A stretch of 64,000 bases of DNA from Bacillota bacterium (GTDB lineage Bacteria; Bacillota; Limnochordia; DTU087): NCBI GenBank assembly GCA_012518315.1, contig JAAYSL010000084.1, forward strand, positions 20,336 to 84,335. Direction: 5' to 3'. Below, piece by piece: positions 1-64,000 of the stretch. The position numbers were made by a program, and so were the translations under genes. The notes beneath the pieces were generated by a model. It was given only the letters and a program-made list of their open reading frames with translations. It had not been told where the DNA came from and made no database searches. How positions within the stretch are numbered: position 1 is the stretch's first letter; the number at the start of each line of letters is the position of its first letter.

Positions 1-148
1 AAAGGCGGGTGAACATCCGCACTATGAAGGTAGATACAACCTCTGGTGGGGAATGCTATGTAGAAATGAGGGTAGAGACTCCCTACGGCATACGGCTGGA
101 AGACCTGATGGAGGAGCTATCAAGCCTGCCCGACGTCAAAGAGATCAA

Positions 149-931
149 ATGGCAGTAGGAGGCCAGTATGTGGACATTCTTGTGACCAATGATGATGGAA
201 TCAGATCCAAAGGGCTGATAGACCTAGTCAAGGCCCTTAGCATTGTCGGCAATGTGTACGTTGTAGCTCCGGATCGTGAACGCAGTGGAACAGGGCATGC
301 GGTGACTATGTACCGACCTCTGCGTGTAGCTGAGCAAAGTATACCGGGCGCAGTCGCCGGTTTTCAAGTAGATGGTACCCCCGCAGACTGCGTGAAGCTG
401 GGCCTGGGGGCTTTGCTGGATCACAGGCCGGATTTAGTGGTTTCTGGGGTCAATGCTGGCCCTAACCTGGGAACTGATGTGCTTTATTCAGGCACCGTTT
501 CAGCAGCGGTGGAAGCACTTATTATGGGGATCCCGGCTTTGGCCGTATCCATAGCTGATTATTCCGCCGAGTGGCTAGGACTTGATGCTGCAGTGGCTTT
601 GGCAGGACGCACCGCCCAGGACGTCCAAGAGAGAGGATTGCCGGAGGATACGCTCTTAAACATCAATCTGCCTCGCCTGCCAGCAGCCCAGATCAAAGGG
701 ATTAGAATCACAAGAGTAGGCATACGTAGATACCGAGACTTTGTGGAGAAAAGAACAGACCCATGGGGCAGAACATATTACTGGTTAACGGGTGAAGCTA
801 TTGATCTAGAAGATGGGGCAGATTCTGACACAAGTGCCGTCAGAGAAGGCTTTATCTCTGTTACGCCGGTTCGCTTTCAGCTCACCCACGAAACCTTTAG
901 AGATGAACTAGCCGAGTGGTATTGGAAGTAA
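149..931 (+). CDS. surE: 5'/3'-nucleotidase SurE (stationary-phase survival protein)
   Basis: ORF 53-931 carries SurE hallmarks (DILVTNDDGIRSKG, VYVVAPDRERSGTGHA). The likely true start is ATG 149 or GTG 170, just after an AGGAGG. Confidence 0.85.
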   Translation: MAVGGQYVDILVTNDDGIRSKGLIDLVKALSIVGNVYVVAPDRERSGTGHAVTMYRPLRVAEQSIPGAVAGFQVDGTPADCVKLGLGALLDHRPDLVVSGVNAGPNLGTDVLYSGTVSAAVEALIMGIPALAVSIADYSAEWLGLDAAVALAGRTAQDVQERGLPEDTLLNINLPRLPAAQIKGIRITRVGIRRYRDFVEKRTDPWGRTYYWLTGEAIDLEDGADSDTSAVREGFISVTPVRFQLTHETFRDELAEWYWK

Positions 932-990
932 CCAAAACCAGTAGCTCCCTCTTTGGTCATCGCATATGTTACCATAGGGGGATCTCTATC

Positions 991-1308
991 ATGGGCTTGA
1001 GTTCAGTCATGCTGCATGTGGCGTTAGTCAGTGGAACTGTAGCTTTTTGCGGCCTAATTATTTGTCTTTGTAGCTGGTCCTGCTTATCATCACAGGGCCC
1101 GGAGACAAGGATGCCTTGCGAAGACCCGCGAGAGATAGGCCCTGGCCCAAATAGCAGCAACCTACAGCCATTTAAAGCTGGTGTAAGAGAAGGCCGATGG
1201 TCAGAGTCACTGATGGCGATAGTTGTGGCAGCTCTTTGGGTATTTTACTGCTCAGTGATGTTACTGGTGGCTACTTGGATAGCACACATTGTGTTTCCTA
1301 GGGTCTAG
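991..1308 (+). CDS. hypothetical small membrane protein
   Basis: Part of ORF 916-1308; internal ATG 991 is preceded by AGGGGGA. Two hydrophobic segments and no recognisable domain. Weak call. Confidence 0.3.
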   Translation: MGLSSVMLHVALVSGTVAFCGLIICLCSWSCLSSQGPETRMPCEDPREIGPGPNSSNLQPFKAGVREGRWSESLMAIVVAALWVFYCSVMLLVATWIAHIVFPRV

Positions 1309-1318
1309 GAGGATAGGT

Positions 1319-1990
1319 ATGGGTGGACTAGGTCAGATAGTGGTGTGGGAAAAAGTAACCCTAGTGTTCTTGATGCTGACCCTGCTATTTGGCTCGGCTA
1401 GTGTCGTTTGGCCTAACAACAGCTACGCCCAAGATCAACCTCCATCCAGGATGGTCAATATCAATTGGCGAAAAGTAATTGAAGAAAACACTCGGTTAGA
1501 TACTTTGGAAAGCCGATTGCTGCGAGGCATTGCTTCGGCTAACTTAGGGCAGCTACCAATCGCCCTAAAAGAGTTGGAGATCGCTGGAGAAGCAACCTAC
1601 AGTGATCAGGTTGCCGAATTTGTTCTGGACAAGCTGCGCCGGTTGCGGCGATCTCCGAATGACCTTTTACTGCTTAATTGTGCTGCTTTCGGTTCCTATG
1701 CTTTTGGTGATCTAGAACAATCTACCATGTATTTCGAAGATATTATTCGGCTGGATCCCAATAGTGTCTGGGCTCGCAACTTCTGTGCCATCGTTTACGG
1801 CCAGACTGGTGAGCTAGATCGAGCTTTATACCACCTGGAGCATTCTCTCAAACTAGACACGGAGAATCAATACACACATCTGCTCCTGAGTGCAGTCTAT
1901 AAGGAAAAGCAGAAGTTTCTACTGGCTATTTACCATTATATGCAAGCCCCACAGGCTGTTAGTGAACTAAAGCGATACGGTATCTTTTGA
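1319..1990 (+). CDS. secreted TPR-repeat protein
   Basis: ATG 1319 follows AGGAGGATAGG. N-terminal signal peptide ending ...SYAQD, and TPR-like helical repeats (ALYHLEHSLKLD etc). Confidence 0.6.
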   Translation: MGGLGQIVVWEKVTLVFLMLTLLFGSASVVWPNNSYAQDQPPSRMVNINWRKVIEENTRLDTLESRLLRGIASANLGQLPIALKELEIAGEATYSDQVAEFVLDKLRRLRRSPNDLLLLNCAAFGSYAFGDLEQSTMYFEDIIRLDPNSVWARNFCAIVYGQTGELDRALYHLEHSLKLDTENQYTHLLLSAVYKEKQKFLLAIYHYMQAPQAVSELKRYGIF

Positions 1991-2058
1991 CCTTAGGGGT
2001 TATCTCATCTAAATGATCACCCGAGGCGATGCTTACGAAAAACCCAAAGGAGTAAGGC

Positions 2059-2253
2059 ATGAAGGACAATTGGGCAGATACCCTTGTTGTGTTGGGGCGG
2101 ACCGAGCTTGAACTAGAGGGAGAATATCCCCGTCTGGTGACTTTCCTGAATAAGACACTTAAGGACAAGGATCTTATCTTTGGCATCAGCCGTGGCGCCA
2201 ATGGTCGTCTCTGTTTGACTATCTATGAAGTGCGGCCCAGGCTAAGTGGGTAG
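2059..2253 (+). CDS. hypothetical small protein (64 aa)
   Basis: Strong RBS AAAGGAG 8 nt upstream of ATG. No recognisable domain. Confidence 0.5.
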   Translation: MKDNWADTLVVLGRTELELEGEYPRLVTFLNKTLKDKDLIFGISRGANGRLCLTIYEVRPRLSG

Positions 2254-2515
2254 CTAGAATGTGACTGTCACACAGCATTGGGCCTTTAGCTGTGTTCAAA
2301 TGCCTGGAGTACATATTCAAGATGCTAGTGACTAATCCTATGATTGGTTACTTTTTGTTGCTCTGGAGGCATAGGCTATAGTAGGTTGACTGTGGCTAGA
2401 GCACCATTGCTTGGTTTTCTTGAGGCCGTGGAGGATTTGCTAAACCTGTGAAGAGGATTTGAGCTAGAGAGGTAGAAGTAGTTAACAAGTGATGGTTATT
2501 AGGGGGGGATGCGCT

Positions 2516-2929
2516 ATGATACAGGTGGCCAAAGATGATGTCCTCAAGGGGTTGAAGAAGTTCAGGCGCCTCGCCAAACAGGATCTTCTGGCAAGCAGCT
2601 TGACCTCCAACCCCGACTTTTGGAGAGTACAGGCGGAGACCCGGCGACAAAAGTATAGTGACCTGATGGAGCTTGTGGATGAAAGAGGGGTAGATTTGGC
2701 ATATGAACTCGCTGTGGCGGAGTATGCTAAACTACCTCTTTTTGATTCTGGCGAGGCCATTGCCCCTGAGGCGAAGGGACTAGAACAGGCTTTGGAGATG
2801 TTCTTTACATTACTGGGTGTCGGCCCAGCGGAGATGCTTGACTTCCGCTCGTCAGGTGACCAAAGACCCCAGAATGGATTAAGCAATGCTCCTAATCATT
2901 GGGAGACAGGTCAGACTATGGAGGTCTAG
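2516..2929 (+). CDS. hypothetical protein
   Basis: ORF 2489-2929; ATG 2516 is preceded by AGGGGGGG. No recognisable domain. Confidence 0.5.
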   Translation: MIQVAKDDVLKGLKKFRRLAKQDLLASSLTSNPDFWRVQAETRRQKYSDLMELVDERGVDLAYELAVAEYAKLPLFDSGEAIAPEAKGLEQALEMFFTLLGVGPAEMLDFRSSGDQRPQNGLSNAPNHWETGQTMEV

Positions 2930-3270
2930 GATTGGGTTTTCTGGCGAGGTTATTCAATAAGCTTAAGGGTCCTAGCTCTTCTCCCGCGGAACAGAGTATT
3001 CACGTCACTAAAGATGCAGTCTGGGTCTATCTGAAGTGTGATCGGTGTGGGGAAAAGCTGGCACTACGTCTACGGAAATCATCGGAGATACAACGAGAAG
3101 AAGCGGGTAAGCAAGACTACCAGATGTTCATTAACAAGACCGTAATTGGGAATGAGTGTTTCAACCGCATGCAGCTGCGTCTGGAGTTTGATGGGATGTA
3201 CCGAGTAGTGAACAAGTGGCTGCAAAATGGTGCCTTCATTAGCAAGAATGAGTACGAGAGCGGCGCCTAG
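2899..3270 (+). CDS. hypothetical Cys-containing protein (CxxC)
   Basis: ORF overlapping the end of the previous one, with a TTG start at 2899 or 2932 after GGAGG. Contains CDRCGEK and a later Cys. Possibly translationally coupled to the preceding ORF. Confidence 0.45.
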   Translation: MGDRSDYGGLGLGFLARLFNKLKGPSSSPAEQSIHVTKDAVWVYLKCDRCGEKLALRLRKSSEIQREEAGKQDYQMFINKTVIGNECFNRMQLRLEFDGMYRVVNKWLQNGAFISKNEYESGA

Positions 3271-3399
3271 CAGATTGCCAACCGATAATGCAATCGATAG
3301 TAGATTGCTATCCATATGGGAGGGAGTAGGGGGCCGGTAGCCATCAGGCAGTGTGACTCCGGTCTACCCCCTTGCTTCCATACCCAAGGGTATCGCCTC

Positions 3400-4017
3400 T
3401 TAATGCAGTCTTCGCAAAACCCCGATGACCTTCCCTAAGATCTGTGCATTAGTAGTGATAATCGGCTCATATAGGGGGTTCTCCGGCTGTAGCCGGATAT
3501 GCTCCGGCTCTCTAAAAAACCGCTTAACAGTGGCTTCATCCTCTAGAAGCACTACAACTATGTCCCCGTTAATGGCATCTGGTTGCTGGCGGACCACGAC
3601 GTAATCACCATCAAGAATTCCTGCCTCAATCATGCTATCCCCCTGGATGCGCAACATGAAAGTGGCCTCGTCAGAAGCAAAATCCCGGGGTAGAGGAAAA
3701 TAGTCCTCAACATTTTCTACCGCTAGGATAGGCTGTCCCGCTGTAACATTACCCACCACTGGTACAGCAATGAGGTCTTTCATGATCTGGCTTTCGGCCA
3801 ACTCATCGTCAAGAACCTCGATAGCTCTGGGCTTAGTGGGATCCCGTCGGATATATCCCTTGCTCTCCAAACGTCTCAAATGCCCATGTACGGTTGAGCT
3901 ACTACGCAACCCAACAGCATCACCAATCTCCCGGACAGAGGGTGGGTACCCCTTCTCCCTAACTTGTTGTTTAATGAACCCCAGTATTTGACTTTGTCGT
4001 TCCGTGAGCTCTTGCAT
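3400..4017 (-). CDS. lexA: LexA repressor (SOS regulator, S24 peptidase)
   Basis: N-terminal wHTH ([29 protein letters not shown]) and C-terminal S24 autopeptidase (GDSMIEAGI..., VKRF). Cheo-type boxes lie upstream. Confidence 0.92.
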
Positions 4018-4101
4018 AGGTGGCTCCCTCCCGAAGCTCTAACTTAGCATACACGTTTCAAACATACCGCTTCTATTATAGCACGGCAACAGCCTTATTG
4101 C

Positions 4102-4114
4102 AAACGTTCGTTCG
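4102..4114. promoter_or_regulatory. LexA (Cheo-type) box candidate, lexA-proximal
   Basis: AAACGTTCGTTCG; the reverse complement CGAACGAACGTTT fits CGAAC-N4-GTTCG with one mismatch. Confidence 0.5.
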
Positions 4115-4275
4115 CAGTGATATATAGTCTTTGTCGAGCTTGCCATCGGTGTTGGAGACTGAGGATTGTCGGGAGGAGGCATCGCGTCAGTCTCGCTTCG
4201 AGGTATGACAACGTATACGAAAGCATTTTCATGACACACAAACGACGACATTCACGGATTCGCAGCTTGTAGCAC

Positions 4276-4289
4276 CGAACGCATATTCC
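4276..4289. promoter_or_regulatory. LexA (Cheo-type) box candidate
   Basis: CGAACGCATATTCC versus consensus CGAACNNNNGTTCG, one mismatch. Confidence 0.55.
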
Positions 4290-4308
4290 AAAATTCCATA
4301 GATCACCC

Positions 4309-4337
4309 TTGACGGAAACAACTGTTCGTGGTAAAAT
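4309..4337 (+). promoter_or_regulatory. sigma-A-like promoter of the yneA-like gene (TTGACG-17-TAAAAT) with a LexA box in the spacer
   Basis: -35 TTGACG at 4309-4314 and -10 TAAAAT at 4332-4337 with a 17-nt spacer. The spacer contains GAAACAACTGTTCG (Cheo-like, 4314-4327). Confidence 0.55.
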
Positions 4338-4364
4338 CAAACCAGGCATACATCTGTTCGCAGC

Positions 4365-4376
4365 GGACAACTGTTC
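4365..4376. promoter_or_regulatory. LexA (Cheo-type) box candidate
   Basis: GGACAACTGTTC versus GAAC-N4-GTTC, one mismatch. Lies between the promoter and the RBS of the yneA-like gene. Confidence 0.45.
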
Positions 4377-4392
4377 TTGGGAGGGCTAAGAC

Positions 4393-4767
4393 ATGATGGA
4401 AAGGAATCGTGCTCAGACACGCTGTAGGAAGACAATCACGCTGTCACAGGAAAACCCGTCTCATTGCGGCACTGTACGTCAAAGCCGACAAACCCGCGGC
4501 ATTGGCTACATTCGCCTTAAGCAATTGCTGGTCCTAGTGATTATATTACTCGTAGCGACACCGATCTTTGCAGCCATGATATCCAATAATGTGCCGGAGC
4601 CAAATTACGAGACCGTGGTTGTAAGTCAAGGAGATACGCTATGGACCATTGCCAAGAGAGTCAAACCAAGAACCGATCCCAGGAAAACCATCTACGAGAT
4701 TAGGCAGCATAATGAGCTGAAATCGGTAGATCTAAGGCCTGGCCAGACTTTGTTCATACCGATCTAG
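4393..4767 (+). CDS. yneA: SOS-induced cell-division inhibitor, YneA-like (TM plus C-terminal LysM)
   Basis: Divergent from lexA and preceded by LexA boxes. Single TM (LLVLVIILLVATPIFAAMI) and LysM motif (VVVSQGDTLWTIAKRV...PGQTLFIP). RBS GGGAGGG. Confidence 0.7.
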   Translation: MMERNRAQTRCRKTITLSQENPSHCGTVRQSRQTRGIGYIRLKQLLVLVIILLVATPIFAAMISNNVPEPNYETVVVSQGDTLWTIAKRVKPRTDPRKTIYEIRQHNELKSVDLRPGQTLFIPI

Positions 4768-4803
4768 TCTAGGACTTGGGTATAGGCTATAAGGTGATGC
4801 AAC

Positions 4804-4926
4804 CAGATGATTTCTAAGTGAGCTGGAAGCAGTGCTGGAGGCTAGTGGCCAATGATTAGAGGCTATCGGCCGTTTCCAATTGCCTTTTAGATGGTTTTAC
4901 AGTCCATCTGGAGGCTATCAGACCCG
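4804..4926 (+). repeat. Degenerate direct copy A of an about 110-bp segment of the xer N-terminal coding region
   Basis: Roughly 88% identical to 5405-5514, with a 6-bp indel and several substitutions. An in-frame stop shows it is non-coding. Confidence 0.8.
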
Positions 4927-5003
4927 GGACGATAGATAGAAAGTCATTCATGCATTGTCATGGCGGCCAGGTGTGGCGAAAATGGTCGGATGACGAGCAC
5001 GCC

Positions 5004-5031
5004 ACTTCGCATAATATATCTTCTGCGAAGT
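5004..5031. other. dif-like tyrosine-recombinase core site (11-bp inverted arms around a 6-bp AT-rich centre)
   Basis: ACTTCGCATAA-TATATC-TTCTGCGAAGT sits inside an 11-bp perfect-stem palindrome (5001-5034). It matches 19/28 positions of the Bacillus dif site as I recall it (ACTTCCTAGAATATATATTATGTAAACT). It lies 200 bp upstream of the xer gene. Confidence 0.5.
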
Positions 5032-5228
5032 GGCCTTGGAGTCACAGAGGTGAAGACTTTAAAAAGCCAAGGTTCGCCTATAGATAATAAATGTGAATGA
5101 ATCAGTCGGCTGCTCCAGAGATACTCCCCCTGCTGCCTCCTTCCTTGCTCTTCCCCCAGGTTTACAGGAAATGCTTATTGGCTGCTGGAATAGATACATA
5201 GAACCATACGTTATCGGAGGTATCACTT

Positions 5229-6269
5229 GTGCTGGACTTTGACTTACAGGTAGAAAGATTCATTGCCGCTCTAGGCATTAATAAGAGCTTGAATACCGCA
5301 AAAGCCTATAGATCTGACCTAAGACTTCTTAAGTTACATCTAGTCTTAGCCCGGTGTCCTTGTGTTATCCCGCCCCGAAGCAAAAGCGCTTACAGTGAGC
5401 TGGAAGCAGCGCTGGAGGCTAATGATCAGAAGCTATCGGCCGTCTCTAATCGCCTTTTAGATGGTTTTACAGTCAATCTGGAGGCCATCAGACCCGATGA
5501 TTTGGTGGGATATTTTCTCTTCCTGAAAGAGACCCAAGGCTATGCCCAGACCACGATCAACCGCAAGATCGTGGCTGTGAGACGTTTTTTCAAGTATCTT
5601 TTCCAACACGAACTGCTACCGGATCCTTCTCTGATCTATGATCTGGAAACCAAGACTATCCATCGTAATGAAGCACCTTTACATCTAACTGCCGAGGAGG
5701 CTTTTCACTTTCTCGATACCGTGCGGCGTCATGGATCTGAACGAGACTATGCCATGTTTCTCATCATGCTTAGTATGGGGCTCCGAATTGGCGAGGTTGT
5801 ACAGATGAATGTCGACGATATTGGGCGAGACACTCGGTTCTACCGAGTCACCGGCGGCAAAGGCGGTAAGAATCGGCCTGTACCGGTTCCCGGGGCTGTA
5901 CGAGAAGCCGTAGCAAGTTATAAGCGAGTTCGGCCTAGAGATAAAGCTAAGGGTCAGCACCGCCTGGCTTTGTTTCTCGGCAACAGATATACCAGGATTA
6001 CACCTAGGGCTGTTCAACAGAAACTAAAGGAATATGTGGAGCTAACTCAGCTACCGGAAAGCAAAAAGCTGATGCTCACGCCCCATAAGCTACGACACAC
6101 CTTCGCCACGGCTCTTTATCTAAACGGTGAGGATTTGCGAACCCTGATGCGGCTTTTGGGCCATGAGAACATCGCCACGACCACGATTTATACACATGTA
6201 GATGCTGAGAAATTGATCGCTTCTCTGGACAAAAATCCTTTTGCGAAGGTAGGACAAGAAGAGCACTGA
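5229..6269 (+). CDS. tyrosine site-specific recombinase, XerC/XerD family
   Basis: C-terminal catalytic signature HKLRHTFATALYLNGEDLRTLMRLLGHENIATTTIYTHV and an N-terminal SAM-like domain (NTAKAYRSDL). GTG start after GGAGG. Carries an about 50-aa insertion in the N-terminal domain. Confidence 0.85.
   Translation: MLDFDLQVERFIAALGINKSLNTAKAYRSDLRLLKLHLVLARCPCVIPPRSKSAYSELEAALEANDQKLSAVSNRLLDGFTVNLEAIRPDDLVGYFLFLKETQGYAQTTINRKIVAVRRFFKYLFQHELLPDPSLIYDLETKTIHRNEAPLHLTAEEAFHFLDTVRRHGSERDYAMFLIMLSMGLRIGEVVQMNVDDIGRDTRFYRVTGGKGGKNRPVPVPGAVREAVASYKRVRPRDKAKGQHRLALFLGNRYTRITPRAVQQKLKEYVELTQLPESKKLMLTPHKLRHTFATALYLNGEDLRTLMRLLGHENIATTTIYTHVDAEKLIASLDKNPFAKVGQEEH
5405..5514 (+). repeat. Copy B (in-gene original) of the 110-bp segment duplicated at 4804-4926
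   Basis: Seen by direct sequence comparison. Encodes ...SELEAALEANDQKLSAVSNRLLDGFTVNLEAIRPDD within Xer. Confidence 0.8.
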
Positions 6270-6515
6270 GAGAAGCGCAAAAATCTGCCAAAAACAAGAC
6301 AACCTAGCGTCACTCCCTGTGACCATTCCCCTGCAAGTTACACATTCTTACGGGTTAGGGCCTACTAGGAAGTGACGCTACGTGGATGAGAAGTGATTAC
6401 CTATTTGGCTACCTAATGAGGTATAAGGTCTGGGACATGTGAGGAGTACTTAGTCTTGAGCCCCTAGTCCTCATAGTTCATCTCTATGTTCATCCCTATA
6501 GTTGAGATAGTTTGC

Positions 6516-9500
6516 TCATACCTGCTTTCCAGATAAAACCTCTATTCTAGCCGACGCCAAGCCGGAAGGAAGCGTTTTCCCTTCTAGCGTATTTGCGGAG
6601 GTGTTGGTAACTGCCAGAGTAACTGTATTACTGCTATCATGACATAGGTCCGAAACGTCAAACACATATGGCGCCCACAGGCGACAACCTGCTTCTTCCC
6701 CATTGACCCAAGCTTCCACCACTCCATCGTGGCCATCAGCTGTCAGCATGAGCCGTTTACCTTTCCAACTCCCGGGCAGATCAAAGGTCGTGCTATAGGT
6801 GCCCGTGCCAGAGTAAAAGGGGTAGCCGGAATCTGTCCAAGAACCCACGCCTAGCTTGGTTCTAGGAGCACCTAAACTGTAAGTGGCAGTCCCCGATTCC
6901 GTATTCGGTGAGGAGTCAGCCATACAGACACTAAAATCCCCCACCACCTTTAGCTTATCGACAATACCTCCCCATTCAGAGTCAACCTCTATTTTGACCG
7001 CCAGTTGATTCACTCCCTGGCGGACATATGCCTCCAATGGTACGGCAAGGATGTCACAATCCAAAGACGAAGCCTTGAGATTATCGCTGCTTACTAGGCT
7101 GCCATTGACATAGAGCTGGTATTTGCCCAGAAAACCATCGATAAGCATCTGGAGTCTATTGGGCAGATGCTGTAAATCTATCTTAGTGCGGTACCACAGA
7201 GTAGTTGGTGTAGGTACATCGCCTACATAGCTCCGGACGACTCTCATCCAGGGACCGTTGGTGGCCCAAACCCACTCCGTATCATCGAACTCCGGCAGAT
7301 GATATCCCTTGGATAAACCTTCTCCCTTAGGATCAATTCCTAGCCGCCAACTATCGATGAGCAACACATTATCTCCGCTCAGGGTGAAGTCCCATTCGCC
7401 CTTCAGATCGATGGGTGTCAAAACGTCGTTTGGCTTCGAGAATTCTGAGGACTCAATCTCCAGCTCCGGTTGTCCTGGTCTCACCATAAGAAAGATTGCC
7501 TGATGGGGCCACATATCTAGTTTAACCGTCATTTCGCTGGTGTCCAGGGCACTAACCACCCCATTCGCCGTCTCACCGGTTTCGGGGTTCCAGAGCTCCG
7601 GATGTCCAATCTTGCTTAGGGTGACCTGGATTGTTTTGTTATTGGCAGTAGTATTGACCAAAAAGTACAGGTCTAGATCGTCAGCTTGCCTGTGCAGGCA
7701 GAAAATATCCTGATCATCAATGTGCACTCTCCGATCGACTGCTGCGTCGAGCCCTTGAGCAAGCAGCTCTTCGGGATGGCTTTTACTAAGCCCGCCTGGG
7801 CTCTGCAAGAAACCCACATAGCCGCCTCCGGGGTGCGTTCCGGCATGCAATATAGCTCGATTGGCGCAGTCTTTTGAATCCCCCACTACTCCCGCCCCTT
7901 GGCTAATGACGGCAGCTGGACTTGCCTGTCCTAAATCAACGTTAAAGGTTTCTCGGACAAAATCCAGTACCTTAGGGTCACTAGCTACCACATCCGAATC
8001 CTCTGGTAGCATTGTGCAGGCTAGAAGACTGCCTCCCTCATCGAGAAACTCCTGCAGCTTATTTACTGTGTCCCTCTTTAGCATGCTCGTAGCAGGTAGG
8101 ATCAGAAGCGAATAACGATTTTGTCCTATAGACATAGCTCCATTTTCTACTATTGTCTCACTGATGGTGTCTTCGTCTATGTAATCAAAACCATAGTGGA
8201 GACGTAGTAGGGCATCAGTGAGATACGCTAGGTCAGATTCAATGATATCTGCCAAGGGGGTGCGTACCTGGGAAGTGTAGTTTTGCCAGTAGCTTCTTAC
8301 GGGATATAAAATCGCCATATCGGCCACAGGTCTACCGGTACTAAGAAGATAGCTTAAGCGGGAAATGTATTCGCTAAACTGCCCATAGTACTTCCACCAG
8401 GACTGCTGGTAGAACTGACAAGGTGGCCAATCTCGCTTCCTGTCCCCTTCAATACTATAATGTCCACCATGGGGGTTAAAGAGATTTACACCAAGGACGT
8501 ATTCCCAATCAGCCATGGTTTTCATATCCAGCATGGTGGTTGCCCACCCAAAACCACCGATGGATTCACACAGTACTCGTTTACTACCCACCTGGTGAGC
8601 AACAGAACTGGCTGCTTTGAGGGCTACATGCAGATCGGGCCTTTCCCTTGATCCCTTGGGGGAGAAAATATGGTCTACACCGACGATATCAAAGTGTTTG
8701 AGGTGGGTCATGACATTGCCTTCAGTGCGGGTTGCCAAATGGAACCATTCTTCAAACAGAAGATGACCTGTGAAAAGCAGATCATGATCATGACACCATT
8801 GCCTAACCCTCTCATAGAACACTGTGGACAGACGCTCTGTGAGCGTATTCCAGAAATCATATCTTACTATTCTTGAGTTGGTATCGACATCGTAGAACAG
8901 TGAGGCTAACCGTGACAAGAGATCATAGCCATTCTCAGTCTGAAAGAGCTCTCTCATCCCTTCTGTCCAGGGAATAAAGCCATTTTCCGGGTTAATCTGG
9001 TAATAGTGCATGGCTGGCTCGTCAGTATAGAACCCAGGGATGACATCACCAAAGTACTCCCCTACCCGCTTCGCATAGTGCTCATGGGTATATTCTATGA
9101 ACTTATCGACAGCCTTGGGGTTTAAAGCATCTATATACCATGGAGTCTGCTTCTCGATGAAGTGTAGTACTGCCCATTCACCCTCGGGAACCTCCCAAGC
9201 CATGATCATCGAGTCAAAGGAAATATATTGATTGAGATTAATCGCTCGGCTCCAGTTTTTCCTCCCGCTTTCAAGTGGTACTGCCCAGGCAGCAATAATC
9301 CTCCCACCATCAGTATCTAGATACCGAGCATCAGTTGTCTTGAGAAAGCTATAACGGGAGCCTATCTGATGGGTCTCGACTAGCTGTAAAAGTCGCTGGG
9401 TAAGCTCAGGGTGATCCTCACATACCTTAAGCCCAGCGGTCCCGCTAGGCCAATTATACTCATCGTAGATCCATAGCCTCATTCCGATTTTCTTAGCTTC

Positions 9501-9719
9501 CTTGCAGACTATCTCTATACAGTCAAACCATTCATCTGACAAATATGGCGTAATCAAACCATAGCGGCCATGGATATATATATCCGATATCTGCTTATCC
9601 CGAAACTCGTGTAACTGTCGAACCAATTCCTCTGGTCTGAGCCTAGAGTTCCACATCCAAAAGGGCTGAATGGAGTAATCCAGTGATGGTTGCTTGAATT
9701 CTGTCCCATGGAAAATCAC
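6516..9719 (-). CDS. large cytoplasmic glycoside-hydrolase-like protein (1067 aa; candidate GH106 alpha-L-rhamnosidase type, family assignment tentative)
   Basis: Uninterrupted 3.2-kb ORF. N-terminal PFWMWN...WIYDEYNWPSG motif block typical of a large glycosidase family, and a C-terminal galactose-binding-like beta-sandwich region. No signal peptide. Confidence 0.75.
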   Translation of the reverse strand: MIFHGTEFKQPSLDYSIQPFWMWNSRLRPEELVRQLHEFRDKQISDIYIHGRYGLITPYLSDEWFDCIEIVCKEAKKIGMRLWIYDEYNWPSGTAGLKVCEDHPELTQRLLQLVETHQIGSRYSFLKTTDARYLDTDGGRIIAAWAVPLESGRKNWSRAINLNQYISFDSMIMAWEVPEGEWAVLHFIEKQTPWYIDALNPKAVDKFIEYTHEHYAKRVGEYFGDVIPGFYTDEPAMHYYQINPENGFIPWTEGMRELFQTENGYDLLSRLASLFYDVDTNSRIVRYDFWNTLTERLSTVFYERVRQWCHDHDLLFTGHLLFEEWFHLATRTEGNVMTHLKHFDIVGVDHIFSPKGSRERPDLHVALKAASSVAHQVGSKRVLCESIGGFGWATTMLDMKTMADWEYVLGVNLFNPHGGHYSIEGDRKRDWPPCQFYQQSWWKYYGQFSEYISRLSYLLSTGRPVADMAILYPVRSYWQNYTSQVRTPLADIIESDLAYLTDALLRLHYGFDYIDEDTISETIVENGAMSIGQNRYSLLILPATSMLKRDTVNKLQEFLDEGGSLLACTMLPEDSDVVASDPKVLDFVRETFNVDLGQASPAAVISQGAGVVGDSKDCANRAILHAGTHPGGGYVGFLQSPGGLSKSHPEELLAQGLDAAVDRRVHIDDQDIFCLHRQADDLDLYFLVNTTANNKTIQVTLSKIGHPELWNPETGETANGVVSALDTSEMTVKLDMWPHQAIFLMVRPGQPELEIESSEFSKPNDVLTPIDLKGEWDFTLSGDNVLLIDSWRLGIDPKGEGLSKGYHLPEFDDTEWVWATNGPWMRVVRSYVGDVPTPTTLWYRTKIDLQHLPNRLQMLIDGFLGKYQLYVNGSLVSSDNLKASSLDCDILAVPLEAYVRQGVNQLAVKIEVDSEWGGIVDKLKVVGDFSVCMADSSPNTESGTATYSLGAPRTKLGVGSWTDSGYPFYSGTGTYSTTFDLPGSWKGKRLMLTADGHDGVVEAWVNGEEAGCRLWAPYVFDVSDLCHDSSNTVTLAVTNTSANTLEGKTLPSGLASARIEVLSGKQV

Positions 9720-10348
9720 CTAACAAGCCTCCCTTAGTGTATTACATCAAATTGACACTTACACAGCACGATTAACCGGGTTTCATTCCGAAATTACTGA
9801 TTCCGTCCCCAGAAGGTTACCAGACCGGCGTCACTGTAGCCTCATCTTCACCGCCTATGGAAACGTTTCCTGTCGCGGGACATATTTAGATTAAGTTAGA
9901 TGCACCCCTCCATCCAATTATGCCATCTATAACACGTAAAGCAGTAGCAGTTGATGGCTTGTATCATCGATGATCGCCTCAAATATACCTTCGCATGGAA
10001 GCTTTGTCAATCATAGTATGCTAATGGGACATGTTCCGGAAACTACCAAGAACCCTGCAAGAGATTAGGTTAGTGTAAAATTCCTGTAGGGTGGCCGGTA
10101 GGAATATCTAACCAGTGAATAGAAAAGAGATCTCACTGCCATCGCAAACGGCAGAGCTCAAGGCTCAAGCACTGAGATCTCTTAATGGAAATGACTCAGC
10201 ATATGGTGAATATGTTCCTGCAAGTGGGTGAGAAGGCTTTGGGCAAACTTGACAGGAAGATGCACACTACCTATACTGAAGGTGCTGGAAAGATACTGGT
10301 ATGAGCTTAACCGCCGCCTTGGCCTGTCGAGAATAGGAGGCGGTTTTT

Positions 10349-11446
10349 GTGTTGTTATGTTCCTATTCCCCACCTGTATCATTTCGTAGCAATCTTAGGC
10401 ATAGAGTCGGCCTTTTTCTGATGCTCATCGGACTTAGTCTACTTATCAGCGGGTGTTTTGGAGGCCTTGGCCAAACCGTATCATATCCCCCACCAGCACC
10501 TAAGGGTCCCACCGGTGGCGTGGCTGTAAAGGCTTTACTCATCTCCGATAGCGGAGATGGGCATACCATCGGCCGAGTGATAGCCACCCTAACGCGAGGT
10601 AGCCAAAGAATAGAGCACAACCTGGTGGTAGATCTAGATAGAATGGTAGCTTCAGGCAACTTATCCAAGGTTCTTATCGGCACCTGGAATCTGCGTGTCG
10701 ACGTCTATAGCAAACGAGACGAACTACTCTACACAGGATCAACTAGTGTGTTGATTGAGGAAGGCAAAACTATTAGCATAGAGCTTCAGCTTGGAGCCGC
10801 TCCCGGCACACTGATCATGGTGCTAGATATCAGTGATTTTGACAGCTATGAGCTCATCAAGGGTAAAATCATCATCGGCACCGGTGAGCAACCTGAGCTG
10901 GTCAAGGAGTTTACAAGAGGAGAAGACTCCCTGCTCACAGTCACTATTGATGAGCTAGACCCCCGGAGTCACGATCTGCGAGTGGAACTGTATAAGAACA
11001 CTTTCCACTCCTACAATCGCATCTATCAAGGGCCGTGGGAGGTTATTGCTATTCAGCCGGGCAAGATCCTGGAGATGAGTTGGCATCCGGCTTGGGGGTG
11101 TATTGAGGTCATCGGTGTGATTGACGCCCCTCCCCCCTCCCCTAGCGATGTAAGTGCAACTTTGCAGGATGACAGCATATTCATAGCTTGGACTGCTGTA
11201 AGACCTGTAGAGGATGATCTGGAAGCATATCTAGTATATGCGCAGCTTCATGCTTTTACTGGGTTTCAACTTATCGATACGGTACCCAAATCTGCGACCT
11301 CGTATTCGTATCGACCAGATACTTCATCTTATCCTGCCGGGGTGAGCATCCCCATCCAAATTGCCGTATCGAGCCTAGATGCCGGAGGAAACGAGAGCAG
11401 TCGTAGTAGCCCTGTGATAGTACCATGGCCCTCTGCCGGGAGTTAG
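10349..11446 (+). CDS. lipoprotein with C-terminal Fn3/Ig-like domain
   Basis: GTG start after AGGAGG. Lipobox LLISGC. Beta-rich C-terminal region (SIFIAWTAV...YLVYAQ) resembling an Fn3 domain. Confidence 0.6.
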   Translation: MLLCSYSPPVSFRSNLRHRVGLFLMLIGLSLLISGCFGGLGQTVSYPPPAPKGPTGGVAVKALLISDSGDGHTIGRVIATLTRGSQRIEHNLVVDLDRMVASGNLSKVLIGTWNLRVDVYSKRDELLYTGSTSVLIEEGKTISIELQLGAAPGTLIMVLDISDFDSYELIKGKIIIGTGEQPELVKEFTRGEDSLLTVTIDELDPRSHDLRVELYKNTFHSYNRIYQGPWEVIAIQPGKILEMSWHPAWGCIEVIGVIDAPPPSPSDVSATLQDDSIFIAWTAVRPVEDDLEAYLVYAQLHAFTGFQLIDTVPKSATSYSYRPDTSSYPAGVSIPIQIAVSSLDAGGNESSRSSPVIVPWPSAGS

Positions 11447-11580
11447 TGTCTTTAAGCGATTCGTCACAGTTTACCTAACAAAGCCAATTTCCTAATCGCC
11501 TAGAGAAAAGCGGTTCTTAGGGCAGGCGTTTTTACCTTTTGTCTCGAAGTAATTATGTCGGAGTGTGGGGAGGTAAAGCG

Positions 11581-12642
11581 ATGACAGCACGTGTAGGAGT
11601 TCCGAGATCCCTAGCATACTATGCATTTTACCCACAATGGAAGACGTATCTTGAGGAGCTTGGAACGGAAGTTGTACTAAGTCCCCCTACCACAAAAGAT
11701 ATCATAGATCAGGGCATCAAATATACGGTGACTGATGCCTGCATCCCCATAAAGGTGTTCCATGGGCATGTTGCTGCCTTGATCGGACAGGTGGACTATA
11801 TTCTGATTCCCCGATTGGTCAGCATCGATGGCGATGCTACCCTTTGTCCCAAATTCCTTGGGCTCTCCGATATGATCAAAGCCTCAATACAGGGTATCCC
11901 TCCTCTTTTGACACCCAGGCTGGATATTCGGGACGGACGGTTTGCCCCCATGAAGGCCTGGCTACGGGTTGCCAAAAAACTGGGAGCGGGCCGCCAGAAG
12001 GCCTGGCTTGCGTATCGGAAAGCAGTGCAAGTAGGACAATACTATGAGGCACTATTGGCCAACCATATGCTTCCTAGCGAAGCCATGTTAGCTGCAGATA
12101 AATGGCGGGCATCCTGGCCAAAGAAGCGGCCATTGAGTTTGGCTGAGGCCAGAAGCGGTATTGCCTCCGCCAAGGCATCGAAGACGCCAATGGAAGCCAC
12201 TGCAACCAGTAGGCAGGTCCAACTGGCCGTTGTTGGCTATCCATACATGCTGTACGATGACTATGTCACCTGTGGGTTGCTCACGAATCTGAAGAGCTTG
12301 GGTGCCAATATCTTAACACCTGAAATGGTTCCGGCCAAATGTCGGAAAGCACAGGCCAAGAAGCAACCCAAATACTTGTTCTGGCACTATAGTAATCAGG
12401 TGATACGGGCCACATATCATTTCTTCGAAGAAAAAATGATCGATGGCTTGATTCATGTGACGGCTTTTGGCTGTGGACCTGATGCCATGGTGGATAAGCT
12501 GCTTGAACTAGATTGCCGCAAACAGAATCGGTTACCCTACCTTTCATTATGTTTAGATGAGCATACAGGTGTAGCTGGAGTAATGACCCGTCTCGAGGCC
12601 TTTGTAGATATGTTAGTGCGTAGGAAGGGTGATTTGCGGTGA
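11581..12642 (+). CDS. DUF2229 'CoA-substrate-specific enzyme activase'-associated protein, paralog 1
   Basis: ATG 11581 after GGGGAGG. C-terminal block VTAFGCGPDAMV...LCLDEHTGVAGVMTRLEAFVDML is typical of DUF2229. Confidence 0.7.
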   Translation: MTARVGVPRSLAYYAFYPQWKTYLEELGTEVVLSPPTTKDIIDQGIKYTVTDACIPIKVFHGHVAALIGQVDYILIPRLVSIDGDATLCPKFLGLSDMIKASIQGIPPLLTPRLDIRDGRFAPMKAWLRVAKKLGAGRQKAWLAYRKAVQVGQYYEALLANHMLPSEAMLAADKWRASWPKKRPLSLAEARSGIASAKASKTPMEATATSRQVQLAVVGYPYMLYDDYVTCGLLTNLKSLGANILTPEMVPAKCRKAQAKKQPKYLFWHYSNQVIRATYHFFEEKMIDGLIHVTAFGCGPDAMVDKLLELDCRKQNRLPYLSLCLDEHTGVAGVMTRLEAFVDMLVRRKGDLR

Positions 12643-13736
12643 AGATAACTTTCCCACACATGGGAACTTCATGGATAGGCTTCAAGACTCTGATCGAAGG
12701 AATAGGCCATGAGGTAGTGCTTCCCCCTCCCCCCACCAAACGCACATTGGATCTTGGCACCAAATACGCACCGGAGTTTGCGTGCCTCCCCTTTAAGGTA
12801 CTCTTGGGCACATATTTAGAAGCCATTGAGTTGGGCGCTGATACGATTATCTCTTCCGGTGGGGTTGGCCCTTGTCGAGCTGGGTACTATACGCAACTGC
12901 AAAAGCGCATCCTGCAGGAACAGCTCGGCCACGATGTTAGGGTAATCACCTTTGAACCACTTAACCGCAACTGGGTAGGAACCTATAGGATTTTTCGGGA
13001 TTTGATTAGGGTTAACCTGCGAGAATTCATAGGGTTACTCTGGCTTACCTGGCAAAAGCTGCTGGCCCTAGATGCCATCGAACGGGAAAGTCACCGGGTA
13101 CGACCATTGGAGGTTAATACCGGATCCACAAGCCGCGTAGTATCTAAGGCGTTTGCCGATATCGACAAAGCTGATTCAGTCAAGAAAGTCAAGGATGTGA
13201 CTAGAGATAATCTAGAGAAGATGAACAGCCTTCCCCAGGATGCCCACCGACATCCTCTCAAAGTTGGTGTGATTGGGGAGATCTATGTGGTGCTAGAACC
13301 TTTTGTTAATCTCGATGTTGTCGAGACATTGGGTCATATGGGTGTGTACGTGCACCGTTCCATATTTCTTACTGATTGGACCATAGAAAACACGGTTCTA
13401 GATGCGTTTAGGGTGGAGGGTGAGATGAATATCAAAAAGGCCGCCCGACCCTATTTGCCGGAGATGATTGGTGGTCACGGTCAGAATAGCATTGGTGAAA
13501 CCATTCTTTATGCCAAGAAGGGCTATGATGGTGTAGTTCAGTTGGCCCCCTTTACTTGCATACCGGAGATAGTTGCCAAGAGCATTATTCCTAAAGTCAG
13601 TAGGGACTATAACTTACCGGTTCTAACCTTGATGCTAGATGAGCAGACGGGCAAAGCCGGTATCAGTACTCGTTTAGAGGCTTTTGTGGATCTATTGGCT
13701 ATGCGGCGGGTACGACTCGGAGGTGAGATTGCTTGA
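12639..13736 (+). CDS. DUF2229 protein, paralog 2
   Basis: GTGA start/stop overlap with the upstream gene. Paralogous C-terminal block LAPFTCIPEIVA...LMLDEQTGKAGISTRLEAFVDLL. Confidence 0.7.
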   Translation: MKITFPHMGTSWIGFKTLIEGIGHEVVLPPPPTKRTLDLGTKYAPEFACLPFKVLLGTYLEAIELGADTIISSGGVGPCRAGYYTQLQKRILQEQLGHDVRVITFEPLNRNWVGTYRIFRDLIRVNLREFIGLLWLTWQKLLALDAIERESHRVRPLEVNTGSTSRVVSKAFADIDKADSVKKVKDVTRDNLEKMNSLPQDAHRHPLKVGVIGEIYVVLEPFVNLDVVETLGHMGVYVHRSIFLTDWTIENTVLDAFRVEGEMNIKKAARPYLPEMIGGHGQNSIGETILYAKKGYDGVVQLAPFTCIPEIVAKSIIPKVSRDYNLPVLTLMLDEQTGKAGISTRLEAFVDLLAMRRVRLGGEIA

Positions 13737-14707
13737 ACGCATATCTAGGTGTAGATGTCGGTTCTGTGAGTACTAACTTTGTACTAATGGATGAGCAGGG
13801 GAAACTACTCGATAGTCTATATATCCGTACCAAGGGCCAGCCTATCCAAGCGATTCAGGCGGGCCTAAAAGCCTTGGAGAAGCAAGTACCCCCCTCCCTC
13901 AATGTGTTAGGAGCGGGAGCTACTGGGTCAGCCCGCCAATTGACTGGTGTAATTATTGGAGCCGATATTGTCAAAAACGAGATCACCGCCCACGCTGTGG
14001 CCGCTATGCATTGTGTTCCGGATGTACAGACAGTGCTTGAAATCGGGGGTCAGGACTCCAAACTGATCATTATCCGAGATGGTGTCGTAGTCGACTTTGC
14101 CATGAATACCGTCTGTTCCGCTGGTACCGGTTCTTTTCTGGATCATCAGGCGGCACGGTTAGGTATTCCCATTGAAGAGTTCGGAAAATTGGCGTTACAA
14201 AGTAAGCAACCCGTGCGGATTGCTGGCCGTTGCTCTGTTTTCGCCGAATCAGATATGGTACACAAACAGCAAATGGGCCATAAGACACCGGACATTATTG
14301 CTGGTCTGTGTGATGCCTTGGTGCGAAACTACCTAAACAACGTAGGTAAGGGCAAATCCATAGCAGCCCCTCTAGTCTTCCAAGGCGGAGTAGCGGCCAA
14401 CCAAGGTATTAGACATGCCTTTGAGAAAGAACTTGGTGTTCCGGTAATCATCCCGGAGGATTTCGGAGTAATGGGAGCACTAGGAATGGCAATCCTAGCG
14501 AAAGAGAATAGAGCCCAAGGCAAAAAAACCAGTTTCCGTGGCTTTGGTGCCAGTGAATTGAGATTTGCGACCCGGAGTTTTGAGTGTAATGGGTGTCCTA
14601 ACCAATGCGAGATTGTGGAGATTAGGCAAGATGAAACAGTCTTGGCTCGCTGGGGTGATCGGTGTCACAAGTGGCAAAACACTACTCGGGGCGAAGCTGC
14701 TAGTTAA
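13733..14707 (+). CDS. BadF/BadG/BcrA/BcrD-type ATPase (HgdC-like activase) with Cys-rich C-terminus
   Basis: N-terminal LGVDVGSVSTNFVLMD and ASKHA motifs (LEIGGQDSK, NTVCSAGTGSFLD), plus C-terminal CNGCPNQC...C...H. TTGA overlap with the upstream gene. Confidence 0.75.
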   Translation: MNAYLGVDVGSVSTNFVLMDEQGKLLDSLYIRTKGQPIQAIQAGLKALEKQVPPSLNVLGAGATGSARQLTGVIIGADIVKNEITAHAVAAMHCVPDVQTVLEIGGQDSKLIIIRDGVVVDFAMNTVCSAGTGSFLDHQAARLGIPIEEFGKLALQSKQPVRIAGRCSVFAESDMVHKQQMGHKTPDIIAGLCDALVRNYLNNVGKGKSIAAPLVFQGGVAANQGIRHAFEKELGVPVIIPEDFGVMGALGMAILAKENRAQGKKTSFRGFGASELRFATRSFECNGCPNQCEIVEIRQDETVLARWGDRCHKWQNTTRGEAAS

Positions 14708-14722
14708 ATCTACAGGCGGCCA

Positions 14723-15355
14723 TCATCTGGGGGTCTGGTAGGTACCACTTCCTGCCGGGCCCTTTTCATAATCGAGGATGTAAAAGCCATAGGCGTTTAT
14801 GACATACGTATCCCCCACCTTTGTCACCCGTTCTTGGTTACGGCCGTAATTCAGGTGAGTATGGCCATGAAAGAAATACTTGGGACTATGCTTCTCGATG
14901 ATCTGGTTAAAGACGGTGAACCCAGCATGGGTCACGTTCTCCATATCATGGATGCCCTTGGGTGGTGCATGGGTGATGACGATATCCACCCCCTTGTGGC
15001 GCCAGAGCCTGGGTCTCATCCACTGATAGGCCCAGTACATCTCCCGCTCGGTATATTGCACTGCCTCACGGGTATATACCTGACTACCCTCAAGGCCCAT
15101 AATCCGAATGCCTCTATAGGAAATGAGGCGGCCGTGAATATCCTCTCCCCCATCAGGTGGATCTTGGTCGAAAGACCGATCGTGGTTACCCCTGACATAG
15201 TAAAGGGGAGCATTAAAGGTAGACATCAAGTAAGACATATACCATTGCTTAAGATCACCACAGGCCAAAATCAGATCAATGGCGGGAAACCGCTCCGGCC
15301 GATAATAATCATAAAGCAAGGGATCGATATGATCGGCTACTACCAGCAAATGCAA
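14723..15355 (-). CDS. metallophosphoesterase (calcineurin-like)
   Basis: Motifs ACGDL, RGNHD, ITHAPP and GHTH. Confidence 0.8.
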   Translation of the reverse strand: MHLLVVADHIDPLLYDYYRPERFPAIDLILACGDLKQWYMSYLMSTFNAPLYYVRGNHDRSFDQDPPDGGEDIHGRLISYRGIRIMGLEGSQVYTREAVQYTEREMYWAYQWMRPRLWRHKGVDIVITHAPPKGIHDMENVTHAGFTVFNQIIEKHSPKYFFHGHTHLNYGRNQERVTKVGDTYVINAYGFYILDYEKGPAGSGTYQTPR

Positions 15356-15616
15356 GGCATACTCCCCTCCCTACCTTCTACCCTAGCACACCGGGCTACC
15401 CTGATCCTAGCTTAGGGATTAACCAAGTCAGGGATTGGAATTATGAGAACCAATTGCTCTGGGACTATGTCTCCCCTAGTATATCACACATGATCCCACT
15501 CACTCCACTCTAAGTGATGCCCTTCCTTGCTATACCTGCTATAGGTCGATGATGTCGTCAACGTTTATGGGTTCTTCGTTGCGGGACTACCACCAGATAA
15601 GAAAACTCAGGAAACC

Positions 15617-15634
15617 TTGACCTTCCCTGACCTT
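15617..15634 (-). promoter_or_regulatory. CtsR-like tandem heptad operator (over the -35)
   Basis: Reverse complement is AAGGTCAGGGAAGGTCAA, i.e. GGTCAGG-GAA-GGTCAAG versus consensus RGTCAAA-NAN-RGTCAAA. Confidence 0.4.
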
Positions 15635-15645
15635 GATGGTATAAT
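15617..15645 (+). promoter_or_regulatory. sigma-A-type promoter of hsp20 (TTGACC-17-TATAAT)
   Basis: Perfect -10 and near-perfect -35 with a 17-nt spacer, about 45 nt upstream of the hsp20 start. Confidence 0.6.
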
Positions 15646-15654
15646 CTAGTTGAA

Positions 15655-15671
15655 GGTCAATAAAGGTCAGA
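15655..15671 (+). promoter_or_regulatory. CtsR-like tandem heptad operator (downstream of -10)
   Basis: GGTCAAT-AAA-GGTCAGA matches 15/17 positions of the CtsR consensus GGTCAAANANGGTCAAA. Confidence 0.5.
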
Positions 15672-15691
15672 CTCTAAAGGGGGTTTTCTAG

Positions 15692-16132
15692 ATGGCTAAC
15701 CTAATACCATTTCGCCATCGTCGCATGCTGAGAAGTGATTGGAATCCATGGGATGATTTCATGCAGCTGGCCAACATGTTTGGGGACAGGGGTATGATGC
15801 CATCATTTAGCATGGCATATCCGGCTGTTGATGTAGAGGACACCCCTGAGGCTTATCTGGTGAAGGCCAATGTGCCTGGGTATGCCAAGGACGATTTGGA
15901 AATCGAGCTAGAAGGCAATATGGTTACAATTAAAGGTAACACCGTTGCCGAAGAGCAAACACAGTCCCAGGATCTCATCCATCAGGAGCGTTGCACGGGA
16001 GAATTCCGCAGAACCTTCGCTCTACCGACAGATATCGATGCTGAAAACGCGGAAGCGACCTTTGATCATGGTGTCCTAGAAATCCGCCTACCCAAAGCAC
16101 GTGGCAAGGGACGAAGATTGACGATCAACTAG
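15692..16132 (+). CDS. small heat-shock protein, Hsp20/alpha-crystallin family
   Basis: Alpha-crystallin domain (VDVEDTPEAYLVKANVPGYAKDDLEIELEGNMVTIKG...FDHGVLEIRLPK). RBS AAAGGGGG. Confidence 0.9.
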   Translation: MANLIPFRHRRMLRSDWNPWDDFMQLANMFGDRGMMPSFSMAYPAVDVEDTPEAYLVKANVPGYAKDDLEIELEGNMVTIKGNTVAEEQTQSQDLIHQERCTGEFRRTFALPTDIDAENAEATFDHGVLEIRLPKARGKGRRLTIN

Positions 16133-16177
16133 GTTGACTGATCTCTACGGAAGACAACTCCTGCCATTACAAGTAAT

Positions 16178-16228
16178 CGAGTAGGGTGGCGCAAGGGTTA
16201 TCACCTAGCGCCACCCTACTCGATTTTG
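16178..16228. terminator. bidirectional intrinsic terminator (15-bp perfect stem) between hsp20 and purD
   Basis: CGAGTAGGGTGGCGC-(15-nt loop)-GCGCCACCCTACTCG, followed by ATTTTGG. Confidence 0.7.
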
Positions 16229-16283
16229 GTCTACATATAGAATAGCTTTCTGAACCTCTTTAGTGCTCGCCAAGCGATATCTG

Positions 16284-17564
16284 TCAACTCTTCTCTAGCG
16301 CTCGCCAAGCGATATCTCGCCGATAATACATCCCCTGAAAACGAAGCCGCTCCATAGCTTGATACACTTTGTCTCTAGCCTCTTGTATGTCATCTCCCAA
16401 GGCAGATATGCCTACAACACGGCCACCAGCTGTGACGATTCGTCCATCACGCAAAGCCGTTCCTGCGTGAAAGGCATAGATGTCGGGCAAAGCGCCTACT
16501 GCCGCCTCCAGGCCATCAATGGGAAAACCCGTGGTGTAAGCCCCTGGATAGCCCCCAGATGCCGCTATGACGCAAACCGAGGCTCGGGGATCCCAGTCAA
16601 GTGAGCCAAAAGAGCTTAGCCGACCCTGGTTTGCGGCAACTAGTAGCTCCACTAGGTCAGTTCTCAGCCTTGGCAAGACCACTTGGGTTTCAGGATCACC
16701 AAAACGACAATTATACTCAATCACCTTTGGGCCGTCCTTTGTCAACATTAGTCCAGCATAGAGCACTCCAGTATATTGAATTCCTTCTTGGCGCAGGGCG
16801 TTTAGCGTCGGAATCAGGATTGAATCATGAATCTTCCGCTCTACAGCCTGGTTTATCACAGGTACTGGGCTATAGGCTCCCATCCCACCAGTATTGAGCC
16901 CTTTATCACCTTCACCAATTGCTTTATGATCCTGGCTAGGAGCTAACGGTATGCAGCTTACTCCATCACAGACTGCTAAGATAGAGACCTCTTGACCAGA
17001 CAAATACTCTTCCACAACAATCCGCCGTCCTGCCTCACCCACCTCGTCTCCGGAAAGGGTGGCTTCGGCAGCCGTAAGGGCAGTATCAATATCTTGTGCC
17101 ACGACTACTCCCTTACCTGCTGCCAATCCGTCGGCCTTGATGACAATGGGAGCTCCCACGTGCTGGATATAGGCTTTGGCACTGGGAAAATCGGTGAAGA
17201 CCTCATAAGCCGCAGTCGGTATAGCGTATTTCTTCATTAGTTCTTTAGCAAAAACTTTGCTGCTTTCGATTTGGGCAGCTTTTTGTGTAGGACCGAAAAT
17301 CGCAAGGCCACGGGCACGAAAAACGTCGACTATACCGGCTGCTAAGTAGTCTTCTGGCCCTACAACAGTCAGGTTAATCCCCTTAGCTGAAGCAAACTCT
17401 GCTAATGTGTTAGGCTCGGCGGAGGCAAGATTGGGTATGCTAGCTTTCTGGGCAATCCCGGCATTCCCTGGAAAGCACCAGATGGCATCTACTTTGGGGC
17501 TTTCAGATAGCTTCTGCACCAAAGCGTGTTCCCTGCCGCCACCACCGATAACTAGTACTCGCAT
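16284..17564 (-). CDS. purD: phosphoribosylamine--glycine ligase
   Basis: MRVLVIGGGGREHAL start preceded by GGGGG, with ATP-grasp motifs. The longer ORF extends to 17591. Confidence 0.9.
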   Translation of the reverse strand: MRVLVIGGGGREHALVQKLSESPKVDAIWCFPGNAGIAQKASIPNLASAEPNTLAEFASAKGINLTVVGPEDYLAAGIVDVFRARGLAIFGPTQKAAQIESSKVFAKELMKKYAIPTAAYEVFTDFPSAKAYIQHVGAPIVIKADGLAAGKGVVVAQDIDTALTAAEATLSGDEVGEAGRRIVVEEYLSGQEVSILAVCDGVSCIPLAPSQDHKAIGEGDKGLNTGGMGAYSPVPVINQAVERKIHDSILIPTLNALRQEGIQYTGVLYAGLMLTKDGPKVIEYNCRFGDPETQVVLPRLRTDLVELLVAANQGRLSSFGSLDWDPRASVCVIAASGGYPGAYTTGFPIDGLEAAVGALPDIYAFHAGTALRDGRIVTAGGRVVGISALGDDIQEARDKVYQAMERLRFQGMYYRRDIAWRALEKS

Positions 17565-18157
17565 ATCACTTTTCGCCCCCGTATCTGCCACTCCCTGCTC
17601 AAAACCAGTGCAACTGCTTCTGGTAGAGTCTCATGCTCTTGAGCTAGAATCCGGTCTGACAGTGTTTCTTCAGTATCACTATCACAAACCGGTACAGCCC
17701 TTTGCACTATGATTGGACCTGTATCAAGCCCCTCATCGACAAAATGCACGGTACACCCCGAAACCTTCACTCCATATTCTAAAGCTTGGCGCTGTGCCCC
17801 GAGTCCCGGAAAAGCCGGCAATAGTGAAGGATGGATATTGATGATTTGATGGGGAAATGCCTTGATTAGATTGGCGGAAAGCAAGCGCATGAACCCCGCG
17901 AGGATTACCAAATCCACCTGGGCTTCATGAAGAATGCCAACCATTTTTTCGAAATATGCGGTACGCCCATCCTCGCCTTCCCAAGGGATCACTTTTGTCG
18001 GGATCCCGGCTTTTTCAGCTCTAGACAATCCCCAAGCCCCTGGCCGGTCACTAATGACCAAAACTATCTTTGCGTCGAGCTTCCCTATTTCTATGGCATC
18101 GATTAGGGCCTGCAAGTTAGAGCCCCGGCCCGAAATCAAGACTGCCAACCGTCCCAC
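17552..18157 (-). CDS. purN: phosphoribosylglycinamide formyltransferase
   Basis: LAVLISGRGSNLQALID, and NIHPSLLPAF formyl-transferase motif. Confidence 0.9.
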   Translation of the reverse strand: MGRLAVLISGRGSNLQALIDAIEIGKLDAKIVLVISDRPGAWGLSRAEKAGIPTKVIPWEGEDGRTAYFEKMVGILHEAQVDLVILAGFMRLLSANLIKAFPHQIINIHPSLLPAFPGLGAQRQALEYGVKVSGCTVHFVDEGLDTGPIIVQRAVPVCDSDTEETLSDRILAQEHETLPEAVALVLSREWQIRGRKVICEY

Positions 18158-18184
18158 TTTGCTTCCTCCTTAAGGCTTAGCTAT

Positions 18185-19216
18185 TTAGCTAAAGACCACT
18201 TTCCCCTCACCGGGAACCAACTCTCCGATGGTATAGGCCTTAAACCCAAGCTGGGACAGTGTTTGGACAGTTTCATCTGCCAGCCCAGGCTTTACCGTTA
18301 CCACCATGCCAATCCCCATATTAAACGTGTCATACATTTCTTCCTCATCGACCTGACCAGCTTTTCGCAGGATGTCGAAGATGGGATGCACAGGCCAAGA
18401 GCCTTTATGGATAACTGCATTGAGGTTAGCAGGCATGGAACGGGGTACATTTTCCGGTATGCCCCCTCCACTAATATTGGCAATGCCCAGAATATCAAGG
18501 TGATTAATCAGATGAAGAATTGGTCTCACATAGACGAGGGTGGGTTCTAGCAGCTCCTCCCCCAGGCTACGCCCTAAGTCATCAAAGTGATCAGAGACCT
18601 TATAGTCATGATCATGGAAGAAGATTTTGCGTACCAAGGAAAAACCACTACTTTGCAGACCACTAGAGGCCAGCCCCACCAGGACATCTCCTGCCTCAGC
18701 CCCTTGACCGGTTATGCAGCGGGATTTTTCTACAACCCCCACCGCAAATCCGGCCAAGTCATATTCGTCCTCTGGGTAGAAGCCTGGCATTTCTGCGGTT
18801 TCGCCCCCTACCAGAGCACAACCGGCCTGGCGACACCCTTCCGCCACTCCTGCCACAATCCTTTCGACTTTCTCGGGATGGGTCTTTCCCACAGCCAAGT
18901 AGTCTAGGAAAAACAAAGGTTCTGCACCCTGGCAAATGATATCATTTACACAATACGCGACAACATCAATCCCAATGGTATCGTGTTTGTCCATCATGAA
19001 AGCAACCTTCAGCTTAGTCCCAACACCATCAGTTCCGGCCACCAACACCGGTTCTCGGTACTTGCTATTGTCTAGAGCAAAAAATGAGCCAAAACTACCG
19101 ATATCTGCTAATACTTCCGGGCGATGGGTGGATTCTGTGTGTTTTCGAATCCGACGAACCACCTCATAGCCTGCCTGAATATCTACACCTGATGCCTTGT
19201 AAGTGCTTTTATCCAA
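18185..19216 (-). CDS. purM: phosphoribosylformylglycinamidine cyclo-ligase (AIR synthetase)
   Basis: KASGVDIQAGYE and AIRS N/C domains. Likely TTG start at 19216 after GGAGGG; the longer ORF extends to 19285. Confidence 0.9.
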   Translation of the reverse strand: MDKSTYKASGVDIQAGYEVVRRIRKHTESTHRPEVLADIGSFGSFFALDNSKYREPVLVAGTDGVGTKLKVAFMMDKHDTIGIDVVAYCVNDIICQGAEPLFFLDYLAVGKTHPEKVERIVAGVAEGCRQAGCALVGGETAEMPGFYPEDEYDLAGFAVGVVEKSRCITGQGAEAGDVLVGLASSGLQSSGFSLVRKIFFHDHDYKVSDHFDDLGRSLGEELLEPTLVYVRPILHLINHLDILGIANISGGGIPENVPRSMPANLNAVIHKGSWPVHPIFDILRKAGQVDEEEMYDTFNMGIGMVVTVKPGLADETVQTLSQLGFKAYTIGELVPGEGKVVFS

Positions 19217-19310
19217 TACTCTTCCCTCCGTTGATTGGATAGGATTGTCTCCAAACCAAATCCTCAACTTGCTCAATCCTTGCATTCTAGCCTCTGTGGC
19301 ACCTCATAGC

Positions 19311-20714
19311 TTAGTTCGCACCGATTGGATACTCACCGGTGAAACAAGCAAGACACAGCTCATCTTTGGGTATTCCGAGAGCTCGAACTAACCCCTCGAC
19401 TGAAATATAGTGCAGAGAATCGGCCTCAATAAGCCTTCTTAGTTCTTCAAGGGTGCGACCTCGGGCAACTAGCTCACTCTTTGATGAAGGTTCAATTCCG
19501 TAGAGACAAGGATACCGATAAGGGGGTGACGCAACGTACATATGAACTTCCCGGGCACCGGCCTCCCTTAGCAAAGCTATAAGTTTGCCAGAAGTTGTCC
19601 CTCGGACGATGGAATCATCCACCACTGCTACCCGTTTTCCCTGGAGCACATCTACCACGGGGTTCAGCTTAATGCGAACAGCCAGCTGACGCCCGGCTTG
19701 AGTAGGCTGCAAGAAAGTCCGCCCCACATAGCGGTTCTTAATCACACCAATTTCAAAAGGCAAGCCCGTGGCTTCGGCAAAACCCAAAGCAGGCGACACG
19801 CCCGAGTCAGGGGCACCAATCACAACATCAGCCCGAGCCATAGTCTCTCTAGCCAGCTCCTGACCAATTGCTTTACGGACAAGGTAGGCATTTTTCCCAC
19901 CTATACAGCTATCCGGACGGGCGAAGTAAATATGCTCGAAGGCACAAAGTGCTTGCTTCTCACTGGGCTTTAGGCTATAAGTATGATAACCTGCTACATC
20001 CAAGGCCACCAGTTCTCCTGGCTTCACCTCCCGGAGAAACTCACCACCCAAATTGGCGATCGCGCAAGACTCTGAGGCTACCATGTAGCCTTCACCCAGC
20101 TTGCCAAGACACAATGGACGATTACCCCAAGGATCCTTGGCAGCCAAGAGCATATCCTCACTTAGAATCACCAAGGCATAGGCTCCCCGGATGAGTTCCA
20201 AGGTTTTGGCTACTGCTGCCGGTAAGTCATTCTCGCCACTTTGGGCAATCAAGTTAAGGATAACTTCCGAGTCTGTATTGGTCTGAAGCACAGTACCCCT
20301 CTCCAGAAGCTGTTGCCTGAGTTCTCTGCCGTTAACGAGACTCCCATTCTGGGCAATCGCTAAGCTGCCAAATGACGAGCGCACCCAAAGTGGTTGGGTA
20401 TTAATCACGTGTCTATCCGCCTCGGTGGATAGACGTACATGGCCAATCCCAGCAAAACCCGGCAGCTCATTCAAAGAATCCTGATCAAACACTTCAGGCA
20501 CTAAGCCTGGACCTTTACCAAGCCACATCTTGTTCCCATCAAAAGTAACTATCCCGGCACTCTCTTGCCCTCGATGCTGTAGGGCATAAAGCCCAAGATA
20601 ACACAGGGACGCAGCCGGTACGCTGGTATCTTTACCCCAAATCCCCACAACACCACAGGCTTCCTGTGGCTTGCCGAGACTATGATTAGTCGCCCTCACG
20701 GCTCCATCTGGCAT
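19311..20714 (-). CDS. purF: amidophosphoribosyltransferase
   Basis: CGVVGIWG Ntn start, PRTase motif and C-terminal Cys ligands. ATG 20714 lies just after the purL stop; the longer ORF (to 21011) overlaps purL. Confidence 0.9.
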   Translation of the reverse strand: MPDGAVRATNHSLGKPQEACGVVGIWGKDTSVPAASLCYLGLYALQHRGQESAGIVTFDGNKMWLGKGPGLVPEVFDQDSLNELPGFAGIGHVRLSTEADRHVINTQPLWVRSSFGSLAIAQNGSLVNGRELRQQLLERGTVLQTNTDSEVILNLIAQSGENDLPAAVAKTLELIRGAYALVILSEDMLLAAKDPWGNRPLCLGKLGEGYMVASESCAIANLGGEFLREVKPGELVALDVAGYHTYSLKPSEKQALCAFEHIYFARPDSCIGGKNAYLVRKAIGQELARETMARADVVIGAPDSGVSPALGFAEATGLPFEIGVIKNRYVGRTFLQPTQAGRQLAVRIKLNPVVDVLQGKRVAVVDDSIVRGTTSGKLIALLREAGAREVHMYVASPPYRYPCLYGIEPSSKSELVARGRTLEELRRLIEADSLHYISVEGLVRALGIPKDELCLACFTGEYPIGAN

Positions 20715-22939
20715 TTGATTGCCCCCCGCCAGGTGCTCTTTAGCTCTTGTACTGACAGATTTACGCAGATCTCTTCTGTATTGTTCTTGCCATCTACCAA
20801 CTGGGTAATTCGCAGGCTTCCAGCCTCCACTTGGCCAATCACACTTAGAGGAACACCTTGCTCTTTTGCCAACTGCTGCAATCGCTGTAGCTTTTCCGAG
20901 GGAAGTGAAACAACTATCCGGCTGTGACTCTCCCCATAGAGTAATGCCGCCTTCGATATGACACTCTCTTTTAGGGTAACCTTGGCTCCCAGCTCCCCTA
21001 AGATACAGCACTCTGCCAAAGCTACGGCCAAGCCGCCTTCACTGCAATCATGAGCCGAGCTAACTAATCCTTCTTTGATGGCCGCAAGGCATAGATCCTG
21101 TACCTTTTTCTCCAAGGCCAGATCAAGTTTTGGTGGGCAGCCAGTTACAAGACCGTGCACTACCTGCAAATATTCACTACCTCCCAATTCCCCTAGGTTT
21201 TCTCCCAAAAGGACGATGGTATCCCCCACTTGTTTGAAGCCTTGAGTGCAGATATGGGCTCGATCTTCGATTAGGCCCACCATACCAATAACAGGAGTAG
21301 GATAGATAGCCTTGCCATTGCTTTCGTTGTAGAAGGATACATTGCCGCCGATGACAGGTGTGTCAAGCATGTGACAGGCCTCAGCAATTCCATCAATAGT
21401 CTGGGAGAATTGCCAGTAGATCTCGGGTTTTTCTGGATTACCGAAATTGAGTCCATCGGTTACCGCAAGAGGTTTCGCCCCACTACAAACAAGATTCCTC
21501 GCAGCTTCAGCCACAGCTGCCGCGGCACCCGAGGCAGGATCAAGATAGCAAAGCCGGGCATTACAGTCTACACTTAAGCCAATAGCTTTATTGGTGCCCG
21601 TAATCCCAATGATCCCAGCTCCTGTAAGGCCTGGTGGTACCAAGGCGTTGCCACCGGCAGAATAGTCATATTGCTGAAAAACCCATTCCTTGCTGGCGAT
21701 ATTTGGAGAAGCGAGAAGTTGGAGTAGAGTTTGATTATGGTCCTCTGGTTCTGGCAGACTAGCAGGTTCAAACTGGGAGATTTCGTCTAGATAGTCTGGG
21801 CGCCGTGAGTTGGGATGGTAAATTGGGGCACTCGCTAGGGCTTGGGCAGGCACTTCAGCCAGCACCTTGCCACTAGATGTGAGGCGCAAAAGGCCGTCAT
21901 CAGTAACTCTGCCAACTGTAGCGATAGGTACATCCCAGCGATTAAAGATAGCTTCAATGGCAGCTTCACATCCTGCCTTGACAACAAAGAGCATGCGTTC
22001 TTGGGTTTCCGAAAGCATGATCTCATAGGGAGTCATGTCCGGCTCACCCACCGGGATTAGATCCATATCTAGCTCGATACCGTGTTGTCCTCTAGCCGCC
22101 ATCTCCGCGGCAGAACTAGTTAGACCCGCAGCACCCATATCCTGAATACCCACTAGATGGCCTGACTTGATAGCTTCTAGACAAGCTTCGATTAGTCGCT
22201 TGCCCATCTCGGGATAGCCTTTCGGTATAGCAGAGCGCCGCTCTTGGGACTCTTCCGTCAGTTCACCTGAGGCAAAGGCGGCACCTTCGATACCATCCCT
22301 GCCAGTAGGGGTGCCGGCCGCCATGACCGGGTTACCTGCCCCAGTGGCTATACCTTTGGCGATGGGATCATCCTTGTCAAGCAGTCCTACTGCCATAGCA
22401 TTTACTAGGCAATTACCGCTGTAGGAATCATCAAAGTAGATCTCTCCGGCGATCATAGGGACTTCCACTGTATTGCCATATCCCGCCATACCAGCCACCG
22501 CACCTTCTAGGAGCCATCGTTGATGCGGATCAGCTAGATTGCCAAACCTCAGTGAGTTCAGACCGGCCACTGGCCTGGCGCCCATGGTGAAGATATCTCT
22601 TAAGATCCCGCCCACTCCTGTGGCGGCTCCTGCATAGGGCTCAATCGCAGATGGGTGATTGTGGCTCTCGATTTTGAAAACTACCGCTTGTCCATCATGA
22701 ATATCGACAATACCCGCATTTTCACCAGGCCCTTGCAGTACATGACTACCTTCGGTTGGCAGCCGCCCGAGTAAAGCCCGGGAATACTTGTACCCACAGT
22801 GTTCTGACCACATCACGGAGAATAGAGCTAATTCCAGTTCATTTGGTGTACGATCCATGTGTTTTTCGATCTGCTGATACTCCTCGGCTGTAAGCCCCAT
22901 CTCTTCCCAGATGTTGCGCTTTTGCTTTTCCGATACCAC
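20696..22939 (-). CDS. purL: phosphoribosylformylglycinamidine synthase subunit PurL (small type, 747 aa)
   Basis: Two AIRS-like repeats (MWSEHCGYK..., GIQDMGAAGL...). Confidence 0.9.
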   Translation of the reverse strand: MVSEKQKRNIWEEMGLTAEEYQQIEKHMDRTPNELELALFSVMWSEHCGYKYSRALLGRLPTEGSHVLQGPGENAGIVDIHDGQAVVFKIESHNHPSAIEPYAGAATGVGGILRDIFTMGARPVAGLNSLRFGNLADPHQRWLLEGAVAGMAGYGNTVEVPMIAGEIYFDDSYSGNCLVNAMAVGLLDKDDPIAKGIATGAGNPVMAAGTPTGRDGIEGAAFASGELTEESQERRSAIPKGYPEMGKRLIEACLEAIKSGHLVGIQDMGAAGLTSSAAEMAARGQHGIELDMDLIPVGEPDMTPYEIMLSETQERMLFVVKAGCEAAIEAIFNRWDVPIATVGRVTDDGLLRLTSSGKVLAEVPAQALASAPIYHPNSRRPDYLDEISQFEPASLPEPEDHNQTLLQLLASPNIASKEWVFQQYDYSAGGNALVPPGLTGAGIIGITGTNKAIGLSVDCNARLCYLDPASGAAAAVAEAARNLVCSGAKPLAVTDGLNFGNPEKPEIYWQFSQTIDGIAEACHMLDTPVIGGNVSFYNESNGKAIYPTPVIGMVGLIEDRAHICTQGFKQVGDTIVLLGENLGELGGSEYLQVVHGLVTGCPPKLDLALEKKVQDLCLAAIKEGLVSSAHDCSEGGLAVALAECCILGELGAKVTLKESVISKAALLYGESHSRIVVSLPSEKLQRLQQLAKEQGVPLSVIGQVEAGSLRITQLVDGKNNTEEICVNLSVQELKSTWRGAIKCQMEP

Positions 22940-23043
22940 CGTTTATTGCCTCCTTGTCTTAGGGCTCTTTTTGCCCTACCTATCATCCCGGCTCTTTACA
23001 CAATTAGTTTATCCCTAAATTTATCCTTAGAAAGCAAAGGGCA

Positions 23044-23076
23044 GGTAGGTTACACTTATGCTATGTGAAACCTACC
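23044..23076. other. 12-bp stem hairpin in the purE-purL gap (possible internal terminator or attenuator)
   Basis: GGTAGGTTACAC-(9 nt)-GTGAAACCTACC, with one mismatch. T-rich flank on the minus strand (CUUUGCUUUC). Confidence 0.3.
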
Positions 23077-23264
23077 CGCCCAGGCTTTTATCCTTCTAGG
23101 GTGTAGCACTGTTACATGAACAGTGCCTGCACCACTTGGTCCAGACCCGCCTATAGGCGACGGAACCCTAGGTGCACTTTCAGCTAAGAAATCTTATTTA
23201 CTTGTCTGTCGGTTATCTATGTCAATTATAGCAGGGGTATGGTATGAGTGCAACTTCTAAACCC

Positions 23265-23819
23265 TTACTTGCCAGCCTCTTTCGCCCTAGCTAAGTAGCC
23301 ATGGTATCCTAATTTCTGAAGCTTAGTGTTTTTATCTAGTACTCCCTTTGCTTGCTCCTTACGATACGCTTCTAGTTTATGGTACCAAACAGGATCGGCC
23401 AAACCTAAGAGCTCCACCGCCAACAAGGCTGCGTTTTTACCGGCACCAATTCCGACTGTTGCCACAGGTATGCCTGGCGGCATTTGCACCATGGCATAAA
23501 GGGCATCTATGCCCCGTAGTTCACCACTAGCAATAGGTACCCCAATCACCGGCAAGGTGGTATACGCTGCCAAAACCCCAGGTAAGTGGGCGGCCATTCC
23601 GGCAGCCGCGATAATCACCTTCAGGCCTCGCTCCCTGGCGGTGGCGGCGTAGTTGGCTGCCTCAGTTGGAGTTCGATGGGCCGACAGAATCTGAACCTCG
23701 AACGGCACATCCCACTTCTCCAGTATCTCTAGACCAGGTGTGAGCACAGGTAGATCGCTATCACTACCCAGCACTACCCCGACTACGGGGGATTTTCCAG
23801 GCACTGCCTGCATATCCAT
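23265..23819 (-). CDS. purE: N5-carboxyaminoimidazole ribonucleotide mutase
   Basis: VVGVVLGSDSDLPV...IIAAAGMAAHLPGV, the PurE fold signature. Confidence 0.9.
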   Translation of the reverse strand: MDMQAVPGKSPVVGVVLGSDSDLPVLTPGLEILEKWDVPFEVQILSAHRTPTEAANYAATARERGLKVIIAAAGMAAHLPGVLAAYTTLPVIGVPIASGELRGIDALYAMVQMPPGIPVATVGIGAGKNAALLAVELLGLADPVWYHKLEAYRKEQAKGVLDKNTKLQKLGYHGYLARAKEAGK

Positions 23820-23822
23820 GGA

Positions 23823-24647
23823 TTATCCTTCCATCCCTTTCCATAGAATTGACTGTAGCTTTGGCAACGCCGATTCCATTGCCTCCCTGCCAAGTCTGAT
23901 GAATTCATCTACAGCCCGAAAGTCGGTCAACCCCAACCCTGCTAGATTAGGGGTGATGGCAAGATCAGCCCTGCCTAGCTGCTCTTCTACGTGGGCTCGC
24001 TGTAAAATGCTGATGGCTTGCTGAATTGCCTCCGCGGGGCGCTCAGGCTTCCCGCTATCCAAAAAAGAGCCATTAAGACTAACCGCCAACACCACATCCA
24101 CATCCATTTCCCGGGCTGTAGTCACCGGAACATTCTGCGTGAGTCCACCATCTACTAGTAGCCGCCCTTGGTATTCCACCGGCGCGTAGATCCCCGGTAC
24201 CGTAGCACTCACCCGGGCAGCCCATGCTACATCCCCACTGGCGAAGACTACTGACTCACCACTAACCAAGTCAGAGGTAACCACTGCGAGTGGTACCCGC
24301 AGCTCGTTGAAGCTCTTGTTTTTGGTGTGGCGTCTTAGCCATTTTTCTATGCCAACAGAGCGAAGCAAGCCTGATCTTAAAGAGACATCCTTGGCTAGAA
24401 ACCACCAGTTGCTCCGTCTGGCAACCTCTGCTAATTCATCTGGTGTAAACCCAGATGCGATCATTGCACCTACCATGGCTCCAGCGCTTGTGCCGGCAAT
24501 AGCCCTTACTGGGATATGGTTCTCCCATAAGACTTGCAGAACCCCCACATGGGCGATTCCCCGGGCGGCGCCACCACCAAGAGCGAGTCCCAAACGCAAG
24601 GGCTCATTTGTATTCTCTGTCAAGTCCAACATCATCCTAGCATGCAT
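23823..24647 (-). CDS. patatin-like phospholipase (RssA family)
   Basis: GGGAARGIAHVGVL and GTSAGA nucleophile elbow, plus DGG. Confidence 0.8.
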   Translation of the reverse strand: MHARMMLDLTENTNEPLRLGLALGGGAARGIAHVGVLQVLWENHIPVRAIAGTSAGAMVGAMIASGFTPDELAEVARRSNWWFLAKDVSLRSGLLRSVGIEKWLRRHTKNKSFNELRVPLAVVTSDLVSGESVVFASGDVAWAARVSATVPGIYAPVEYQGRLLVDGGLTQNVPVTTAREMDVDVVLAVSLNGSFLDSGKPERPAEAIQQAISILQRAHVEEQLGRADLAITPNLAGLGLTDFRAVDEFIRLGREAMESALPKLQSILWKGMEG

Positions 24648-24677
24648 TGTTGCAGCCCTAATCCCTGCTTACTCTAC

Positions 24678-25472
24678 CTAAGAAGAAATCGCTGTCCTTA
24701 GATCAGCGAGGGTTCTGCGTTCTAGCCGGGACACGTGCATCTGAGAGATGCCCAGCATCTCCCCCACCATACTCTGGGAAAGACCTTCTACATAGCGAAG
24801 GTAAAGGATTTGACGCTGCCTAGGTTCAAGGCCAGCCATCATATCTTTGAGTAGCAAGCGGTTCTCCACCGTGTCATAGTCACCATCGGTATCACCCAGG
24901 AAGTCTTCCAGCACCATCTCATCCCCATTGGTTTCCTGATGAAAGGATGCAGATATCCGATTTGGCCCAGCCTCTGAAGCCTCAATTAGCTTTTCTTCTT
25001 CCACATTTAGCCACTGACTAATATCCTTCAAAGTGGGGTTTCTTCCCAATTTATTGGATAAGTAAGCCCGGGCTTCCTCCATCTGGTAGTACAACTGCTT
25101 GGCTTCCCGACCGATTTTCACACTCCAGGTACTGTCTCTAAGATAACGTTTGATCTCGCCAACAATAGTTGGTGTCGCATAGGTGACGAATTGAACATTA
25201 TGGCTACTGTCAAATCGCTTGAGAGCTTTCGTAAGACCAATGCCTCCGACCTGGATGAGATCTTCCCGCAACTCCGGATCTTTCGTGAACTTGTTTGCCA
25301 GATACTCCACCAGTTCCCAATGGGCTTGTACCAAGACTTCCAGCAATTCCGGTGATTGGTGTTTCTCATAGGACATGAGATACTCCGTCACCAGTTGTTT
25401 GTCCCTTCTGTACGAGAGATTCCTGTGGGAGACCATTTCCAATGCCAACATTCTATCCCTCCTCGGTGCCAA
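24678..25472 (-). CDS. RNA polymerase sigma factor, group 3 (SigB/SigF/SigG-like)
   Basis: Region 2 (DLIQVGGIGLTKALKRFD...PTIVGEIKRYLRDSTWSVKI) and region 4 (GISQMHVSRLERR), closely resembling SigB-type sigma factors. Confidence 0.8.
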   Translation of the reverse strand: MAPRRDRMLALEMVSHRNLSYRRDKQLVTEYLMSYEKHQSPELLEVLVQAHWELVEYLANKFTKDPELREDLIQVGGIGLTKALKRFDSSHNVQFVTYATPTIVGEIKRYLRDSTWSVKIGREAKQLYYQMEEARAYLSNKLGRNPTLKDISQWLNVEEEKLIEASEAGPNRISASFHQETNGDEMVLEDFLGDTDGDYDTVENRLLLKDMMAGLEPRQRQILYLRYVEGLSQSMVGEMLGISQMHVSRLERRTLADLRTAISS

Positions 25473-25639
25473 GTCTTACCTGCTCTTTGGTTGCACCTAA
25501 TGCTGAGCTACTAGTTTGCGATCATCCATCTCACGTGAACCCAATTCGGTGTGCCTCTGCTAACAAATTGTTAGTAATGACTCCGCTTAACTAGTATATT
25601 CCAGCTTGCCAAGGAGAGTCCTGCCGACGAATGTAACAG

Positions 25640-27376
25640 TTATATTAAATTGTTATCATTCCTAATAACGCCATCGGGGGCTGAGGAATTATTCTCCAAC
25701 GGAACTGTCTCATGAAAACAGCTGCCCCCGATAAACTCCCGCAAAATGGAGGTGGCCGGTATATCCCCTTCATTAAGGGGTAAGAAGTAACTCAAGAATT
25801 TCAATAGCCGCTTAGCTTCGGTGTACCCAGGTTCACTCTGGCCGATTGCTTTCAGCAAGGGCTCTGCCTGTGTCTTAAGAACCGCCAACTCATAGACAAG
25901 GGCCGAATTGAACATGATATCGGCTTGCTCCTGGAAGGGAAAGATATTTCTTCTTTCTCCTTGCCGAACTGAACTCCAAAGCCGCAGAGTATTCTCGGCA
26001 GAATGAGAACGGAATTGATAATCCCTTACCATCCGCCGCAAGAGGCGAACATCAGTCGTAGGGATCCGATTGTGATCATCAATATTGAGCTGTGTCAAGG
26101 CACTGATATAGATTTTGAATTTGTTGCCACTGGGAATGGACTGAGTTAGCCGGTCGTTGAGGCCATGAATCCCCTCGATGATGATTGGCTCACCTGGGGC
26201 CACCCGTAGTGTCTTTCCGGTATACTCCCTTTTCCCGGTGATAAAGTTAAACGAGGGGATCTCCACCTCCTCACCCTGGATTAACTCCGAAAGGTGAGTA
26301 TTGAACAGTTCAAGGTCAATGGCTTCAATGGACTCGAAGTCATATTCATCATGTTCATCCCGGGGAGTGTTTTCCCGATCGAGAAAATAATCATCTAGAT
26401 GAATCGCGACTGGATGAAGTCCATTAACCCGTAGCTGGATAGATAGCCTTTGGGCAAAGGTGGTCTTTCCTGATGAGGATGGCCCAGCAATGAGAATGAT
26501 TCTTAAGGTTGCATGTCGCTTGAGAATCATGTCTGCCATCTGGGCGATTTTCTTCTCATGCAAGGCTTCAGCGATACGGATTAGATCCCCACTGCCCCCT
26601 CCGGCAATGATGTCATTGAGGGCGGATACTGTACCCACATTGAGGATATTGCCCCAATGCTCTGCCTCCCGGTGTACACTCGCCAGTTGAGGCTGCTCCC
26701 GGTAAGGTGGAATCACATCGGGGTTTTGGGGATCGGGAATCTGCAAAATAAACCCAGGCAAGTAGAAACGTAATCGGAACTTAGATAAATACCCGGTACT
26801 AGGCACCATGTAGCCATAGAAGTAGTCGTAAAGCCAGCCACTGCGATAGACATTGATGGTATCTGCTTCTCGGAACTTGAGTAGATTGACCTTGTCTAGT
26901 TGATTATCCTTCAAGAAAAGCTCCCGAGCCGCCCCTTTGGGCATAACGAATTTCTCAAGGGCTTCGTCTCGGGCAATGATCTCCTGCATTCTCCGTTCAA
27001 TATCTCTTAGATCCTTCTCCATCAATGCTCTTTCGAAATGAATCTCACCATAGAGCCCATTACTTAAGGAATGCTCAATAGTGACCCTACACTCAGGGAG
27101 GGTCTCCCTCGCCGCACGGATCAGAATAAAGGTGACGCTACGCTGGTAAATACGGTATCCATCTCTGTTTTCCAGTCCAAAGAACGAGATCGCACAGTCT
27201 TGGGTAATAATCTGGGTTAGCTCCCGTAGGTCATTGTCAACATAGGCGGCGAGAACGTTACGCCAAGTATCGGGCCAACAGTCTTTTGCCAACTCCTCTA
27301 GGGTAGTCCCTACCGCAATTCGACGCTTGCCTACTCCCTCAATTTCTACCTCGATATAGGAGCTATTAACCTCCAT
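25640..27376 (-). CDS. uridine/nucleoside kinase fused to N-terminal TGS / ThrRS-like domains
   Basis: C-terminal P-loop kinase (IAGPSSSGKTTFAQRL, ...IIEGIHGL). The N-terminal 290 aa resemble a TGS plus second-additional-domain arrangement. Confidence 0.65.
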   Translation of the reverse strand: MEVNSSYIEVEIEGVGKRRIAVGTTLEELAKDCWPDTWRNVLAAYVDNDLRELTQIITQDCAISFFGLENRDGYRIYQRSVTFILIRAARETLPECRVTIEHSLSNGLYGEIHFERALMEKDLRDIERRMQEIIARDEALEKFVMPKGAARELFLKDNQLDKVNLLKFREADTINVYRSGWLYDYFYGYMVPSTGYLSKFRLRFYLPGFILQIPDPQNPDVIPPYREQPQLASVHREAEHWGNILNVGTVSALNDIIAGGGSGDLIRIAEALHEKKIAQMADMILKRHATLRIILIAGPSSSGKTTFAQRLSIQLRVNGLHPVAIHLDDYFLDRENTPRDEHDEYDFESIEAIDLELFNTHLSELIQGEEVEIPSFNFITGKREYTGKTLRVAPGEPIIIEGIHGLNDRLTQSIPSGNKFKIYISALTQLNIDDHNRIPTTDVRLLRRMVRDYQFRSHSAENTLRLWSSVRQGERRNIFPFQEQADIMFNSALVYELAVLKTQAEPLLKAIGQSEPGYTEAKRLLKFLSYFLPLNEGDIPATSILREFIGGSCFHETVPLENNSSAPDGVIRNDNNLI

Positions 27377-27400
27377 GTAGACACCCCCACAAACAGTGTA

Positions 27401-29482
27401 TTACTCTCTAGTCTTTGGTCGTCCGGTGGCCCGAGCAATAATCCTCCTCTGCAGGAAGATGGTTTGACAGTCTTCATCACCGAGCTCAGAGACGGTCTCT
27501 TCCTGGGAAACATCCACACTAATTGCTTCCGCGCCCGCCTCTATCGCCCGTTGTTTCGCTTTGTCAGTGGCATAGGCCACCGCGGCGGCAGTGGCTTCTT
27601 CCAGCTCCTCGAAGCTATTGTTATCCGGGACTCCTTGGATGATGTACCGTTCATCTCCGGTGACAGAGACAATCACTTCCACGGTAAGTGCTATGTTGCC
27701 AGTGATGGCCCCGATGGCATTGGCCACATCCGCATGATTAGGGATATGAAGCTCTGTCTGGAGGGCCTTGGCTAATGCCGGAAAATACGCCTCTACTGGT
27801 GCTCCGACAGCCACAATTGGCAAATTGATTTTCAGATTGCACTCCAAGGCCCGCCTATCAACCCCATTTAGCGATGTATGCAAGAGATACTGGCAGATGG
27901 GACATTCCTTCAGTGAGGGAGTCTCCACGGAGCGGGTCCAAAGTGCACCAACCGGCACTTTTTGATCTTTGGCCTGATTGCCCGTAGGCATCAGCTCTGC
28001 CAATAGAGCATCAAGGGCTTGCTCCGCTAAGCGTTGCTCCATGCCACTAAGAACCGCTTGACAGGTAGCTTCTACAGTGTGTTGCCATCGCTGGGCAAAA
28101 GCCTGGGCTCCCTGCCCCGCAGCCTTGGCATCCCAAAGCTCTAGTCTACCCAAAACATGGAGAATATCTGTGGGTGTCAAACCCACGCGATAAACCAGGC
28201 CCTGCGCTTCCAGGTGATCCATGCGCAAAAGGGAGGGGTAACTGTAGTCAATAGCTTTAGCTAATTGAAAGCGGGAAGCACCCCCGAGATCTTGCAGGGC
28301 CTGCAATGCTGCTTCCTCCCGGGTACCGATCTCTACATCGCTTTTGGATCTAGCAGATTTCCTCTGCTCTATGCTCTTTCTGGTGGGAATGAAAAACTCA
28401 ACCGGAGGCAAAAGCGCAGCATCAACATGCTGGGTTTGCACATCCTGCCAAATTTCTAACTCCTTAGCAATAGCCGGAGATAGCCTGGCAGCATAGCTAA
28501 CGGGTATCACTCTCCGTGGACCTATAGCCAGACACCCTTCCGGGGTAAGTGAAACCTCGCTATCACCCCCAAGGCCAGTAGTATGGAGATCCAAGGTTTT
28601 TACAGTTGTTCGGTAGACTCCAATCCGGGCACCACTAGCTCGTAAGCGGGGCTGACCATTACGCACCAACCCGATGTCAGTGGTGGTGCCTCCCATGTCG
28701 ATAACCAACGCGTCCTTACAACCGGTCAGGTGTAAAGCCCCATAAACACTGGCCACTGGGCCAGACATAAGGGTTTCAATGGGCCGCCGCCGAGCGAGTT
28801 TCTCACCCATCAAAGTCCCATCACTGCGCTCCAGCATGATGGGGGCCGCTACTCCTCGTTCTTTGAGCACAACCTCCACTGCCTGAATTAGCTCCAGGAT
28901 GATGGGGATCAAACGGGCGTTCCAGAACACTGTTGTCGCTCTTTTCATAGAGTCCATTTCATTGCTAATCTCGTGGCCGCTAATGGCTGGAATCCCATAT
29001 TCCTTTTCAATGAGGGCTTGCACCCGATGCTCGTGCTCAGGGTTTACTGCGCCACCCATTTCCGAGATAGCTATGACCTCTACATCCTCAGCCATCGCCC
29101 GAACTACTCGGCGCACTTCTTCTTCGTCTAGCAAAGCCCTTTCCTTGCCCCGCATATCATGGCCACCAGCTACGATCCAATAAGGATTAACCCGAAGAAA
29201 TCGCTGTACGAGCTCAAGGTCATACCCGATCAAAAGTAGCCCTGCCCGGGCCCCCTTACCCTCCACTAAGGCATTGGTGGCTAGTGTAGTGGAAAGCCCT
29301 ACCAGCTCAATCGCCTCGGGCTTGTCAATTTCTATCTGTGCCAATGAAGCCGCAATGCCCTTGGTATAATCATCTTTTGTGGTTAGGGCTTTACCTTTAC
29401 CTAGTACAGACTCTTGCTCAAAATCGTATAATACAGTATCTGTATAAGTGCCTCCAGCATCTATGCCCAATCCAAGCCGCAT
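27401..29482 (-). CDS. hydantoinase/oxoprolinase family protein (HyuA-like)
   Basis: N-terminal GIDAGGTYTDTVL and hydantoinase_A motif DMGGTTTDIG. 693 aa. Confidence 0.65.
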   Translation of the reverse strand: MRLGLGIDAGGTYTDTVLYDFEQESVLGKGKALTTKDDYTKGIAASLAQIEIDKPEAIELVGLSTTLATNALVEGKGARAGLLLIGYDLELVQRFLRVNPYWIVAGGHDMRGKERALLDEEEVRRVVRAMAEDVEVIAISEMGGAVNPEHEHRVQALIEKEYGIPAISGHEISNEMDSMKRATTVFWNARLIPIILELIQAVEVVLKERGVAAPIMLERSDGTLMGEKLARRRPIETLMSGPVASVYGALHLTGCKDALVIDMGGTTTDIGLVRNGQPRLRASGARIGVYRTTVKTLDLHTTGLGGDSEVSLTPEGCLAIGPRRVIPVSYAARLSPAIAKELEIWQDVQTQHVDAALLPPVEFFIPTRKSIEQRKSARSKSDVEIGTREEAALQALQDLGGASRFQLAKAIDYSYPSLLRMDHLEAQGLVYRVGLTPTDILHVLGRLELWDAKAAGQGAQAFAQRWQHTVEATCQAVLSGMEQRLAEQALDALLAELMPTGNQAKDQKVPVGALWTRSVETPSLKECPICQYLLHTSLNGVDRRALECNLKINLPIVAVGAPVEAYFPALAKALQTELHIPNHADVANAIGAITGNIALTVEVIVSVTGDERYIIQGVPDNNSFEELEEATAAAVAYATDKAKQRAIEAGAEAISVDVSQEETVSELGDEDCQTIFLQRRIIARATGRPKTRE

Positions 29483-29496
29483 CTAGTGTCTCCTCT

Positions 29497-32400
29497 CTAG
29501 CTTCGGGATCGATTGATGCGACCTTTTCCCACAAGGTGTTCGGCCTGTACGCAAAAATCCCGAAGCCTAGCCCCGTCTATCCAATACTCTTTCGTCAGCC
29601 ACAAGCAAGTTTTACTTGGACTGGCGAAATACAGAGCAACTGGCGTATTTCCGGAAAACTCCTGCAGAAGCTCCCGCAGCTGCAGCAGCACTTCCTCCTC
29701 TAGGCCATCGGCCCCAATGACCATCGGGCCTTTTGGTCGGGGTGAATTCTCTTGCTTCGATTCTCTAGGATTCTTCTCTTTATCCATCTTCTCCTGCCAC
29801 TCATCGATGGTGGACAAAGCAGAGGCGATTACTTTGGCCTGAAATTCCCGATCCACCCCCTCATCCTCGCCGACAGCCACCAATTCATCACTGGCTAAAT
29901 CATCCACTTCCTCTACAGAAGAATCGTTCCTGCCTTCGATAATCAAGATGGCCTCTCCGGACAGAAGCTGTCGATACTTCTCATAGACTTGTGGGAATAT
30001 GATAATCTCTATCGGTCCTGCTTGGTCTTCTATGGTAACAAAGGCCATCTCATCATTTCGCCGGGTCAATACACGCCGAAGATCAACCACTACCCCAGCA
30101 ACAACCACATTTTCGCTTGGTGATCGCCTCTCTAGCTCCCGGCTAGTAGTCACGCCCCAATCTCCCAGCCGATGAGCGTATTGATCAAGGGGGTGGCCTG
30201 AGAGATAGACACCGATTAGTTCCCTCTCATACTGAAGCTTCTTGTGTTCATCATATTCGGCGATCTCCGGGCCTGTTTCCCAGGTAAAGACCTGCTCATC
30301 AATGGTAGCCATATCAAATAGACTACCCTGCCCACGGTGCTGACTGCGGTTATGGCTTGCCGCCACCTGTAGAACTTGCTCCAGGATCGCTTCTAGTTTG
30401 GCCCGGGGTTCACCCAGGCCATCAAGGGCCCCAACTCGCAAGAGACTAAGCAATGCATCTTTGCTCGGGCGAGCCCGAATAGCAAGGTCCAACAGTGACT
30501 GATAAGGCCCAGCATCTCTGTTTTCCACTACTGCCAAAGCCGCACTTTCTCCCACATTCTTAATGGCAGAAAGCCCAAAACTGATGGTCTTATCTGTGTG
30601 GGGAACAAAGGTAACCTCACTGGTATTGATATCCGGTAACCCCACGGTAATGCCCATATCCTGACATTCCGCCAGGTATTCACCTAGCTTGACATTCTTG
30701 CCCTTACCCATAACACTAGTAAGCAATGCCGCCATGAACTCTGTTGGGTGGTGATTCTTAAGATAAGCAGTCTGATAGGCAATCAGAGCATAAGCGGAGG
30801 CATGGCTCTTATTGAACCCGTAACCCGCGAATTTTTCAATATCATCGTAGATTTGCCTGGCCAAGACTTCAGAGTATCCCCGGGATACAGCTCCCTGGAT
30901 AAATTTCTGTCTTTCTGCATCGATGATAGACTGCTTTTTCTTCCCCATCGCCCTGCGCAAGAGATCTGCTTCACCCAGAGAAAAACCAGCAAAATGATGG
31001 GCAACTGCCATTACTTGCTCCTGATAGGCCATTATTCCATAAGTTTCTTTCAAGAGTTCCTCGAGATGGGGATGGGGCCAAGTCACCGCCTCTTGTCCTT
31101 TCCTTCTTCGAATCACTGTGGGAATATATTGCATGGGACCAGGTCGGTACATGGCATTAAGTAATGTCAAATGCTCCAGGCTCTCTGGTTGGAAGTCTTG
31201 AAGTAATCTTCTCATTCCCTCTGATTCGAACTGAAAGATACCACCGGTTAGACCGGCATGGAAAATGTTCCTATAGGTGTCTTCATCATCGAGGGGGATT
31301 GTCTCCATGTCCAGCTCGATCCCGTGGAGTCTCTCCACCCAATCAACAGTTGCCTGGATTACTGAAAGATTGCGCAAAGCCAGGAAATCTACCTTGAGGA
31401 ACTTCATTTCTTCTAGGATGCCCATTGGGTACTGAGTGACGAAAGGTGTCACTACCTTATCGCTTTCCGGCCGCCCCAATGGCATGTCTAGTTCCAGGGG
31501 TCTGGGAGCGATAACTACTCCTGCGGCATGGGTAGATGCATGGCGAGGAAAGCCTTCCAGAAAGCGGGCAGTGTCCAAAACCTTCTTTGACTCCTCATCC
31601 TGTGTGTAGGCATTTTGAAGTTCAGAAGCTGTGGCCAAAGCATTAGCCAAAGACTCCCCAAATGGTATAGCCTTAGCAATGGCGTCTGCCTTCCGCAGTG
31701 GCACCCCAAGAACACGGGCCACATCCCGCACTGCGGCCCTAGCCTTTAGAGTACCAAAGGTAATAATCTGAGCAGTTCGATCTGCGCCGTACTTTTGAAC
31801 GACATATTCTATCACTTCATTGCGGCGATGATAGCAAAAATCCATATCTACATCGGGCAACGTGATCCTGGCAGGATTGAGAAACCGCTCAAAAAGCAGT
31901 CCATATCGCAAAGGATCGATATTGGTGATCTGTAGGCAATATGCAACCAATGACCCTGCGGCACTCCCTCGCCCAGGTCCTACCGGTATGCCCTTTTCTC
32001 GGGCAAAACGGACAAAGTCCCAGACAATCAAAAAGTAATCCGAATACCCCATTTGTCCGATGACTTCCAGTTCGTATTCTAGTCGCTTGCGAACCGTTTG
32101 GCTGATCTCACCATATCGGCGGCTAGCACCTTCCTCCGCCAAAGTCCTAAGGTAGCGATCAGCACTATCATAGCCTTCGGGAAGCTCAAAATGTGGCAAA
32201 TGGACTGTATCAAAATCTAGCTCTACCTGACAGCGCTCCATAATATGTAGTGTATTAAAAAACGCCTCTTTATGATCAGGAAATAGCTCTAGCATCTCCG
32301 CTGGGCTCTTTAGGTATGCTTGATTACTGGAAAACTGCAGGCGATTATCATCGGAAAGCTGTTTGCCAGTTTGAATGCAAACGACGACATCATGTAAGAA

Positions 32401-33081
32401 AGCATGCTCTGGTTCCACATAATGATAATCATTTGCAACAATCAGGGGCAGCTCTGTTTCTCGATGGAGCCTTAGGAGCCCCCGGTTGACTAGCCTCTGC
32501 TCTTCTAGGCCATGATCTTGAAGCTCCAGAAAGAAGTTGCCCTTGCCCAAGATTTCTCCATACTGCAAAGCTGCACCCCGTGCTCCTTGGTAGTTGTCCT
32601 CCAAGAGCAACCGACTAGTCTCTGAAGCAAGACAAGCGGAGCTACCGGCTATGTGTCCCTGTCCACACTCCTTTACCAACTCAGCCAGTAATGCTTTATC
32701 AATACGGGGCTTATAGTACACCTCTGAGCGAGAGACTAACCGGTAAAGCATGGAAAGCCCGACATTATCCAAGGCCCAGAGCACCAGATGCCAGTTGGCA
32801 TCATCACCTCGGCTTTTCTCCTTGTCAAAGCGACTGCGGGGTGCCACGTAAGCCTCAACACCTGGAATGAAACGAAACGGTTTACCGGTTTCCTCTGTCA
32901 TTCTTTTGGCGATCAGGTAGCATTCTGCTGTCCCATACATTGCTCCATGGTCGGTCACGGCAATGCCTGGCATCCCCAAGGAAGCAGCTCGTCGAAAGAG
33001 CTCCTCTGGCGGTGCGGCCCCATCTAGTAGCGACCAGTAAGTATGACCATGCAGATGCACAAACATGAGACTATCACCCAT
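29497..33081 (-). CDS. dnaE: DNA polymerase III alpha subunit (DnaE type)
   Basis: PHP domain start MFVHLHGHTYWSLLDGA, plus polymerase core and OB-fold regions. 1194 aa. Start is ATG 33081 or 33063. Confidence 0.9.
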   Translation of the reverse strand: MGDSLMFVHLHGHTYWSLLDGAAPPEELFRRAASLGMPGIAVTDHGAMYGTAECYLIAKRMTEETGKPFRFIPGVEAYVAPRSRFDKEKSRGDDANWHLVLWALDNVGLSMLYRLVSRSEVYYKPRIDKALLAELVKECGQGHIAGSSACLASETSRLLLEDNYQGARGAALQYGEILGKGNFFLELQDHGLEEQRLVNRGLLRLHRETELPLIVANDYHYVEPEHAFLHDVVVCIQTGKQLSDDNRLQFSSNQAYLKSPAEMLELFPDHKEAFFNTLHIMERCQVELDFDTVHLPHFELPEGYDSADRYLRTLAEEGASRRYGEISQTVRKRLEYELEVIGQMGYSDYFLIVWDFVRFAREKGIPVGPGRGSAAGSLVAYCLQITNIDPLRYGLLFERFLNPARITLPDVDMDFCYHRRNEVIEYVVQKYGADRTAQIITFGTLKARAAVRDVARVLGVPLRKADAIAKAIPFGESLANALATASELQNAYTQDEESKKVLDTARFLEGFPRHASTHAAGVVIAPRPLELDMPLGRPESDKVVTPFVTQYPMGILEEMKFLKVDFLALRNLSVIQATVDWVERLHGIELDMETIPLDDEDTYRNIFHAGLTGGIFQFESEGMRRLLQDFQPESLEHLTLLNAMYRPGPMQYIPTVIRRRKGQEAVTWPHPHLEELLKETYGIMAYQEQVMAVAHHFAGFSLGEADLLRRAMGKKKQSIIDAERQKFIQGAVSRGYSEVLARQIYDDIEKFAGYGFNKSHASAYALIAYQTAYLKNHHPTEFMAALLTSVMGKGKNVKLGEYLAECQDMGITVGLPDINTSEVTFVPHTDKTISFGLSAIKNVGESAALAVVENRDAGPYQSLLDLAIRARPSKDALLSLLRVGALDGLGEPRAKLEAILEQVLQVAASHNRSQHRGQGSLFDMATIDEQVFTWETGPEIAEYDEHKKLQYERELIGVYLSGHPLDQYAHRLGDWGVTTSRELERRSPSENVVVAGVVVDLRRVLTRRNDEMAFVTIEDQAGPIEIIIFPQVYEKYRQLLSGEAILIIEGRNDSSVEEVDDLASDELVAVGEDEGVDREFQAKVIASALSTIDEWQEKMDKEKNPRESKQENSPRPKGPMVIGADGLEEEVLLQLRELLQEFSGNTPVALYFASPSKTCLWLTKEYWIDGARLRDFCVQAEHLVGKGRINRSRS

Positions 33082-34957
33082 CCTCCGATATCACTAAGGT
33101 ATATGTGGCCTCCAGAGTCCAGGGATCAGGCCTGTAGTGATCAAAGATGAACCAGCCGTGATCCGTCAATTCTTCGGAGATACCACCCATGTGCCAGGGA
33201 GCATTGTCAGGCAAATCCCTTTGTTTGGTACTTTGGCTTAGGAGTGTGCTTAAGAGTTTAACGAAATCCGACGAGAATCTGCCAATACGCACCTGCTGCA
33301 TCAATTCTCTAGGAGAAAGCGACGATGTAGCAGGATGCAATCTCTTCATAACCACGGGGTTGCGCAACAATTTGTTTCGTAGATGATTGTAATCCTTACC
33401 CAGCTTGTCCGGCATCCAGGAACGTAAAGGACGGTGGCGTTCAGTGCGGAGAAAGTCAAACTTAAGTGTTTCTACAGCGATAGGCAAGATCTCCGGATGC
33501 TCCTGACGCAGGTATCTGTATAAGATATCATAGAGGGCAAGCTGGCTATGGCTTACACGGTGCAGCCCTCGTTTTTCGAAGTACGCGGCAAAATCCTCAA
33601 AGAACTGGAAAGGAGATGTGTATAGCCTATTACAGAGCAGCCACAAAGTTAGGCCAAAGCGATGAGTATTATGGTATTGCTCCAAGAGGCTTTCGATTCT
33701 CTTAAGGCGGGTTAGATCTTGGGCACTCATGGTGGGTGTTCGAATGATCTCATAGGGGGCATATGGGTCAAAGACAAGCCCTAGTTTCTCACTATTTACC
33801 CTAAGCCCCGAGCCTTTGAGCAATTTCAAAAAACCTAGTTGAATGCGGTGGCCGCCTAACCCGTATACATCATCAAAGGACTTTTGAAAACTCTCATATG
33901 TCTCATAGGGTAATCCGGCAATTAGATCAAGATGGAGGTGGATATTGCCAGGTTCGGCCAATCGCTTGATGATCCTGGCTAGTTCTTCCCATTCACTTTT
34001 GCGGCTCACAGCATCCAAAACCTCAGGAGTAGTAGACTGGATCCCAATCTCGAACTGAAATAGTCCCGATGGTACGGTACTAAGGTACGTTAGCAGCTCT
34101 TCAGTGAGGATGTCAGCGCTAATCTCAAAGTGGAAAATCGTGGGCGGCTTAGCCTCCAAAAAAGCGCCCCGCCTGGTGCTTTCCTCAAGCAAGAACTCGA
34201 AGATCTTAAGGGCCCAAGCAGGTTTAGCATTGAAGGTACGATCAATCAGCTTGACCTGGGGAACACCCGCGTCTAGAAGCTTGATAAACTCAGCCTTTAC
34301 CCTCTCCCAGGGGAAATAACGAACCCCGCGGGTATTGGCAGATAAACAATACTGACAATTAAACGGACACCCCCGGGAGGTCTCCAGGTAGACAAGCTTG
34401 TTGCGATATCGTTCTTCCAGATTGGCAGGATAGGGAGATGGGAGCTCATCCAGGTGAACAGGCTCTCCCTGAATGATTCGCTTGGACATTTCACTGAGAG
34501 CATACTGAGTAGCATCCTTAGGATCCTCTAATAGGAGCCGGGAGAGCAACATAGCAAAGGCTATTTCCCCTTCCCCGGTGATACAGAAATCAATCTCGGG
34601 ATATTGCCCCATTAGGGCCTTGGTATCATAGGAAACCTCCGGTCCACCTACAATCACAGTCAAATCAGGTTTAGCGAGTTTCAATCGGGTAATCACGTGC
34701 AATGTCTCGGATATGTTCCAGATATAGCAAGAGAAACCAATGATATCTACGCCTAGGGAGAGGATCTCACCTACGATATAGTCAACTGGTTGGTTAATGT
34801 GGAATTCTAGGATCTCAAATGACACAGGTAACTGCTGTATCTCCGAGTAAGCCCGCAGGTAATCAATAGCCAAGTTGGAATGGATAAACTTGGCGTTCAG
34901 GCTAACTAGTGCCACTGGAGTTTGATTTGCTTGTTCACCTTTACTCACGCTATTCAT
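33074..34957 (-). CDS. B12-binding domain radical SAM protein (DUF4080 type)
   Basis: B12-binding N-terminal domain; CxxxCxxC (SRGCPFNCQYC); C-terminal DUF4080-like region. Overlaps the dnaE start by 8 nt. Confidence 0.8.
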   Translation of the reverse strand: MNSVSKGEQANQTPVALVSLNAKFIHSNLAIDYLRAYSEIQQLPVSFEILEFHINQPVDYIVGEILSLGVDIIGFSCYIWNISETLHVITRLKLAKPDLTVIVGGPEVSYDTKALMGQYPEIDFCITGEGEIAFAMLLSRLLLEDPKDATQYALSEMSKRIIQGEPVHLDELPSPYPANLEERYRNKLVYLETSRGCPFNCQYCLSANTRGVRYFPWERVKAEFIKLLDAGVPQVKLIDRTFNAKPAWALKIFEFLLEESTRRGAFLEAKPPTIFHFEISADILTEELLTYLSTVPSGLFQFEIGIQSTTPEVLDAVSRKSEWEELARIIKRLAEPGNIHLHLDLIAGLPYETYESFQKSFDDVYGLGGHRIQLGFLKLLKGSGLRVNSEKLGLVFDPYAPYEIIRTPTMSAQDLTRLKRIESLLEQYHNTHRFGLTLWLLCNRLYTSPFQFFEDFAAYFEKRGLHRVSHSQLALYDILYRYLRQEHPEILPIAVETLKFDFLRTERHRPLRSWMPDKLGKDYNHLRNKLLRNPVVMKRLHPATSSLSPRELMQQVRIGRFSSDFVKLLSTLLSQSTKQRDLPDNAPWHMGGISEELTDHGWFIFDHYRPDPWTLEATYTLVISEDG

Positions 34958-35077
34958 CCTTATCTATCCCTCTGAACCTCTCACCACGTCTAAAGCCGGG
35001 GGTCTCTATGGTTTCACAAAAGACATTATCGAGCTATCGCTGGATGGCTCTTATGTTCCACCGATGAATCCGGGGTT

Positions 35078-36019
35078 TTACGAGCCATTTCGGTAATGGT
35101 GGACACGGGTTTCAATTTGGGGCTGGTTAATTACCTTGCTAAAAGGTGGTATACTTTCGGTTAACCAGACATTACCTCCAATCACTGAACCTTGCCCAAC
35201 TACAGTATCTCCCCCCAAGATAGTGGCCCCGGCGTAGACCGTCACATTATCCTCGATGGTGGGATGGCGACGTGTGCCTCGGATTAGTTTGCCTTTCTCA
35301 TCCTTGGGAAAGCTAAGCGCCCCTAAAGTGACACCTTGGTAGAGTTTCACATGATTACCTATCACACAGGTTTCACCAATCACAACACCGGTTCCGTGAT
35401 CGACAAAAAAGCTCTCCCCAATTTGGGCCCCAGGGTGGATATCAATACCTGTACAACTGTGGGCATGTTCACTCATGATGCGAGCAATCAAAACAAGCCC
35501 CATCTGATAAAACTCATGGGCTAGCCGATGAACTGTGATGGCATAGATGCCTGGATAGGATAAAACGATCTCTTCCAGGCAGGTGGCCGCAGGGTCACCA
35601 TCATAGGCGGCTTGTACATCCTTCTCTAGCTTAGCTTGGATGCTAGGTAAACGATGAAGGTACTCCATGGACAACTGGCAGCTTTTCTCCATCACTGGAC
35701 AGGCAATGGCAGTAGTATCACAAGTGTGTGAGCAAGTATTGTGCAAGGCGTTATGGATCTGTCCTGCCAAACGCCAGTAGACCACCCCTAAATGCTCCAG
35801 CATGCAAACGACATCATGCCCATTGCGGGATGGTTTGAAATACCCTGGAAAAAGGATGCTCCGCAGATCTTGCAGCAAATCGACGACATTCTCTGGCCTT
35901 GGAACAGTCTTGTCTCCGTTCTCCATAGTATATCCCAATGCACCGGCTATTGTGGCTAACTGTTTGACTATGTGAGTCTGATCCTTCTGAGCAAATTCAT
36001 TGAGCGCCAAATTTCCCAC
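35078..36019 (-). CDS. cysE: serine O-acetyltransferase (long form)
   Basis: SATase N-terminal helical domain plus left-handed beta-helix hexapeptide repeats (GIDIHPGAQIGESFFVDHGTGVVIGE). GTG start. Confidence 0.85.
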   Translation of the reverse strand: MGNLALNEFAQKDQTHIVKQLATIAGALGYTMENGDKTVPRPENVVDLLQDLRSILFPGYFKPSRNGHDVVCMLEHLGVVYWRLAGQIHNALHNTCSHTCDTTAIACPVMEKSCQLSMEYLHRLPSIQAKLEKDVQAAYDGDPAATCLEEIVLSYPGIYAITVHRLAHEFYQMGLVLIARIMSEHAHSCTGIDIHPGAQIGESFFVDHGTGVVIGETCVIGNHVKLYQGVTLGALSFPKDEKGKLIRGTRRHPTIEDNVTVYAGATILGGDTVVGQGSVIGGNVWLTESIPPFSKVINQPQIETRVHHYRNGS

Positions 36020-36271
36020 TCCCCTGTAGAGCTTATCCTGACATTCCTCACCATATATAATACTTCAGAGCACGCCAAAGGGCCATACCCTGAATATCCT
36101 GTAGTCTATTCTTATCTCCGAGAAGTGGGACTGAAACCTGGACTGCCTAGCCTAGTGGTAAGATACCAGGCCAAAGAAAGTGTGTTAGAGGAGGGTATGG
36201 AAGCAGGAGGCAGTATGTGTATACCACCTCCCGCTCAATCTAGACCAATCTAAGGTTAGCCCTATGACGGG

Positions 36272-37027
36272 TTACTCCAAAGCGAAAACCATTTCTACGA
36301 TTGCCTTAATCTCCAATTTACCCGGTTGGATATAGGTTGGCATGCCTCGATCGGAAGAGGCTACCATCTTGACCATCATCTCATTGCCGGCATAGTAAGG
36401 CTCGAACTGAGTGTTGGGATCACGAATCACCATGATAGGACCAAGCTTCTCCCCCGCGGCTGTGGCCATGACACCCGCTTTGCGGCGGCCGTTCTCTACT
36501 GCTAAAGTCAATGCCTTATCTCGCCAGGGTTCTTCATCGGCTAGAGTAAAGCGAACCGAATTGACATTGGTGGCTCCTGTCTTAATAGCAGCATCGATCA
36601 CTTCTCCCACTTTAGAGAGATCTCTTAACATGACTGAGATGGTGTTACTCACTCTATAGCCGGTGATCTGGTCACCCTTTTCCTCACTATAGCGATAAAC
36701 TGGATAGACATTGAAGTAACTGGTTTCTATATCTTCACCCTTAATACCTAGCTCTCCCAGAGCGGCCAAGATATTGCGCATGTTAATCGCGTTCTTGGTC
36801 TGCGCTTCGTCAGCTTCAGGAGCCTGGGTTACCACACCCAAATTGACATAAGCCAAATCAGGATCCACCCGGATACTACCCTGGCCCTGAACATAGACTT
36901 GGCGGATCTCCTGAGCAAAACCCACCCCGGGAAAAGCTATCCATACTAAAGCAATGGTAATAATCACCACTCTGAAGCCAAGCCCTAGATGCTGCATGCA
37001 AACTACCCCCTCAATAATGGGTTGCAC
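36272..37027 (-). CDS. SIMPL-domain (DUF541) protein, secreted
   Basis: Signal/TM segment, then YVQGQGSIRVDPDLAYVNLGV... typical of the SIMPL family. Confidence 0.75.
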   Translation of the reverse strand: MQPIIEGVVCMQHLGLGFRVVIITIALVWIAFPGVGFAQEIRQVYVQGQGSIRVDPDLAYVNLGVVTQAPEADEAQTKNAINMRNILAALGELGIKGEDIETSYFNVYPVYRYSEEKGDQITGYRVSNTISVMLRDLSKVGEVIDAAIKTGATNVNSVRFTLADEEPWRDKALTLAVENGRRKAGVMATAAGEKLGPIMVIRDPNTQFEPYYAGNEMMVKMVASSDRGMPTYIQPGKLEIKAIVEMVFALE

Positions 37028-37126
37028 TTAATACCTATCTTCTAGGTATGGATTCCACAAAAGGGGCCCATGTCCTGCTTGAATTGTCATACCAGGAAAA
37101 CCCAGGATATACTTTCCCTAGCAAGC

Positions 37127-38137
37127 CTAGATCAATGGCGCCTCTAAGACAGCAACCAAGAGCTTTACACAGTCATCTACATCTCCCAAATCCACCATCT
37201 CTGATGGGCTATGGATATAACGGGCAGGGATAGACACTGCACCCGTGGGTACTCCACTGCGGCTTAGATGAATCGAACCTGCATCAGTGCCACCTCGCTC
37301 CAAGACTTCCATCTGATAAGCTATCCCCTGGGCCTTGGCTGTATTAACCAATAGGTCTTTCACGGCAGGGTGGGTGATCACCGAACTATCCTTGACCTTG
37401 ATAGCCGCCCCTTTACCTAAAGATACGGCCATCCGATGAGCCTCGGGGGTATCTCCGGTATCTGTCACATCTACTGCGATCCCATAGTCTGGATCTACGG
37501 AATAAGCAGCGGTGCGAGCCCCTCTCAGGCCTACCTCTTCTTGAGTAGTAAACACGAAATAGACCTCATGGGGTGACTCCTTTAGTCTGCGCGCCGTCTC
37601 TATCAATACAGCGCAGCCGATACGGTCATCTAGTGATTTAGCAATCACCCGCTGCCCTTGGAGTGTATACTCCCGGTGGTAGACTGCCACATCACCGATA
37701 TTTATCCTTGCCTCTGCTTCCTCCCTGGAAGTAGCCCCAATATCGATAAACATTTTGCTATACTTCAGATCTTTGATCTCATCGAGTTTCTCCTGTCCGA
37801 ACACTCCAATGGTTCCATCGGCAAACCTAACTCTTTGGCCGATAAGTGTAAAGGCTGAAACGCCGCCAACATTGGAGAAGCGCAAGAACCCATGCTCATC
37901 GATATCGGTGATGATTACCCCAATTTCATCCATATGGGCAGCCAACATGATCTTCTTGGCATCGGCGGGACCCCGCTTGATGGCGATAAGATTACCCATT
38001 GTATCTGCGTAAACCTGGTCAACTAAAGGTCGCATGACCTCAGTAATATACTCAGCCACCTCGTCTTCCCTACCGGTGGGCCCGTAGAGCTCTACCAACT
38101 GCTTGATTACATCTTGCATGATCAGCACTCCCTCCAC
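37127..38137 (-). CDS. M42 family aminopeptidase (TET/FrvX-like), paralog 1
   Basis: MLAAHMDEIGVIITDIDEHGFLRFSNVGG, and M42 metal ligands. Confidence 0.85.
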   Translation of the reverse strand: MEGVLIMQDVIKQLVELYGPTGREDEVAEYITEVMRPLVDQVYADTMGNLIAIKRGPADAKKIMLAAHMDEIGVIITDIDEHGFLRFSNVGGVSAFTLIGQRVRFADGTIGVFGQEKLDEIKDLKYSKMFIDIGATSREEAEARINIGDVAVYHREYTLQGQRVIAKSLDDRIGCAVLIETARRLKESPHEVYFVFTTQEEVGLRGARTAAYSVDPDYGIAVDVTDTGDTPEAHRMAVSLGKGAAIKVKDSSVITHPAVKDLLVNTAKAQGIAYQMEVLERGGTDAGSIHLSRSGVPTGAVSIPARYIHSPSEMVDLGDVDDCVKLLVAVLEAPLI

Positions 38138-39180
38138 TATAGTGTCCGCAAGAATGCCTTTACCAGGCTGATGGTTGCTTGTATATCAGATAGACTCGCC
38201 ACAGAGGCAGGCGAATGGATGTAGCGGCACGGCACAGAGATACCGGCCACCGGTATACCACCTTTGGTTAGCTGAATCTTGCCAGCATCAGTGCCACCGG
38301 TGGTTGCCCGGCGAAACTGGATAGGTATATTCTCTTTTTCTGCCACCTCTTGGAGCTTCTCCACTAAAGGTCTGGCCGGAATTGAGGTTCTGTCCATGAT
38401 GGTCAGGGCCGGGCCCTTGCCGACTGAAGTTGCATACCCATGCTCAGGCACATCAGGCACATCCGAAGCAGTAGTGCCTTCAATGTTTAGGGCCAAATCT
38501 GGAGTTACTGCATAGGCGGCCACTCCCGCGCCCCTTAGTCCCACCTCTTCTTGCACAGTAAAGGCACAGACCAAATCACAGTCATAATCATTTGCCAAAA
38601 GCTCCAAAAGCACGTAGCATCCTACCCGATCATCAAGGGCTTTACCTATGGTGATCTCATCGGACAACTTTTGCAAAGTGGTGGCAAAGATGGTGGTTGT
38701 CCCCAAGGGGACTAGTTTTTCTGCCTCTTTCTTATCCTTGGCACCAATATCGATATAAAGCTCTTGCCACTGAAATGGTGTGTTCCGCTCATCCCGTTTC
38801 TGTAGATGGATAGGCTTTGAACCGATTACGCCGGGGATCTTGTCTGGCCCAACCAGCACCTGTTTCGCTACCAATACACGGCGATCAATGCCTCCCACGG
38901 GTTTGAACCGAAGAAGGCCGGAGTCTTCTACACCTACTACCATTAATCCTACTTCATCCATGTGAGCTGTGAGCATGACTTTCGGACCATGGCCCTTGCC
39001 CTGTTTGTATGCCAGCACATTACCCAAAGCATCAGTTTTGAGCTCCACACCGGGCCTACTTGCTGCCTCTTTCTTGATGAGATCTCTAATCTCGGTTTCC
39101 TGACCTGAGACACCCGCCGCCTCACTTAACCTTGCTAGAAGCATTGTAATCCCTCCACAAACTCGGAATCGATGGAACAT
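38137..39180 (-). CDS. M42 family aminopeptidase, paralog 2
   Basis: MLTAHMDEVGLMVVGVEDSGLLRFKPVGG. The start may be the internal ATG at 39144. Confidence 0.85.
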   Translation of the reverse strand: MFHRFRVCGGITMLLARLSEAAGVSGQETEIRDLIKKEAASRPGVELKTDALGNVLAYKQGKGHGPKVMLTAHMDEVGLMVVGVEDSGLLRFKPVGGIDRRVLVAKQVLVGPDKIPGVIGSKPIHLQKRDERNTPFQWQELYIDIGAKDKKEAEKLVPLGTTTIFATTLQKLSDEITIGKALDDRVGCYVLLELLANDYDCDLVCAFTVQEEVGLRGAGVAAYAVTPDLALNIEGTTASDVPDVPEHGYATSVGKGPALTIMDRTSIPARPLVEKLQEVAEKENIPIQFRRATTGGTDAGKIQLTKGGIPVAGISVPCRYIHSPASVASLSDIQATISLVKAFLRTL

Positions 39181-40190
39181 ATAAACATGGCCAGCAACCT
39201 GGCAGCTGCCTCAAGATCCGACCATTCCAGCGTCTCTACCGGTGTATGCATATAGCGTAGTGGTAGGGAGATGAGCGCTGTAGGGATTCCGTGTTGAGTT
39301 ATCTGTATAGCATAGGCATCAGTACCCCCTGGACGAGTAGCCGGTTCAATACCATAGGGTATCCCCCACTTTTTCGCTAGCTCCAGCAGGCGGTCATAGA
39401 TCTTGGGGTGCACCTGAGGCCCAATACATATACCAGGGCCCTTCCCTAGAGGCAAAGTGTCATAGGCCGGTACTCCCGGTATATCGCCATGGCCTACATC
39501 TAGGGCAATCCCAATATCCGGCACGATTCCGTAAGTACTAACGGTGGCACCCCTAACTCCTACTTCCTCTTGAACTGTGGCCACCGCGTAGACATCAGCG
39601 GTGTGGGATAGTTTCGCCAAAATCTCCAGGCAAAGGTACATGACCACTACCCCGGCTCGATCATCAAGGGCCTTGCCAGCATACCGGTCATTGAGCAGGC
39701 CGATGGGTGCCTGGGCTAAAGTAGCCATATCACCGATAGCGACTAGCTCTTTCAATGTTTCATCATCTAGTCCCACATCGATGAATAAGTCTTTGATCTT
39801 AACTGACTTGTCTTGCTCCCCTGGCTCCTGGATGTGGGGAGGCTTGGCACCAATTACCCCTACTAGATCCTTCTTGCCGTGAACCACCACCGTTTGAGCC
39901 AGGAGCACCCGCTCATCTATGCCTCCAATATTAGAAAACCGCAGAAACCCTCCCGGCTCATAGCCTGTAACTACCAACCCAATCTCATCCATATGGGCAG
40001 CTAACATGATTCTTTTGCGGGGTTCAGAGCCACTCCCCCGCCTTAACATGACAAGATTGCCCAACTTGTCCTCTTTTACCTGGTCAACCAATGGCTCAAA
40101 GGCCTTGGTTAGTAAGGGCACCAAATCTGACTCATAGCCAGATACGCCCCTCCCCCCAGAAAGCGCTTGTAAGAGGTCCTTACCTGTCAT
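39135..40190 (-). CDS. M42 family aminopeptidase, paralog 3
   Basis: MLAAHMDEIGLVVTGYEPGGFLRFSNIGG. Confidence 0.85.
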   Translation of the reverse strand: MTGKDLLQALSGGRGVSGYESDLVPLLTKAFEPLVDQVKEDKLGNLVMLRRGSGSEPRKRIMLAAHMDEIGLVVTGYEPGGFLRFSNIGGIDERVLLAQTVVVHGKKDLVGVIGAKPPHIQEPGEQDKSVKIKDLFIDVGLDDETLKELVAIGDMATLAQAPIGLLNDRYAGKALDDRAGVVVMYLCLEILAKLSHTADVYAVATVQEEVGVRGATVSTYGIVPDIGIALDVGHGDIPGVPAYDTLPLGKGPGICIGPQVHPKIYDRLLELAKKWGIPYGIEPATRPGGTDAYAIQITQHGIPTALISLPLRYMHTPVETLEWSDLEAAARLLAMFICSIDSEFVEGLQCF

Positions 40191-40442
40191 CCATATTTCC
40201 TCCTATCGCACCATAACACACAGGTAGCCATACCTTGTTAGTATAACGTTTAACCTATTAACAGTTGTACATCGGAGGTAGCTATTCCTTTCCATTGCCA
40301 CTGATAATTGCCGATAATCACCACCGGTTGAATGTGATGATATGGAGAAACCTCGCAAAGACAAGTTCAAAGAACCAGATACCATACTAACCACCCAGAC
40401 AGATGCATAGGAATAATAAGCGGCAAGACAGGCGTTCTGGAG

Positions 40443-40889
40443 GTGAGGATATTGCGCCGAAGGACTCATCCGGTTTTAGCCTTCATAGGGTTTGTGCTGG
40501 GGGCAATGGTCGCGCTGGTTAGTCAGGAGGAATTACTAGACATCCCGCAAGTCACAAGATTTTCCTGGCGTTCACCATCGATTGCCCAGCCTGCAGAAGT
40601 AGAGGCTGAGCCACCGCGTATCGGATTTGTGTCTGATTCTGTCGCCATAGAAGAGTGGCAAAGCCAGCACCAAGACTACCATCTCAACCAAGTCCTGCAA
40701 CTTCGCTCTCGGGGCTTAGAGGTGCAATTATTGCAACAGCGCCTCCGTGAGCTCGGATTCTTTCCCGGTGAAGTCAGTGGCCTCTTTGATGAATCTACTC
40801 AGAACGCTGTAAAGGCTTTTCAGAAAGAACGGGGGCTCGTAACTGACGGAAAAGTAGGGCCTGAGACTTATTCAGCTTTAGGGTTTTGA
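40443..40889 (+). CDS. membrane-anchored peptidoglycan-binding domain protein
   Basis: N-terminal TM and C-terminal PG_binding_1 motif (LQQRLRELGFFPGEVSGLFDESTQNAVKAFQKERGLVTDGKVGPETYSAL). Confidence 0.7.
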   Translation: MRILRRRTHPVLAFIGFVLGAMVALVSQEELLDIPQVTRFSWRSPSIAQPAEVEAEPPRIGFVSDSVAIEEWQSQHQDYHLNQVLQLRSRGLEVQLLQQRLRELGFFPGEVSGLFDESTQNAVKAFQKERGLVTDGKVGPETYSALGF

Positions 40890-41000
40890 ACGGGCAGAAT
40901 CGAATTCCTTTATACTTGCACGGCTAGCCTTCGCCAGAACACAGCTTTCAGCCATGTCTCCCAGCTAGCTCTCAGCCAGGGCATAACTCTCAAGGAACAT

Positions 41001-41855
41001 TCACCCCTTGACTGCCCCAAATGTTAGCCCTCTCACCACGTATCTTTGAATGGTCATGGCGAGGATTGTTGGTGGGAGGATGGCCATCAGCATCCGAGTC
41101 GAGACGTACCAGAACTGAATTCCTTGTGTGTCTGAAGTCCCGGCGATCACCACAGTCATCGGTGTGGCCTTTGAGTACGTTAGGATAAATGCAAATAGAA
41201 ATTCGTTCCAAGCAAAGGCAAAACTAATAATTCCGGCACTTACCAAAGCAGGTGCGACCAAGGGCAAATCAATCCGGAGCAATGCCTGAAGTCGAGAGCA
41301 TCCGTCTACCAAGGCTGACTCCTCTAGCTCAACCGGCAGCTCTCGAAAGGCATCACGCAAAATCATTACTGTAAAGGGGATTGTAAAGGTGACATTAACC
41401 AGTATAAGCCCAAGCCTGGTATCAACGAGCCCAAAACGCCGCATCATCAGGAAAAAGGGTATGACAGTAGCTGCTGGTGGCAAAAACCTTTGGGAGAGAA
41501 TCCACATAGCGATATCTTTGTTTTTCCAGCGCTGGTAACGAAATCTCGCCAAGCCGTAACCGGCAAGTGTTCCTATTGTTAATGCCAATAATGCCGTAGA
41601 GACCGCTACTATCAGGCTGGTACTCAAACCCCCGAATACCTCACGACCTCGCTGGGTGATCTCGGTGCTCCAGTTTTGCAGTGTAGGCTCAAATTGTACA
41701 AATGGAATGAAGGATAGCCGAAAGACGTCGGCAGGAACCTTTAGAGAGGTGATCACCGCCCAATAGAAGGGGAAGACGAGCCATATTGTAGCTGCACCTA
41801 TGGCCAACCCTATCAAGATTCTTTTCCATCGAGGAACCCGTCTATACACATGCAA
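41001..41855 (-). CDS. carbohydrate ABC transporter permease (CUT1, MalG-like)
   Basis: EAA-loop region (ESALVDGCSRLQALLRIDLPLVAPAL) and 6 TM. Confidence 0.85.
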   Translation of the reverse strand: MHVYRRVPRWKRILIGLAIGAATIWLVFPFYWAVITSLKVPADVFRLSFIPFVQFEPTLQNWSTEITQRGREVFGGLSTSLIVAVSTALLALTIGTLAGYGLARFRYQRWKNKDIAMWILSQRFLPPAATVIPFFLMMRRFGLVDTRLGLILVNVTFTIPFTVMILRDAFRELPVELEESALVDGCSRLQALLRIDLPLVAPALVSAGIISFAFAWNEFLFAFILTYSKATPMTVVIAGTSDTQGIQFWYVSTRMLMAILPPTILAMTIQRYVVRGLTFGAVKG

Positions 41856-41872
41856 CCCTCCTTTGATGCTAG

Positions 41873-42787
41873 CTATTCATCGTACTGGCTGCGATAGCCC
41901 CGGAAGAAAACGAAGGTAACCGCAAGCATAACGACAAGTAGGATAAAGGCAATGGCGGTAGCCTCTCCAAGGTTCTGATCCCTCAGCCCAGCTGTGTAGA
42001 CATTAAATGTCAATGTGCGAGTTGCGAGACCTGGCCCACCATTGGTTAGTGAAAATGGTATATCAAAGATCTTAAAGGCCTCCACTGTCCTAAGCAGAAT
42101 GACTGTAGTAAGGGCAGGGCGAATCATCGGCAGAGTAATGTAAACGAATTCTTGCCAGCTGCTGGTCGCATCTAGCGCTGCCGCCTCATATAGCTCATTT
42201 GGGACTGCTTGTAGTGCCGCCAAGAGAACCAGAAATGCAAATGGTGTCCACTGCCATGTATCTGCGAATACTACTGCCACCTTGGCCCACACAGGCTCAG
42301 AAAGCCAATTTACCTTATCTAGCCCAATAGCCAACAGGAAATTGTTGATGGGACCCCCTTCTTCATAAAAGATGATCATGCAAAGATAGCCGATGGCCAC
42401 AGGGGCGGTAAAGAGTGGTACCGTAGCCAGTGTCCTAAAAACCTTAATGCCCCGCATAGGGTGGTTAAATAGCAGCGCCAGCAGTAGTCCTAGGATGACG
42501 GTAAGAGCTACTCCTGCCAACACAAACAGGAGTGTCACGCGAAAGCCTTGCCAGAAGCGATAGTCTGTTAACACCAGATGATAGTTCTTCAGGCCGACAA
42601 ACCCCGTTACGCGCAAGAACCTTGAACTATGTAAGCTTAGGTACAGTGAGTACAAGAGGGGAAATATGGTGAAAACCAATAGCCAGAGAACTGCGGGTCC
42701 AATGAAGAAAAACCGACTATGTTCTTGGGATGATCGAGTTTTAGACAACTTAGACATCACCTCACACTGTAACTCGGGTGGAGGCAT
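41873..42787 (-). CDS. carbohydrate ABC transporter permease (CUT1, MalF-like)
   Basis: EAA motif (EAAALDATSSWQEFVYITLPMIRPAL). Confidence 0.85.
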   Translation of the reverse strand: MPPPELQCEVMSKLSKTRSSQEHSRFFFIGPAVLWLLVFTIFPLLYSLYLSLHSSRFLRVTGFVGLKNYHLVLTDYRFWQGFRVTLLFVLAGVALTVILGLLLALLFNHPMRGIKVFRTLATVPLFTAPVAIGYLCMIIFYEEGGPINNFLLAIGLDKVNWLSEPVWAKVAVVFADTWQWTPFAFLVLLAALQAVPNELYEAAALDATSSWQEFVYITLPMIRPALTTVILLRTVEAFKIFDIPFSLTNGGPGLATRTLTFNVYTAGLRDQNLGEATAIAFILLVVMLAVTFVFFRGYRSQYDE

Positions 42788-42863
42788 GGCTGCTCCCCCA
42801 CCCGACTCATCATGGGTTTACAAACTAAACCAACTTATCCCCTACTACAGGATGGGGCAGCTG

Positions 42864-44531
42864 CTAGTTTGCTGTATAGCCAATAGCCTCCTGATAGAGC
42901 TTAAGCTGCTCTTTCCTTCCAAGCCTATCTGTAATGCGATCCCAATCACGGGCTGTACGATTTAAGGCTTCCTCAACTGAGACCTGATCCGATAGTGCCT
43001 CAGAAATGTGAATATCTAGGCTCTCGATATAATCGGCGGTTCCAGGAATTCGAAGATAAGGAATGTTAAGTGGGTATTCAAACCAAAGCTCGTAATAAGC
43101 ACTCAGAAATTCTGTCATGTCTTCGGCATCATATCCCGTCTGAACATAGTCTTCGACTGATGCTTTGCCGAAGGGAGGCAGGAAGTCATAGCGAGTTCCA
43201 GGGTCGACACCTGTCCAACCGACAAGCACATTCCAGTGGTTGATCCCTGGTGTTGCCAGCAGCGAGCAGAAGTAAGCGACCAAGTCTGGGTTTTTGGAGA
43301 ACTTAGAGATTACAGGACTCCATGATGCACCTGATTCATTTGCCACCTTATTGGGTGGTTCCATTTTGCTCCATTGCTTTGCTTCCAGGTCATAGACTTC
43401 ACTACTGCCTGGAATCGCCACCACCCCTTGTTTCCCTCGAATGGATGAACTGCGGGTATCTTGGGAAAGGGTTCCAACGTCCCCAAAGGTAAACACCATG
43501 GCACAATCTCCCCGCAGGAAAACATCCCAAGCCTCTGCCAAGCCCCATCCAAGCATAGCCCTTGGACCTGCATCGACCAGCTGTTTCAAGATCTCCAACG
43601 CCCTTACATGGCCGGGAGTGTTAATCAAGGGATCCATTGTCTCTGGATCAAACCAGAAGACGTTATTGTAACGGGTTACTGTTGTGGGGTCATCGCCAGA
43701 AGCGGGGTTCACAACAAAGGCACCAGCCAGGGCAATATAGTTGAAGAAGCCCTGCTCACCTACCTTCAGGTGCATGCTGATACCATAGTCCGTCTTCCCA
43801 TCGCCATTCCAATCCTTACCGTTAAAGAAATTGGCTACATCTAATACCTGCTGCCAGGTTCGTGGTGGCACTGGCAGGTCGTAACCATGCTCCTCCTTGA
43901 AGGCGCTCTGCCATGTCGGATCAGTAAGAAGATCACGACGATAGTAGATCACCATCCCATCATGGTCATTGTTGAAGGCATACCAGTGATCACCAAAATG
44001 AAGTAGCTTGTGAATAGGTGGTGCTATAGAGTCCCTATCCCACTTGGGCATCCGAGGGTCATCGAAATACTTGTCAATTGGGATAATCCAATCGTTAGAT
44101 ATGTAGTCGCCCATGAAGAATAGCGGCCCTACTATGGCATCATAAACACCCTGGCCGGTGGCCAAATCGGTAAAGATCTTGGCCTGTAGATCCCCAAACG
44201 GAATCTCTACTATGTCATAGGTAGCTCCGGTCAGTTTCTCAAAATAGGGGCGCCAGTAGTAGTACGGCCCACTGATAGAACCCCGGGGTCCGGAGGCTAA
44301 AGTGGCAACGGTAAATCGCTTCCCTGCCCAAGCTGGATCGGGATTGCCTTTGTCCGCCGCCTCGAAAGCCTCATCGGCCAACTTTTGCTCTATCACTGCA
44401 ATATCTTCTGCTGAAACGACAAATGTACCCAACACTAGGATAAGCACTAAAGAGAGAAAAACACACACCGATGTCGTTTTGGAAAACCTCACTTTAATAC
44501 CCCCCTCATCATAGTTCGCAATATGCTCCAT
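42864..44531 (-). CDS. extracellular solute-binding protein (large LplA/YtcQ-type sugar SBP)
   Basis: N-terminal signal anchor and SBP family-1 fold. First gene of the SBP-permease-permease operon. Confidence 0.8.
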   Translation of the reverse strand: MEHIANYDEGGIKVRFSKTTSVCVFLSLVLILVLGTFVVSAEDIAVIEQKLADEAFEAADKGNPDPAWAGKRFTVATLASGPRGSISGPYYYWRPYFEKLTGATYDIVEIPFGDLQAKIFTDLATGQGVYDAIVGPLFFMGDYISNDWIIPIDKYFDDPRMPKWDRDSIAPPIHKLLHFGDHWYAFNNDHDGMVIYYRRDLLTDPTWQSAFKEEHGYDLPVPPRTWQQVLDVANFFNGKDWNGDGKTDYGISMHLKVGEQGFFNYIALAGAFVVNPASGDDPTTVTRYNNVFWFDPETMDPLINTPGHVRALEILKQLVDAGPRAMLGWGLAEAWDVFLRGDCAMVFTFGDVGTLSQDTRSSSIRGKQGVVAIPGSSEVYDLEAKQWSKMEPPNKVANESGASWSPVISKFSKNPDLVAYFCSLLATPGINHWNVLVGWTGVDPGTRYDFLPPFGKASVEDYVQTGYDAEDMTEFLSAYYELWFEYPLNIPYLRIPGTADYIESLDIHISEALSDQVSVEEALNRTARDWDRITDRLGRKEQLKLYQEAIGYTAN

Positions 44532-44797
44532 CGTTCCGGCAACAACCCTAGTTCTGTCTGGTGAGTACCCCCTTCCCGAAAACCTGCACTACGGAGACGC
44601 TTATATCTGACTATACTGTCATTTCGCCATTGTCGCATTTTCCCCTTCTTCTTCCTGCTATATCTCGCTACTTTGTCAACGGTACGCTACTGTTAATCGA
44701 TACGCCAATTGACCAAGGCCAAACCGTATAGTAGGATAAAAGAGGATCGCGTCCGGCCCTGACCGAAACTAAGCAAAGCAGATGAAAGAGTGATAGT

Positions 44798-45496
44798 ATG
44801 GTGAAGCCCATGTCGCCTAATGGATCAGATATCTGGGTGCTTTGCGATTTTGATGGCACCACATCTGTCCATGATGTGCAGAATATGCTCCTTGATCATT
44901 TCATTGGAGAAAACTGGAGAGTGGAAGTCAAAGCGGCACTAGCCCAGGGAAAAAAGAGCTCCGAGTACATGCCCCGGATCTACAAAGATTGGCCAGCGAC
45001 TAAGGAAGAAATGATTAGGGTGATTGATGAAAAGGCCGATATCGCCCCATATTTTCCCGAATTTGTAGAGTACTGCTATGACAAAGGTTATCATCTAGAG
45101 ATTGTCAGTGACGGTTTGGATATTTATATAAATCACTTGTTGGCCAAGTACAAGCTGGACTTCATCCCCTTCACATCCAACCGCTTGATATTCACCGACG
45201 GCAATGCTGAGATAGAATCACCATTCCGTAGTGATTTCTGTGGCCTATGTGGCAACTGCAAGAAACAAAGGGTAATGGCGGCAAGAAAAGCCAATGCCAA
45301 GTGTGTTGTGTACCTTGGTGATGGTATCTCCGATGAATGCCCGGCTGCCATCAGTGACATTGTCTTTGCCAAAGGTGGGCTCCTGGCCTATTGCCAAAGA
45401 CATGAGCTACCGGCCATACCGTTCGTAGACTTTTCCGATGTGCTAGAGGCCCTTCCCCAGGCCTTGGAGGAACACTTGCTCTCGGTGAAGCGATGA
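44798..45496 (+). CDS. HAD-IB phosphatase, MtnX-like (2-hydroxy-3-keto-5-methylthiopentenyl-1-phosphate phosphatase family)
   Basis: HAD motif I (LCDFDGT), motif II (VSDG), a Cys cluster (CGLCGNC) and motif III (LGDGISD), the same pattern as Bacillus MtnX. Confidence 0.55.
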   Translation: MVKPMSPNGSDIWVLCDFDGTTSVHDVQNMLLDHFIGENWRVEVKAALAQGKKSSEYMPRIYKDWPATKEEMIRVIDEKADIAPYFPEFVEYCYDKGYHLEIVSDGLDIYINHLLAKYKLDFIPFTSNRLIFTDGNAEIESPFRSDFCGLCGNCKKQRVMAARKANAKCVVYLGDGISDECPAAISDIVFAKGGLLAYCQRHELPAIPFVDFSDVLEALPQALEEHLLSVKR

Positions 45497-45507
45497 GCTC
45501 ATGGAGA

Positions 45508-45555
45508 AGCCCGCCACGTAACCCTTTTCGGTAACACGGCGGGCTCTTCTTTCGG
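45508..45555. terminator. hairpin between convergent genes (candidate bidirectional terminator)
   Basis: AGCCCGCC-(22 nt)-GGCGGGCT followed by CTTCTTTC. The loop is long, so the call is weak. Confidence 0.35.
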
Positions 45556-45567
45556 CAGGTTCTTATT

Positions 45568-46761
45568 CTACCCGCGTTCTCTGGCAATCTTCTCCTGATA
45601 GCCACTCTGGCGGTAAGCCTCTAGGGGAGCTATCGGAACTTGTAGTTCCTCTCTGACATTCACCAAAAGTGGTGTGACATCCCGATCATATGCGGCTCTT
45701 AGGATAGTTTCCGCCCCAATGATATCTCCTTCCCTTTGGGCTTCTCGCAGGGCTTGGCGGTCAACCAATAGAGCCTTGGCATATGCTGCTTGGATGCTCT
45801 CTACTGACTGGATCATGGCCGCTACCTTGGGCTTTACATTGTGACTTTGATCGATCATATAGGCGACATTTAGGTCTTCCTGCAGATCCTCTGCCCCTGC
45901 TACTAGTTCGTTATAGATCAAAAACAACTCATAGGGGTTAGTAGAGCCAGTGGTCAGATCATCATCAGCGTACTTCTTCGAGTTAAAATGAAAACCACCT
46001 AACTTGCCTTCATCGATGAGATAGGCAACGATTTGTTCAATGTTGGTACCTAGGGGATGGTGGCCTAGATCCACAAGTGTCTGGGCTTTAGGGCCAAGCT
46101 TCGTGGCCAAAAGTGTCGCCATGCCCCAGTCGGCCAGATCAGTATGATAAAAAGCTGGCTCAAAGAATTTGTACTCGATTAAGAGGCGCTGATCATCGGC
46201 CAAAGCGTCACAGACTATCCGAAGCGTGTCCTCCAAACGCTTTTTTCTAGCCCTGAAATCATCTTGACCAGGATAGTTGGTGCCATCGGCTAGCCAAAGG
46301 CTTAGTACCTTGGAGCCAGTGATGTTCATGATCTCTATACATTCCAAAATGTGGTCCAATGCTTTGCGCCGTACTACTTTATCTGGATGACAAAGGCTGC
46401 CTAGTTTATACTCTGGTTCCTGAAAAAGGTTGGGATTAATCGCCCCGATGGTCAAGTCTAGTTCGGCAGCGTAGTCTACAACTCTCTCGTAATCATCTAC
46501 CTCATCCCAAGGGATATGCAAAGCTACACTAGGAGTAATGCCTGTCATTTGATGAACCATGGCAGCATCATCGAGCTTCTCGAATACAGTCCGGGCGGCT
46601 CCTGGTTGATGAAATACCTGAAAGCGGGTGCCACTGTCAGCATATCCCCAGGAAGGGGTCTCGATCTTTTGATTAAGTAGCGATTCCTTGGCTTTCGCTA
46701 TGTCTACCCCACCCGGAAGACTCTTCTCAAAATGTGCATAGGCTTGATCCATTGTGCCCAC
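45568..46761 (-). CDS. TIM-barrel sugar isomerase (xylose-isomerase-like fold; L-rhamnose-isomerase-like)
   Basis: 397-aa ORF with conserved block [14 protein letters not shown]...HIPWDE typical of xylose-isomerase-fold sugar isomerases. The exact substrate is not assignable from sequence. Confidence 0.55.
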
Positions 46762-46842
46762 CTCTCCTTTCGCTGGCTGTCCGTCCGCATTACATGCTAC
46801 TTACCATTATTTCCCGAGGGGATAGACATTTCCTGCAATTTT

Positions 46843-47886
46843 TCAGACTACATTTCTCTCCCACCACTCGTCTGTACTACTTAGAGTCAATGCTCCTGCT
46901 ACCCGCTGGACTGCCTTAATCATCTGACCGAATTGCCGGGGAGTCAGGGATTGCGCACCATCAGACAAGGCAGTATCTGGATTTGGGTGTACTTCCACCA
47001 TGAGGCCTTGGGCCCCAGCGGCGACAGCTGCACACCCAGCTGGGGTCACCAATTCACTTCTCCCGGTGGCATGGCTGGGATCAGCAATCACCGGTAAGTG
47101 GCTCAGTCGTCTCGCCAAGGCGATAGCCCCCACATCTAGAGTATTGCGGGTAGCTGTCTCAAAGGTACGAATACCTCTTTCACAAAGAATGACCTGGTAG
47201 TTGCCTTCGGATAAGATGTATTCGGCTGCCATCAGCCATTCTTCAATGGTAGCCGAAAGCCCTCGCTTGAGTAGCACCGGTTTGCGAGAATGCCCCACTT
47301 GCCTGAGTAAGGAGAAGTTTTGCATATTGCGAGCCCCAATCTGTAGAATATCTACGTACCGGGCGACCAATTCTACATCAGAAGGGTTGATTACCTCAGA
47401 AACAGTGGGCATACCAAAGGTCTCCCCTGCTTCTTGGAGATATTCTAGACCCCTTTCACCTAGCCCCTGGAAGCTATATGGTGATGTACGGGGTTTGAAG
47501 GCACCACCCCGCAAAATCGAGGCACCGGCGATTTTTACTTGTTCGGCTGTTTCTAGAATCTGCTCTCTACTCTCAATGGCACAAGGGCCTGCCATATAGA
47601 CCATCTTGCCATCACCAATGGTCACGTTTTTGATCTGGATAATGCTATCTTCGGCCTTGGCATCACGACTAGTAAGTTTGTACGGGGCCATGATGGGAAC
47701 AGCTTTTTCCACTCCGGGCAATCCCTCAAAAAAGCTAGGTTCCAGTCCATTCTTGTCTCCGACAAGTCCGATGACTGTTCTGGCCACCCCAACAATTACG
47801 TGGGGTTCTAGCCCATAGTGCTTGATCCGGGCGACAATATCCTGTAGTTCGGTCTCACTTGCCTCTTTTTGTAGGACAATAATCAT
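46843..47886 (-). CDS. aroG: 3-deoxy-7-phosphoheptulonate (DAHP) synthase, type I-beta with N-terminal regulatory domain
   Basis: N-terminal ferredoxin-like/ACT-like domain, then the KDO8PS/DAHPS barrel (GPCAIESREQ..., KPRTSPYSFQGLG, ADPSHATG). RBS TAGGAGG. Confidence 0.9.
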   Translation of the reverse strand: MIIVLQKEASETELQDIVARIKHYGLEPHVIVGVARTVIGLVGDKNGLEPSFFEGLPGVEKAVPIMAPYKLTSRDAKAEDSIIQIKNVTIGDGKMVYMAGPCAIESREQILETAEQVKIAGASILRGGAFKPRTSPYSFQGLGERGLEYLQEAGETFGMPTVSEVINPSDVELVARYVDILQIGARNMQNFSLLRQVGHSRKPVLLKRGLSATIEEWLMAAEYILSEGNYQVILCERGIRTFETATRNTLDVGAIALARRLSHLPVIADPSHATGRSELVTPAGCAAVAAGAQGLMVEVHPNPDTALSDGAQSLTPRQFGQMIKAVQRVAGALTLSSTDEWWERNVV

Positions 47887-47911
47887 GTCTTTTGCCTCCT
47901 AACTTGGGAAT

Positions 47912-48220
47912 AACAAAACCCCTCATCCGATAAGGGACGAGGGGTTACTCGCGGTACCACCCTATTTGTGTGACGCAAAATCACACCACTTTAATCAGAC
48001 ACCTTTATCTATGAGCATAAAGCTACAGACAGTCGAGGCCTGCTTCCTTATAACGGTGGAAGTCTCCGTTGTTGCCTACTTCAAGTTCAGCAACACGGCT
48101 CCGGGGAGAACTTCACCTCTACCTTACGTACCGGCTTACACCTAACCCGGCTCTCTAGAACGTTTCAGCAGAACTACTTTTCCCCTTCATTGCCTTTTTA
48201 CAGACTGCTTGCATATGTTA
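47912..48220 (-). ncRNA. T-box riboswitch leader upstream of aroG
   Basis: Minus-strand leader contains the T-box core AAUAGGGUGGUACCGCGAG (plus coordinates 47948-47967), immediately followed by a terminator hairpin AACCCCUCGUCCC-UUAUC-GGAUGAGGGGUUUUGUUAUU (47912-47946). Stem I shows a K-turn/GA motif with AGUA box (GGCAAUGAAGGGGAAAAGUAG), an AG bulge (CUAGAGAGCC) and a distal loop (GGUGUAAGCC). Length about 310 nt. Confidence 0.85.
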
Positions 48221-48226
48221 GTTCCT

Positions 48227-48255
48227 ATTGTACAGTGGCGAGGTACCGCTGTCAA
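48227..48255 (-). promoter_or_regulatory. sigma-A-type promoter (TTGACA-17-TACAAT) driving the T-box leader and aroG
   Basis: On the minus strand, -35 TTGACA overlaps the GerMN stop codon. Perfect 17-nt spacing to TACAAT. Confidence 0.6.
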
Positions 48256-48917
48256 TAGTCTGGATCACGGTTGATCAAGTCCTCTCTTCGGGAGATAGGT
48301 TCGGTTGTATCTGTATGACCCAAGATGGCCTCTTCGACTTCCCCTTCCACCAAGAACTGGACCGCATTGATCCCCGGTAGTTCTGTCAGTGAGTTGACTA
48401 CTGAAAACAATGTGAAAGTATCACCGGTGGAGCCACCCCAATGCTCTGTTTGGAATTCTCGAGAGAAATCCACATAGGCTACTCCCCCATCCACCCATAC
48501 CTGGCGTAGGCGAGCGTTCGGTGGCACCGTCTTGACTAGATTCTCAGTTTGAGGGCCTCGGATAAGCTCACCGATGACCATCTCGACTCTATCTACCTTA
48601 GAGTCATCTGCTATCCGTTGTTCCGGCCTTAAGTACATAGCCTCACCGTCGCTGAAGTAAACCGTGACGGTGTTTGTGTCTATCGTGCCACTAGGAGGCG
48701 GAGCTGACTTGGGAGATGTTTCTGTTGGGCTTGGCTCATGCACTTGTTCCGAAGGTGGAACTACAGTTCTCTCGGATAGCCACTCTCTTGCAGCCCCCAA
48801 ACACACCCCCACCATAAACAAAACCAGAAAAGTTACTGCCACTTTTTTTCGCATATTTATCGGCCCCATCCCCGCCCAAAGGGCCATTCTCCCCTTCCTA
48901 GAATTCCCGCAATTCAT
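48252..48917 (-). CDS. GerMN-domain (spore germination protein GerM-like) secreted protein
   Basis: TM/signal segment, Pro/Ser-rich linker, then GerMN-type domain (TVYFSDGEAMYLRPE...VWVDGGVAYVDFSREF). The true start is probably ATG 48854 (MRKKVAV...). Confidence 0.7.
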   Translation of the reverse strand: MNCGNSRKGRMALWAGMGPINMRKKVAVTFLVLFMVGVCLGAAREWLSERTVVPPSEQVHEPSPTETSPKSAPPPSGTIDTNTVTVYFSDGEAMYLRPEQRIADDSKVDRVEMVIGELIRGPQTENLVKTVPPNARLRQVWVDGGVAYVDFSREFQTEHWGGSTGDTFTLFSVVNSLTELPGINAVQFLVEGEVEEAILGHTDTTEPISRREDLINRDPDY

Positions 48918-48946
48918 CTATAACCTTCCCCTTACTATATTACCGC

Positions 48947-49519
48947 CTAGATGTTGCGAGAACCTCTCTGGGTGACGGGAATTCCTTGTTTACAAAAGGG
49001 ACAATTGGTCGGTTCATAGCTTTGAATATTCAGGGTTACCAGTGCTTCCAGGCGATAGCCAAAATCAATGGCCCCTCCACTTCTATCCATGAGAATCCCT
49101 ACGCCCTGGATATGGCCTCCTGTTTTTTCTACTAGCTCCAATACTTCCCGAACAGACCCTCCCGTAGTAACCACATCTTCCACCACCAAGACGTTTTCTG
49201 AAGGCTTGATGGCAAAACCACGACGAAGTCGCATCTTCCCATCTTCTCGTTCGGCGAAGATTGCCCTGGCCCCTAGCTGACGAGCCACCTCATAGGCGAG
49301 AATGATCCCACCTATTGCCGGACCCATGACTACATCGATGGGCACATCTTGAAAGCGCGTGGCTAACTCCCTACACAATCGCTCCCCGTGCTGGGGATGC
49401 TCTAAAACTCGGAATTTCTCAAAATACCGATCACTGTGGCGACCTGATGTCAAAAGAAAGTGACCTTCTATGTAGGCACCAGTCTGTTCCAGGATAGCCA
49501 TGATCTCTTTATCTGTCAC
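48947..49519 (-). CDS. pyrE: orotate phosphoribosyltransferase
   Basis: PRTase motif VLVVEDVVTTGGS, 190 aa. Confidence 0.9.
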   Translation of the reverse strand: MTDKEIMAILEQTGAYIEGHFLLTSGRHSDRYFEKFRVLEHPQHGERLCRELATRFQDVPIDVVMGPAIGGIILAYEVARQLGARAIFAEREDGKMRLRRGFAIKPSENVLVVEDVVTTGGSVREVLELVEKTGGHIQGVGILMDRSGGAIDFGYRLEALVTLNIQSYEPTNCPFCKQGIPVTQRGSRNI

Positions 49520-49526
49520 TTGCCCT

Positions 49527-50282
49527 TCACCTCTCTGTATGACCTGAAAGCTCCTCTAAGATCCTTGTTGCCGCGCCCAAAGGATCACTCGCCGCGGTAA
49601 TGGGTCTGCCAATGACCAAGTAGCTGGCCCCCAAGGCTAATGCTTCTTGAGGAGATGCGACCCTCCTTTGATCACCCCGGGTTCCCCAAGAAGGACGAAT
49701 TCCGGGGGTAACTATCAGCGCTTCTTTGCCTAGGGCCTGGCGAAGCCCTTTAACCTCCCTAGGTGAAGCTACAATACCCTGTAGCCCACTTTCTATTGCC
49801 ATTTTGCCTAAGTAGACCACGTAGTCTTCTAGCCCTTCCTTAATCCGAAGCTCGTTCTGTAGTGTGTCTCCATCGATGCTAGTTAGCACTGTCACTCCCA
49901 GCAAGATCATGGGATTGGGAGCCAAGGCAGCTGCGTGGGCCGCCGCCTCCAACATGGCAGTGCCACCACTTATATGGATAGTCAACATGTCTACACCCAA
50001 TCTGGCTGCGGCAGCAATGGCACCTTTTAGAGTGTTGGGTATATCATGGTACTTAAGATCTAGAAAAACCTTGCCACCTATAGCTTTGATAGCCTCAATA
50101 GTTCTTGGCCCCTCGGCAGTGAAAAGCTCCATTCCGATCTTGAAGAAACTAACTACCGGGTATAGTTCATCCACCAGTTCCCGGGCAGCGGGCCAATCAG
50201 GTACATCCAGGGCCACTATTATCGGGTTTTCCTCAGGCATCTTCGGCTGTCTTTGATTCTCCATAGCGCTTCCTCCTAGCAA
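49527..50282 (-). CDS. pyrF: orotidine 5'-phosphate decarboxylase
   Basis: IIVALDVPD...FFKIGMELF and DLKYHDIPNT motifs. Confidence 0.9.
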   Translation of the reverse strand: MLGGSAMENQRQPKMPEENPIIVALDVPDWPAARELVDELYPVVSFFKIGMELFTAEGPRTIEAIKAIGGKVFLDLKYHDIPNTLKGAIAAAARLGVDMLTIHISGGTAMLEAAAHAAALAPNPMILLGVTVLTSIDGDTLQNELRIKEGLEDYVVYLGKMAIESGLQGIVASPREVKGLRQALGKEALIVTPGIRPSWGTRGDQRRVASPQEALALGASYLVIGRPITAASDPLGAATRILEELSGHTER

Positions 50283-50292
50283 AGTATGGGTC

Positions 50293-51213
50293 TCACTTCC
50301 AGGCAGCCCCTACCAGCTGACTTATGGAATCTATACCTTCTTTTTGCATGTAGTCAAGTAGACCTTGGTTGATATCCCGAGCAATACCTGGGTTTACGAA
50401 AAAGGCAGTACCTATTCCGACGGCATCTGCCCCAGCCAGGATAAACTCTAGGGCGCTTTGCCAAGAGTCAATACCACCCATGCCGATTACCGGAACCCTC
50501 ACCGCCTGTGCTACCTGCCAAACCATCCGGACAGCTAAGGGGCGAATACAAGGCCCTGATAAACCACCGATTTTATTGCCTAGGACAGGGCGCCGCTTGT
50601 GAATATCTATAGCCATGCCGACAAAGGTATTGACCAGGGAGATAGCATCGGCACCCGCGGCCTCCACTGCCTGGGCAATGGCAGTTATATCTGTGACATT
50701 AGGCGAGAGTTTGACAATCACTGGCCTAGATGCTATCGCCTTAGCCGCTCGGGTTACTGAGGCGGCCGTCTCTGGGTCTGTACCAAAGGCCATGCCACCT
50801 TGCCGCACATTAGGGCATGAGATATTCAGCTCATAGGCGGCGATACCTTGGGCTTTTTCTAGGTGCTCGATCACTTGGGGGTATTCATCCACCGTCCTTC
50901 CCGCAATATTCACTACAATCGGCAAATCATAGGGAGTGAGTTTTGGAAGTTTGTCGTGAATAAAAGCTTCTACACCGCAGTTTTCCAGGCCAATAGCATT
51001 TAGCATGCCAGATGGGGTTTCCAAGATCCTGGGAGGTCTATTACCTAGCCATGGCTCCAGAGTGGTACCCTTGACTACCACCGCACCCAGGTCGGCGAAG
51101 TCCACCAAAGGATGATACTCCAATCCATAGCCAAAGGTGCCTGATGCCGTCATGATGGGAGTTCGCAGGCTAAGCCCACAAAGGGCCACCTTGAGACTAG
51201 GGTTTTTCATCAA
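50293..51213 (-). CDS. pyrD: dihydroorotate dehydrogenase 1B catalytic subunit
   Basis: NPIMTASGTFGYG, ...NISCPN, ...VIGMGGI. Confidence 0.9.
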   Translation of the reverse strand: MMKNPSLKVALCGLSLRTPIMTASGTFGYGLEYHPLVDFADLGAVVVKGTTLEPWLGNRPPRILETPSGMLNAIGLENCGVEAFIHDKLPKLTPYDLPIVVNIAGRTVDEYPQVIEHLEKAQGIAAYELNISCPNVRQGGMAFGTDPETAASVTRAAKAIASRPVIVKLSPNVTDITAIAQAVEAAGADAISLVNTFVGMAIDIHKRRPVLGNKIGGLSGPCIRPLAVRMVWQVAQAVRVPVIGMGGIDSWQSALEFILAGADAVGIGTAFFVNPGIARDINQGLLDYMQKEGIDSISQLVGAAWK

Positions 51214-51994
51214 GAATCACCTCCCTGCCATCAAAAACCGGTCCCTCGGTACACACTCTAGAATAATTGTGGCTTCTAGTCGTACGACAGGTACAACCCA
51301 AACAGGCTCCTACCCCACAAGCCATGGTGCTTTCCAAGGAAACCTGGCAAGGGATCCCAACCTTCGCACAAAGGGATACCGCCGCCGCCATGACAGGCTC
51401 TGGCCCACAGATATATGCCGCGGTGCACGTAGCTAGGTGATTTGTCTCTTTGTGCAACAGTTCAATGATATTGCCGCAAAACCCCTCTGTCCCATCATCA
51501 GTAGCAGCAAAGAACCTGGTAGAAGCTCTCACCAGATCCGGATCCGCAAGGAGGCTTTCGGTAGAGCGTGCCCCTAGAAAAGTATAGACCGTGTTGCCTT
51601 TGTCGTGGGCCATGCAGGCCAGGTATACCAGTGGTGCCACTCCTACACCACCCGCGATGATGGCGATGGGGCCTTTAGTGGGTTCTAATTGAAATCCCTT
51701 GCCCAACGGACCCATGGTATCCACAGTATCACCTGGCACAAACCGGGTGAGCTCCTTGGTGCCCTTACCTTTGACTTGATAAAGAAAAGAAATCTCACCT
51801 TGCTCCTTAGTCACATTATGAAAGCTTAGGGGACGGCGCAGCAAAGGATCGGTCAAATCCTTCGTACTACAGCGCAAAAGGGCAAATTGGCCGGGAAGTG
51901 CCTTCCGGGCTATCTCGGGAGAGACGAGGCGCAGAAGGTAATAACCTGGCTTTACTTCTCTATTTAAAATGACTTTCGCCTGACAGGTGATCAT
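51197..51994 (-). CDS. pyrK: dihydroorotate dehydrogenase electron-transfer subunit (FAD/2Fe-2S)
   Basis: FNR-like fold and C-terminal Cys cluster CGVGACLGC. Confidence 0.9.
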   Translation of the reverse strand: MITCQAKVILNREVKPGYYLLRLVSPEIARKALPGQFALLRCSTKDLTDPLLRRPLSFHNVTKEQGEISFLYQVKGKGTKELTRFVPGDTVDTMGPLGKGFQLEPTKGPIAIIAGGVGVAPLVYLACMAHDKGNTVYTFLGARSTESLLADPDLVRASTRFFAATDDGTEGFCGNIIELLHKETNHLATCTAAYICGPEPVMAAAVSLCAKVGIPCQVSLESTMACGVGACLGCTCRTTRSHNYSRVCTEGPVFDGREVILDEKP

Positions 51995-54900
51995 TTAGTT
52001 TCATCCTTTACGAATGTAGGATATTCTTGGCCGAGGGCATAATAATCCGTCAGAGACAAAAGGCTGGGCTCTCCCTTCTTCCGGCGAAACCTGACTGCTC
52101 TAGCGAAGGCAGCTAGCGTATCTAGGGAGGTAAAACAGGGAATGCCTAGCTCAACCGCGGTACGACGGATGCGAAAACCATCTCTTTGGGGCTGTTTGCC
52201 AGCTGTCATGGTGTTGATCACGAGTCTAATCTGGCCTTTTCGCAAAACATCAATAACTGTAGGAGGTGCTTCGTGAAGCTTACCTACTCTATCTGCTTTG
52301 ATACCGTTTTTTGCCAGGAACTCTGCTGTTCCGGGAGTTGCTGAGATGGAAAAACCAAGGCGAGAGAGCTCACTAAGCACCCAAAGACTCTCCTCTTTGT
52401 CCCGATCGGCGATGGTAGCAAGAATCATTCCACTTTCGGGCAGGGACACACCACCGGCAAGGAATGCCTTGTATAAAGCGGCACCCCAGTCGGTATCTGC
52501 TGCCATACACTCTCCTGTAGATTTCATCTCGGGACTTAGATACACATCGACACCTTTTAGCTTAGCGAAACTAAAGACTGGCATTTTTACCCCAATCACC
52601 GGTGATTTGGGATAGAGACCAATGCCATAGCCTAGATCGACAAGTCTTTGTCCAAGTGTCACCCGGCAAGCCAAGGCAACTAGAGGAACTCCCGTCAGTT
52701 TGCTCAAGAAAGGCACAGTACGACTCGCCCTGGGGTTAACCTCCAGCACGTAAACTTGATCTTGGTGCACCACGTACTGGATATTTAGTAGTCCTCTAAT
52801 CGGCAGGGCTTGGGCTAAGCGGCGGGTGATATCTACAATCTCTTTTTCCAGCTCTGGTCTCAAGTTAGCCGGGCAAAAAGCTATACTATCACCGGAATGA
52901 ACCCCCGCCCGCTCTACATGCTGCATAATTGAGGGGATCAGGATATCTCGGCCATCACTTACCGCATCCACCTCAAGCTCTATACCTGGCAGGTATTTAT
53001 CGATGAGAACCGGCTTATCCTCCCTGACCCGGACAGCACCCTCGATATACTCCCAAAGCTCACCGGGGTTATGAATGATGGCCATAGCCCGGCCACCGAG
53101 GACATAAGATGGCCTCACCAGAACAGGATAGCCAATGGCCTCGGCGGCCTCAAGGGCGGCTGCATGCGTATAAACAGTCTTCCCTTGAGGGCGACGGATA
53201 TTAAGCCTTTCGAGAAGTGCCTCAAACTTCTCCCGGTCTTCTGCCTGGTCGATGGCATCCAGGGAAGTGCCCCAAATCGGTACCTTGGCCTTAGCTAAAG
53301 TCTCCGCCAGGTTGAGGGCAGTTTGGCCACCAAACTGAACAATGGCCCCATCGGGTTTCTCCCGCTCCACAATATTGAGCACATCTTCACTAGTTAATGG
53401 TTCAAAATATAACCGGTGAGCGATATCGAAATCGGTGCTAACTGTCTCAGGGTTATTGTTGATGATAATCGTTTTGATGCCATGACGCTTCAGCTCCAGC
53501 GCGGCGTGGACATTGCAGTAATCAAACTCAATTCCCTGTCCGATGCGGATAGGGCCAGAACCGATGATGAGCACCTTTTCTCCGGCCTCAGAAAACGGCC
53601 CTGCCTTTGTCCCATAGCTAGAATAGTAGTAGGCAGGGGCAGCTTCTCGGCGGCTGGCATTGACACTGACCTCTTGGTATGCTGGCAAGAGCCCGGTCTT
53701 AAGTCTCTTCTCCCGAATCTCATCTTCGGTGGTGTTCCAGATCCGGGCAAGGGTGGCATCGGCAAAGCCAATCTCTTTGGCTTTTTCCAGGTAGGGCCAA
53801 TCTCGTGAAGCATCTAGATCCTGCCCTGTCTGTAAGTGCTTCTCCATGTCTACTAGGCCTTGGATCTGATTAAGAAACCAAGGATCAATACCGGTAAGGA
53901 TATGAAGTGTCTTGGTGTCTTCTCCTCTATACATGGCTTCCGCCAAAAGAAAAAGCCTTTGATCATCAGCTTCCTCAAGCCGCCGCATCAGTTCACTATC
54001 TGGCAGCTGCCTAAGATAAGGAAGAGCAAGTCCCATGGCCTCGGTTTCCAAAGATCTTATGGCTTTTAGTAAAGCTGCCGGGAAATTGACATCGATGGCC
54101 ATGGTCTCACCGGTAGCTTTCATCTGGGTACCCAGGGCCCGATTTGCCTCGTGGAATTTGTCAAAGGGCCAGCGTGGTATTTTTACAACTACATAGTCAA
54201 GGACAAGTTCCTGGTTGGCATAGGTAAGGCCGGTACTGGGACTTATGATCTCATCTAGAGTAAGGCCCACCGCCACCTTGGCAGCAACCCTTGCGATGGG
54301 ATAACCGGTGGCCTTTGATGCTAGAGCACTGGAACGACTCACCCGCGGGTTGACTTCAATGACATAGTAGCTTCCGTCCGTAGGGTGTAAGGCAAATTGG
54401 ACATTACAGCCCCCTGCTATGCCAAGGTTTCTTACTATCCGTAGGGCGGCGCTCCGTAGGGTATGATTCTCTTTGACACTGATGGTTTGGCTCGGTGCGA
54501 CAACTATACTATCCCCGGTATGAATACCCACAGGATCGAGGTTCTCCATGGTGCAAACTACGACACAGTTGTCTTTGCCATCCCGGATAACCTCATATTC
54601 AACTTCTTTCCATCCTGCTACACTTCTTTCGATGAGCACCTGACCGATGGGGCTGCTTGCCAGGCCCCGCTCCACGGTATCAATTAACTCATCCTTATTG
54701 GTGACTATCCCACCTCCAGCTCCTCCTAGGGTATAGGCGGGTCGAATGATTAAAGGGTAGCCAATTGTCTGGGCAAAGTGAAGAGCCCCGGCGCAAGATG
54801 TGACTATGGCACTTTCCGGCACAGGTTCACCTAGCTTTTCCATAGCTAACTTAAACTCTTCCCGATCTTCGGCCCCCTTTATTGCATGTAAAGGTGTGCC

Positions 54901-55248
54901 CAAAAGCCGGACATTGTGCCTTACCAAAATGCCTTGTTGGTCTGCTTCAACAGCGAGGTTAAGACCAATCTGTCCACCCATGGTGGGCAACAGTCCATCT
55001 GGTTTTTCCCGAGCGATTATCCTTTCTACTGTTTCCCAAGTTAGGGGTTCAATATAGACTACATCAGCGATATCAGCATCAGTCATGATGGTAGCTGGAT
55101 TGCTATTTAGAAGTACTACTTCTAGCCCTTCTTCTCTTAGGGCCCTACAAGCCTGGGTGCCAGCATAGTCAAACTCTGCTGCCTGACCGATGACAATTGG
55201 ACCTGAACCGATTACCATTACTTTTTTCAGAGTTTTATCGATGGGCAT
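51991..55248 (-). CDS. carB: carbamoyl-phosphate synthase large subunit
   Basis: Duplicated ATP-grasp halves (VMVIGSGPIVIGQAAEFDYAGTQA... and VLIIGSGPIRIGQGIEFDYC...), MGS-like C-terminus, 1085 aa. Confidence 0.92.
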   Translation of the reverse strand: MPIDKTLKKVMVIGSGPIVIGQAAEFDYAGTQACRALREEGLEVVLLNSNPATIMTDADIADVVYIEPLTWETVERIIAREKPDGLLPTMGGQIGLNLAVEADQQGILVRHNVRLLGTPLHAIKGAEDREEFKLAMEKLGEPVPESAIVTSCAGALHFAQTIGYPLIIRPAYTLGGAGGGIVTNKDELIDTVERGLASSPIGQVLIERSVAGWKEVEYEVIRDGKDNCVVVCTMENLDPVGIHTGDSIVVAPSQTISVKENHTLRSAALRIVRNLGIAGGCNVQFALHPTDGSYYVIEVNPRVSRSSALASKATGYPIARVAAKVAVGLTLDEIISPSTGLTYANQELVLDYVVVKIPRWPFDKFHEANRALGTQMKATGETMAIDVNFPAALLKAIRSLETEAMGLALPYLRQLPDSELMRRLEEADDQRLFLLAEAMYRGEDTKTLHILTGIDPWFLNQIQGLVDMEKHLQTGQDLDASRDWPYLEKAKEIGFADATLARIWNTTEDEIREKRLKTGLLPAYQEVSVNASRREAAPAYYYSSYGTKAGPFSEAGEKVLIIGSGPIRIGQGIEFDYCNVHAALELKRHGIKTIIINNNPETVSTDFDIAHRLYFEPLTSEDVLNIVEREKPDGAIVQFGGQTALNLAETLAKAKVPIWGTSLDAIDQAEDREKFEALLERLNIRRPQGKTVYTHAAALEAAEAIGYPVLVRPSYVLGGRAMAIIHNPGELWEYIEGAVRVREDKPVLIDKYLPGIELEVDAVSDGRDILIPSIMQHVERAGVHSGDSIAFCPANLRPELEKEIVDITRRLAQALPIRGLLNIQYVVHQDQVYVLEVNPRASRTVPFLSKLTGVPLVALACRVTLGQRLVDLGYGIGLYPKSPVIGVKMPVFSFAKLKGVDVYLSPEMKSTGECMAADTDWGAALYKAFLAGGVSLPESGMILATIADRDKEESLWVLSELSRLGFSISATPGTAEFLAKNGIKADRVGKLHEAPPTVIDVLRKGQIRLVINTMTAGKQPQRDGFRIRRTAVELGIPCFTSLDTLAAFARAVRFRRKKGEPSLLSLTDYYALGQEYPTFVKDETK

Positions 55249-56535
55249 CTATTTCGCCTCCCCAAAGGCTATGTTGCCACCAACGATGGTGACGACCGGC
55301 CATCCAAACAACTGCTCACCAGCGAAAGGCGTGTTGCTCGAGCGGCTAAAGAATGTTTTGGGGTCAACTGTTTTCGCCAATGCCTCATCCATAATGACAA
55401 TATCCGCTCGATTGCCTACAGCTAGACCATGATCAGTGAGTCCCAAAAGCTTTGCCGGTTGATACGACATTCTCTCCCACAGGGTAGCAAGTTCGAGAAG
55501 ACCTGGCTTTACTAAATGAGTATACAAGAGGGGCAAGGCGGTCTCTAGGCCAATGAGGCCAAACTCGGCTTGCATGTAGTCACAATCTTTTTCCTCCCAC
55601 GTGTGGGGCGCATGGTCAGTAGCGATGCAGTCGATCACCCCGGAAGTTAAGGCTTTCCGCAGTGCCTCCACATGTTCCTTGCTCCTTAGGGGAGGATTGA
55701 CCTTGGTATTTGTATCGAAGCTTTGCACTGCCTCATCAGTGAGAACCAGATGGTGAGGAGTCACTTCACAGCTTACCTTGATGCCCCTAGCCTTGGCAGC
55801 TGTGATTAGCTCGATACTCTCCTTGGTGGATACATGGGCAATATGCACCCACGAATTCGTAGCTTTGGCTAGCAATAAATCCCTTGCCACCATCACCGAT
55901 TCGGCCTCTGCTGGAATACCTGGCAGACCTAGAATGGTGGAGATAAATCCTTCATGCATCACACCTTTTCCCATGAGCCTAGGGTCTTCGGCGTGGCTGA
56001 TTACCGGTATACCAAAGGGGCGGCTGTACTCAAGGGCACGGCGCATGATTTCACCATCGACTATAGGGTCGCCATCGTCACTTATACCCCAAACACCAGC
56101 CTCGACCAATTCTCCGATCTCGGCTAGCTCCTGGCCCTTCCGCCCTTTGGTCACACAACCTACGGGAATCACCCTGACACTAGCTTCCTTAGCTTTTAGT
56201 AGAATAGCACTAATAGTAGCACCAGAGTCTATGGGTGGGGTAGTATTGGGCATGCAAACAATGGTGGTAAATCCCCCAGCTGCAGCTGCTTTCGCACCGG
56301 TAGCAATTGTCTCTTTATCTTCTCTTCCTGGCTCCCGAAGGTGTACATGGGTATCGATTAGTCCGGGGCCCACGATCTTGTCGGTGGCATCAATTATTAT
56401 GTCCCCTGCTTGTGGCTGAATGTCTCTGCCTATAGAGACAATACGGGAACCTTCAATCCTAAGACTGCCTGCTGTCAGGTGATGGCCATCAGTATCCTTG
56501 AGCAGCAGCTTGCCTTGTTTAATCAAGATCGACAC
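55249..56535 (-). CDS. pyrC: dihydroorotase
   Basis: Amidohydrolase motifs (DTHVHLREPG, ...ATDHAPH). Confidence 0.9.
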   Translation of the reverse strand: MSILIKQGKLLLKDTDGHHLTAGSLRIEGSRIVSIGRDIQPQAGDIIIDATDKIVGPGLIDTHVHLREPGREDKETIATGAKAAAAGGFTTIVCMPNTTPPIDSGATISAILLKAKEASVRVIPVGCVTKGRKGQELAEIGELVEAGVWGISDDGDPIVDGEIMRRALEYSRPFGIPVISHAEDPRLMGKGVMHEGFISTILGLPGIPAEAESVMVARDLLLAKATNSWVHIAHVSTKESIELITAAKARGIKVSCEVTPHHLVLTDEAVQSFDTNTKVNPPLRSKEHVEALRKALTSGVIDCIATDHAPHTWEEKDCDYMQAEFGLIGLETALPLLYTHLVKPGLLELATLWERMSYQPAKLLGLTDHGLAVGNRADIVIMDEALAKTVDPKTFFSRSSNTPFAGEQLFGWPVVTIVGGNIAFGEAK

Positions 56536-57463
56536 TTTGACGCCCTCCCCCTATCAGGTGGTAAAGTACTGCCATACGTACTGCTACACCATTAGTCACC
56601 TGTTCCTGGATGGAGGATGCTTTGCTATAGGCAACTTCTGTGGTTATCTCTACCCCAAGATTCGCAGGTCCCGGATGCATCACCACTACCTCCGGTTTCG
56701 TGCGCTCCATTCGGGCGGCATTCAAGCCGAAAAGGCGACTATATTCCCTTAGTGAAGGGAAAAGCCCCTCCTCTTGCCTTTCTCGTTGGATGCGCAGTAC
56801 ATAGATCAGGTCCGCTGTCTCAAGCTTAGCATCATCTAGGCTTTCTGCTACTTCTACACCTAGCTTCTCCAAACCCGGTGGGATTAGGGTGGCGGGCCCA
56901 CACACCGTCACTTTGGCTCCCAACCGCCGAAGGCCATAGATATTAGATTTGGCAACTCGACTATGGCGGATGTCCCCGATGATCAAAGCGTCTTTATCTT
57001 GGAAGGAATCCCAGCGCTCCTTTAGTGTGAGGAGATCAAGTAGTGCCTGAGTGGGATGCTCATGGGCTCCATCACCGGCATTGATTACTGCAGGCCGCAA
57101 GCAGCGGGCCAGATATTGGGGAGTGCCTGCGACGGAATGCCGCAAGACAATGGCATCGACACCCATGGCTTCCAGGGTTTTGGCCGTATCCTTTAGGCTC
57201 TCACCTTTAACCACACTACTATTGGATACTGAAACATTAATCACATCGGCACTGAGCCATTTGCCTGCAATCTCAAAAGAGCTACGGGTGCGGGTACTAG
57301 GCTCATAGAACAAGTTGACTACCGTCTTGCCCCTTAAAGTAGGGAATTTCTTCACACTTCGCTGAAAAACGCCCTTAAAGGACAAGGCAGAACGCAGCAG
57401 GGTTTCGGTTTCTTCTGCTGAGAGATCTGCAAGACCAAGCAGGTCTTTCCGTTGCCATGCCAT
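56519..57463 (-). CDS. pyrB: aspartate carbamoyltransferase catalytic subunit
   Basis: STRTR carbamoyl-phosphate binding motif and HPGP motif (VVMHPGP). Confidence 0.9.
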   Translation of the reverse strand: MAWQRKDLLGLADLSAEETETLLRSALSFKGVFQRSVKKFPTLRGKTVVNLFYEPSTRTRSSFEIAGKWLSADVINVSVSNSSVVKGESLKDTAKTLEAMGVDAIVLRHSVAGTPQYLARCLRPAVINAGDGAHEHPTQALLDLLTLKERWDSFQDKDALIIGDIRHSRVAKSNIYGLRRLGAKVTVCGPATLIPPGLEKLGVEVAESLDDAKLETADLIYVLRIQRERQEEGLFPSLREYSRLFGLNAARMERTKPEVVVMHPGPANLGVEITTEVAYSKASSIQEQVTNGVAVRMAVLYHLIGGGRQSVDLD

Positions 57464-57520
57464 GACTTCACCTCCGCGTTAATGAACCTCGCCCCCTTGC
57501 CCGTTTACCGATACTACCCA

Positions 57521-57552
57521 TAAAAAAAACCCTGCCATCCGGCAGGGCATGC
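57521..57552 (-). terminator. intrinsic terminator of the pyr leader attenuator (also terminates the upstream oxidoreductase gene)
   Basis: Minus strand: GCAUGCCCUGCC-GGAU-GGCAGGGU followed by UUUUUUUU, about 60 nt upstream of the pyrB ATG. Confidence 0.75.
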
Positions 57553-57613
57553 ATCTTCAATATAGCTTACAACAAGCTCCGGTGAATTGGCTACACCGGT
57601 AGTTGTCCCCTTG

Positions 57614-57631
57614 CTGACCTCGCCGGATCAT
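57614..57631 (-). promoter_or_regulatory. PyrR-binding loop candidate (anti-antiterminator) in pyrB leader
   Basis: Minus-strand RNA GAUCCGGCGAGGUC fits ARUCCNGNGAGGYU at 12/14 positions. It sits in the loop of a UUCCCUU/AAGGGGA stem upstream of the terminator. Confidence 0.5.
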
Positions 57632-57740
57632 CTTAAAGGGAAGCGAGTTTCTTTCGCTTATCGTACCAGTCGCTAGCTAGGTTGTCAATAGGTCAGCACG
57701 TCATTTCACCTAGCCAACGTCATTTTCTCTGGCCACCGTT

Positions 57741-58802
57741 CTAGCGACCACAACAGCCTCCTCTGTGTTTCTTACAGGAGGGTGCTCCGGGCACATAGGG
57801 AAAATAAACGGGAGTCTGTCGCCTAGAGGATTCATACATAGCTAGGACCATGTCTACCGCGGTCTTGCCAGCCTTGCCATCAATGAAAGGCTTTTTACCA
57901 GCCTGCACCGCCCGGTAGTGATCCCGGATCTGCCGTTTGTGACTAAAGCCCCAATACCGTAGCCCTGTTGTCTCATCTGGCTGCTGTTCTACGGTCATAG
58001 TCTTGTTGCCAATAGTAATAATGGCCCGATCCCCGATGATATGGGCAATACCCTTTTCTCCATGGATCTCAAGGAAGATCGGTGCATCATATGAGTAATT
58101 GCAGCTAGCGTAAAGGCAACCGATGGCTCCGTTCTTGAAAACGATGTGAGCTTCAGCCACATCATCTACATCAATCTGGTCATGGGCTCTTGTATCATAG
58201 CGAGCTTCCAGATAGTCTACCTCACCCACCAACCATTGCATCAAGTCAATCGTATGGATAGCTTGATCGATGAGGACACCGCCACCCTCTTTATCCCAAG
58301 TACCCTTCCAATCGCTTTCAGAGTAGTATTCATCGGTGCGACGCCACGTGATAATTGCACGGGTACCGTTAATTGCACCTAGCTTACCTTCTTCAATTAC
58401 CTGCTTTACCGCCTGGGAGGCATCATTATAGCGATTTTGAAAGATCACACCAAGGGTGCGCTTGGTGTCCTTGGCGGTTTGGATCATTGCCTCCATGTCA
58501 GGGACACTGATTGCCATTGGTTTCTCCGTCAAAACATCTTTACCGGCCTTCAAGGCTGCTATAGCTATTTCAGCATGATTATAGTGAGGAGTCGCGATCT
58601 GTACCGCATCGACATTGGGTAGTTCTAGCACGTCTCGGTAATCTGTATACGCCTTTACCCCATAGTGTTGGCTAAATGCCTCAGCCCGATCAGGTTTGAT
58701 ATCAACCACTGCTACTAGTTCCGTTTCATCCAACGCAACTAATGCGTCTGCATGCACTCTAGCTACTCTGCCACATCCAATAAGGGCTACCCGCGTTTTT
58801 TT
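57741..58802 (-). CDS. Gfo/Idh/MocA family NAD(P)-dependent oxidoreductase
   Basis: Rossmann N-terminus MKKTRVALIGCGRVARVHADAL with EKP motif. ATG 58802 follows GGAGG; the longer ORF extends to 58850. Confidence 0.8.
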   Translation of the reverse strand, partial: KKTRVALIGCGRVARVHADALVALDETELVAVVDIKPDRAEAFSQHYGVKAYTDYRDVLELPNVDAVQIATPHYNHAEIAIAALKAGKDVLTEKPMAISVPDMEAMIQTAKDTKRTLGVIFQNRYNDASQAVKQVIEEGKLGAINGTRAIITWRRTDEYYSESDWKGTWDKEGGGVLIDQAIHTIDLMQWLVGEVDYLEARYDTRAHDQIDVDDVAEAHIVFKNGAIGCLYASCNYSYDAPIFLEIHGEKGIAHIIGDRAIITIGNKTMTVEQQPDETTGLRYWGFSHKRQIRDHYRAVQAGKKPFIDGKAGKTAVDMVLAMYESSRRQTPVYFPYVPGAPSCKKHRGGCCGR

Positions 58803-59003
58803 CATTGCGATTCCTCCAGCGTTGTTTTTCCAGTACCCCTGCCAAGACATCTGAGGTCATCGGGGTTCCTAGAGATTGTCCGCCCTCTAGCACTATTAGA
58901 CACTAGCCTTAATCTTCCTGCCCTTCGTCAAATCAGAAGCAAGGTTGTGCCAAATTCGAGACTTTCCCACCTTCCCTAAGCAAATCCTAGACAACAGGCC
59001 CCA

Positions 59004-59219
59004 TCAATGACAAGTACTGCAATGGCCACCACTGCAACTAGTACAGCCTCCCGCTAGGCTAGACCTCCCCGAACTCTTGAAGCCAAAAGAGGAAATCAGA
59101 CTCTCTACCTCTTCACTCTGGCACTGGGGGCATGTCACTTTGGTACCGTTACGTACGAGTTCTTCGAATTTCTCCCCACACTGCTTGCATCGGAATTCCC
59201 GCAAGGGCATACCATTCAT
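59004..59219 (-). CDS. FmdB-family zinc-ribbon protein
   Basis: FRCKQCGEKFE...CPQCQS double CxxC, with a Ser/Gly/Cys-rich tail. Confidence 0.7.
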   Translation of the reverse strand: MNGMPLREFRCKQCGEKFEELVRNGTKVTCPQCQSEEVESLISSFGFKSSGRSSLAGGCTSCSGGHCSTCH

Positions 59220-59385
59220 TCCTCCCGCTTTTCATCTTTGTTTTCATTGTACCACAGCACATGCTTAATTGACACCTTGGGCCATTTCCGGTGGGCCATG
59301 ATGTACCTGTAGCATACTGAAAGCCACGTGCAACAAGAACCAATACTTGCTTTCTTTCGCTAATGAAATCAGCTCAAATTTGCAT

Positions 59386-59416
59386 AAGAAAAGCCCCCAG
59401 GATTTCTCTGAGGGCT
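59386..59416 (-). terminator. intrinsic terminator downstream of pduL
   Basis: Minus strand: AGCCCUCAG-AGAAAUC-CUGGGGGCU followed by UUUUCUUAU. Confidence 0.5.
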
Positions 59417-59476
59417 ATTGGGTCATGTGCCAGTAGGCGACAGTGCATTTATTGAACTTCACACCCGTCCCCTAAA

Positions 59477-60064
59477 CTATTTTAGTACCTCTACTTCATC
59501 ACCATTGTTTAACATCGCCGCATTGGCTTCATCAGTGTCCAAATGACAGTCCAGCGCAAAGCTCTCGCCTACCCGCACCAATACCTGGTCAAATATAAGA
59601 CCACGGTCTCCCCCACAGCGGATTTTGACAATATCTTTATCCTTAACCCCAAATCGCGTAGCATCAGCAGGGGTCATGTGTACATGGCGCTTAGCCAAGA
59701 TCACGCCTTTGGAAAGAGTGATGGCACCTTGGGGACCAACAACCGTTACCTGCCCAGCACTACCCTCATGCTGACCTGAATCTCGCACCGGTGGCTTGAC
59801 ACCTAGAGCAAAAGCATCGGTTCTAGATATCTCTACCTGGGTGTTAGCGCGGGTTGGTCCAAGTACACGCACCCTTTGCAGTACTCCCTTTGGCCCAACT
59901 AAAGTCACTGTCTCATCTGCGGCAAATTGCCCTGGTTGAGAGAGATCTTTGATATTAGTCAGCTGGTAGCCCTCACCGAAGAGCTTCTCCAGATCCCCCT
60001 TTGAAAGGTGCACATGACGATTGGATATGCCGACTTTGACTTTACCTAGTATTCTTTCTGCCAT
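59477..60064 (-). CDS. pduL: phosphate propanoyl/acetyl-transferase PduL
   Basis: Two PduL repeats (VGISNRHVHLS... and ILAKRHVHMTP...), 195 aa. Confidence 0.8.
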   Translation of the reverse strand: MAERILGKVKVGISNRHVHLSKGDLEKLFGEGYQLTNIKDLSQPGQFAADETVTLVGPKGVLQRVRVLGPTRANTQVEISRTDAFALGVKPPVRDSGQHEGSAGQVTVVGPQGAITLSKGVILAKRHVHMTPADATRFGVKDKDIVKIRCGGDRGLIFDQVLVRVGESFALDCHLDTDEANAAMLNNGDEVEVLK

Positions 60065-60282
60065 TATTCTTTATGCCCCCCAGAAGTAAATTAAAAGCTA
60101 TTATCGGATCCTCACGGCCCTTATTGTACCATATCCAGAAAAACTGGGCAAAAACCACATCGAACTAAGAAGTTGATCACTAAGACACCCCGGCTCCGGT
60201 AGATATCATAGTCGCAGATTCCCCTTTCGAATCATAGATTGTCGGTAGTGACTGAAGGTACTAATGCAAAGGTGGGATCAGA

Positions 60283-61080
60283 ATGACATACTGGAGTAAT
60301 GAGTGGAATTGCCACCCACGAGACGAACAGCTGCTTGATGATGCCAGGTTCTGGGTAAGAATTCTCAAGGAGCACGCCATGTTCATTCAGTTAGGACTGC
60401 CGGCGGACGAACCTGAGCTTATCCAAGAAGCGCAATCTTTTGTAGATAGGTTTCAGATGCTCCAAAACGCTCTAGATACCGTTGATGTCATCGAGCCAGA
60501 GTTATTGCAGGAGCTGCAACAGGCAGTCATGGAGATTATCGATTTCAAGCGGCGCATCTTACGGAGGTTGGTGCAGTGCCAGCTAGGCGGAAACCTATTT
60601 CCCCTCTTGATTGATCACATTACCAGGGAAGCTGTACGTTTCCTGAACCTGCTAATGGCAAATGGGCAGCACCCAATGGCCAGTTTTCAGCTACTTGCCG
60701 AGGAAGAGTCTTTTTGGTTACGTATCATGAAAGAACACTTGGAGTTTGTGAGCCACCTATTAGATCCTTCGGAGAGAACGCTGATCAAGGAGGCTGAGGA
60801 TCTGGAGACAGAGGTGGCACAGCTTCAGGAGACTGCCAGGGATCTTGCCTCCATGAGCCAATCAGGACCTGAGACGTTTCCTTCCCTCACTCGTTTTACC
60901 GAAGAAGTGCTCTTGACAGTGATGAAGGTGCGAGACTTTAAAGCAGATGCCTATGAGATGCTGCTTCTTTGCCAGATACTAAGCATAATCCCTTCACCCC
61001 TCTTGCTTGATCACGTGCGCCGGGAGGCAGACAAGGCCTTAGAGGAAATCGGCAGACTGCTTGACCATGTTTCGATGTAA
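60283..61080 (+). CDS. hypothetical protein with internally duplicated helical domain (DUF2935-like)
   Basis: Two repeats of a motif (FWVRILKEHAMFIQLGL / FWLRIMKEHLEFVSHLL; DHITREAVRF / DHVRREADKA). The family name is tentative. Confidence 0.5.
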   Translation: MTYWSNEWNCHPRDEQLLDDARFWVRILKEHAMFIQLGLPADEPELIQEAQSFVDRFQMLQNALDTVDVIEPELLQELQQAVMEIIDFKRRILRRLVQCQLGGNLFPLLIDHITREAVRFLNLLMANGQHPMASFQLLAEEESFWLRIMKEHLEFVSHLLDPSERTLIKEAEDLETEVAQLQETARDLASMSQSGPETFPSLTRFTEEVLLTVMKVRDFKADAYEMLLLCQILSIIPSPLLLDHVRREADKALEEIGRLLDHVSM

Positions 61081-61110
61081 AACGATCTTTCCATCTTTCC
61101 CCTTCTGTAC

Positions 61111-61140
61111 TTGACCTACCTGTGAGACTCATGCTAAAAT
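61111..61140 (+). promoter_or_regulatory. candidate promoter of tRNA-Trp (TTGACC-18-TAAAAT)
   Basis: -35 and -10 hexamers about 10 nt upstream of the tRNA 5' end. Confidence 0.4.
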
Positions 61141-61149
61141 AAGGCCAGT

Positions 61150-61225
61150 AGGGGAGTAGCTCAATTGGCAGAGCACCGGTCTCCAAAACCGGGGGCTGCG
61201 GGTTCGATTCCTGTCTCCCCTGCCA
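61150..61225 (+). tRNA. trnW: tRNA-Trp (anticodon CCA)
   Basis: Manual cloverleaf: acceptor AGGGGAG/CUCCCCU, D-stem GCUC/GAGC, anticodon stem CCGGU/ACCGG with loop CUCCAAA, T-loop UUCGAUU, discriminator G, encoded CCA. 76 nt. Confidence 0.9.
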
Positions 61226-61228
61226 CTT

Positions 61229-61256
61229 AAGGCCCTTTAGTGGGCCTTTTCTCTTT
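61229..61256 (+). terminator. intrinsic terminator after tRNA-Trp
   Basis: AAGGCCC-UUUAGU-GGGCCUU followed by UUCUCUUUU. Confidence 0.7.
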
Positions 61257-61348
61257 TGGCTAATTCTATCCCTGTTGCCTACTCACTGCCAAGTACCTCT
61301 CAGCACCCAGGCTGGAGCAGACTTGCAATCACTTGCTTGGCCGACCAA

Positions 61349-61771
61349 TTAGAAATTTACCCCAAGCACCCCACCGATGGCCCCAGTGACAAAACCCATA
61401 CCCATGCGGAAGACAGTGTCATGGCCGAGGTCAGATAGCACAATACTTCCGGTTGTTGCTAGGTTTACTGCTAAGATAAACAGGATCCCCACTAGGCCAC
61501 CGACTAACCACCCATTTCGCTGAGATAACCTAGCTGCCATAAAGCCCCCTGTACCCATGCTAAGGTAAGAGAACACTTGGAATATACCGGCAACTTCTAT
61601 ATTCCAACCCCCAATTAGTTGAACTAGGGACACTAGGACGGCTCCACAGATGGCAACTGCTGCACTGCAGGAGATGCCCCTCACTATGCTCCAAAGAAAT
61701 GTCCCTAGAGTCGCCTGAGGAGCCCGCTCATTCTCATTACCTATACGCCTGGCCATCCCTCTCCCTCCCAA
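61349..61771 (-). CDS. small integral membrane protein (4 predicted TM)
   Basis: 140-aa ORF with four hydrophobic helices. No recognisable domain. Confidence 0.5.
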   Translation of the reverse strand: MGGRGMARRIGNENERAPQATLGTFLWSIVRGISCSAAVAICGAVLVSLVQLIGGWNIEVAGIFQVFSYLSMGTGGFMAARLSQRNGWLVGGLVGILFILAVNLATTGSIVLSDLGHDTVFRMGMGFVTGAIGGVLGVNF

Positions 61772-61930
61772 TTGATACTAAACCGCATATCTCGGTCTAT
61801 GACATGTCTATGCCCAGGGAGAAGTGGGTATGTCTTTCCTATTTCCACTGACAGTAAAACACCCCCTCCAATTAGCCGCAAGGAAGGGGTGCAATGCCAG
61901 GCGAATATCTGCGATTAATATGCAGCTTTA

Positions 61931-64000
61931 TCAGGCTGTTTCTTCTTTGGATTCAGCAATTATCTGTTCTGCTATACTAGCTGGAACCTCTTCGTAGTGG
62001 TCAAAGGTCATCGTAAATGAACCCCGACCTTGGGTAATGGAGCGTAAGTCGGTAGCGTATCTAAATAGCTCCGCCTGAGGCACCTGTGCACGGATAATCT
62101 GCACACCGTCCTTGGGATCCATGCCGAGAATCCGGCCACGCTTTTTGTTGAGATCCCCGATAATGTCCCCCATGTATGCGTCTGGAACTGTTACATCCAC
62201 ATTCATGATAGGCTCCAACAGAACAGGCTGTGCTTCCATGAAGCCTTTCTTAAACGCCATGGAGCCGGCGATCTTAAAGGCCATTTCTGAGGAGTCTACA
62301 CTATGGTACGAACCATCATAGAGAGTTACCCTAACATCCACCACAGGATAGCCAGCCAGTACACCCTCACTAAGAGTCTCAACGATTCCCTTCTCTACTG
62401 CAGGAATATACTGACGCGGGACGGAACCGCCAAAAATATCATCGACAAACTCAAAGCCACCACCTGCAGGCAAAGGCTCTACCCGAATAAACACATGTCC
62501 ATATTGGCCCCGACCACCACTTTGTTTCTTATGCTTGCCTTCCACCTCGGTCTTGCCTTTGATGGTCTCTTTGTATGGCACTCTAGGCACATTTAGCTCT
62601 ACCTCAACTCCAAACTTGCTCGCTAGGCGGCTGGCCACTATCTCTAAGTGCATATCGCCCATACCAGACACCACGGTCTGGCCAGTCTCTGTCACCCTTG
62701 TTACGTTGAATGTCGGATCTTCCTCTTGCAGTCGAGCTAGGCCGCTGGCAATCTTCTCTTCATCACCCTTGGTCTTGGGTGAGATAGCCATGATCAGGCT
62801 AGGCTTGGGGAACTCTACCGGTGGAAGCTTGATGGGGCTATTCTTGGAGCAGAGGGTATCTCCGGTCGTTGTCTCTTGCAGCTTGGCAACTGCTGCCAAG
62901 TCACCGGCTACCACTGAATCAACTGGAATCTGTTCCTTGCCTTTGATTAGAAAAACTTGACCGATTCTTTCATCTATTTCCCTAGTCGAGTTGTAGACCT
63001 GCGAATCTGATTTTAAGACACCCGAATAGACGCGGAACAAAGTAAGGCGACCTACGTACGGGTCAGCCATGGTCTTGTAAACTAGCGCTGATAGGCTCTC
63101 ATCGGCAGACTGCTTGCGAGTAATCTCCGAGTTGGTCGCCGGATCCAATCCCTTGACCTGACCATGTGCATCTGGTGCCGGGAGACACTGGATGGAGTAA
63201 TCCATAAGAGCATCGATACCTGCCCCCACCAGAGCAGAGCCACATAGTACCGGGATGATCTGGCGAGTCTTAGTACCTTCACCTAGGGCTTTCTCCAGTT
63301 CTTCCTGAGTAAGGGCTTCACCCTCTAGATACTTCATAGCCAGCTCATCATCGGTAACAGCCACTGCCTCTACGAGAGCTTCACGATGGGTCTCTGCATC
63401 TGACTGCATCTCTGCGGGGATATCAACTTCCTCCGCTTTGCCACTAGCATAGACAAATGCCTTCATCTTGACCAAATCGATAATCCCTTTGAAATTCTCG
63501 GATTGTCCGATGGGGAGCTGGATGGGTATGACTTGGGAGCCATACATCTCCTGTAACTGGCCTAGAACCTTGAAGAAATCAGCGTTTTCTCGCTCCAGCT
63601 TATTAACGAACACCAGGCGAGGCAACTCATGCTGATCGGCATAGTCCCAGACTTTTTCCGTGCCTACTTCCACCCCATTGGTTGCACAAACCACAACCAC
63701 TGCTCCATCAGCTATCCGCAGTGAACCGATTACTTCCCCAGCGAAATCAAAATAGCCAGGGGTATCTAAGATATTGATCTTATGGTTTTTCCATTCAACC
63801 GGTGCAACAGAGGCGGCAATCGTGATCTTGCGTTTTACCTCCTCTGGGTCATAATCAAGAATGCTAGTGCCCTCATCGACATTACCTAGCCGCTTTGTTG
63901 CACCCGCTCGAAAGAGTAGGGCTTCAGCCAGGCTAGTCTTACCTGCACCACCATGGGCAACAAGCGCGAGATTACGCAGCTTATCAGTGGCATACTGCTT
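61931..64000 (-). CDS. elongation factor G paralog (EF-G2 / EF-G-like GTPase), N-terminus beyond window
   Basis: The reading frame continues to the window edge (the listed M at 63700 is internal). G domain LVAHGGAGKTSLAEALL...DTPGYFDF, then EF-G domains II-V (GGRGQYGHV..., ...VLLEPIM). Confidence 0.85.
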   Translation of the reverse strand, partial: KQYATDKLRNLALVAHGGAGKTSLAEALLFRAGATKRLGNVDEGTSILDYDPEEVKRKITIAASVAPVEWKNHKINILDTPGYFDFAGEVIGSLRIADGAVVVVCATNGVEVGTEKVWDYADQHELPRLVFVNKLERENADFFKVLGQLQEMYGSQVIPIQLPIGQSENFKGIIDLVKMKAFVYASGKAEEVDIPAEMQSDAETHREALVEAVAVTDDELAMKYLEGEALTQEELEKALGEGTKTRQIIPVLCGSALVGAGIDALMDYSIQCLPAPDAHGQVKGLDPATNSEITRKQSADESLSALVYKTMADPYVGRLTLFRVYSGVLKSDSQVYNSTREIDERIGQVFLIKGKEQIPVDSVVAGDLAAVAKLQETTTGDTLCSKNSPIKLPPVEFPKPSLIMAISPKTKGDEEKIASGLARLQEEDPTFNVTRVTETGQTVVSGMGDMHLEIVASRLASKFGVEVELNVPRVPYKETIKGKTEVEGKHKKQSGGRGQYGHVFIRVEPLPAGGGFEFVDDIFGGSVPRQYIPAVEKGIVETLSEGVLAGYPVVDVRVTLYDGSYHSVDSSEMAFKIAGSMAFKKGFMEAQPVLLEPIMNVDVTVPDAYMGDIIGDLNKKRGRILGMDPKDGVQIIRAQVPQAELFRYATDLRSITQGRGSFTMTFDHYEEVPASIAEQIIAESKEETA

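Follow-up and report, generated by a model that had tools for sequence, protein, structure and literature searches.

The 64-kb stretch of DNA analyzed here (hereafter, the window), which comes from an uncultured species from biogas reactors, contains a direct repeat of about 100 nt. The downstream copy of this repeat (copy B) resides within a gene for a Xer-like tyrosine recombinase, and the upstream one (copy A) lies in the spacer between a yneA-like gene and a dif-like site. The repeat is real and far beyond chance. Copy A is an insertion, dispersed and derived from neighboring DNA, and does not constitute a new system; judging from its decay and its restriction to a single lineage, it is most likely a functionless relic of the species' own xer gene that was copied after the split from the closest sampled relatives. 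The two copies and the gene that harbors one of them are as follows.

4817..4926, plus strand: copy A, located in the yneA-dif spacer; it duplicates xer codons 56-89, is non-coding and is decaying
5394..5496, plus strand: copy B, the source segment within xer, encoding S56-P89 (SELEAALEANDQKLSAVSNRLLDGFTVNLEAIRP)
5229..6269, plus strand: xer, the gene for a Xer-like tyrosine recombinase of 346 aa (Pfam Phage_integrase and SAM_1)

The blastn alignment of the two copies shows 86.4% identity over 110 columns (E~1e-27), with 8 mismatches and one 7-nt gap; without the gap, 94 of the 103 positions (91%) are identical, and the longest unbroken run of identity is 23 nt. The repeat of about 88% identity described in an earlier, sequence-only reading is accordingly real and above the 70% below which that reading would have been abandoned, with the location of copy B corrected from 5405-5514 to 5394-5496. 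The copies are separated by 467 nt, which corresponds to an offset of 577 nt, and the intervening sequence consists of single-copy spacer, the dif-like site, the promoter region and the first 55 codons of xer, as in all relatives. A tandem array was considered and rejected given that this interval is single-copy and orthologous to the spacer, dif and 5' coding sequence of the relatives, and that a blastn search of the 64-kb window yielded no third copy of the repeat.

The key elements of the locus that surrounds the repeat are the following.

3400..4017, minus strand: lexA, divergent from yneA (TIGR00498, 256 bits)
4393..4767, plus strand: yneA-like LysM gene of the SOS cell-division suppressor family (NF010723, 66 bits; cut-off, 60 bits)
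5004..5031, unstranded: dif-like 28-mer, ACTTCGCATAATATATCTTCTGCGAAGT, a near-perfect palindrome between copies A and B (DNA fold z = -5.7)
6516-9719, minus strand: GH106-like gene, in the window species only, between xer and the downstream operon

Copy A starts 50 nt past the yneA stop codon and ends 78 nt before the dif-like 28-mer, within a yneA-xer spacer of 461 nt. Across more than 20 related loci, the 28-mer hardly varies; in all of these, it is located about 200 nt upstream of xer and beside lexA and yneA, and it is the sole strongly conserved element of the spacer apart from the ribosome-binding site and a short block that resembles a promoter. This conservation bears out the earlier observation that the upstream copy adjoins a candidate dif site. 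The 28-mer matches the dif sequence of B. subtilis in 20 of the 28 positions. An exact search of metagenome contigs with the 26-nt dif core recovered two additional, distantly related loci in which the synteny is preserved, and no new conspecifics. At ~5-6 kb, the GC skew turns from positive to negative, and the main gene strand from plus to minus, as seen with a left flank of only 5 kb. Thus, a conserved dif-like site is physically linked to xer at a putative replication terminus, as in single-module dif-xer arrangements, and the lexA - yneA - dif-like site - xer module, found in an uncultured, Limnochordia-like clade of Bacillota from biogas reactors, may represent a dif-linked Xer system placed beside the SOS genes. 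The insertion of the GH106-like gene is a second lineage-specific rearrangement adjoining the dif-like site.

No site conforming to the LexA box GAACN4GTTC was found near the locus, including positions 4018-4392 between the divergent lexA and yneA genes, so that this pattern yielded no sign of control of yneA-xer by the SOS response. The latter region contains the repeats ACAACTGTTCGTGG and ACAACTGTTCTTGG (4318-4331 and 4367-4380), which are related to the LexA box and may represent a variant SOS box. On the other side of the locus, in the relatives L070, L075 and L078, xer is directly followed by an unknown gene of ~365 aa and the DUF2229/BcrAD operon (10349-14707 in the window).

Copy A is represented in all 8 conspecific assemblies that reach the site, which come from at least 8 samples. 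Five of these (L064-L067 and L069) are base-identical to the window over positions 4700-5560 or the portion reached; L076 and L077 contain the complete copy A, with 32 differences from the window in L076 and 4 differences in 1877 nt in L077, and L080 includes only part of copy A. Copy A is fixed and base-identical in many samples, and an assembly artifact is not at issue because the same structure was recovered in different studies with different assemblers. An upstream copy of own coding sequence is present in none of the 17 related loci with at least ~400 nt of upstream sequence (L001-L004, L006-L012, L070-L072, L074, L078 and L079). The comparison of copy numbers among related loci that was proposed at the outset hence yields no upstream copy in the 17 relatives and one in the 8 conspecifics. 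Over the homologous segment, copy A is 91% identical to copy B of its own genome and at most 73% identical to copy B of any of the 15 orthologous genes, and being so much closer to its own copy B, it must have originated within this genome. The exact 23-mer from the unit had no match in the JGI metagenome contigs.

The closest relative that lacks copy A is L079 (protein P0126, 94% aa identity), which has an empty site with collinear flanks and allows us to delineate the junctions of the insert.

4803..4813, plus strand: motif s1, CCAGATGATTT, of which 4803-4811 is native spacer (CCGGATGAT in L079)
4812..4816, plus strand: left junction filler TTCTA, unalignable to L079 or to the source segment
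4927..4930, plus strand: right junction GGAC, filler or diverged native sequence, with homology to L079 resuming at GATAGATAG
5493..5503, plus strand: motif s2, CCCGATGATTT, at or just past the 3' end of copy B, microhomologous to s1

The alignment with L079 is clean from the yneA stop codon to ...GCAGCCGGATGAT and resumes at GATA.ATAG...CATTGTCAT.GCGG, continuing from there to the dif-like site. Between these aligned flanks, L079 contains ~19 nt (CCACGAAATACACGAGATG), and the window contains TTCTA, the 110-nt unit and GGAC. Within s1, the TT at 4812-4813 is new and is the same as the bases that follow the motif inside xer. The motif CCRGATGATTT was originally described as flanking the unit on opposite sides in the two copies; it is indeed found before copy A and after copy B, at 4803-4813 and 5493-5503, slightly displaced from the positions first given. 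The explanation that had been attached to it, namely, circular permutation or tandem amplification of the unit, does not survive the comparison with L079, where CCRGATGAT is native to the empty site and the flanks are collinear. The CCRGATGAT that precedes copy A is thus native to the spacer, as opposed to being the tail of a permuted unit, and the rearrangement as a whole is a simple insertion accompanied by a small deletion, with nothing further added.

The recombinase falls below all the NCBIfam cut-offs for the known Xer families, with scores of 184.5 against 335 for XerC, 180 against 330 for XerD, 168 against 220 for XerA, and 118 against 267 for XerS. Compared with E. coli XerD, it is longer by ~40 residues in the stretch from residue 34 to residue 85, so that the insertion in the N-terminal domain reported in the sequence-only reading is present but is shorter than the ~50 residues suggested. 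The region encoded by copy B is represented in all 19 protein relatives at 64-93% identity, and remoter homologs, including Clostridia proteins named XerC in their source records, contain partial or longer versions of it. In an AlphaFold2 model built with 22 sequences, the insertion is predicted with a pLDDT of ~90 to form helices 54-64 and 71-78 and strand 81-83. The insertion is old, conserved to 64% identity and predicted to be ordered, and therefore was not made by the duplication, contrary to the earlier proposal that linked the two; copy B is the source. The insertion is an ancient, structured feature of the clade that predates the duplication, which simply copied part of it. Copy B itself appears to be subject to purifying selection because, where the copy that changed can be identified, its changes are third-position synonymous, with the exception of the polymorphic codon 83. 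At the place of xer residues 41-88, low-complexity extensions of much greater length are present in the relatives P0020 and P0022. Residue 83 lies within the predicted strand 81-83 of the insertion, and all more distant relatives have D in this position.

Copy A, by comparison, bears two disruptive changes.

4844..4850 (placement within a few nt), plus strand: 7-nt insertion in copy A relative to copy B, defined by alignment, which shifts the frame
4857..4859, plus strand: TAG stop codon in copy A, in place of CAG (Q67) in copy B

The indel, initially counted as 6 bp, consists of 7 nt in the alignments, so that copy A is frameshifted; the in-frame stop reported along with it is there as described. 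The copies differ by 9 substitutions, the one that creates the stop codon included, of which 5 would be protein-changing if copy A were translated (A61V, Q67stop, K68R, R75C and position 83) and 4 are third-position synonymous. In 4 of the 5 protein-changing sites, all 4 outgroups have the state of copy B; in the remaining one, K68R (5431), the two closest outgroups share the state of copy B and the two more distant ones that of copy A. Conversely, at the synonymous sites 5444 and 5486, copy A retains the outgroup state, which indicates a silent change in copy B. Although these are only 9 sites, a small sample, the distribution of the substitutions is what would be expected if the fragment evolved neutrally and its parent gene under constraint. 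All the hallmarks of a dispersed partial gene duplicate are in place, that is, similarity to the parent, a broken frame, an empty site in a relative and relaxed constraint in the copy, and with the frameshift and the TAG stop, the original perception of the upstream copy as a decaying, non-coding duplicate of a part of xer holds.

The differences among the conspecific assemblies suggest that copies A and B might have exchanged short patches of sequence. At codon 83 of xer (5475), the window has AAT (N); L077 and L080 share GAT (D) with the outgroups, and L076 has CAT (H), as does copy A. The L080 contig starts inside copy A and contains bases of the B type at three adjacent markers (4874, 4877 and 4881), with bases of the A type further right. 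Among the 6 differences between L076 and L080 in 1485 nt, 4 switch a copy to the state of the other copy, and given that the repeats account for 11% of this stretch, the corresponding binomial probability is ~2e-3. Between the window and L077, 6 of the 7041 positions differ, and two of these are within copy B. Altogether, there are two candidate conversion tracts, in L076 at 5475 and in L080 at 4874-4881, in low-coverage or contig-end sequences: the signal of exchange comes from one 3.5x SPAdes contig and one contig end. These patterns suggest short-tract gene conversion between copies A and B in both directions, and with 91% identity retained over a distance of 577 nt, occasional exchange of this kind is probable. 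The differences between L076 and the window in xer include 12 in the 40 nt between 5580 and 5619 and 5 in the 13 nt between 5753 and 5765, with few elsewhere. This clustering suggests that the alleles are mosaics generated by inter-strain recombination.

The most resilient, even if improbable, alternative to the relic interpretation takes exchange one step further and casts copy A as a silent donor cassette, with conversion from it, or to it, purposefully diversifying the structured N-terminal insertion of the recombinase. All the patterns listed above, namely, the N/D/H variation in codon 83 among near-identical strains with H being the state of copy A, the B-type markers in copy A of L080, the switches between L076 and L080, and the placement of two of the window-L077 differences within copy B, could be accommodated by this scheme. 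However, there is a single cassette that carries a stop codon and a frameshift, so that longer tracts would destroy xer; five assemblies are base-identical; the AAT allele of the window did not come from copy A; the signal comes from a 3.5x contig and a contig end; and no such cassette is present in any relative. The idea of a variable cassette, which figured in the sequence-only reading, is retained in a weak sense, through the hints of short-patch exchange. A version of this scheme that seems even less probable is that copy A is kept as the conversion partner of xer, supplying variants, such as D83H, to the structured insertion and being itself refreshed from the gene. If true, this would amount to a one-cassette variation system that acts on a chromosome-maintenance recombinase beside its dif site.

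Within the favored interpretation of copy A as a relic, the structure of the junctions allows us to outline the most likely route of its origin. During the repair of a stalled fork or a break in the GAT-rich spacer between yneA and dif, about 105-110 nt of xer, comprising codons 56-89, would have been copied to a point 467 nt upstream of the source, either by template switching or by synthesis-dependent copying of DNA located close by. The 8/9-nt microhomology CCNGATGAT, which is located to the left of the target and to the right of the source, probably helped, and the event would have left behind the short fillers TTCTA and GGAC, with the loss of ~9-19 native bases. At least two template switches, or else the joining of an already copied fragment, would be required. 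Subsequently, copy A would have drifted freely, accumulating the 7-nt insertion, the stop codon and four amino-acid changes, with copy B remaining under constraint. Judging by the junction sequences, we infer that copy A probably arose by microhomology-assisted break repair ~80 nt from the conserved dif-like site.

The left edge of the target (CCRGATGAT) and the right edge of the source (CCCGATGAT) have 8 of the 9 bases in common. We estimate the chance of such a match at exactly those two positions at ~1e-3 to 1e-5; the same kind of match anywhere in the 5' region of xer is not unusual (63 of 500 shuffles). Fillers at the junctions together with a small deletion are typical of such repair events, and no template was identified for the junction fillers. 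A one-step crossover at s1 and s2 was tried and rejected because it predicts a tandem duplication in which the unit precedes the motif, the reverse of the observed order; no single-step s1/s2 model could be built that would give the order motif, unit, spacer. The dif region of E. coli is prone to division-associated breaks, which would make a repair scar near the dif-like site of the window unsurprising.

The position of the repeat invites another, very unlikely explanation, that copy A is a scar of IMEX integration or excision by Xer at dif or a remnant of a partly deleted tandem duplication of the dif-xer 5' region. The dif-like site is bracketed by copies A and B, the CCNGATGATTT motif occurs before copy A and after copy B, and this terminus region has undergone another lineage-specific change, the gain of the GH106 gene at 6516-9719. 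Nevertheless, no second dif-like site exists in the 64-kb window, even with 3 mismatches allowed, and there is no foreign DNA, with everything except the unit and the 4-5 nt of filler at each junction being collinear with L079. Further, the motif is mostly native spacer, and a tandem duplication predicts the motif and native spacer right after copy A, contrary to the observed arrangement. Nor does the spacer contain any xer fragment other than copy A, according to tblastn and Smith-Waterman searches with shuffles; an 18-nt match of 4933-4950 to xer nt 19-35 was dismissed for lack of significance (20 of 500 shuffles). Being conservative, Xer recombination does not produce a scar with filler and a deletion. 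Accordingly, the suggestion that the repeat is a footprint of past recombination at dif is at odds with an insert that is located 78 nt from the 28-mer, shows 4-5-nt fillers and a deletion, and has no second site to go with it.

Similarly slim are the prospects of copy A being a functional RNA or DNA element, such as part of the 3' UTR of an SOS-induced yneA, a leader of xer or a second binding site for a protein that has another such site within xer. Copy A is fixed in the species, and it may be co-transcribed given that there is no terminator-like site between yneA and xer. A scan for promoters and terminators found no terminator or convincing promoter around copy A, DNA folding revealed no unusual hairpins at its junctions, and a terminator-like hairpin at 5485-5508 was discounted as unstable in the DNA form (z = +1.1). 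Against a function, no Rfam family matched anywhere in 3900-6600 at a permissive threshold; copy A and xer have the same orientation, and therefore an RNA made from copy A would be unable to pair with the xer mRNA; copy A is absent from all sister lineages that keep the lexA-yneA-dif-xer layout; and its substitutions look neutral. Homologous deletion between copies A and B would take out dif, the promoter and 55 codons; given the requirements of RecA, with a maximal identity of 23 nt, such deletion should be rare.

A template-repeat/variable-repeat pair of a diversity-generating retroelement, which is brought to mind by two ~100-nt repeats of ~90% identity, one coding and the other one not, is effectively refuted by mismatches that are mostly T/C transitions rather than adenine-specific, by the invariance of copy B in five assemblies, by the lack of a reverse transcriptase among the neighboring ORFs scanned in part of the window, and by the location of the target in the N-terminal domain of a recombinase, not in a C-terminal variable domain.

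By itself, the duplication is of little importance, and the surrounding locus is more useful. Its value is that of a clean natural case of a short, nearby-copied insertion, with an empty-site comparator, adjoining a probable replication terminus, and it is slightly increased by the gene conversion that may occur between the parent gene and its pseudogene fragment.

Among known systems, copy A resembles the relics of MMBIR/FoSTeS/MMEJ-type events, with which it shares a short nearby template, microhomology at the junctions, filler, a deletion in the target and neutral decay. The difference is that, in the present case, the mechanism is deduced from junction sequences only and the microhomology is on the sides opposite to those that tandem duplication in one step would require. 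The MMBIR, FoSTeS and MMEJ models have been documented mainly in eukaryotes and E. coli.

The Neisseria pilS/pilE and Borrelia vls systems have in common with copy A an unexpressed partial copy near an expressed gene and signs of short-tract transfer. Unlike those systems, the locus described here includes a single cassette with a stop codon and a frameshift, shows no variation at high frequency, and has as its target a housekeeping-type recombinase instead of a surface antigen. The IMEX that integrate at dif similarly involve a rearrangement near a dif-like site, but in our case, there is no second dif and no foreign DNA, and the junctions are off the dif core.

With respect to context only, the appropriate comparison is with linked dif-xer modules, exemplified by XerS/difSL (PMC1914069; reviewed in PMC5357621). 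The protein encoded in the window is nearer to XerC, XerD and XerA than to XerS, yet is below all curated cut-offs, and the site is a 28-nt, almost palindromic sequence that resembles canonical dif, within a module that is located beside lexA-yneA. What the two have in common is a dif-like site just upstream of a dedicated xer gene, the conservation of the pair as a unit, and the association with a switch of GC skew and gene strand.

Follow-up and report, generated by a model that had tools for sequence, protein, structure and literature searches.

A 28-bp site at the left end of the window (the whole stretch of DNA analyzed here, 64 kb in length) is probably the chromosomal dimer-resolution (dif) site of its genome, and the adjacent gene probably encodes the recombinase that acts on it. 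We rate the locus as a real dif-type site with a cognate Xer recombinase, the functional pairing of the two being predicted from sequence. Arms of a single type, together with a gene beside the site, suggest that the recombinase most likely works alone, as a homotetramer, in the manner of XerS/difSL, XerH/difH and archaeal XerA/dif. The features of the locus are, in window positions:

3400–4017, minus strand: lexA (TIGR00498, 256 bits)
4101–4377, no strand assigned: five clustered LexA-box-like sequences between lexA and yneA, overlapping the yneA promoter-like site at 4309–4337
4393–4767, plus strand: yneA-like LysM division-inhibitor gene (LysM; NF010723, 66 bits, cut-off 60)
5001–5034, no strand assigned: extended inverted repeat GCCACTTCGCA...TGCGAAGTGGC, a perfect 11-bp repeat that adds GCC/GGC to the 28-mer
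5004–5031, minus strand (better orientation): dif-like core site, 28 bp, 11-6-11, unique in the 64-kb window, 22/28 versus B. subtilis dif
5059–5088, plus strand: weak promoter-like element TTAAAA-18-GATAAT (consensus scan only, 9/12 match) between the site and the recombinase gene
5229–6269, plus strand: Xer-family tyrosine recombinase gene, 346 aa, GTG start (PF00589, 1.8e-35; PF02899)

The dif-like site, its recombinase gene and their neighbors

On the minus strand the site consists of a left arm, ACTTCGCAGAA, a GATATA spacer and a right arm, TTATGCGAAGT; on the plus strand, positions 5004–5031 read ACTTCGCATAA-TATATC-TTCTGCGAAGT. The first-pass annotation of this DNA had described an 11-6-11 core with dyad symmetry at 5001–5034, and such a core is present: the 11-bp arms are complementary at 10 of 11 positions, the extended repeat contains a perfect 11-bp inverted repeat, and the first base beyond each 11-bp arm (C/G) is symmetric too. 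The same annotation counted 19/28 identities to a Firmicute dif. The resemblance stands and the count does not: against the B. subtilis dif, ACTTCCTAGAATATATATTATGTAAACT, taken from the supplement of PMC3025954, the site is identical at 20/28 positions on the plus strand and at 22/28 on the minus strand, which makes the minus strand its better orientation. Read in this direction, the site has AGAA on the left and TTATG on the right, like Firmicute dif sites, and both arms bear the TTCGCATAA/TTCGCAGAA motif. The elements that define dif sites in general, a 28–30-bp core with inverted arms of ~11 bp, a 6–8-bp spacer and an inner palindrome of the ATAA/TTAT type, are all found here.

The site occurs once in the 64 kb. 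It is also the top dif match of the window, followed by a runner-up that scores 19 and has no TTATG core. A top score of 22 was attained in 2 of 500 block shuffles and one of at least 20 in 20 of them, corresponding to a chance of ~0.4% for the minus-strand score and of ~4%, which is borderline, for the plus-strand score alone. Inverted repeats of 11-6-11 form with at least 10/11 complementary positions number two in the window versus a mean of 0.5 in the shuffles. The only comparable repeat besides the site, ACCCCTCATCC-GATAAG-GGACGAGGGGT at 47918–47945, is G+C-rich and probably a terminator stem. Taken by itself, without its relatives, the site is suggestive.

The recombinase gene begins 197 bp downstream of the site, with a GGAGG 8 nt upstream of its start codon, and its transcription is directed away from the site. 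On the other side, the stop codon of the yneA-like gene, at 4767, is 236 bp upstream of the site; both distances agree with the 200 bp and ~250 bp given in the first-pass annotation. Adjacency of gene and site has been proposed as a possible hallmark of single-recombinase Xer systems (review PMC5357621), and it is found here, at 197 bp.

The protein combines a Phage_integrase domain with a SAM-like domain. Alignment to E. coli XerD shows an intact R-K-H-R-H-Y catalytic set, made up of Arg (GLRIGE), Lys (GKGGKNR), His-x-x-Arg (HKLRHTF), His and Tyr (LLGHENIATTTIYTHV). Among solved structures, E. coli XerD (97 bits) comes nearest, followed by archaeal XerA (5hxy and 4a8e, 88–89 bits). Among NCBIfam models, the protein scores roughly alike against XerC (184.5 bits), XerD (180.1 bits) and XerA (168 bits), and it reaches 117.6 bits against XerS. 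The curated cut-offs are 335 bits for XerC (TIGR02224), 329.6 for XerD (TIGR02225), 220 for XerA (NF040815) and 267 for XerS (NF003462); the protein misses all four equivalog tests and is therefore a member of the Xer subgroup that is none of the XerC, XerD, XerA or XerS equivalogs. Its earlier designation as a XerC/D-type recombinase holds as to the Xer family; the cut-offs of the XerC and XerD families are both missed. No second recombinase or Xer paralogue was found in the 64-kb window.

A 110-bp stretch at 4817–4926 duplicates recombinase codons ~56–90 (5394–5496) at 86% identity and with a 7-bp indel, and the dif-like site sits between these two direct repeats, which are ~570 bp apart. 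The upstream copy is missing in the nearest relatives (L005, L011 and L057) and therefore represents a recent partial duplication. Right after the recombinase gene, on the opposite strand at 6516–9719, lies a gene for a 1067-aa glycoside-hydrolase-like protein with a weak alpha-L-rhamnosidase match; it is absent at the equivalent position in L005 and is therefore an insertion in a terminus-like region. Farther to the right, an assignment of the minus-strand genes at 16–23 kb to a topA-trmFO-codV-hslVU cluster with XerC was rejected; these genes are the purine operon purD/N/M/F/L.

Proximity of the site to the SOS division checkpoint had been called suggestive. The proximity is real; it belongs to a widely conserved gene neighborhood. 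A Xer-like gene, a LysM gene and lexA, often joined by a Met-gamma-lyase gene, recur together in several groups, namely Symbiobacterium-like metagenome-assembled genomes, Aedoeadaptatus (Tissierellia) and Haloimpatiens (Clostridiaceae). Recombinase, LysM-yneA-like and lexA genes are neighbors in L008, L009, L007, L130 and L131 (~10001–13700 in each), among which are Aedoeadaptatus pacaensis and Haloimpatiens massiliensis. No LexA box was found between yneA and the recombinase gene, so SOS control could reach the latter only via read-through from yneA, which is possible in the gene order of the window clade and not in that of other clades. The link to lexA and yneA is an old synteny conserved across Clostridia, with no evidence of special functional coupling. 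In B. subtilis, the resolvase-like yneB holds the same position after yneA; the association of a recombinase with the SOS division inhibitor may extend to Firmicutes in general.

Conservation and distribution of the site-gene pair

The strongest evidence against a chance match comes from conservation in other genomes. Relatives of the recombinase form a small clade at 64–93% identity, all of them from uncultured Firmicutes, and the next step down is at 38%. The site is kept in L001, L003, L005, L057, L107, L115, L008 and L009, with its arms held and its spacer variable. In the minus orientation, the sites of the window and of three relatives read:

Window: ACTTCGCAGAA-GATATA-TTATGCGAAGT
L005 (protein 89%): ACTTCGTAGAA-GATATA-TTATGCGAAGT
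L003 (protein 65%): ACTTCGCAGAA-TCCATA-TTATGCGAAGT
L001 (protein 67%): ACTTCGCAGAA-GGTTTA-TTATGCGAAGT

Two sites of the more distant P0020/P0024 clade, each upstream of the gene, read:

ACTTCGCTAAA-TTACCA-TTATGCGAACT
ACTTCGCTAAA-TAGCGA-TTATGCGAAAT

In relatives at 64–89% protein identity, the site is the sole conserved part of the intergenic region; when the whole spacer between yneA and the recombinase gene was compared by blastn, the ~30 bp of the site alone aligned with L001 and L003. The AGAA/TTAT asymmetry of the arms, as in B. subtilis dif, is retained in this clade, and TAAA replaces AGAA in the respective arm of the clade at 38–44% identity. Fixed arms, a free 6-bp spacer and a maintained AGAA/TTAT asymmetry are the signature of a tyrosine-recombinase core and not of a terminator.

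The clade at 38–44% identity (P0020/P0024, represented by L008 and L009; 68% G+C) and the window clade are the nearest relatives of each other. In the former, lexA and yneA again adjoin the locus, and the L008 and L009 sites upstream of the gene conform to ACTTCGCTAAA-N6-TTATGCGAA[CA]T. Between the two clades, the unit of site and gene is inverted relative to lexA/yneA, which argues that both travel as a module. Linkage of site and gene is retained in L003, L005, L008, L009, L057, L107 and L115. In L001, the site (196–223) and the gene (10001–11026) are 9.8 kb apart; the intervening genes (esterase, NAD synthase and ABC transporter) replace the lexA/yneA flank, placing the synteny break exactly at the site. 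A second site near the L001 gene was not found, even at 15/28, and no site was found near the orthologous recombinase genes of L007 and L130.

To survey the distribution of the site, we scanned one genome per species with the pattern ACTTCGYNNAA-N6-TTATGCGAANT, which returned at least 120 loci. Those listed span Oscillospiraceae, Peptostreptococcaceae, Erysipelotrichaceae, Chloroflexi, Patescibacteria and other groups. A Xer-like gene is located within the same 8-kb block at 87 of the 120 loci listed, and ~75 of these 87 genes start at most 600 bp from the site and read away from it; two matches per assembly were seen in only three assemblies among the loci listed. The pairing of a dif-type core site with a Xer-family recombinase gene, proposed from the window alone, is thus a recurrent one, observed in relatives at 38–93% protein identity and in many other phyla. 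Representative site-adjacent recombinases score 210–240 bits against both XerC and XerD and 183–207 bits against XerA.

The bases next to the arms carry additional information. They lie outside the search pattern. Their identity varies, and the base flanking one arm is complementary to that flanking the other in 76% of the 119 distinct sites among the matches listed (A/T in 51, T/A in 30 and C/G in 10). Such concerted change is expected if one protein reads both halves of the site. At the Oscillospiraceae loci, the recombinase gene has a conserved promoter, TTGATT-17-TATAAT, directly against the site, suggesting autoregulation. TTATGT motifs enriched beside the Oscillospiraceae sites were considered as second sites and rejected, as they are part of the conserved -10/promoter region. 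Two short MWEH01 contigs, both from one metagenome-assembled genome, each stop ~250 bp beyond the site, of which they have identical copies (L032:3382–3409 and L058:3456–3483); the assembly could have broken here at a duplicated site, for example one that arose when an element integrated at dif. On C. botulinum plasmids that encode 'XerC', no clear site adjoined the gene.

A tentative extension, which we consider possible rather than probable, is that these loci represent a large, undescribed Xer/dif class in which one recombinase other than XerC or XerD, encoded beside a 28-bp dif, is the sole dimer-resolution system in many lineages. Equally tentatively, both arms of such sites would be of the 'XerC-arm' type (ACTTCGC..AA / TT..GCGAAGT), and the class might comprise many Clostridia, where it would be kept beside lexA/yneA, as well as this Firmicute lineage, Patescibacteria and Chloroflexi. 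If true, a class of this breadth could explain the unpredicted dif in Clostridium species (PMC3025954): the 2011 genome-wide prediction reported no dif for C. perfringens and C. beijerinckii and placed that of C. botulinum ~174 degrees from the skew switch (Kono et al., PMC3025954). A literature search covering the site sequence, dif in Clostridia and Patescibacteria, and yneA together with a tyrosine recombinase found no description of the module.

Terminus-like position and alternative explanations

The first-pass annotation had placed the locus near a probable terminus, and locally the window has terminus-like properties. GC skew is +0.084 to the left of the site, where the window extends for only 5 kb, and −0.079 to the right; cumulative skew is maximal at 5–15 kb, with peaks at ~5 kb and ~15 kb. 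Genes follow the same trend, with 6 of 7 on the plus strand to the left of the site, mixed strands at 5–15 kb and nearly all genes on the minus strand from 16 kb onward. Within the 64-kb window, GC skew and gene orientation converge no more than ~10 kb from the site, the apparent meeting point of the two replication arms. The skew to the left and right of the site is +0.088/−0.045 in L003 and +0.106/−0.046 in L005. Of the scan loci, 63 extend for 1.5 kb or more on each side of the site; skew is higher to the left in 47 of these (binomial p ~1e-4), and the pattern is terminus-like (+/−) in 31 and reversed (−/+) in 8. Splitting away from the site, as a control, gave 63/49. The Eubacterium yurii site falls 51.5% of the way along a 2.49-Mb scaffold and coincides with a sharp switch in skew (+0.08/−0.24). 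Both E. yurii and Criibacterium have this type of site at the skew switch and no recombinase gene within the 8-kb block.

No other dif candidate was found between −10 kb (in L005) and +59 kb of the site. The window and L001–L009 were also searched with the B. subtilis, E. coli and S. thermophilum dif sequences and a generic ATAA-N6-TTATGT pattern, and no canonical dif was found.

Several loci complicate the reading. Haloimpatiens (L131) has a perfect palindrome of this site type, ACTTCGCTAAA-TGTATA-TTTAGCGAAGT, as well as a canonical-looking dif, GGTTTACAGAT-TATATA-TTATGTAAACT, located 308 bp from the ACTTCGC-type site; in its spacer and its XerD (right) arm, the canonical-looking dif matches B. 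subtilis dif base for base. The two 28-mers, at 9506–9533 and 9814–9841, lie upstream of the lexA-linked recombinase gene; one is ACTTCGC-type in both arms, the other GTTTACA-type (XerD-arm) in both. Coexistence of the two kinds of site is thus possible. In Tepidibacter and Alkalithermobacter (L028, L034, L056, L108, L109, L117 and L125), the site again adjoins a recombinase gene; no GC-skew switch was detected within the 8-kb block at these loci, and L028 and L056 have a second recombinase gene, of 370 aa, adjoining lexA. Sites of the ACTTCGCATAAC..-type are present in Bacillus inaquosorum and in several predicted proviruses (L106:592–1598; L135, L136, L138 and L143–L146), where the recombinase is a distant tyrosine recombinase (28–34% identity) encoded amid genes with phage-family matches. 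Of 14 viral-contig matches, 7 likewise have such a site next to a distant recombinase, within prophage-like DNA, and prophages apparently use the same cassette design. We assume that B. inaquosorum has a canonical dif, as its relative B. subtilis does. The P0020 clade has four members, none from the S. thermophilum type strain; a canonical dif is listed for S. thermophilum in Kono's table (PMC3025954).

These observations bear on what kind of system the locus represents. In an ordinary two-recombinase dif, the adjacent gene would encode a divergent XerC that acts on one arm, and a XerD encoded elsewhere would act on the TTATG arm. The 11-6-11 geometry, the 22/28 match to B. subtilis dif and the conserved one-position difference between the arms (AGAA versus TTAT) fit such an arrangement, as do the name 'XerC' given by NCBI to relatives at 33–36% identity, the best NCBIfam match of the protein, which is XerC, and the E. 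yurii/Criibacterium site at a skew switch with no recombinase gene in the 8-kb block. We nevertheless consider it unlikely. The XerC score of 184 bits is far under 335 and equal to the XerD score, and gene-site adjacency is foreign to XerCD systems (PMC5357621). The TTATG arm is TTATGCGAAGT, whereas the canonical dif sites examined in the PMC3025954 supplement all have TTATGT[ACT]AA, and TTATGCGAA is wholly absent from that supplement. Furthermore, both arms and their flanking base are of one type and co-vary.

It is less probable still that the locus is an accessory cassette of recombinase and site, for instance what remains of an integrated element or an additional, specialized system, with the main XerCD and a canonical dif elsewhere. 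The side-by-side occurrence of both site types in Haloimpatiens, the like cassettes in Bacillus prophage-like DNA and in 7/14 viral-contig matches, and the Tepidibacter sites off the skew switch lend this idea some substance, and the 110-bp fragment of the recombinase gene duplicated across the site hints at a past rearrangement. However, all relatives show the locus in synteny with housekeeping genes, only one site is present, a tRNA scan around the site found no tRNA nearby, no relatives above 40% identity were found on plasmids or phages, and no alternative dif was detected within −10 to +59 kb of the apparent terminus. The same data lend no support to the integrated IMEX that the first-pass annotation had entertained: an IMEX is bounded by dif and a dif-like site that enclose foreign genes, whereas this locus has one site and no flanking pair, is syntenic with housekeeping genes to its left and right, and has close relatives on neither plasmids nor phages. 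Finally, a hairpin serving as a yneA terminator or attenuator, or a regulator's operator, is very improbable as the identity of the site. Either strand is predicted to form a stable hairpin (−26 kcal/mol, z-scores −3.6 and −4.7), the position between yneA and the next gene would suit it, and promoter-like hexamers flank the repeat; yet there is neither a T-run nor a terminator call, and no Rfam match was found around the site. The 'loop' bases GAA/TTA are conserved, only the central six vary, and the stem is without compensatory changes; the site is not downstream of yneA in L001, L008 and L009, and its pairing with recombinase genes across phyla would be left unexplained.

Proposed mechanism and comparison with known systems

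Our preferred reading remains a dif site served by the adjacent recombinase. The protein would bind two nearly identical arms of 11–12 bp, two sister sites would synapse, and strand exchange across the 6-bp spacer would, close to the replication terminus, resolve a chromosome dimer into monomers. By binding its site, the recombinase may in addition regulate its own promoter next to it, and the recombination could depend on FtsK. Chromosome dimer resolution is nearly universal, yet it has been worked out in few groups. If the recombinase acts alone on this symmetric site, a candidate dif and its recombinase are at hand for the uncultured lineage of the window and, by extension, for many members of the Clostridia, Patescibacteria and Chloroflexi. 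The module would further serve to mark the terminus in metagenome-assembled genomes and as a small recombination tool that consists of one protein and 28 bp. If a XerD partner exists, the dif annotation would be routine, and only the placement of the gene would be unusual.

XerS/difSL of streptococci and lactococci resembles the locus in having one Xer recombinase gene immediately by the site, in a terminus module (PMC1914069; PMC5357621). However, difSL is 31 bp long, with an 11-bp central region and unequal arms, whereas the window site has 28 bp in an 11-6-11 arrangement with near-identical arms, and the window protein reaches 118 bits versus the XerS cut-off of 267. In difH of Helicobacter and Campylobacter, the arms are near-palindromic and their small asymmetry orders strand exchange. 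XerH/difH likewise has a single recombinase and a site near its gene (PMC5357621); unlike in that system, the window protein scores 54 bits to XerH (5jjv) versus 97 to E. coli XerD, and the site sequence is unrelated to difH. XerL/dif of Legionellales is a recently recognized single-recombinase dif in a group once thought to be without one (PMC9765430); it belongs to another phylum.

Archaeal XerA/dif also pairs a single recombinase with a 28-bp dif, and the window protein scores 168 bits to XerA, almost the XerC/XerD level; in contrast, the window lineage is bacterial and the XerA cut-off of 220 bits is missed. With XerC/XerD-dif (E. coli; CodV/RipX in B. subtilis) the locus shares the 28-bp, 11-6-11 site with inner AGAA/TTAT and 22/28 identities, the terminus-like position and the catalytic residues. 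XerCD, however, employs two recombinases, differing arms and genes away from dif, whereas both arms of the window site resemble the XerC-side arm (cf. L. casei ACTTCGCATAA) and the protein misses both equivalog cut-offs. Most likely, the locus represents a known kind of system, Xer/dif dimer resolution, in a little-studied form.

What the first reader, a model, noticed from the sequence alone, without database searches (positions are those of the whole stretch)
10349..14707. Uncharacterised reductive-activase-type module: lipoprotein plus two DUF2229 paralogs plus HgdC/BadF-type ATPase with Cys-rich tail
Three tightly coupled genes (GTGA and TTGA overlaps) encode two paralogous DUF2229 proteins and one ASKHA-fold ATPase of the 2-hydroxyacyl-CoA dehydratase activator family. 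The ATPase has an extra C-terminal CNGCPNQC...C...H metal-binding tail. In characterised systems the HgdC-type ATPase injects a low-potential electron into a partner dehydratase or reductase. Here the partners are DUF2229 proteins of unknown function, and no HgdA/B-type D-component is present. A lipoprotein with an Fn3-like domain lies immediately upstream, and a metallophosphoesterase converges downstream. The substrate and role of such DUF2229 'activase' systems are, to my knowledge, not established.
Basis: partly seen in the sequence, partly recalled or inferred. Interest (0 to 1): 0.55.

Follow-up and report, generated by a model that had tools for sequence, protein, structure and literature searches.

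The report
Split three-gene plasmalogen-synthase-like reductase operon
This is a real three-gene operon for an oxygen-sensitive, ATP-driven iron-sulfur enzyme whose parts match, one for one, those of the bacterial enzymes that turn ester lipids into ether lipids (PlsA/PlsR, Ger), so it is a widespread but untested split variant of a known enzyme family, not an unknown system.

Summary
Three translationally coupled genes (11581-12642, 12639-13736, 13733-14707, + strand) encode two paralogous DUF2229 proteins ("RedA", "RedB") and an HgdC-type ATPase ("Act") with a conserved four-Cys tail.

- The DUF2229 proteins are themselves the HgdA/B-like D-components. Both AlphaFold models match only HAD/BCR/DCCP D-components in the PDB, and each has three invariant Cys.
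- DUF2229 is no longer functionless. [quoted passage not shown]
- The window proteins match the domains of fused PlsA-type proteins one to one: Act to Act2, including the identically spaced Cys tail; RedA to Red1; RedB to Red2/PlsR.
- The triad nevertheless forms its own clade, with 22-25% identity in the Red domains and a single activase gene. It keeps the same gene order in nearly all of the 80 closest of at least 589 species genomes, mostly anaerobic Bacillota, and has no conserved fourth partner.
- The lipoprotein and the phosphoesterase are neighbours in this lineage only.

Most likely function: a three-subunit ester-to-(vinyl) ether lipid reductase. This is inferred, not shown. Verdict: new variant of a known kind, moderate interest.

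The parts
11581..12642 (+). RedA: DUF2229 protein and D-component paralog 1, counterpart of Red1 of PlsA. The mechanical ORF starts at 11539; the likely start is ATG 11581. Putative [4Fe-4S] ligands are C68 (11740-11742), C103 (11845-11847) and C312 (12472-12474), numbered on the 367-aa ORF.
   Evidence: - Pfam DUF2229, E 2.6e-46.
- AF2 model pLDDT 87.6; Foldseek hits at E<=1e-3 are almost only HAD/BCR/DCCP D-components.
- Invariant Cys in 35 homologs.
- 22-25% identical to Red1 of five fused PlsA-type proteins, E 1e-15 to 1e-22.
- Clusters with Red1 in the NJ tree.
- Start site.
12639..13736 (+). RedB: DUF2229 protein and D-component paralog 2, counterpart of Red2/PlsR. Putative [4Fe-4S] ligands are C49 (12783-12785), C79 (12873-12875) and C307 (13557-13559). 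Its start GTG overlaps the RedA stop (GTGA).
   Evidence: - Pfam DUF2229, E 2.2e-10, N-terminal part.
- AF2 model pLDDT 82.5; top 16 Foldseek hits are all HAD/DCCP/BCR D-components, the best being HadC 3o3n_B at E 1.3e-7.
- Invariant Cys in 30 homologs.
- 22-24% identical to Red2 of fused proteins and to the Fusobacterium PlsR-like protein.
- Tree placement.
- 100% identical to NCBI NLJ24783.1.
13733..14707 (+). Act: HgdC/BadF-type ASKHA ATPase (activase), presumably a homodimer bridged by one [4Fe-4S] cluster through C128 (14114-14116) and C167 (14231-14233). Its start TTG overlaps the RedB stop (TTGA).
   Evidence: - BcrAD_BadFG, E 8.5e-45; TIGR00241, 178 bits.
- PDB sequence hits: MbdQ 1.4e-40, HgdC 1.1e-33, HadI 2.3e-31, DCCP-R 1.1e-25.
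- C128 and C167 are invariant.
- 34-43% identical to Act2 and 26-32% to Act1 of PlsA-type proteins.
14585..14665 (+). Four-Cys tail of Act: C285-x2-C288-x-N-x-C292-x18-C311, a probable metal (Fe-S or Zn) site. In PlsA-type fusions the same motif sits at the Act2-Red1 junction.
   Evidence: - Invariant FEC..C.N.CE...RWG.RC..W in 20 homologs; H312 is not conserved.
- Identical spacing in Listeria, Collinsella, Fusobacterium and Haliovirga PlsA-type proteins.
- Absent from solved HgdC, HadI, MbdQ and DCCP-R chains, which are 243-276 aa long and whose printed alignments (MbdQ, HgdC) stop by residue 267.
10349..11446 (+). Lipoprotein gene (lipobox LISGC). It is a lineage-specific upstream neighbour that may be co-transcribed. 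It is not part of the conserved module.
   Evidence: - Signal peptide and lipobox in the sequence, conserved in relatives.
- No Pfam or NCBIfam hit.
- Found upstream of the triad only in the window's own clade, loci L001-L003 and L011-L018, at 52-62% identity.
10249..10277 (+). Sigma-70-like promoter match (TTGACA-17-TATACT, 11 of 12 bases) upstream of the lipoprotein ORF. No comparable match lies between the lipoprotein gene and RedA.
   Evidence: Consensus scan only. The number of matches in the region is not above the shuffled expectation, so this is a weak hint of a four-gene transcript in this lineage.

Best explanation
The three genes encode a self-contained, oxygen-sensitive radical enzyme of the benzoyl-CoA reductase / 2-hydroxyacyl-CoA dehydratase superfamily. 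It belongs to the DUF2229 branch, whose characterised members (PlsA/PlsR plasmalogen synthase and Ger glycerol ester reductase) convert the sn-1 ester of membrane glycerolipids into a vinyl or alkyl ether.

Proposed working, all by homology:
1. Act forms a homodimer that holds one bridging [4Fe-4S] cluster through C128 and C167 of each chain, and is reduced by ferredoxin or flavodoxin.
2. ATP binding and hydrolysis drive Act onto the RedA/RedB heterodimer. The four-Cys tail is the docking or relay element; in the fused enzymes this motif is the physical Act2-Red1 junction.
3. A low-potential electron passes to the [4Fe-4S] clusters of RedB (C49, C79, C307) and RedA (C68, C103, C312).
4. The substrate carbonyl is reduced through a ketyl-type intermediate and dehydrated. 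The most likely substrate is a diacyl glycerophospholipid and the most likely product a plasmalogen (1-alk-1'-enyl ether), possibly with some alkyl ether.

Shown here: gene structure, family and fold membership, conserved ligands, one-to-one domain correspondence with PlsA-type proteins, and conservation of the triad as an autonomous unit.

Inferred: cluster content, electron path, substrate and product.
For: 1. Family and fold.
2. Ligands: three invariant Cys in each Red family. They align with Cys in Red1/Red2 of fused PlsA-type proteins, together with K72, H77, D240, D315, D340, E341 and R351 of RedA. RedB C49 and C307 align with Cys of HadC, and RedA C312 with a Cys of DCCP.
3. Colinear correspondence with fused proteins from Listeria monocytogenes (1475 aa), Collinsella and Haliovirga, and with the two-gene Fusobacterium PlsA-like/PlsR-like pair: Act to Act2 at 34-38%, RedA to Red1 at about 24%, RedB to Red2 at 22-24%.
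4. The NJ tree groups RedA with Red1 and RedB with Red2, so the duplication predates the split between triad and fusion.
5. The Cys tail has identical spacing in Act2 of PlsA-type proteins.
6. The triad occurs in at least 589 species genomes, with the order RedA-RedB-Act kept in nearly all of the 80 best loci. No conserved neighbour and no recurrent CoA-transferase, ligase or acyl-CoA dehydrogenase partner was found. That fits an enzyme acting on a ubiquitous substrate.
7. Literature:
- PF09989 is the reduction domain of Ger, and Ger and PlsAR activity were shown in E. coli (PMC13159169, PMC12838417).
- Natranaerofaba carboxydovora, which has a triad-type Act 69% identical to the window's, has about 80% diether lipids plus plasmalogen-derived acetals (PMC8359318).
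- Moorella thermoacetica and Fervidicola ferrireducens (Thermosediminibacteraceae) make dimethyl acetals, and the triad occurs in a Moorella MAG and in Thermosediminibacter.
Against: - Identity to PlsA-type Red domains is only 22-25%. The triad is a separate clade, not nested among the fused enzymes.
- In a scan of 1.84 billion representative proteins, none of the best 150 relatives of RedA (E<=1e-55) is a long fusion.
- None of the experimentally verified proteins (C. perfringens Q8XL48/Q8XL47, E. faecalis Q835P9, T. maritima Tmari_0479) could be fetched. The references used are PlsA-type orthologs by architecture. The Listeria protein is the only such gene in its chromosome, and Listeria is reported to make plasmalogens anaerobically (PMC9702350).
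- It could not be tested whether genomes with the triad also carry a fused PlsA/Ger. The link between lipid phenotype and the triad is therefore circumstantial.
- The triad is not next to lipid-synthesis genes, and its proteins have no membrane segment.
- The published 'one activation domain' homologs could not be shown to be this triad, because Table S7 is cut off in the held copy.
Confidence: 0.5

Rival explanations
1. The triad is a functionally distinct third branch of the DUF2229 family. It uses the same ATP-driven iron-sulfur radical chemistry on a different carbonyl substrate, such as another lipid class or a soluble metabolite, so it is not a plasmalogen or alkyl-ether synthase.
For: - The clade is separate from the PlsA-type proteins, at 22-25% identity.
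- About 10 of 80 loci add an extra RedB paralog after Act, which suggests substrate or partner diversification.
- PMC13274423 states that the role of the additional PlsA homologs without an activation domain is unclear, and that Ger and PlsA cannot be told apart by sequence.
- Three of the thermophilic Bacillota whose lipids show acetals (Fervidicola, T. wiegelii, Moorella) also make N-glyceroyl alkylamines; those three and Caldicellulosiruptor also make 1-alkanols. The biosynthesis of these lipids is not assigned there.
Against: - The Fe-S ligands, several polar residues of RedA/Red1 and the Act2 tail are all shared with PlsA-type proteins.
- The lack of any conserved pathway partner argues against a catabolic substrate.
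- No positive evidence points to any alternative substrate.
Confidence: 0.3
2. The module is a classical CoA-thioester enzyme: a 2-hydroxyacyl-CoA dehydratase or an aryl-/enoyl-CoA reductase with its activator, as current database names suggest ('2-hydroxyglutaryl-CoA dehydratase', 'acyl-CoA dehydratase activase-related').
For: - The fold and the activator are those of HadBC/HadI, HgdAB/HgdC and BzdNO/MbdON.
- There are weak HGD-D matches at both C-termini.
- Source annotations use these names.
Against: - The HGD-D scores (25.8 and 22 bits) are below the gathering cut-off of 28.4 and cover only the last ~80 residues. DUF2229 scores 158 bits.
- Sequence matches to the solved dehydratases are marginal, E 0.05 to 1.
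- No CoA-transferase, CoA-ligase or acyl-CoA dehydrogenase is conserved next to the triad in 85 loci.
- The four-Cys tail is absent from the solved CoA-system activators.
Confidence: 0.1
3. The module is a double-cubane-cluster-protein (DCCP)-like reductase of small molecules, with Act acting as DCCP-R does.
For: DCCP is the top structural match of RedA (E 1e-9) and the best profile match (E 2e-4). DCCP-R matches Act (E 1.1e-25).
Against: - DCCP is a homodimer whose [8Fe-9S] cluster needs six Cys (my own knowledge of Jeoung & Dobbek 2018). Here there are two different paralogs with only three invariant Cys each.
- RedB is closer to HadC than to DCCP.
Confidence: 0.05
4. The functional unit is the four- or five-gene block read by the first stage, with the lipoprotein and perhaps the phosphoesterase working with the reductase.
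For: - The lipoprotein lies upstream of the triad in all 11 loci of the window's clade.
- The phosphoesterase is found downstream in 10 of those 11; the remaining locus ends within Act.
- The only strong promoter-like match lies upstream of the lipoprotein gene.
Against: - Both genes are absent from every locus outside that clade, including Natranaerobius, Monoglobus, Koleobacter, Desulfofundulus and Syntrophomonadaceae.
- The phosphoesterase is convergent.
- The lipoprotein is exported while the reductase is cytoplasmic.
Confidence: 0.1

Closest known systems
PlsA/PlsR anaerobic plasmalogen synthase (Clostridium perfringens CPE1194/1195; single fused gene in Enterococcus, Listeria, Bifidobacterium, Lactococcus)
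   Same: - The domain set is the same and maps one to one: an HgdC-type activase with the CxxCxNxC-x18-C tail (Act2), a DUF2229 Red1 and a paralogous Red2.
- The three Cys per Red domain and several RedA/Red1 polar residues are the same.
- Both are self-contained units without pathway neighbours.

   Different: - Three separate genes in the order Red1-Red2-Act, instead of Act1-Act2-Red1(-Red2).
- One activase gene, so presumably a homodimer, instead of two fused and diverged ATPase domains.
- Only 22-25% identity in the Red domains, and a separate clade.
- The product is untested.
Ger, glycerol ester reductase (Thermotoga maritima Tmari_0479; Desulfatibacillum alkenivorans SHJ90043)
   Same: It has the PF01869 and PF09989 domain families and the same presumed chemistry on an sn-1 ester (PMC13159169).
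   Different: - Ger is a single polypeptide with two activation domains. 'BBD' is conserved in all alkyl-ether producers, and the triad has one B on its own gene.
- Ger sequences could not be fetched for direct comparison.
2-Hydroxyacyl-CoA dehydratases with their activators (HadBC/HadI, HgdAB/HgdC) and class I benzoyl-CoA reductases (BzdNOPQ, MbdONPQ)
   Same: - The overall architecture is an ASKHA ATPase activator plus an alpha/beta pair of paralogous D-components.
- The fold matches over the full length, with TM-scores of 0.44-0.57.
- The activator's cluster Cys are the same.
   Different: - Sequence similarity of the D-components is marginal.
- There are no CoA-metabolism neighbours.
- The activator carries an extra four-Cys tail.
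Double-cubane cluster protein DCCP with DCCP-R (Carboxydothermus hydrogenoformans; PDB 6eno, 7yyl)
   Same: DCCP is the best structural match of RedA, and it uses the same kind of ATP-dependent reductase partner.
   Different: - DCCP is a homodimer with a six-Cys [8Fe-9S] site; the triad is a heterodimer of paralogs with three invariant Cys each.
- DCCP-R has no Cys tail.
YjiL/YjiM (with DUF3343) of Enterobacteria
   Same: It has an HgdC-type ATPase next to an HGD-D-type protein of unknown substrate. Act is about 33% identical to YjiL.
   Different: - YjiM is a regular HGD-D protein, not DUF2229.
- YjiL lacks the tail.
- Its context is different: DUF3343 and, in Slackia, selenium-linked genes (PMC5322559).

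Membership tests
BCR/HAD radical-enzyme superfamily (activator plus D-component) | HgdC/BcrAD-type ASKHA ATPase with the two Cys that bridge a [4Fe-4S] cluster across a dimer | tested here: met
   - PF01869, E 8.5e-45, and TIGR00241, 178 bits against a cut-off of 125.
- HgdC 1hux, E 1.1e-33.
- C128 and C167 invariant in 20 homologs.
BCR/HAD radical-enzyme superfamily (activator plus D-component) | A pair of paralogous D-components with the HgdA/B fold and Cys ligands for [4Fe-4S] clusters | tested here: met
   - Foldseek matches at E<=1e-3 are almost only D-components for RedA (18 of 19) and only D-components for RedB.
- Paralogy: HHalign probability 99.9%.
- Three invariant Cys in each family.
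BCR/HAD radical-enzyme superfamily (activator plus D-component) | ATP-dependent low-potential electron transfer to the D-component | not testable with these tools
   This needs anaerobic biochemistry.
DUF2229 (PF09989) family: reduction domain of PlsA and Ger | Match to PF09989 above the gathering score | tested here: met
   RedA scores 158.5 bits over model positions 1-218. RedB scores 41 bits over positions 17-73. The cut-off is 29.4.
PlsA/PlsR plasmalogen synthase | Two activation domains fused to Red1 (Act1-Act2-Red1), with Red2 fused or encoded by the next gene | tested here: not met
   There is a single 324-aa Act gene. It lies after, not before, the two separate Red genes.
PlsA/PlsR plasmalogen synthase | Four-Cys motif closing Act2 at the junction to Red1 | tested here: met
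   The spacing CxxCxNxC-x18-C is identical in Act and in Listeria, Collinsella, Fusobacterium and Haliovirga PlsA-type proteins. That this motif defines the family is my own observation from five sequences, not a published criterion.
PlsA/PlsR plasmalogen synthase | Orthology: placement inside the clade of verified or PlsA-type sequences | tested here: not met
   The triad's RedA and RedB each form a sister clade to Red1 and Red2 of the fused proteins, at 22-25% identity. The tree is a simple NJ tree with five fused references and no verified sequence, so the placement is provisional.
PlsA/PlsR plasmalogen synthase | Production of 1-alk-1'-enyl (vinyl ether) lipids from diacyl lipids | not testable with these tools
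   There is only circumstantial literature on lipids of genera and families in which the triad occurs.
Ger glycerol ester reductase | BBD core (two PF01869 domains plus PF09989) in one protein, conserved in all alkyl-ether producers (PMC13159169) | tested here: not met
   There is one PF01869 domain, on a separate gene.
2-Hydroxyacyl-CoA dehydratase D-component (Pfam HGD-D, PF06050) | Match to PF06050 above the gathering score | tested here: not met
   The scores are 25.8 and 22 bits against a cut-off of 28.4, and cover only the last ~80 residues.
2-Hydroxyacyl-CoA dehydratase D-component (Pfam HGD-D, PF06050) | Genomic association with CoA-transferase or other CoA-ester metabolism | tested here: not met
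   No such gene is conserved among the neighbours of 85 loci.
Double-cubane cluster protein (DCCP) | Homodimer with six Cys binding an [8Fe-9S] cluster | tested here: not met
   There are two distinct paralogs with only three invariant Cys each. The six-Cys requirement comes from my own knowledge of the DCCP structure paper.

The most novel reading that the evidence does not exclude
The RedA-RedB-Act triad, present in at least 589 species of mostly anaerobic Bacillota, is a third, functionally distinct branch of the PlsAR/Ger family. In this reading its product is not a plasmalogen or an alkyl glycerol ether. It could be another reduced membrane lipid of thermophilic and syntrophic Clostridia, or an unrelated carbonyl reduction. 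Current BLAST-based 'Ger/PlsA' surveys would then be miscounting it as ether-lipid capacity.
Probability: 0.25. Interest if true: 0.7.

Novelty: new variant of a known kind. Interest (0 to 1): 0.4.

Why it matters
Bacterial ether lipids and plasmalogens matter for gut-microbe physiology. They also matter for finding which bacteria produce the brGDGT membrane lipids that are used as palaeoclimate proxies. Current surveys predict ether-lipid capacity from BLAST hits to Ger or PlsA.

In pairwise comparisons the triad's Act matches fused PlsA-type proteins at 34-38% identity with E values of 1e-52 to 1e-62. It would therefore probably pass the cut-offs of E<=1e-30 and >30% identity used in PMC13274423. 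That paper reports unexplained 'one activation domain' homologs and 'no activation domain' homologs.

Recognising that such hits can be the three subunits of one operon, conserved in hundreds of anaerobic Bacillota, gives a concrete and cheap test: clone three genes and look for dimethyl acetals.
- If the test is positive, it would assign the plasmalogen synthase of lineages such as Syntrophomonadaceae, Desulfotomaculia, Moorellia and Natranaerobiia.
- If it is negative, it would show that homology-based ether-lipid predictions overcount.

The homodimeric, unfused activase would also be an easier biochemical handle on this enzyme class than the fusions of about 1,450 aa.

Tried and rejected
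1. **Conserved fourth partner.** I clustered 568 neighbour ORFs from 85 loci. Only lineage-specific synteny blocks appeared, so there is none.
2. **Selenoprotein idea.** It was prompted by SelA/SelB sitting directly upstream of the triad in 13 Syntrophomonadaceae loci, and by a selenium-linked YjiL-type activase in the literature. No in-frame stop aligns with any conserved Cys. Internal stops are either upstream of the true start or in obviously degraded copies (L066, L067, L072). Rejected.
3. **Verified reference sequences.**
   - The Jackson et al. 2021 paper is not held.
   - The Science Advances supplements are not held.
   - Table S7 and most of Table S3 of PMC13274423 are cut off.
   - I used PlsA-type proteins found in mislabelled chromosomes of the plasmid collection instead.
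4. **Structural search against AFDB** was not available.
5. **RNA elements.** No riboswitch or leader lies near the module.
6. **Second copy.** There is no other BcrAD or DUF2229 gene and no fused PlsA elsewhere in the 64-kb window.
7. **'Fn3-like' domain** in the lipoprotein: no profile support.
9. **Literature on the stand-alone form.** Searches for DUF2229, PF09989, COG3580/3581, 'acyl-CoA dehydratase activase-related' and 'CoA protein activase' found nothing on it.

Full report
**What is in the sequence**

The region holds four co-directional ORFs: 10349-11446, 11539-12642, 12639-13736 and 13733-14707. A convergent ORF lies at 14723-15355.

- Pfam and NCBIfam assign the second and third ORFs to DUF2229 (PF09989; E 2.6e-46 and 2.2e-10). 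Each also has a sub-threshold HGD-D match at its C-terminus.
- The fourth ORF belongs to the BcrAD_BadFG / acyl-CoA dehydratase activase family (E 8.5e-45; TIGR00241 at 178 bits).
- The convergent gene is a calcineurin-like phosphoesterase.
- The GTGA and TTGA overlaps are real, and each has a Shine-Dalgarno sequence upstream.
- The two DUF2229 proteins are paralogs: 25% identity, E 5e-21; their family profiles give HHalign probability 99.9%.

I call the three proteins RedA, RedB and Act.

RedA most likely starts at ATG 11581. GGAGG lies 8 nt upstream, homologs begin at residue 15, and close relatives carry a stop at codon 13.

The first ORF has a signal peptide and a conserved lipobox but matches no known domain. 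The window's proteins are already in NCBI, from an anaerobic-digester Bacillota MAG. RedB is NLJ24783.1 'CoA protein activase'; Act is in the 90% cluster of NLJ24784.1 '2-hydroxyglutaryl-CoA dehydratase', and its closest listed relative is 99% identical.

**The DUF2229 proteins are the D-components**

This is not so.

- AlphaFold models built on homolog alignments are confident: RedA has pLDDT 87.6 and pTM 0.85; RedB has pLDDT 82.5 and pTM 0.82.
- Against the PDB, the top 18 hits for RedA and the top 16 for RedB are all D-components of this superfamily. They are the double-cubane protein DCCP, HadB/HadC of 2-hydroxyisocaproyl-CoA dehydratase, BzdNO and MbdON. The matches run the full length, with TM-scores of 0.44-0.57.
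- Each family has exactly three invariant Cys: RedA C68, C103, C312; RedB C49, C79, C307.
- RedB C49 and C307 align with Cys of HadC, and RedA C312 with a Cys of DCCP, in sequence or profile alignments.
- Act has the two invariant Cys (C128, C167) that bridge the [4Fe-4S] cluster in HgdC-type dimers.

**DUF2229 has a known function**

A full-text search for DUF2229 leads to work on bacterial ether lipids.

- The anaerobic plasmalogen synthase PlsA/PlsR of Clostridium perfringens is a single fused gene in Enterococcus, Listeria, Bifidobacterium and Lactococcus.
- The glycerol ester reductase Ger of Thermotoga maritima and Desulfatibacillum alkenivorans has two PF01869 activation domains followed by PF09989/PF06050 reduction domains.
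- Both make vinyl or alkyl ethers from ester lipids when expressed in E. coli (PMC13159169, PMC8788747, PMC9702350, PMC12838417).

So the statement that the role of DUF2229 activase systems is not established was overtaken in 2021-2022.

**Direct comparison with PlsA-type proteins**

The verified sequences could not be fetched. However, the plasmid collection contains mislabelled chromosomes and genome fragments that carry PlsA-type genes:

- Listeria monocytogenes: 1475 aa, and the only such gene in a 2.9-Mb chromosome.
- Collinsella aerofaciens: 1479 aa, with a TetR gene next door, as described for E. faecalis.
- Haliovirga: 1449 aa.
- Fusobacterium animalis: a two-gene PlsA-like/PlsR-like pair of 975 and 404 aa.
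- Paraclostridium bifermentans: a divergent protein of 1282 aa.

The correspondence is colinear and one to one:

| Window protein | Counterpart in PlsA-type proteins | Identity | E-value |
|---|---|---|---|
| Act | Act2 | 34-43% | 1e-52 to 1e-70 |
| Act | Act1 | 26-32% | weaker (1e-21 to 7e-37) |
| RedA | Red1 | 22-25% | 1e-15 to 1e-22 |
| RedB | Red2, or the separate PlsR-like protein | 22-24% | 1e-9 to 1e-15 |

Three further results support this mapping:

- A neighbour-joining tree groups RedA with Red1 and RedB with Red2. In each group the triad sequences form a clade sister to the fused ones.
- All six Cys are shared across both kinds, as are RedA K72, H77, D240, D315, D340, E341 and R351.
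- The 'extra' tail of Act is invariant in the triad family as FEC-x2-C-x-N-x-CE...RWG-x-RC-x2-W. The following His is not conserved. The same CxxCxNxC-x18-C motif, with identical spacing, ends Act2 in four of the five PlsA-type references, at the junction to Red1. The solved CoA-system activators are too short to hold it.

**The triad is an autonomous, widespread unit**

They are mostly anaerobic Bacillota: Syntrophomonadaceae, Peptococcaceae/Desulfotomaculia, Moorella, Thermosediminibacter, Tepidanaerobacter, Thermincola, Halobacteroidaceae, Heliobacteriaceae, Dethiobacter and Limnochordia. A few MAGs are labelled Sumerlaeota or Deltaproteobacteria.
- Other searches add Natranaerobius and Natranaerofaba.
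- In the 80 best loci and 9 others, the order RedA-RedB-Act is kept almost everywhere. Four loci (L032, L039, L073, L080) have RedA-Act-RedB.
- Identity to the window ranges from 31-83% for RedA, 40-84% for RedB and 57-90% for Act. Act stays at 61-72% even between classes.
- Clustering of the flanking ORFs gives only lineage-specific synteny and no conserved fourth gene (individual contexts).
- The lipoprotein lies upstream of the triad only in the 11 loci of the window's own clade (L001-L003, L011-L018); the phosphoesterase is downstream in 10 of them.
- In a scan of 1.84 billion representative proteins, RedA has 2739 relatives. The best 150 are all stand-alone proteins of about 330 aa or RedA-RedB fusions of about 700-770 aa. 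None is a long PlsA-type fusion. The triad is therefore a large family of its own.

**Likely mechanism**

By homology with HgdC-type systems, and with the mechanism proposed for PlsAR (two one-electron reductions, protonation and dehydration; PMC8788747), I propose the following:

1. An Act homodimer carries a bridging [4Fe-4S] cluster.
2. The dimer uses ATP to inject a low-potential electron into the clusters of a RedA/RedB heterodimer. The four-Cys tail acts as a docking or relay element.
3. RedA/RedB reduce and dehydrate a carbonyl, most likely the sn-1 ester of a membrane glycerophospholipid. The product would be a plasmalogen, perhaps with some alkyl ether.

Circumstantial support:

- A 2026 study reports that Bacillota genomes carry PlsA-like homologs with only one PF01869 domain, whose presence correlates with plasmalogen production. 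It also reports additional homologs without an activation domain, of unclear role (PMC13274423). That description fits the products of a split operon, although I could not verify the identities.
- Natranaerofaba carboxydovora has a triad-type Act that is 69% identical to the window's. Its membrane is about 80% diether plus plasmalogen-derived acetals.
- Moorella thermoacetica and a Thermosediminibacteraceae strain (Fervidicola) make dimethyl acetals, and the triad occurs in a Moorella MAG and in Thermosediminibacter.

Against this:

- Identity in the Red domains is low, and the clade is separate.
- No verified reference sequence was available.
- Co-occurrence with fused PlsA/Ger genes is unknown.
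- There are no lipid-gene neighbours.

I put the general mechanism (ATP-driven Fe-S radical reductase/dehydratase) at about 0.9, and the specific ester-to-ether lipid function at about 0.5.

**Rivals**

- A distinct substrate within the DUF2229 family (0.3). This is supported by the separate clade and by an extra RedB paralog after Act in about 10 of 80 loci.
- A classical CoA-ester dehydratase or reductase (0.1). The sub-threshold HGD-D scores, the lack of CoA-metabolism neighbours and the PlsA-type tail argue against it.
- A DCCP-like small-molecule reductase (0.05). Two different paralogs with only three Cys each argue against it.
A promoter-like site lies only upstream of the lipoprotein gene.

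**Verdict**

The module is a split, single-activase variant of the PlsAR/Ger ether-lipid reductase family. It is widespread and conserved but experimentally untouched, so I rate it a new variant of a known kind.

Interest is moderate (0.4). Nothing here would astonish a specialist. But it gives the ether-lipid field a defined three-gene candidate, and a caution about homology-based 'Ger' counts.

Noticed in passing
L019, L021, L024, L040, L061, L062, L065, L070, L081, L086 (e.g. L019:6509-7621): In about 10 of the 80 related loci, an additional RedB paralog (32-45% identical to the window's RedB) lies downstream of Act on the same strand, giving RedA-RedB-Act-RedB'. In 9 of the 10 it follows within about 250 nt. 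One activase may serve alternative reductase pairings.
   Followed up: partly
L042-L045, L047, L051, L053, L057, L066, L071, L079, L084, L085 (upstream of the triad): In Syntrophomonadaceae, the selenocysteine genes selB (13 loci) and selA (12 of these) lie directly upstream of RedA on the same strand. No in-frame stop aligns with a conserved Cys of the triad, so there is no sign of a selenoprotein. This is probably lineage synteny.
   Followed up: yes
L032, L073, L080, L039: A few loci have the order RedA-Act-RedB instead of RedA-RedB-Act. A further locus, L029, has Act about 5.5 kb downstream of RedA.
   Followed up: no
L092:4074-7922 (Paraclostridium bifermentans plasmid pHD0315_2-2): A plasmid-borne 1282-aa Act1-Act2-Red protein is an outlier in the Red tree and lacks the four-Cys tail. 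It sits between a Crp/Fnr regulator gene and an ABC transporter operon. It may represent yet another DUF2229 subtype.
   Followed up: partly
Plasmid collection records NZ_CP030101.1, NZ_CP154629.1, NZ_CP084075.1, NZ_LR134399.1 and others: Several PLSDB 'plasmid' records are whole chromosomes or chromosome fragments (Listeria 2.9 Mb, Acetoanaerobium 2.6 Mb, Fusobacterium 2.1 Mb). This was useful here as a source of PlsA-type genes, but it is a data-quality caveat.
   Followed up: no
window 23075-23182 (-): Guanidine-I riboswitch aptamer: 72 bits against a gathering score of 63.
   Followed up: no
window 47930-48199 (-), 57520-57643 (-), 61150-61222 (+): T-box leader (151 bits), PyrR binding site (54.5 bits, just at threshold) and a tRNA gene.
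   Followed up: no
window 6516-9719 (-): A 1067-aa protein has an alpha-L-rhamnosidase-like (Glyco_hydro_106) core and GH2-type sugar-binding domains. It is divergently oriented from the lipoprotein gene.
   Followed up: no
window 15692-16132 (+) and 16284-19285 (-): An Hsp20 gene has a strong promoter-like match at 15617-15645. Purine biosynthesis genes (purD, purN, purM) follow it. In two of the closer relatives (L001/L013 lineage and L011) both the Hsp20 gene and the pur genes are syntenic with the triad; purD is syntenic in eight loci.
   Followed up: partly
L066, L067, L072: In three MAG loci the RedA or RedB gene is interrupted by a stop or frameshift; L072 RedB has eight in-frame stops. 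These are degraded copies or assembly errors.
   Followed up: partly

Follow-up and report, generated by a model that had tools for sequence, protein, structure and literature searches.

The 64-kb stretch of DNA analysed in this study (the window) carries a small heat-shock gene, hsp20, whose promoter is bracketed by two tandem heptad repeats resembling the operators of CtsR, a regulator of the Firmicutes. The question raised by this locus is whether hsp20 is under class III (CtsR) heat-shock control, as the initial annotation had proposed, or whether class I control by HrcA and CIRCE, class II control by SigB, or some other mechanism describes it better. To answer it, the gene and its promoter were first characterized within the window, and the upstream region was then compared with those of relatives and with promoters of the same layout in metagenomes.

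The hsp20 coding sequence (15692-16132, plus strand) encodes a small heat-shock protein of 146 amino acids with an Hsp20/alpha-crystallin domain (Pfam HSP20, PF00011; E = 1.8e-21, 76.6 bits against a cut-off of 20.8). The top NCBIfam model is Hsp18_Clos (NF042420), but with 81.8 bits the protein falls far short of the equivalog cut-off of 195 and is a relative of, rather than an orthologue within, that family. The ribosome-binding site AAAGGGGG (15676-15683, plus strand) is located 8 nt 5' of the ATG, and AGGAGG is found at the same place in the relatives. Downstream of the gene, an intrinsic terminator was detected by folding (16175-16229, plus strand), in which TTTT comes directly after a G+C-rich stem of 18 bp. 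The region 16130-16240 folds with -46.4 kcal/mol (z = -6.3), and none of 200 shuffled sequences was equally stable. Given this terminator hairpin with its T-run, and given that the next gene on the 3' side, purD, is convergent, hsp20 is monocistronic. Its 5' neighbour is a divergent metallophosphoesterase gene (14723-15355), which leaves hsp20 without a linked regulator gene.

Between positions 15000 and 16600, the promoter scan revealed a single promoter-like site, namely that of hsp20 at 15617-15645 on the plus strand. Its -35 hexamer TTGACC (15617-15622), which is unchanged across the upstream alignment of syntenic orthologues, is separated by 17 nt from the TATAAT hexamer (15640-15645). 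A TG at 15637-15638 makes the latter an extended -10 element, TG-G-TATAAT (15637-15645). The hexamers and the spacer are as initially annotated; the description of the promoter as perfect has to be corrected to near-consensus, since TTGACC in place of TTGACA results in 11 of 12 matches to the sigma-70-type consensus.

Both repeats were identified by direct reading of the sequence, by pattern match and by conservation. Operator A, GGTCAGG-GAA-GGTCAAG, lies over the -35 box on the minus strand (15616-15632; plus-strand reading CTTGACC-TTC-CCTGACC), or approximately -37 to -21 as counted from the predicted start. One of its heptads has the core GGTCAA, the reverse complement of which is the -35 hexamer TTGACC. 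Operator B, GGTCAAT-AAA-GGTCAGA, is situated downstream of the -10 box on the plus strand (15655-15671), at approximately +4 to +20 if transcription starts, as predicted, some 7 nt past the -10 box, near position 15652. A minus-strand match at 15630-15607 that appeared terminator-like is not a terminator and reflects pairing of operator A with upstream sequence.

CtsR operators follow the consensus A/GGTCAAA-NAN-A/GGTCAAA and overlap either the -35/-10 boxes or the transcription start (PMC12634643). The two sites at the hsp20 promoter are likewise tandem direct repeats of A/GGTCAAA-type heptads with the 3-nt NAN spacing. Operator A matches 12 of the 15 specified positions of RGTCAAA-NAN-RGTCAAA (three mismatches) and operator B 13 of 15 (two mismatches), and they cover the -35 box and the predicted start region, respectively, of a sigma-A promoter. 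Together they form an inverted repeat with 17-nt arms that are 82% complementary and 18 nt apart. The core pattern RGTCARNNANRGTCAR occurs twice in the 64-kb window, both times at the hsp20 promoter, compared to 0.10 matches expected from dinucleotide shuffles. A search for CIRCE (TTAGCACTC-N9-GAGTGCTAA, ≤3 mismatches) gave no match in the whole window, and the hsp20 promoter thus lacks the hallmark of class I control. In these respects the initial annotation was borne out: it had described two CtsR-type tandem heptads around the promoter, both fitting the CtsR consensus and together forming a long inverted repeat, and the absence of a CIRCE/HrcA element.

Syntenic orthologues were picked by protein identity alone (88%, 71%, and 70%), and their upstream regions were then aligned. 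The shared gene order is metallophosphoesterase / hsp20 / purD-purN-purM-purF-purL-purE. Operator A reads CTTGACCTTyCCTGACCTT in these orthologues and varies only at the y position, and operator B reads AAGGTCAAnrAAGGTCArA with variation only at n and r, reaching up to 14-15 of the 15 specified CtsR consensus positions in the relatives. The spacer around the -10 box and the leader vary, the leader being unconserved except for operator B. Across the relatives, metagenome loci included, a -10 box can be recognised but varies (TATAAT, TATAGT, TACAAT, TAAGAT, or TATGAT), and approximately 90 nt of the window's upstream sequence are deleted in the 70-71% relatives. All 14 fetched loci (1.4-20 kb) contain exactly two motif matches each, both at hsp20.

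A more distant relative retains only one of the two sites. On the AT-rich contig L091, which encodes an Hsp20 with 61% identity, TTGACCTTTCCTGACCTTAATGGTATAAT matches operator A and the promoter at nearly every base, and operator B is absent (positions 1-300), the leader being A/T-rich. Operator A is hence the constant element, and operator B is common but dispensable. From this locus it seems that either the promoter module is transferred together with the gene or a single operator suffices.

A further box in the upstream region, at 15476-15488 (CTAGTATATCACA), is nearly unchanged in all upstream alignments, L008 having a C in place of one T. Its minus-strand sequence (TGATATACT) is an extended -10 element about 130 nt from operator A, with which it does not overlap. 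This element probably drives the divergent metallophosphoesterase gene.

The purine biosynthesis genes on the other side of hsp20 contain a regulatory element of their own. Between purE (23265-23819) and purL (20696-22939), a match to the Rfam family Guanidine-I (ykkC) was found within the operon at 23075-23182 on the minus strand (72 bits, gathering score 63). Subtype 2 variants of ykkC sense PRPP or ppGpp and are located 5' of purine genes, and the ykkC-type element of the window may thus be no guanidine sensor but a PRPP-type riboswitch.

In addition to the orthologues, a metagenome collection was scanned for the two-box layout without regard to the gene downstream, using TTGACC-N5-TGACC-N18-30-GGTCA-N5-GGTCA, for which about four chance matches were estimated. 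Among the 67 loci returned, eight have hsp20 directly downstream of the layout (tblastn, Pfam). Three (L028, L044, and L057) lie within the clade or at its fringe, and the Hsp20 of L057 is 58% identical. The other five are located on contigs of higher GC content, with Hsp20 identities of 33% (L073, contig GC 0.60) and 35-45% (L049, L075, L066, and L070, contig GC 0.62-0.65). A recognisable -10 element lies between the boxes in all eight loci, and the box-to-box gap is 22-25 nt. In the high-GC relatives, the spacer of operator A is ATT, which breaks the NAN rule. Across 11 hsp20 promoters, mean pairwise identity amounts to 0.84 and 0.87 in the operators compared to 0.31-0.32 in the flanks. As the metagenome loci were chosen by the pattern, the operator figures are inflated, and it is the loci selected by protein that carry real weight. 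No clp or ctsR gene was found downstream of the layout in any of the 67 loci.

In five other loci from the scan (L031, L032, L043, L048, and L089; metagenome contigs, GC 0.62-0.65), tandem TTGACCAAGC repeats are arranged as inverted pairs. The small ORFs directly 3' of these repeats start with M..INLYEAKT.LS.LVERAAAGEEIVI and look like Phd/YefM-type antitoxins. Their promoters have the same two-by-two operator layout as hsp20, in an unrelated autoregulated system. It follows that tandem GGTCA repeats with a periodicity of 10 bp are not unique to CtsR. The remaining loci, neither hsp20 nor antitoxin, are eukaryote-like repeats or noise.

Since CtsR belongs to the Firmicutes, the identity of the host bears on the question. 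At least 23 metagenome contigs, most of them of biogas-reactor origin, encode the identical Hsp20 protein. A scan of the genome collection with the Hsp20 alignment yielded AS23ysBPME_95 and AS23ysBPME_266 as the only related species representatives, the rest belonging to distant phyla. Both are biogas MAGs that were placed by their authors no lower than the phylum Firmicutes; AS23ysBPME_95 (GCA_012798695.1) has a size of 2.7 Mb and 50% GC (PMC7038595). The CarB protein encoded in the window is 74-81% identical to its counterparts inside the clade, falling to 61% outside, and the named organisms nearest at that level are Desulfovirgula, Desulfofundulus, Thermincola, Moorella, and Effusibacillus. 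Judged from these identities, the host is a deep, uncultured Firmicutes clade.

The regulator gene was searched for at several levels. Pfam analysis of the approximately 38 ORFs of the window gave no ctsR (PF05848/PF17727), mcsA/B, or clp gene, and neither ctsR nor another class III gene was found within 7-10 kb beyond either window end. When CtsR, ClpP, ClpC, and McsB were compared by tblastn with all 90 fetched loci, only ClpC was detected, in an unrelated Chloroflexi contig. The ClpC-like gene in question (L022, 5138-7519) is 48% identical to Bacillus ClpC and lies about 2 kb from an hsp20 homologue, on a MAG contig fetched by the Hsp20 scan. In a protein search for CtsR among 8000 candidates, for which a Bacillus-type query was used (82-89% identical to real sequences), the best 120 of 7998 matches were all from Bacillaceae. 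The presence of CtsR in the host lineage is assumed from taxonomy; it is likely but, as the clade is deep, not certain.

The best explanation, which we regard as quite likely, is that the monocistronic hsp20 gene with its sigma-A-type promoter is repressed by CtsR at two operators and that this repression is relieved by heat. One CtsR dimer on the tandem heptads over the -35 box would block binding of RNA polymerase, and a second dimer on the tandem heptads just past the start site would block initiation or promoter escape. Upon heat shock, CtsR would release the DNA, and the near-consensus hsp20 promoter would then fire. In Bacillus, heat release of CtsR proceeds through a thermosensing glycine-rich loop, followed by arginine phosphorylation by McsB and degradation by Clp. 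With regard to the class III control proposed in the initial annotation, the assignment of the cis-elements holds, on the basis of consensus fit, position over the -35 box and start, phylogenetic footprinting, and lack of CIRCE; that CtsR is the protein binding there, that it represses when bound, and that heat relieves this repression is inferred.

A variant of this mechanism, which we consider rather unlikely, is that the paired dimers act as one clamp or loop enclosing the promoter, or that a non-CtsR protein of the clade reads the CtsR-like boxes. The idea of a clamp or loop is based on the arrangement of the operators, which flank the -10 box, are always inverted, and have their centres spaced by 39-42 bp. 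If true, a clamp or a non-CtsR reader would be a variation on the mechanism restricted to hsp18-type genes in a group of uncultured Firmicutes with a GC content of 0.3-0.65.

In a rival explanation, the boxes would be real operators recognised by a repressor other than CtsR, which could be specific to the clade and read either the tandem AAGGTCA units or the whole 17-nt inverted repeat. We keep this explanation as a rival because the antitoxin promoters, with very similar inverted pairs on high-GC contigs, indicate that tandem GGTCA repeats can serve other repressors, yet we judge it improbable. The failure to find ctsR in the lineage DNA examined (window, 7-10 kb flanks, and fetched loci) and the deep branching of the clade are in its favour, as is the ATT spacer of operator A in the high-GC hsp20 loci. 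However, each site is a 7+3 bp direct repeat that matches 12-15 of the 15 CtsR consensus positions, and the target is a heat-shock gene of a kind that has been connected with CtsR before. None of the loci examined has a regulator gene linked to hsp20, and retention of the motif at host GC contents from approximately 0.3 to 0.65 fits a regulator with a specificity fixed across the phylum. Recognition of the long inverted repeat as a single unit is further contradicted by L091, which possesses only one arm. CtsR thus remains the preferred candidate for the protein bound at the two operators.

Heat induction might additionally or alternatively originate from an upstream SigB-type promoter or from an RNA thermometer in the leader, with the heptads playing a secondary role, which appears very unlikely. 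The hexamers GTTTAT-N14-GGGACT at 15563-15588, about 65 nt 5' of the sigma-A promoter, resemble a sigma-B promoter, and a sigma factor gene of the SigB/SigF/SigG family lies 9 kb away. Class II control was defined by a conserved promoter of the type GTTTAA-N12-15-GGGTAT. The match at 15563-15588 is weak, its hexamers are not kept even in the 88% relative (L013/L014 compared), and the whole segment is missing from the 70-71% relatives; the hexamers are probably due to chance, and the promoter that looks functional is of the sigma-A type. An RNA thermometer (ROSE, fourU, or Hsp17-type) would be in line with the pairing of part of the ribosome-binding site in the minimum-energy fold of the leader. 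However, this leader folds no better than shuffled sequences (z = -0.38) and is unconserved outside operator B, and no Rfam family, thermometers included, was detected in 15400-16300 (E up to 1).

That the repeats are functionless chance copies of a TTGACC -35-like hexamer and its complement is hardly credible: the complementarity of GGTCAA and TTGACC provides one heptad core for free with the -35 box, but a chance origin of the two sites is excluded by statistics and conservation, as two full tandem sites occur within 55 bp where 0.10 are expected per 64 kb, the operators are near-invariant while the flanks have diverged to about 31% identity, and the sites recur 5' of distantly related hsp20 genes in the gene-blind scan.

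The sigma factor encoded in the window (24678-25472, minus strand) is an orphan that scores 245.6 bits against the NCBIfam SigB/SigF/SigG subfamily cut-off of 234.35. SigB is its top-scoring equivalog model, yet the score is under the cut-off of that model. The gene is located between a patatin-like and a uridine-kinase-domain gene, an arrangement kept in relatives, and no rsbV/rsbW or spoIIAA/AB partner is visible beside it. Other regulatory elements in the window include a T-box leader (47930-48199, minus strand, 150.9 bits) 5' of a DAHP synthase gene (46843-47886) and a PyrR binding site (57520-57643, minus strand) 5' of a pyrB-like gene (56519-57463), the latter with 54.5 bits just at the gathering score. 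One tRNA gene was found at 61150-61222 (plus strand). A gene for a GH106 alpha-L-rhamnosidase-like protein of 1067 amino acids (6516-9719, minus strand) lies between a XerC-type integrase gene and a DUF2229/BcrAD-BadFG cluster. It is missing from the same position in the 70% relative (L007/L008) and hence looks like a species-specific insertion beside an integrase gene.

The architecture of the hsp20 promoter can be compared with several known systems. The clpE, clpP, and clpC genes of B. subtilis similarly have sigma-A promoters with CtsR heptads over the -35/-10 boxes or the start; clpE has five CtsR operators, and CtsR binding is cooperative (PMC12634643). In contrast to the small heat-shock gene of the window, these targets encode Clp ATPase or protease components. 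Closer in function is hsp18 (Lo18) of Oenococcus oeni, for which repression by CtsR, and induction upon thermal inactivation of CtsR, were demonstrated with an hsp18'-bgaB fusion (PMC6305308). Like the gene of the window, which has CtsR-type sites, it is an Hsp20-family gene with a CtsR operator and without CIRCE, but it belongs to a lactic acid bacterium devoid of HrcA. The promoter of the window has two inverted operators, and its host is an uncultured Firmicute nearest to Desulfotomaculum/Moorella-type groups.

In Clostridium acetobutylicum, CtsR sites upstream of hsp18 (CAC3714), a gene that is independent of HrcA, were predicted by phylogenetic footprinting; the ctsR-yacH-yacI-clpC operon has the same sites (PMC3828012), and the hsp18 orthologues of C. 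beijerinckii and C. botulinum are marked as site carriers (PMC3828012 supplement). The gene of the window resembles hsp18 in its upstream CtsR-type sites, and its product scores best on the clostridial Hsp18 model, although at 81.8 bits against 195 it is a relative only. A CtsR box is also present at the small heat-shock gene hsp1 (lp_0129) of Lactobacillus plantarum, which is derepressed in a ctsR mutant (PMC3842655). Unlike the promoter of the window, hsp1 also contains CIRCE and is under the additional control of HrcA. In view of the evidence from O. oeni and L. plantarum and the prediction for C. acetobutylicum, the initial annotation overstated its case in presenting CtsR control of a small heat-shock protein as unusual.

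The hsp20 promoter is thus very probably a case of a known mechanism acting on a known target class in a new, uncultured clade, and our understanding of class III heat-shock control is unchanged. Three aspects appear mildly new at the sequence level: the conserved inverted layout of two operators, its recurrence with hsp18-type genes in genomes of approximately 30% to 65% GC, and the persistence of the -35 operator alone in one relative (L091). With this finding, the regulation of a heat-shock gene can be annotated confidently in an uncultured Firmicutes clade frequent in biogas reactors, and it extends the predicted link between CtsR and small heat-shock proteins past lactic acid bacteria and Clostridium. 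In practical terms, the locus offers a compact promoter cassette that is probably inducible by heat, and a marker with which the CtsR regulon of this clade can be reconstructed from complete genomes. It further shows a promoter-plus-operator module travelling with hsp18-type genes across very different genomes.
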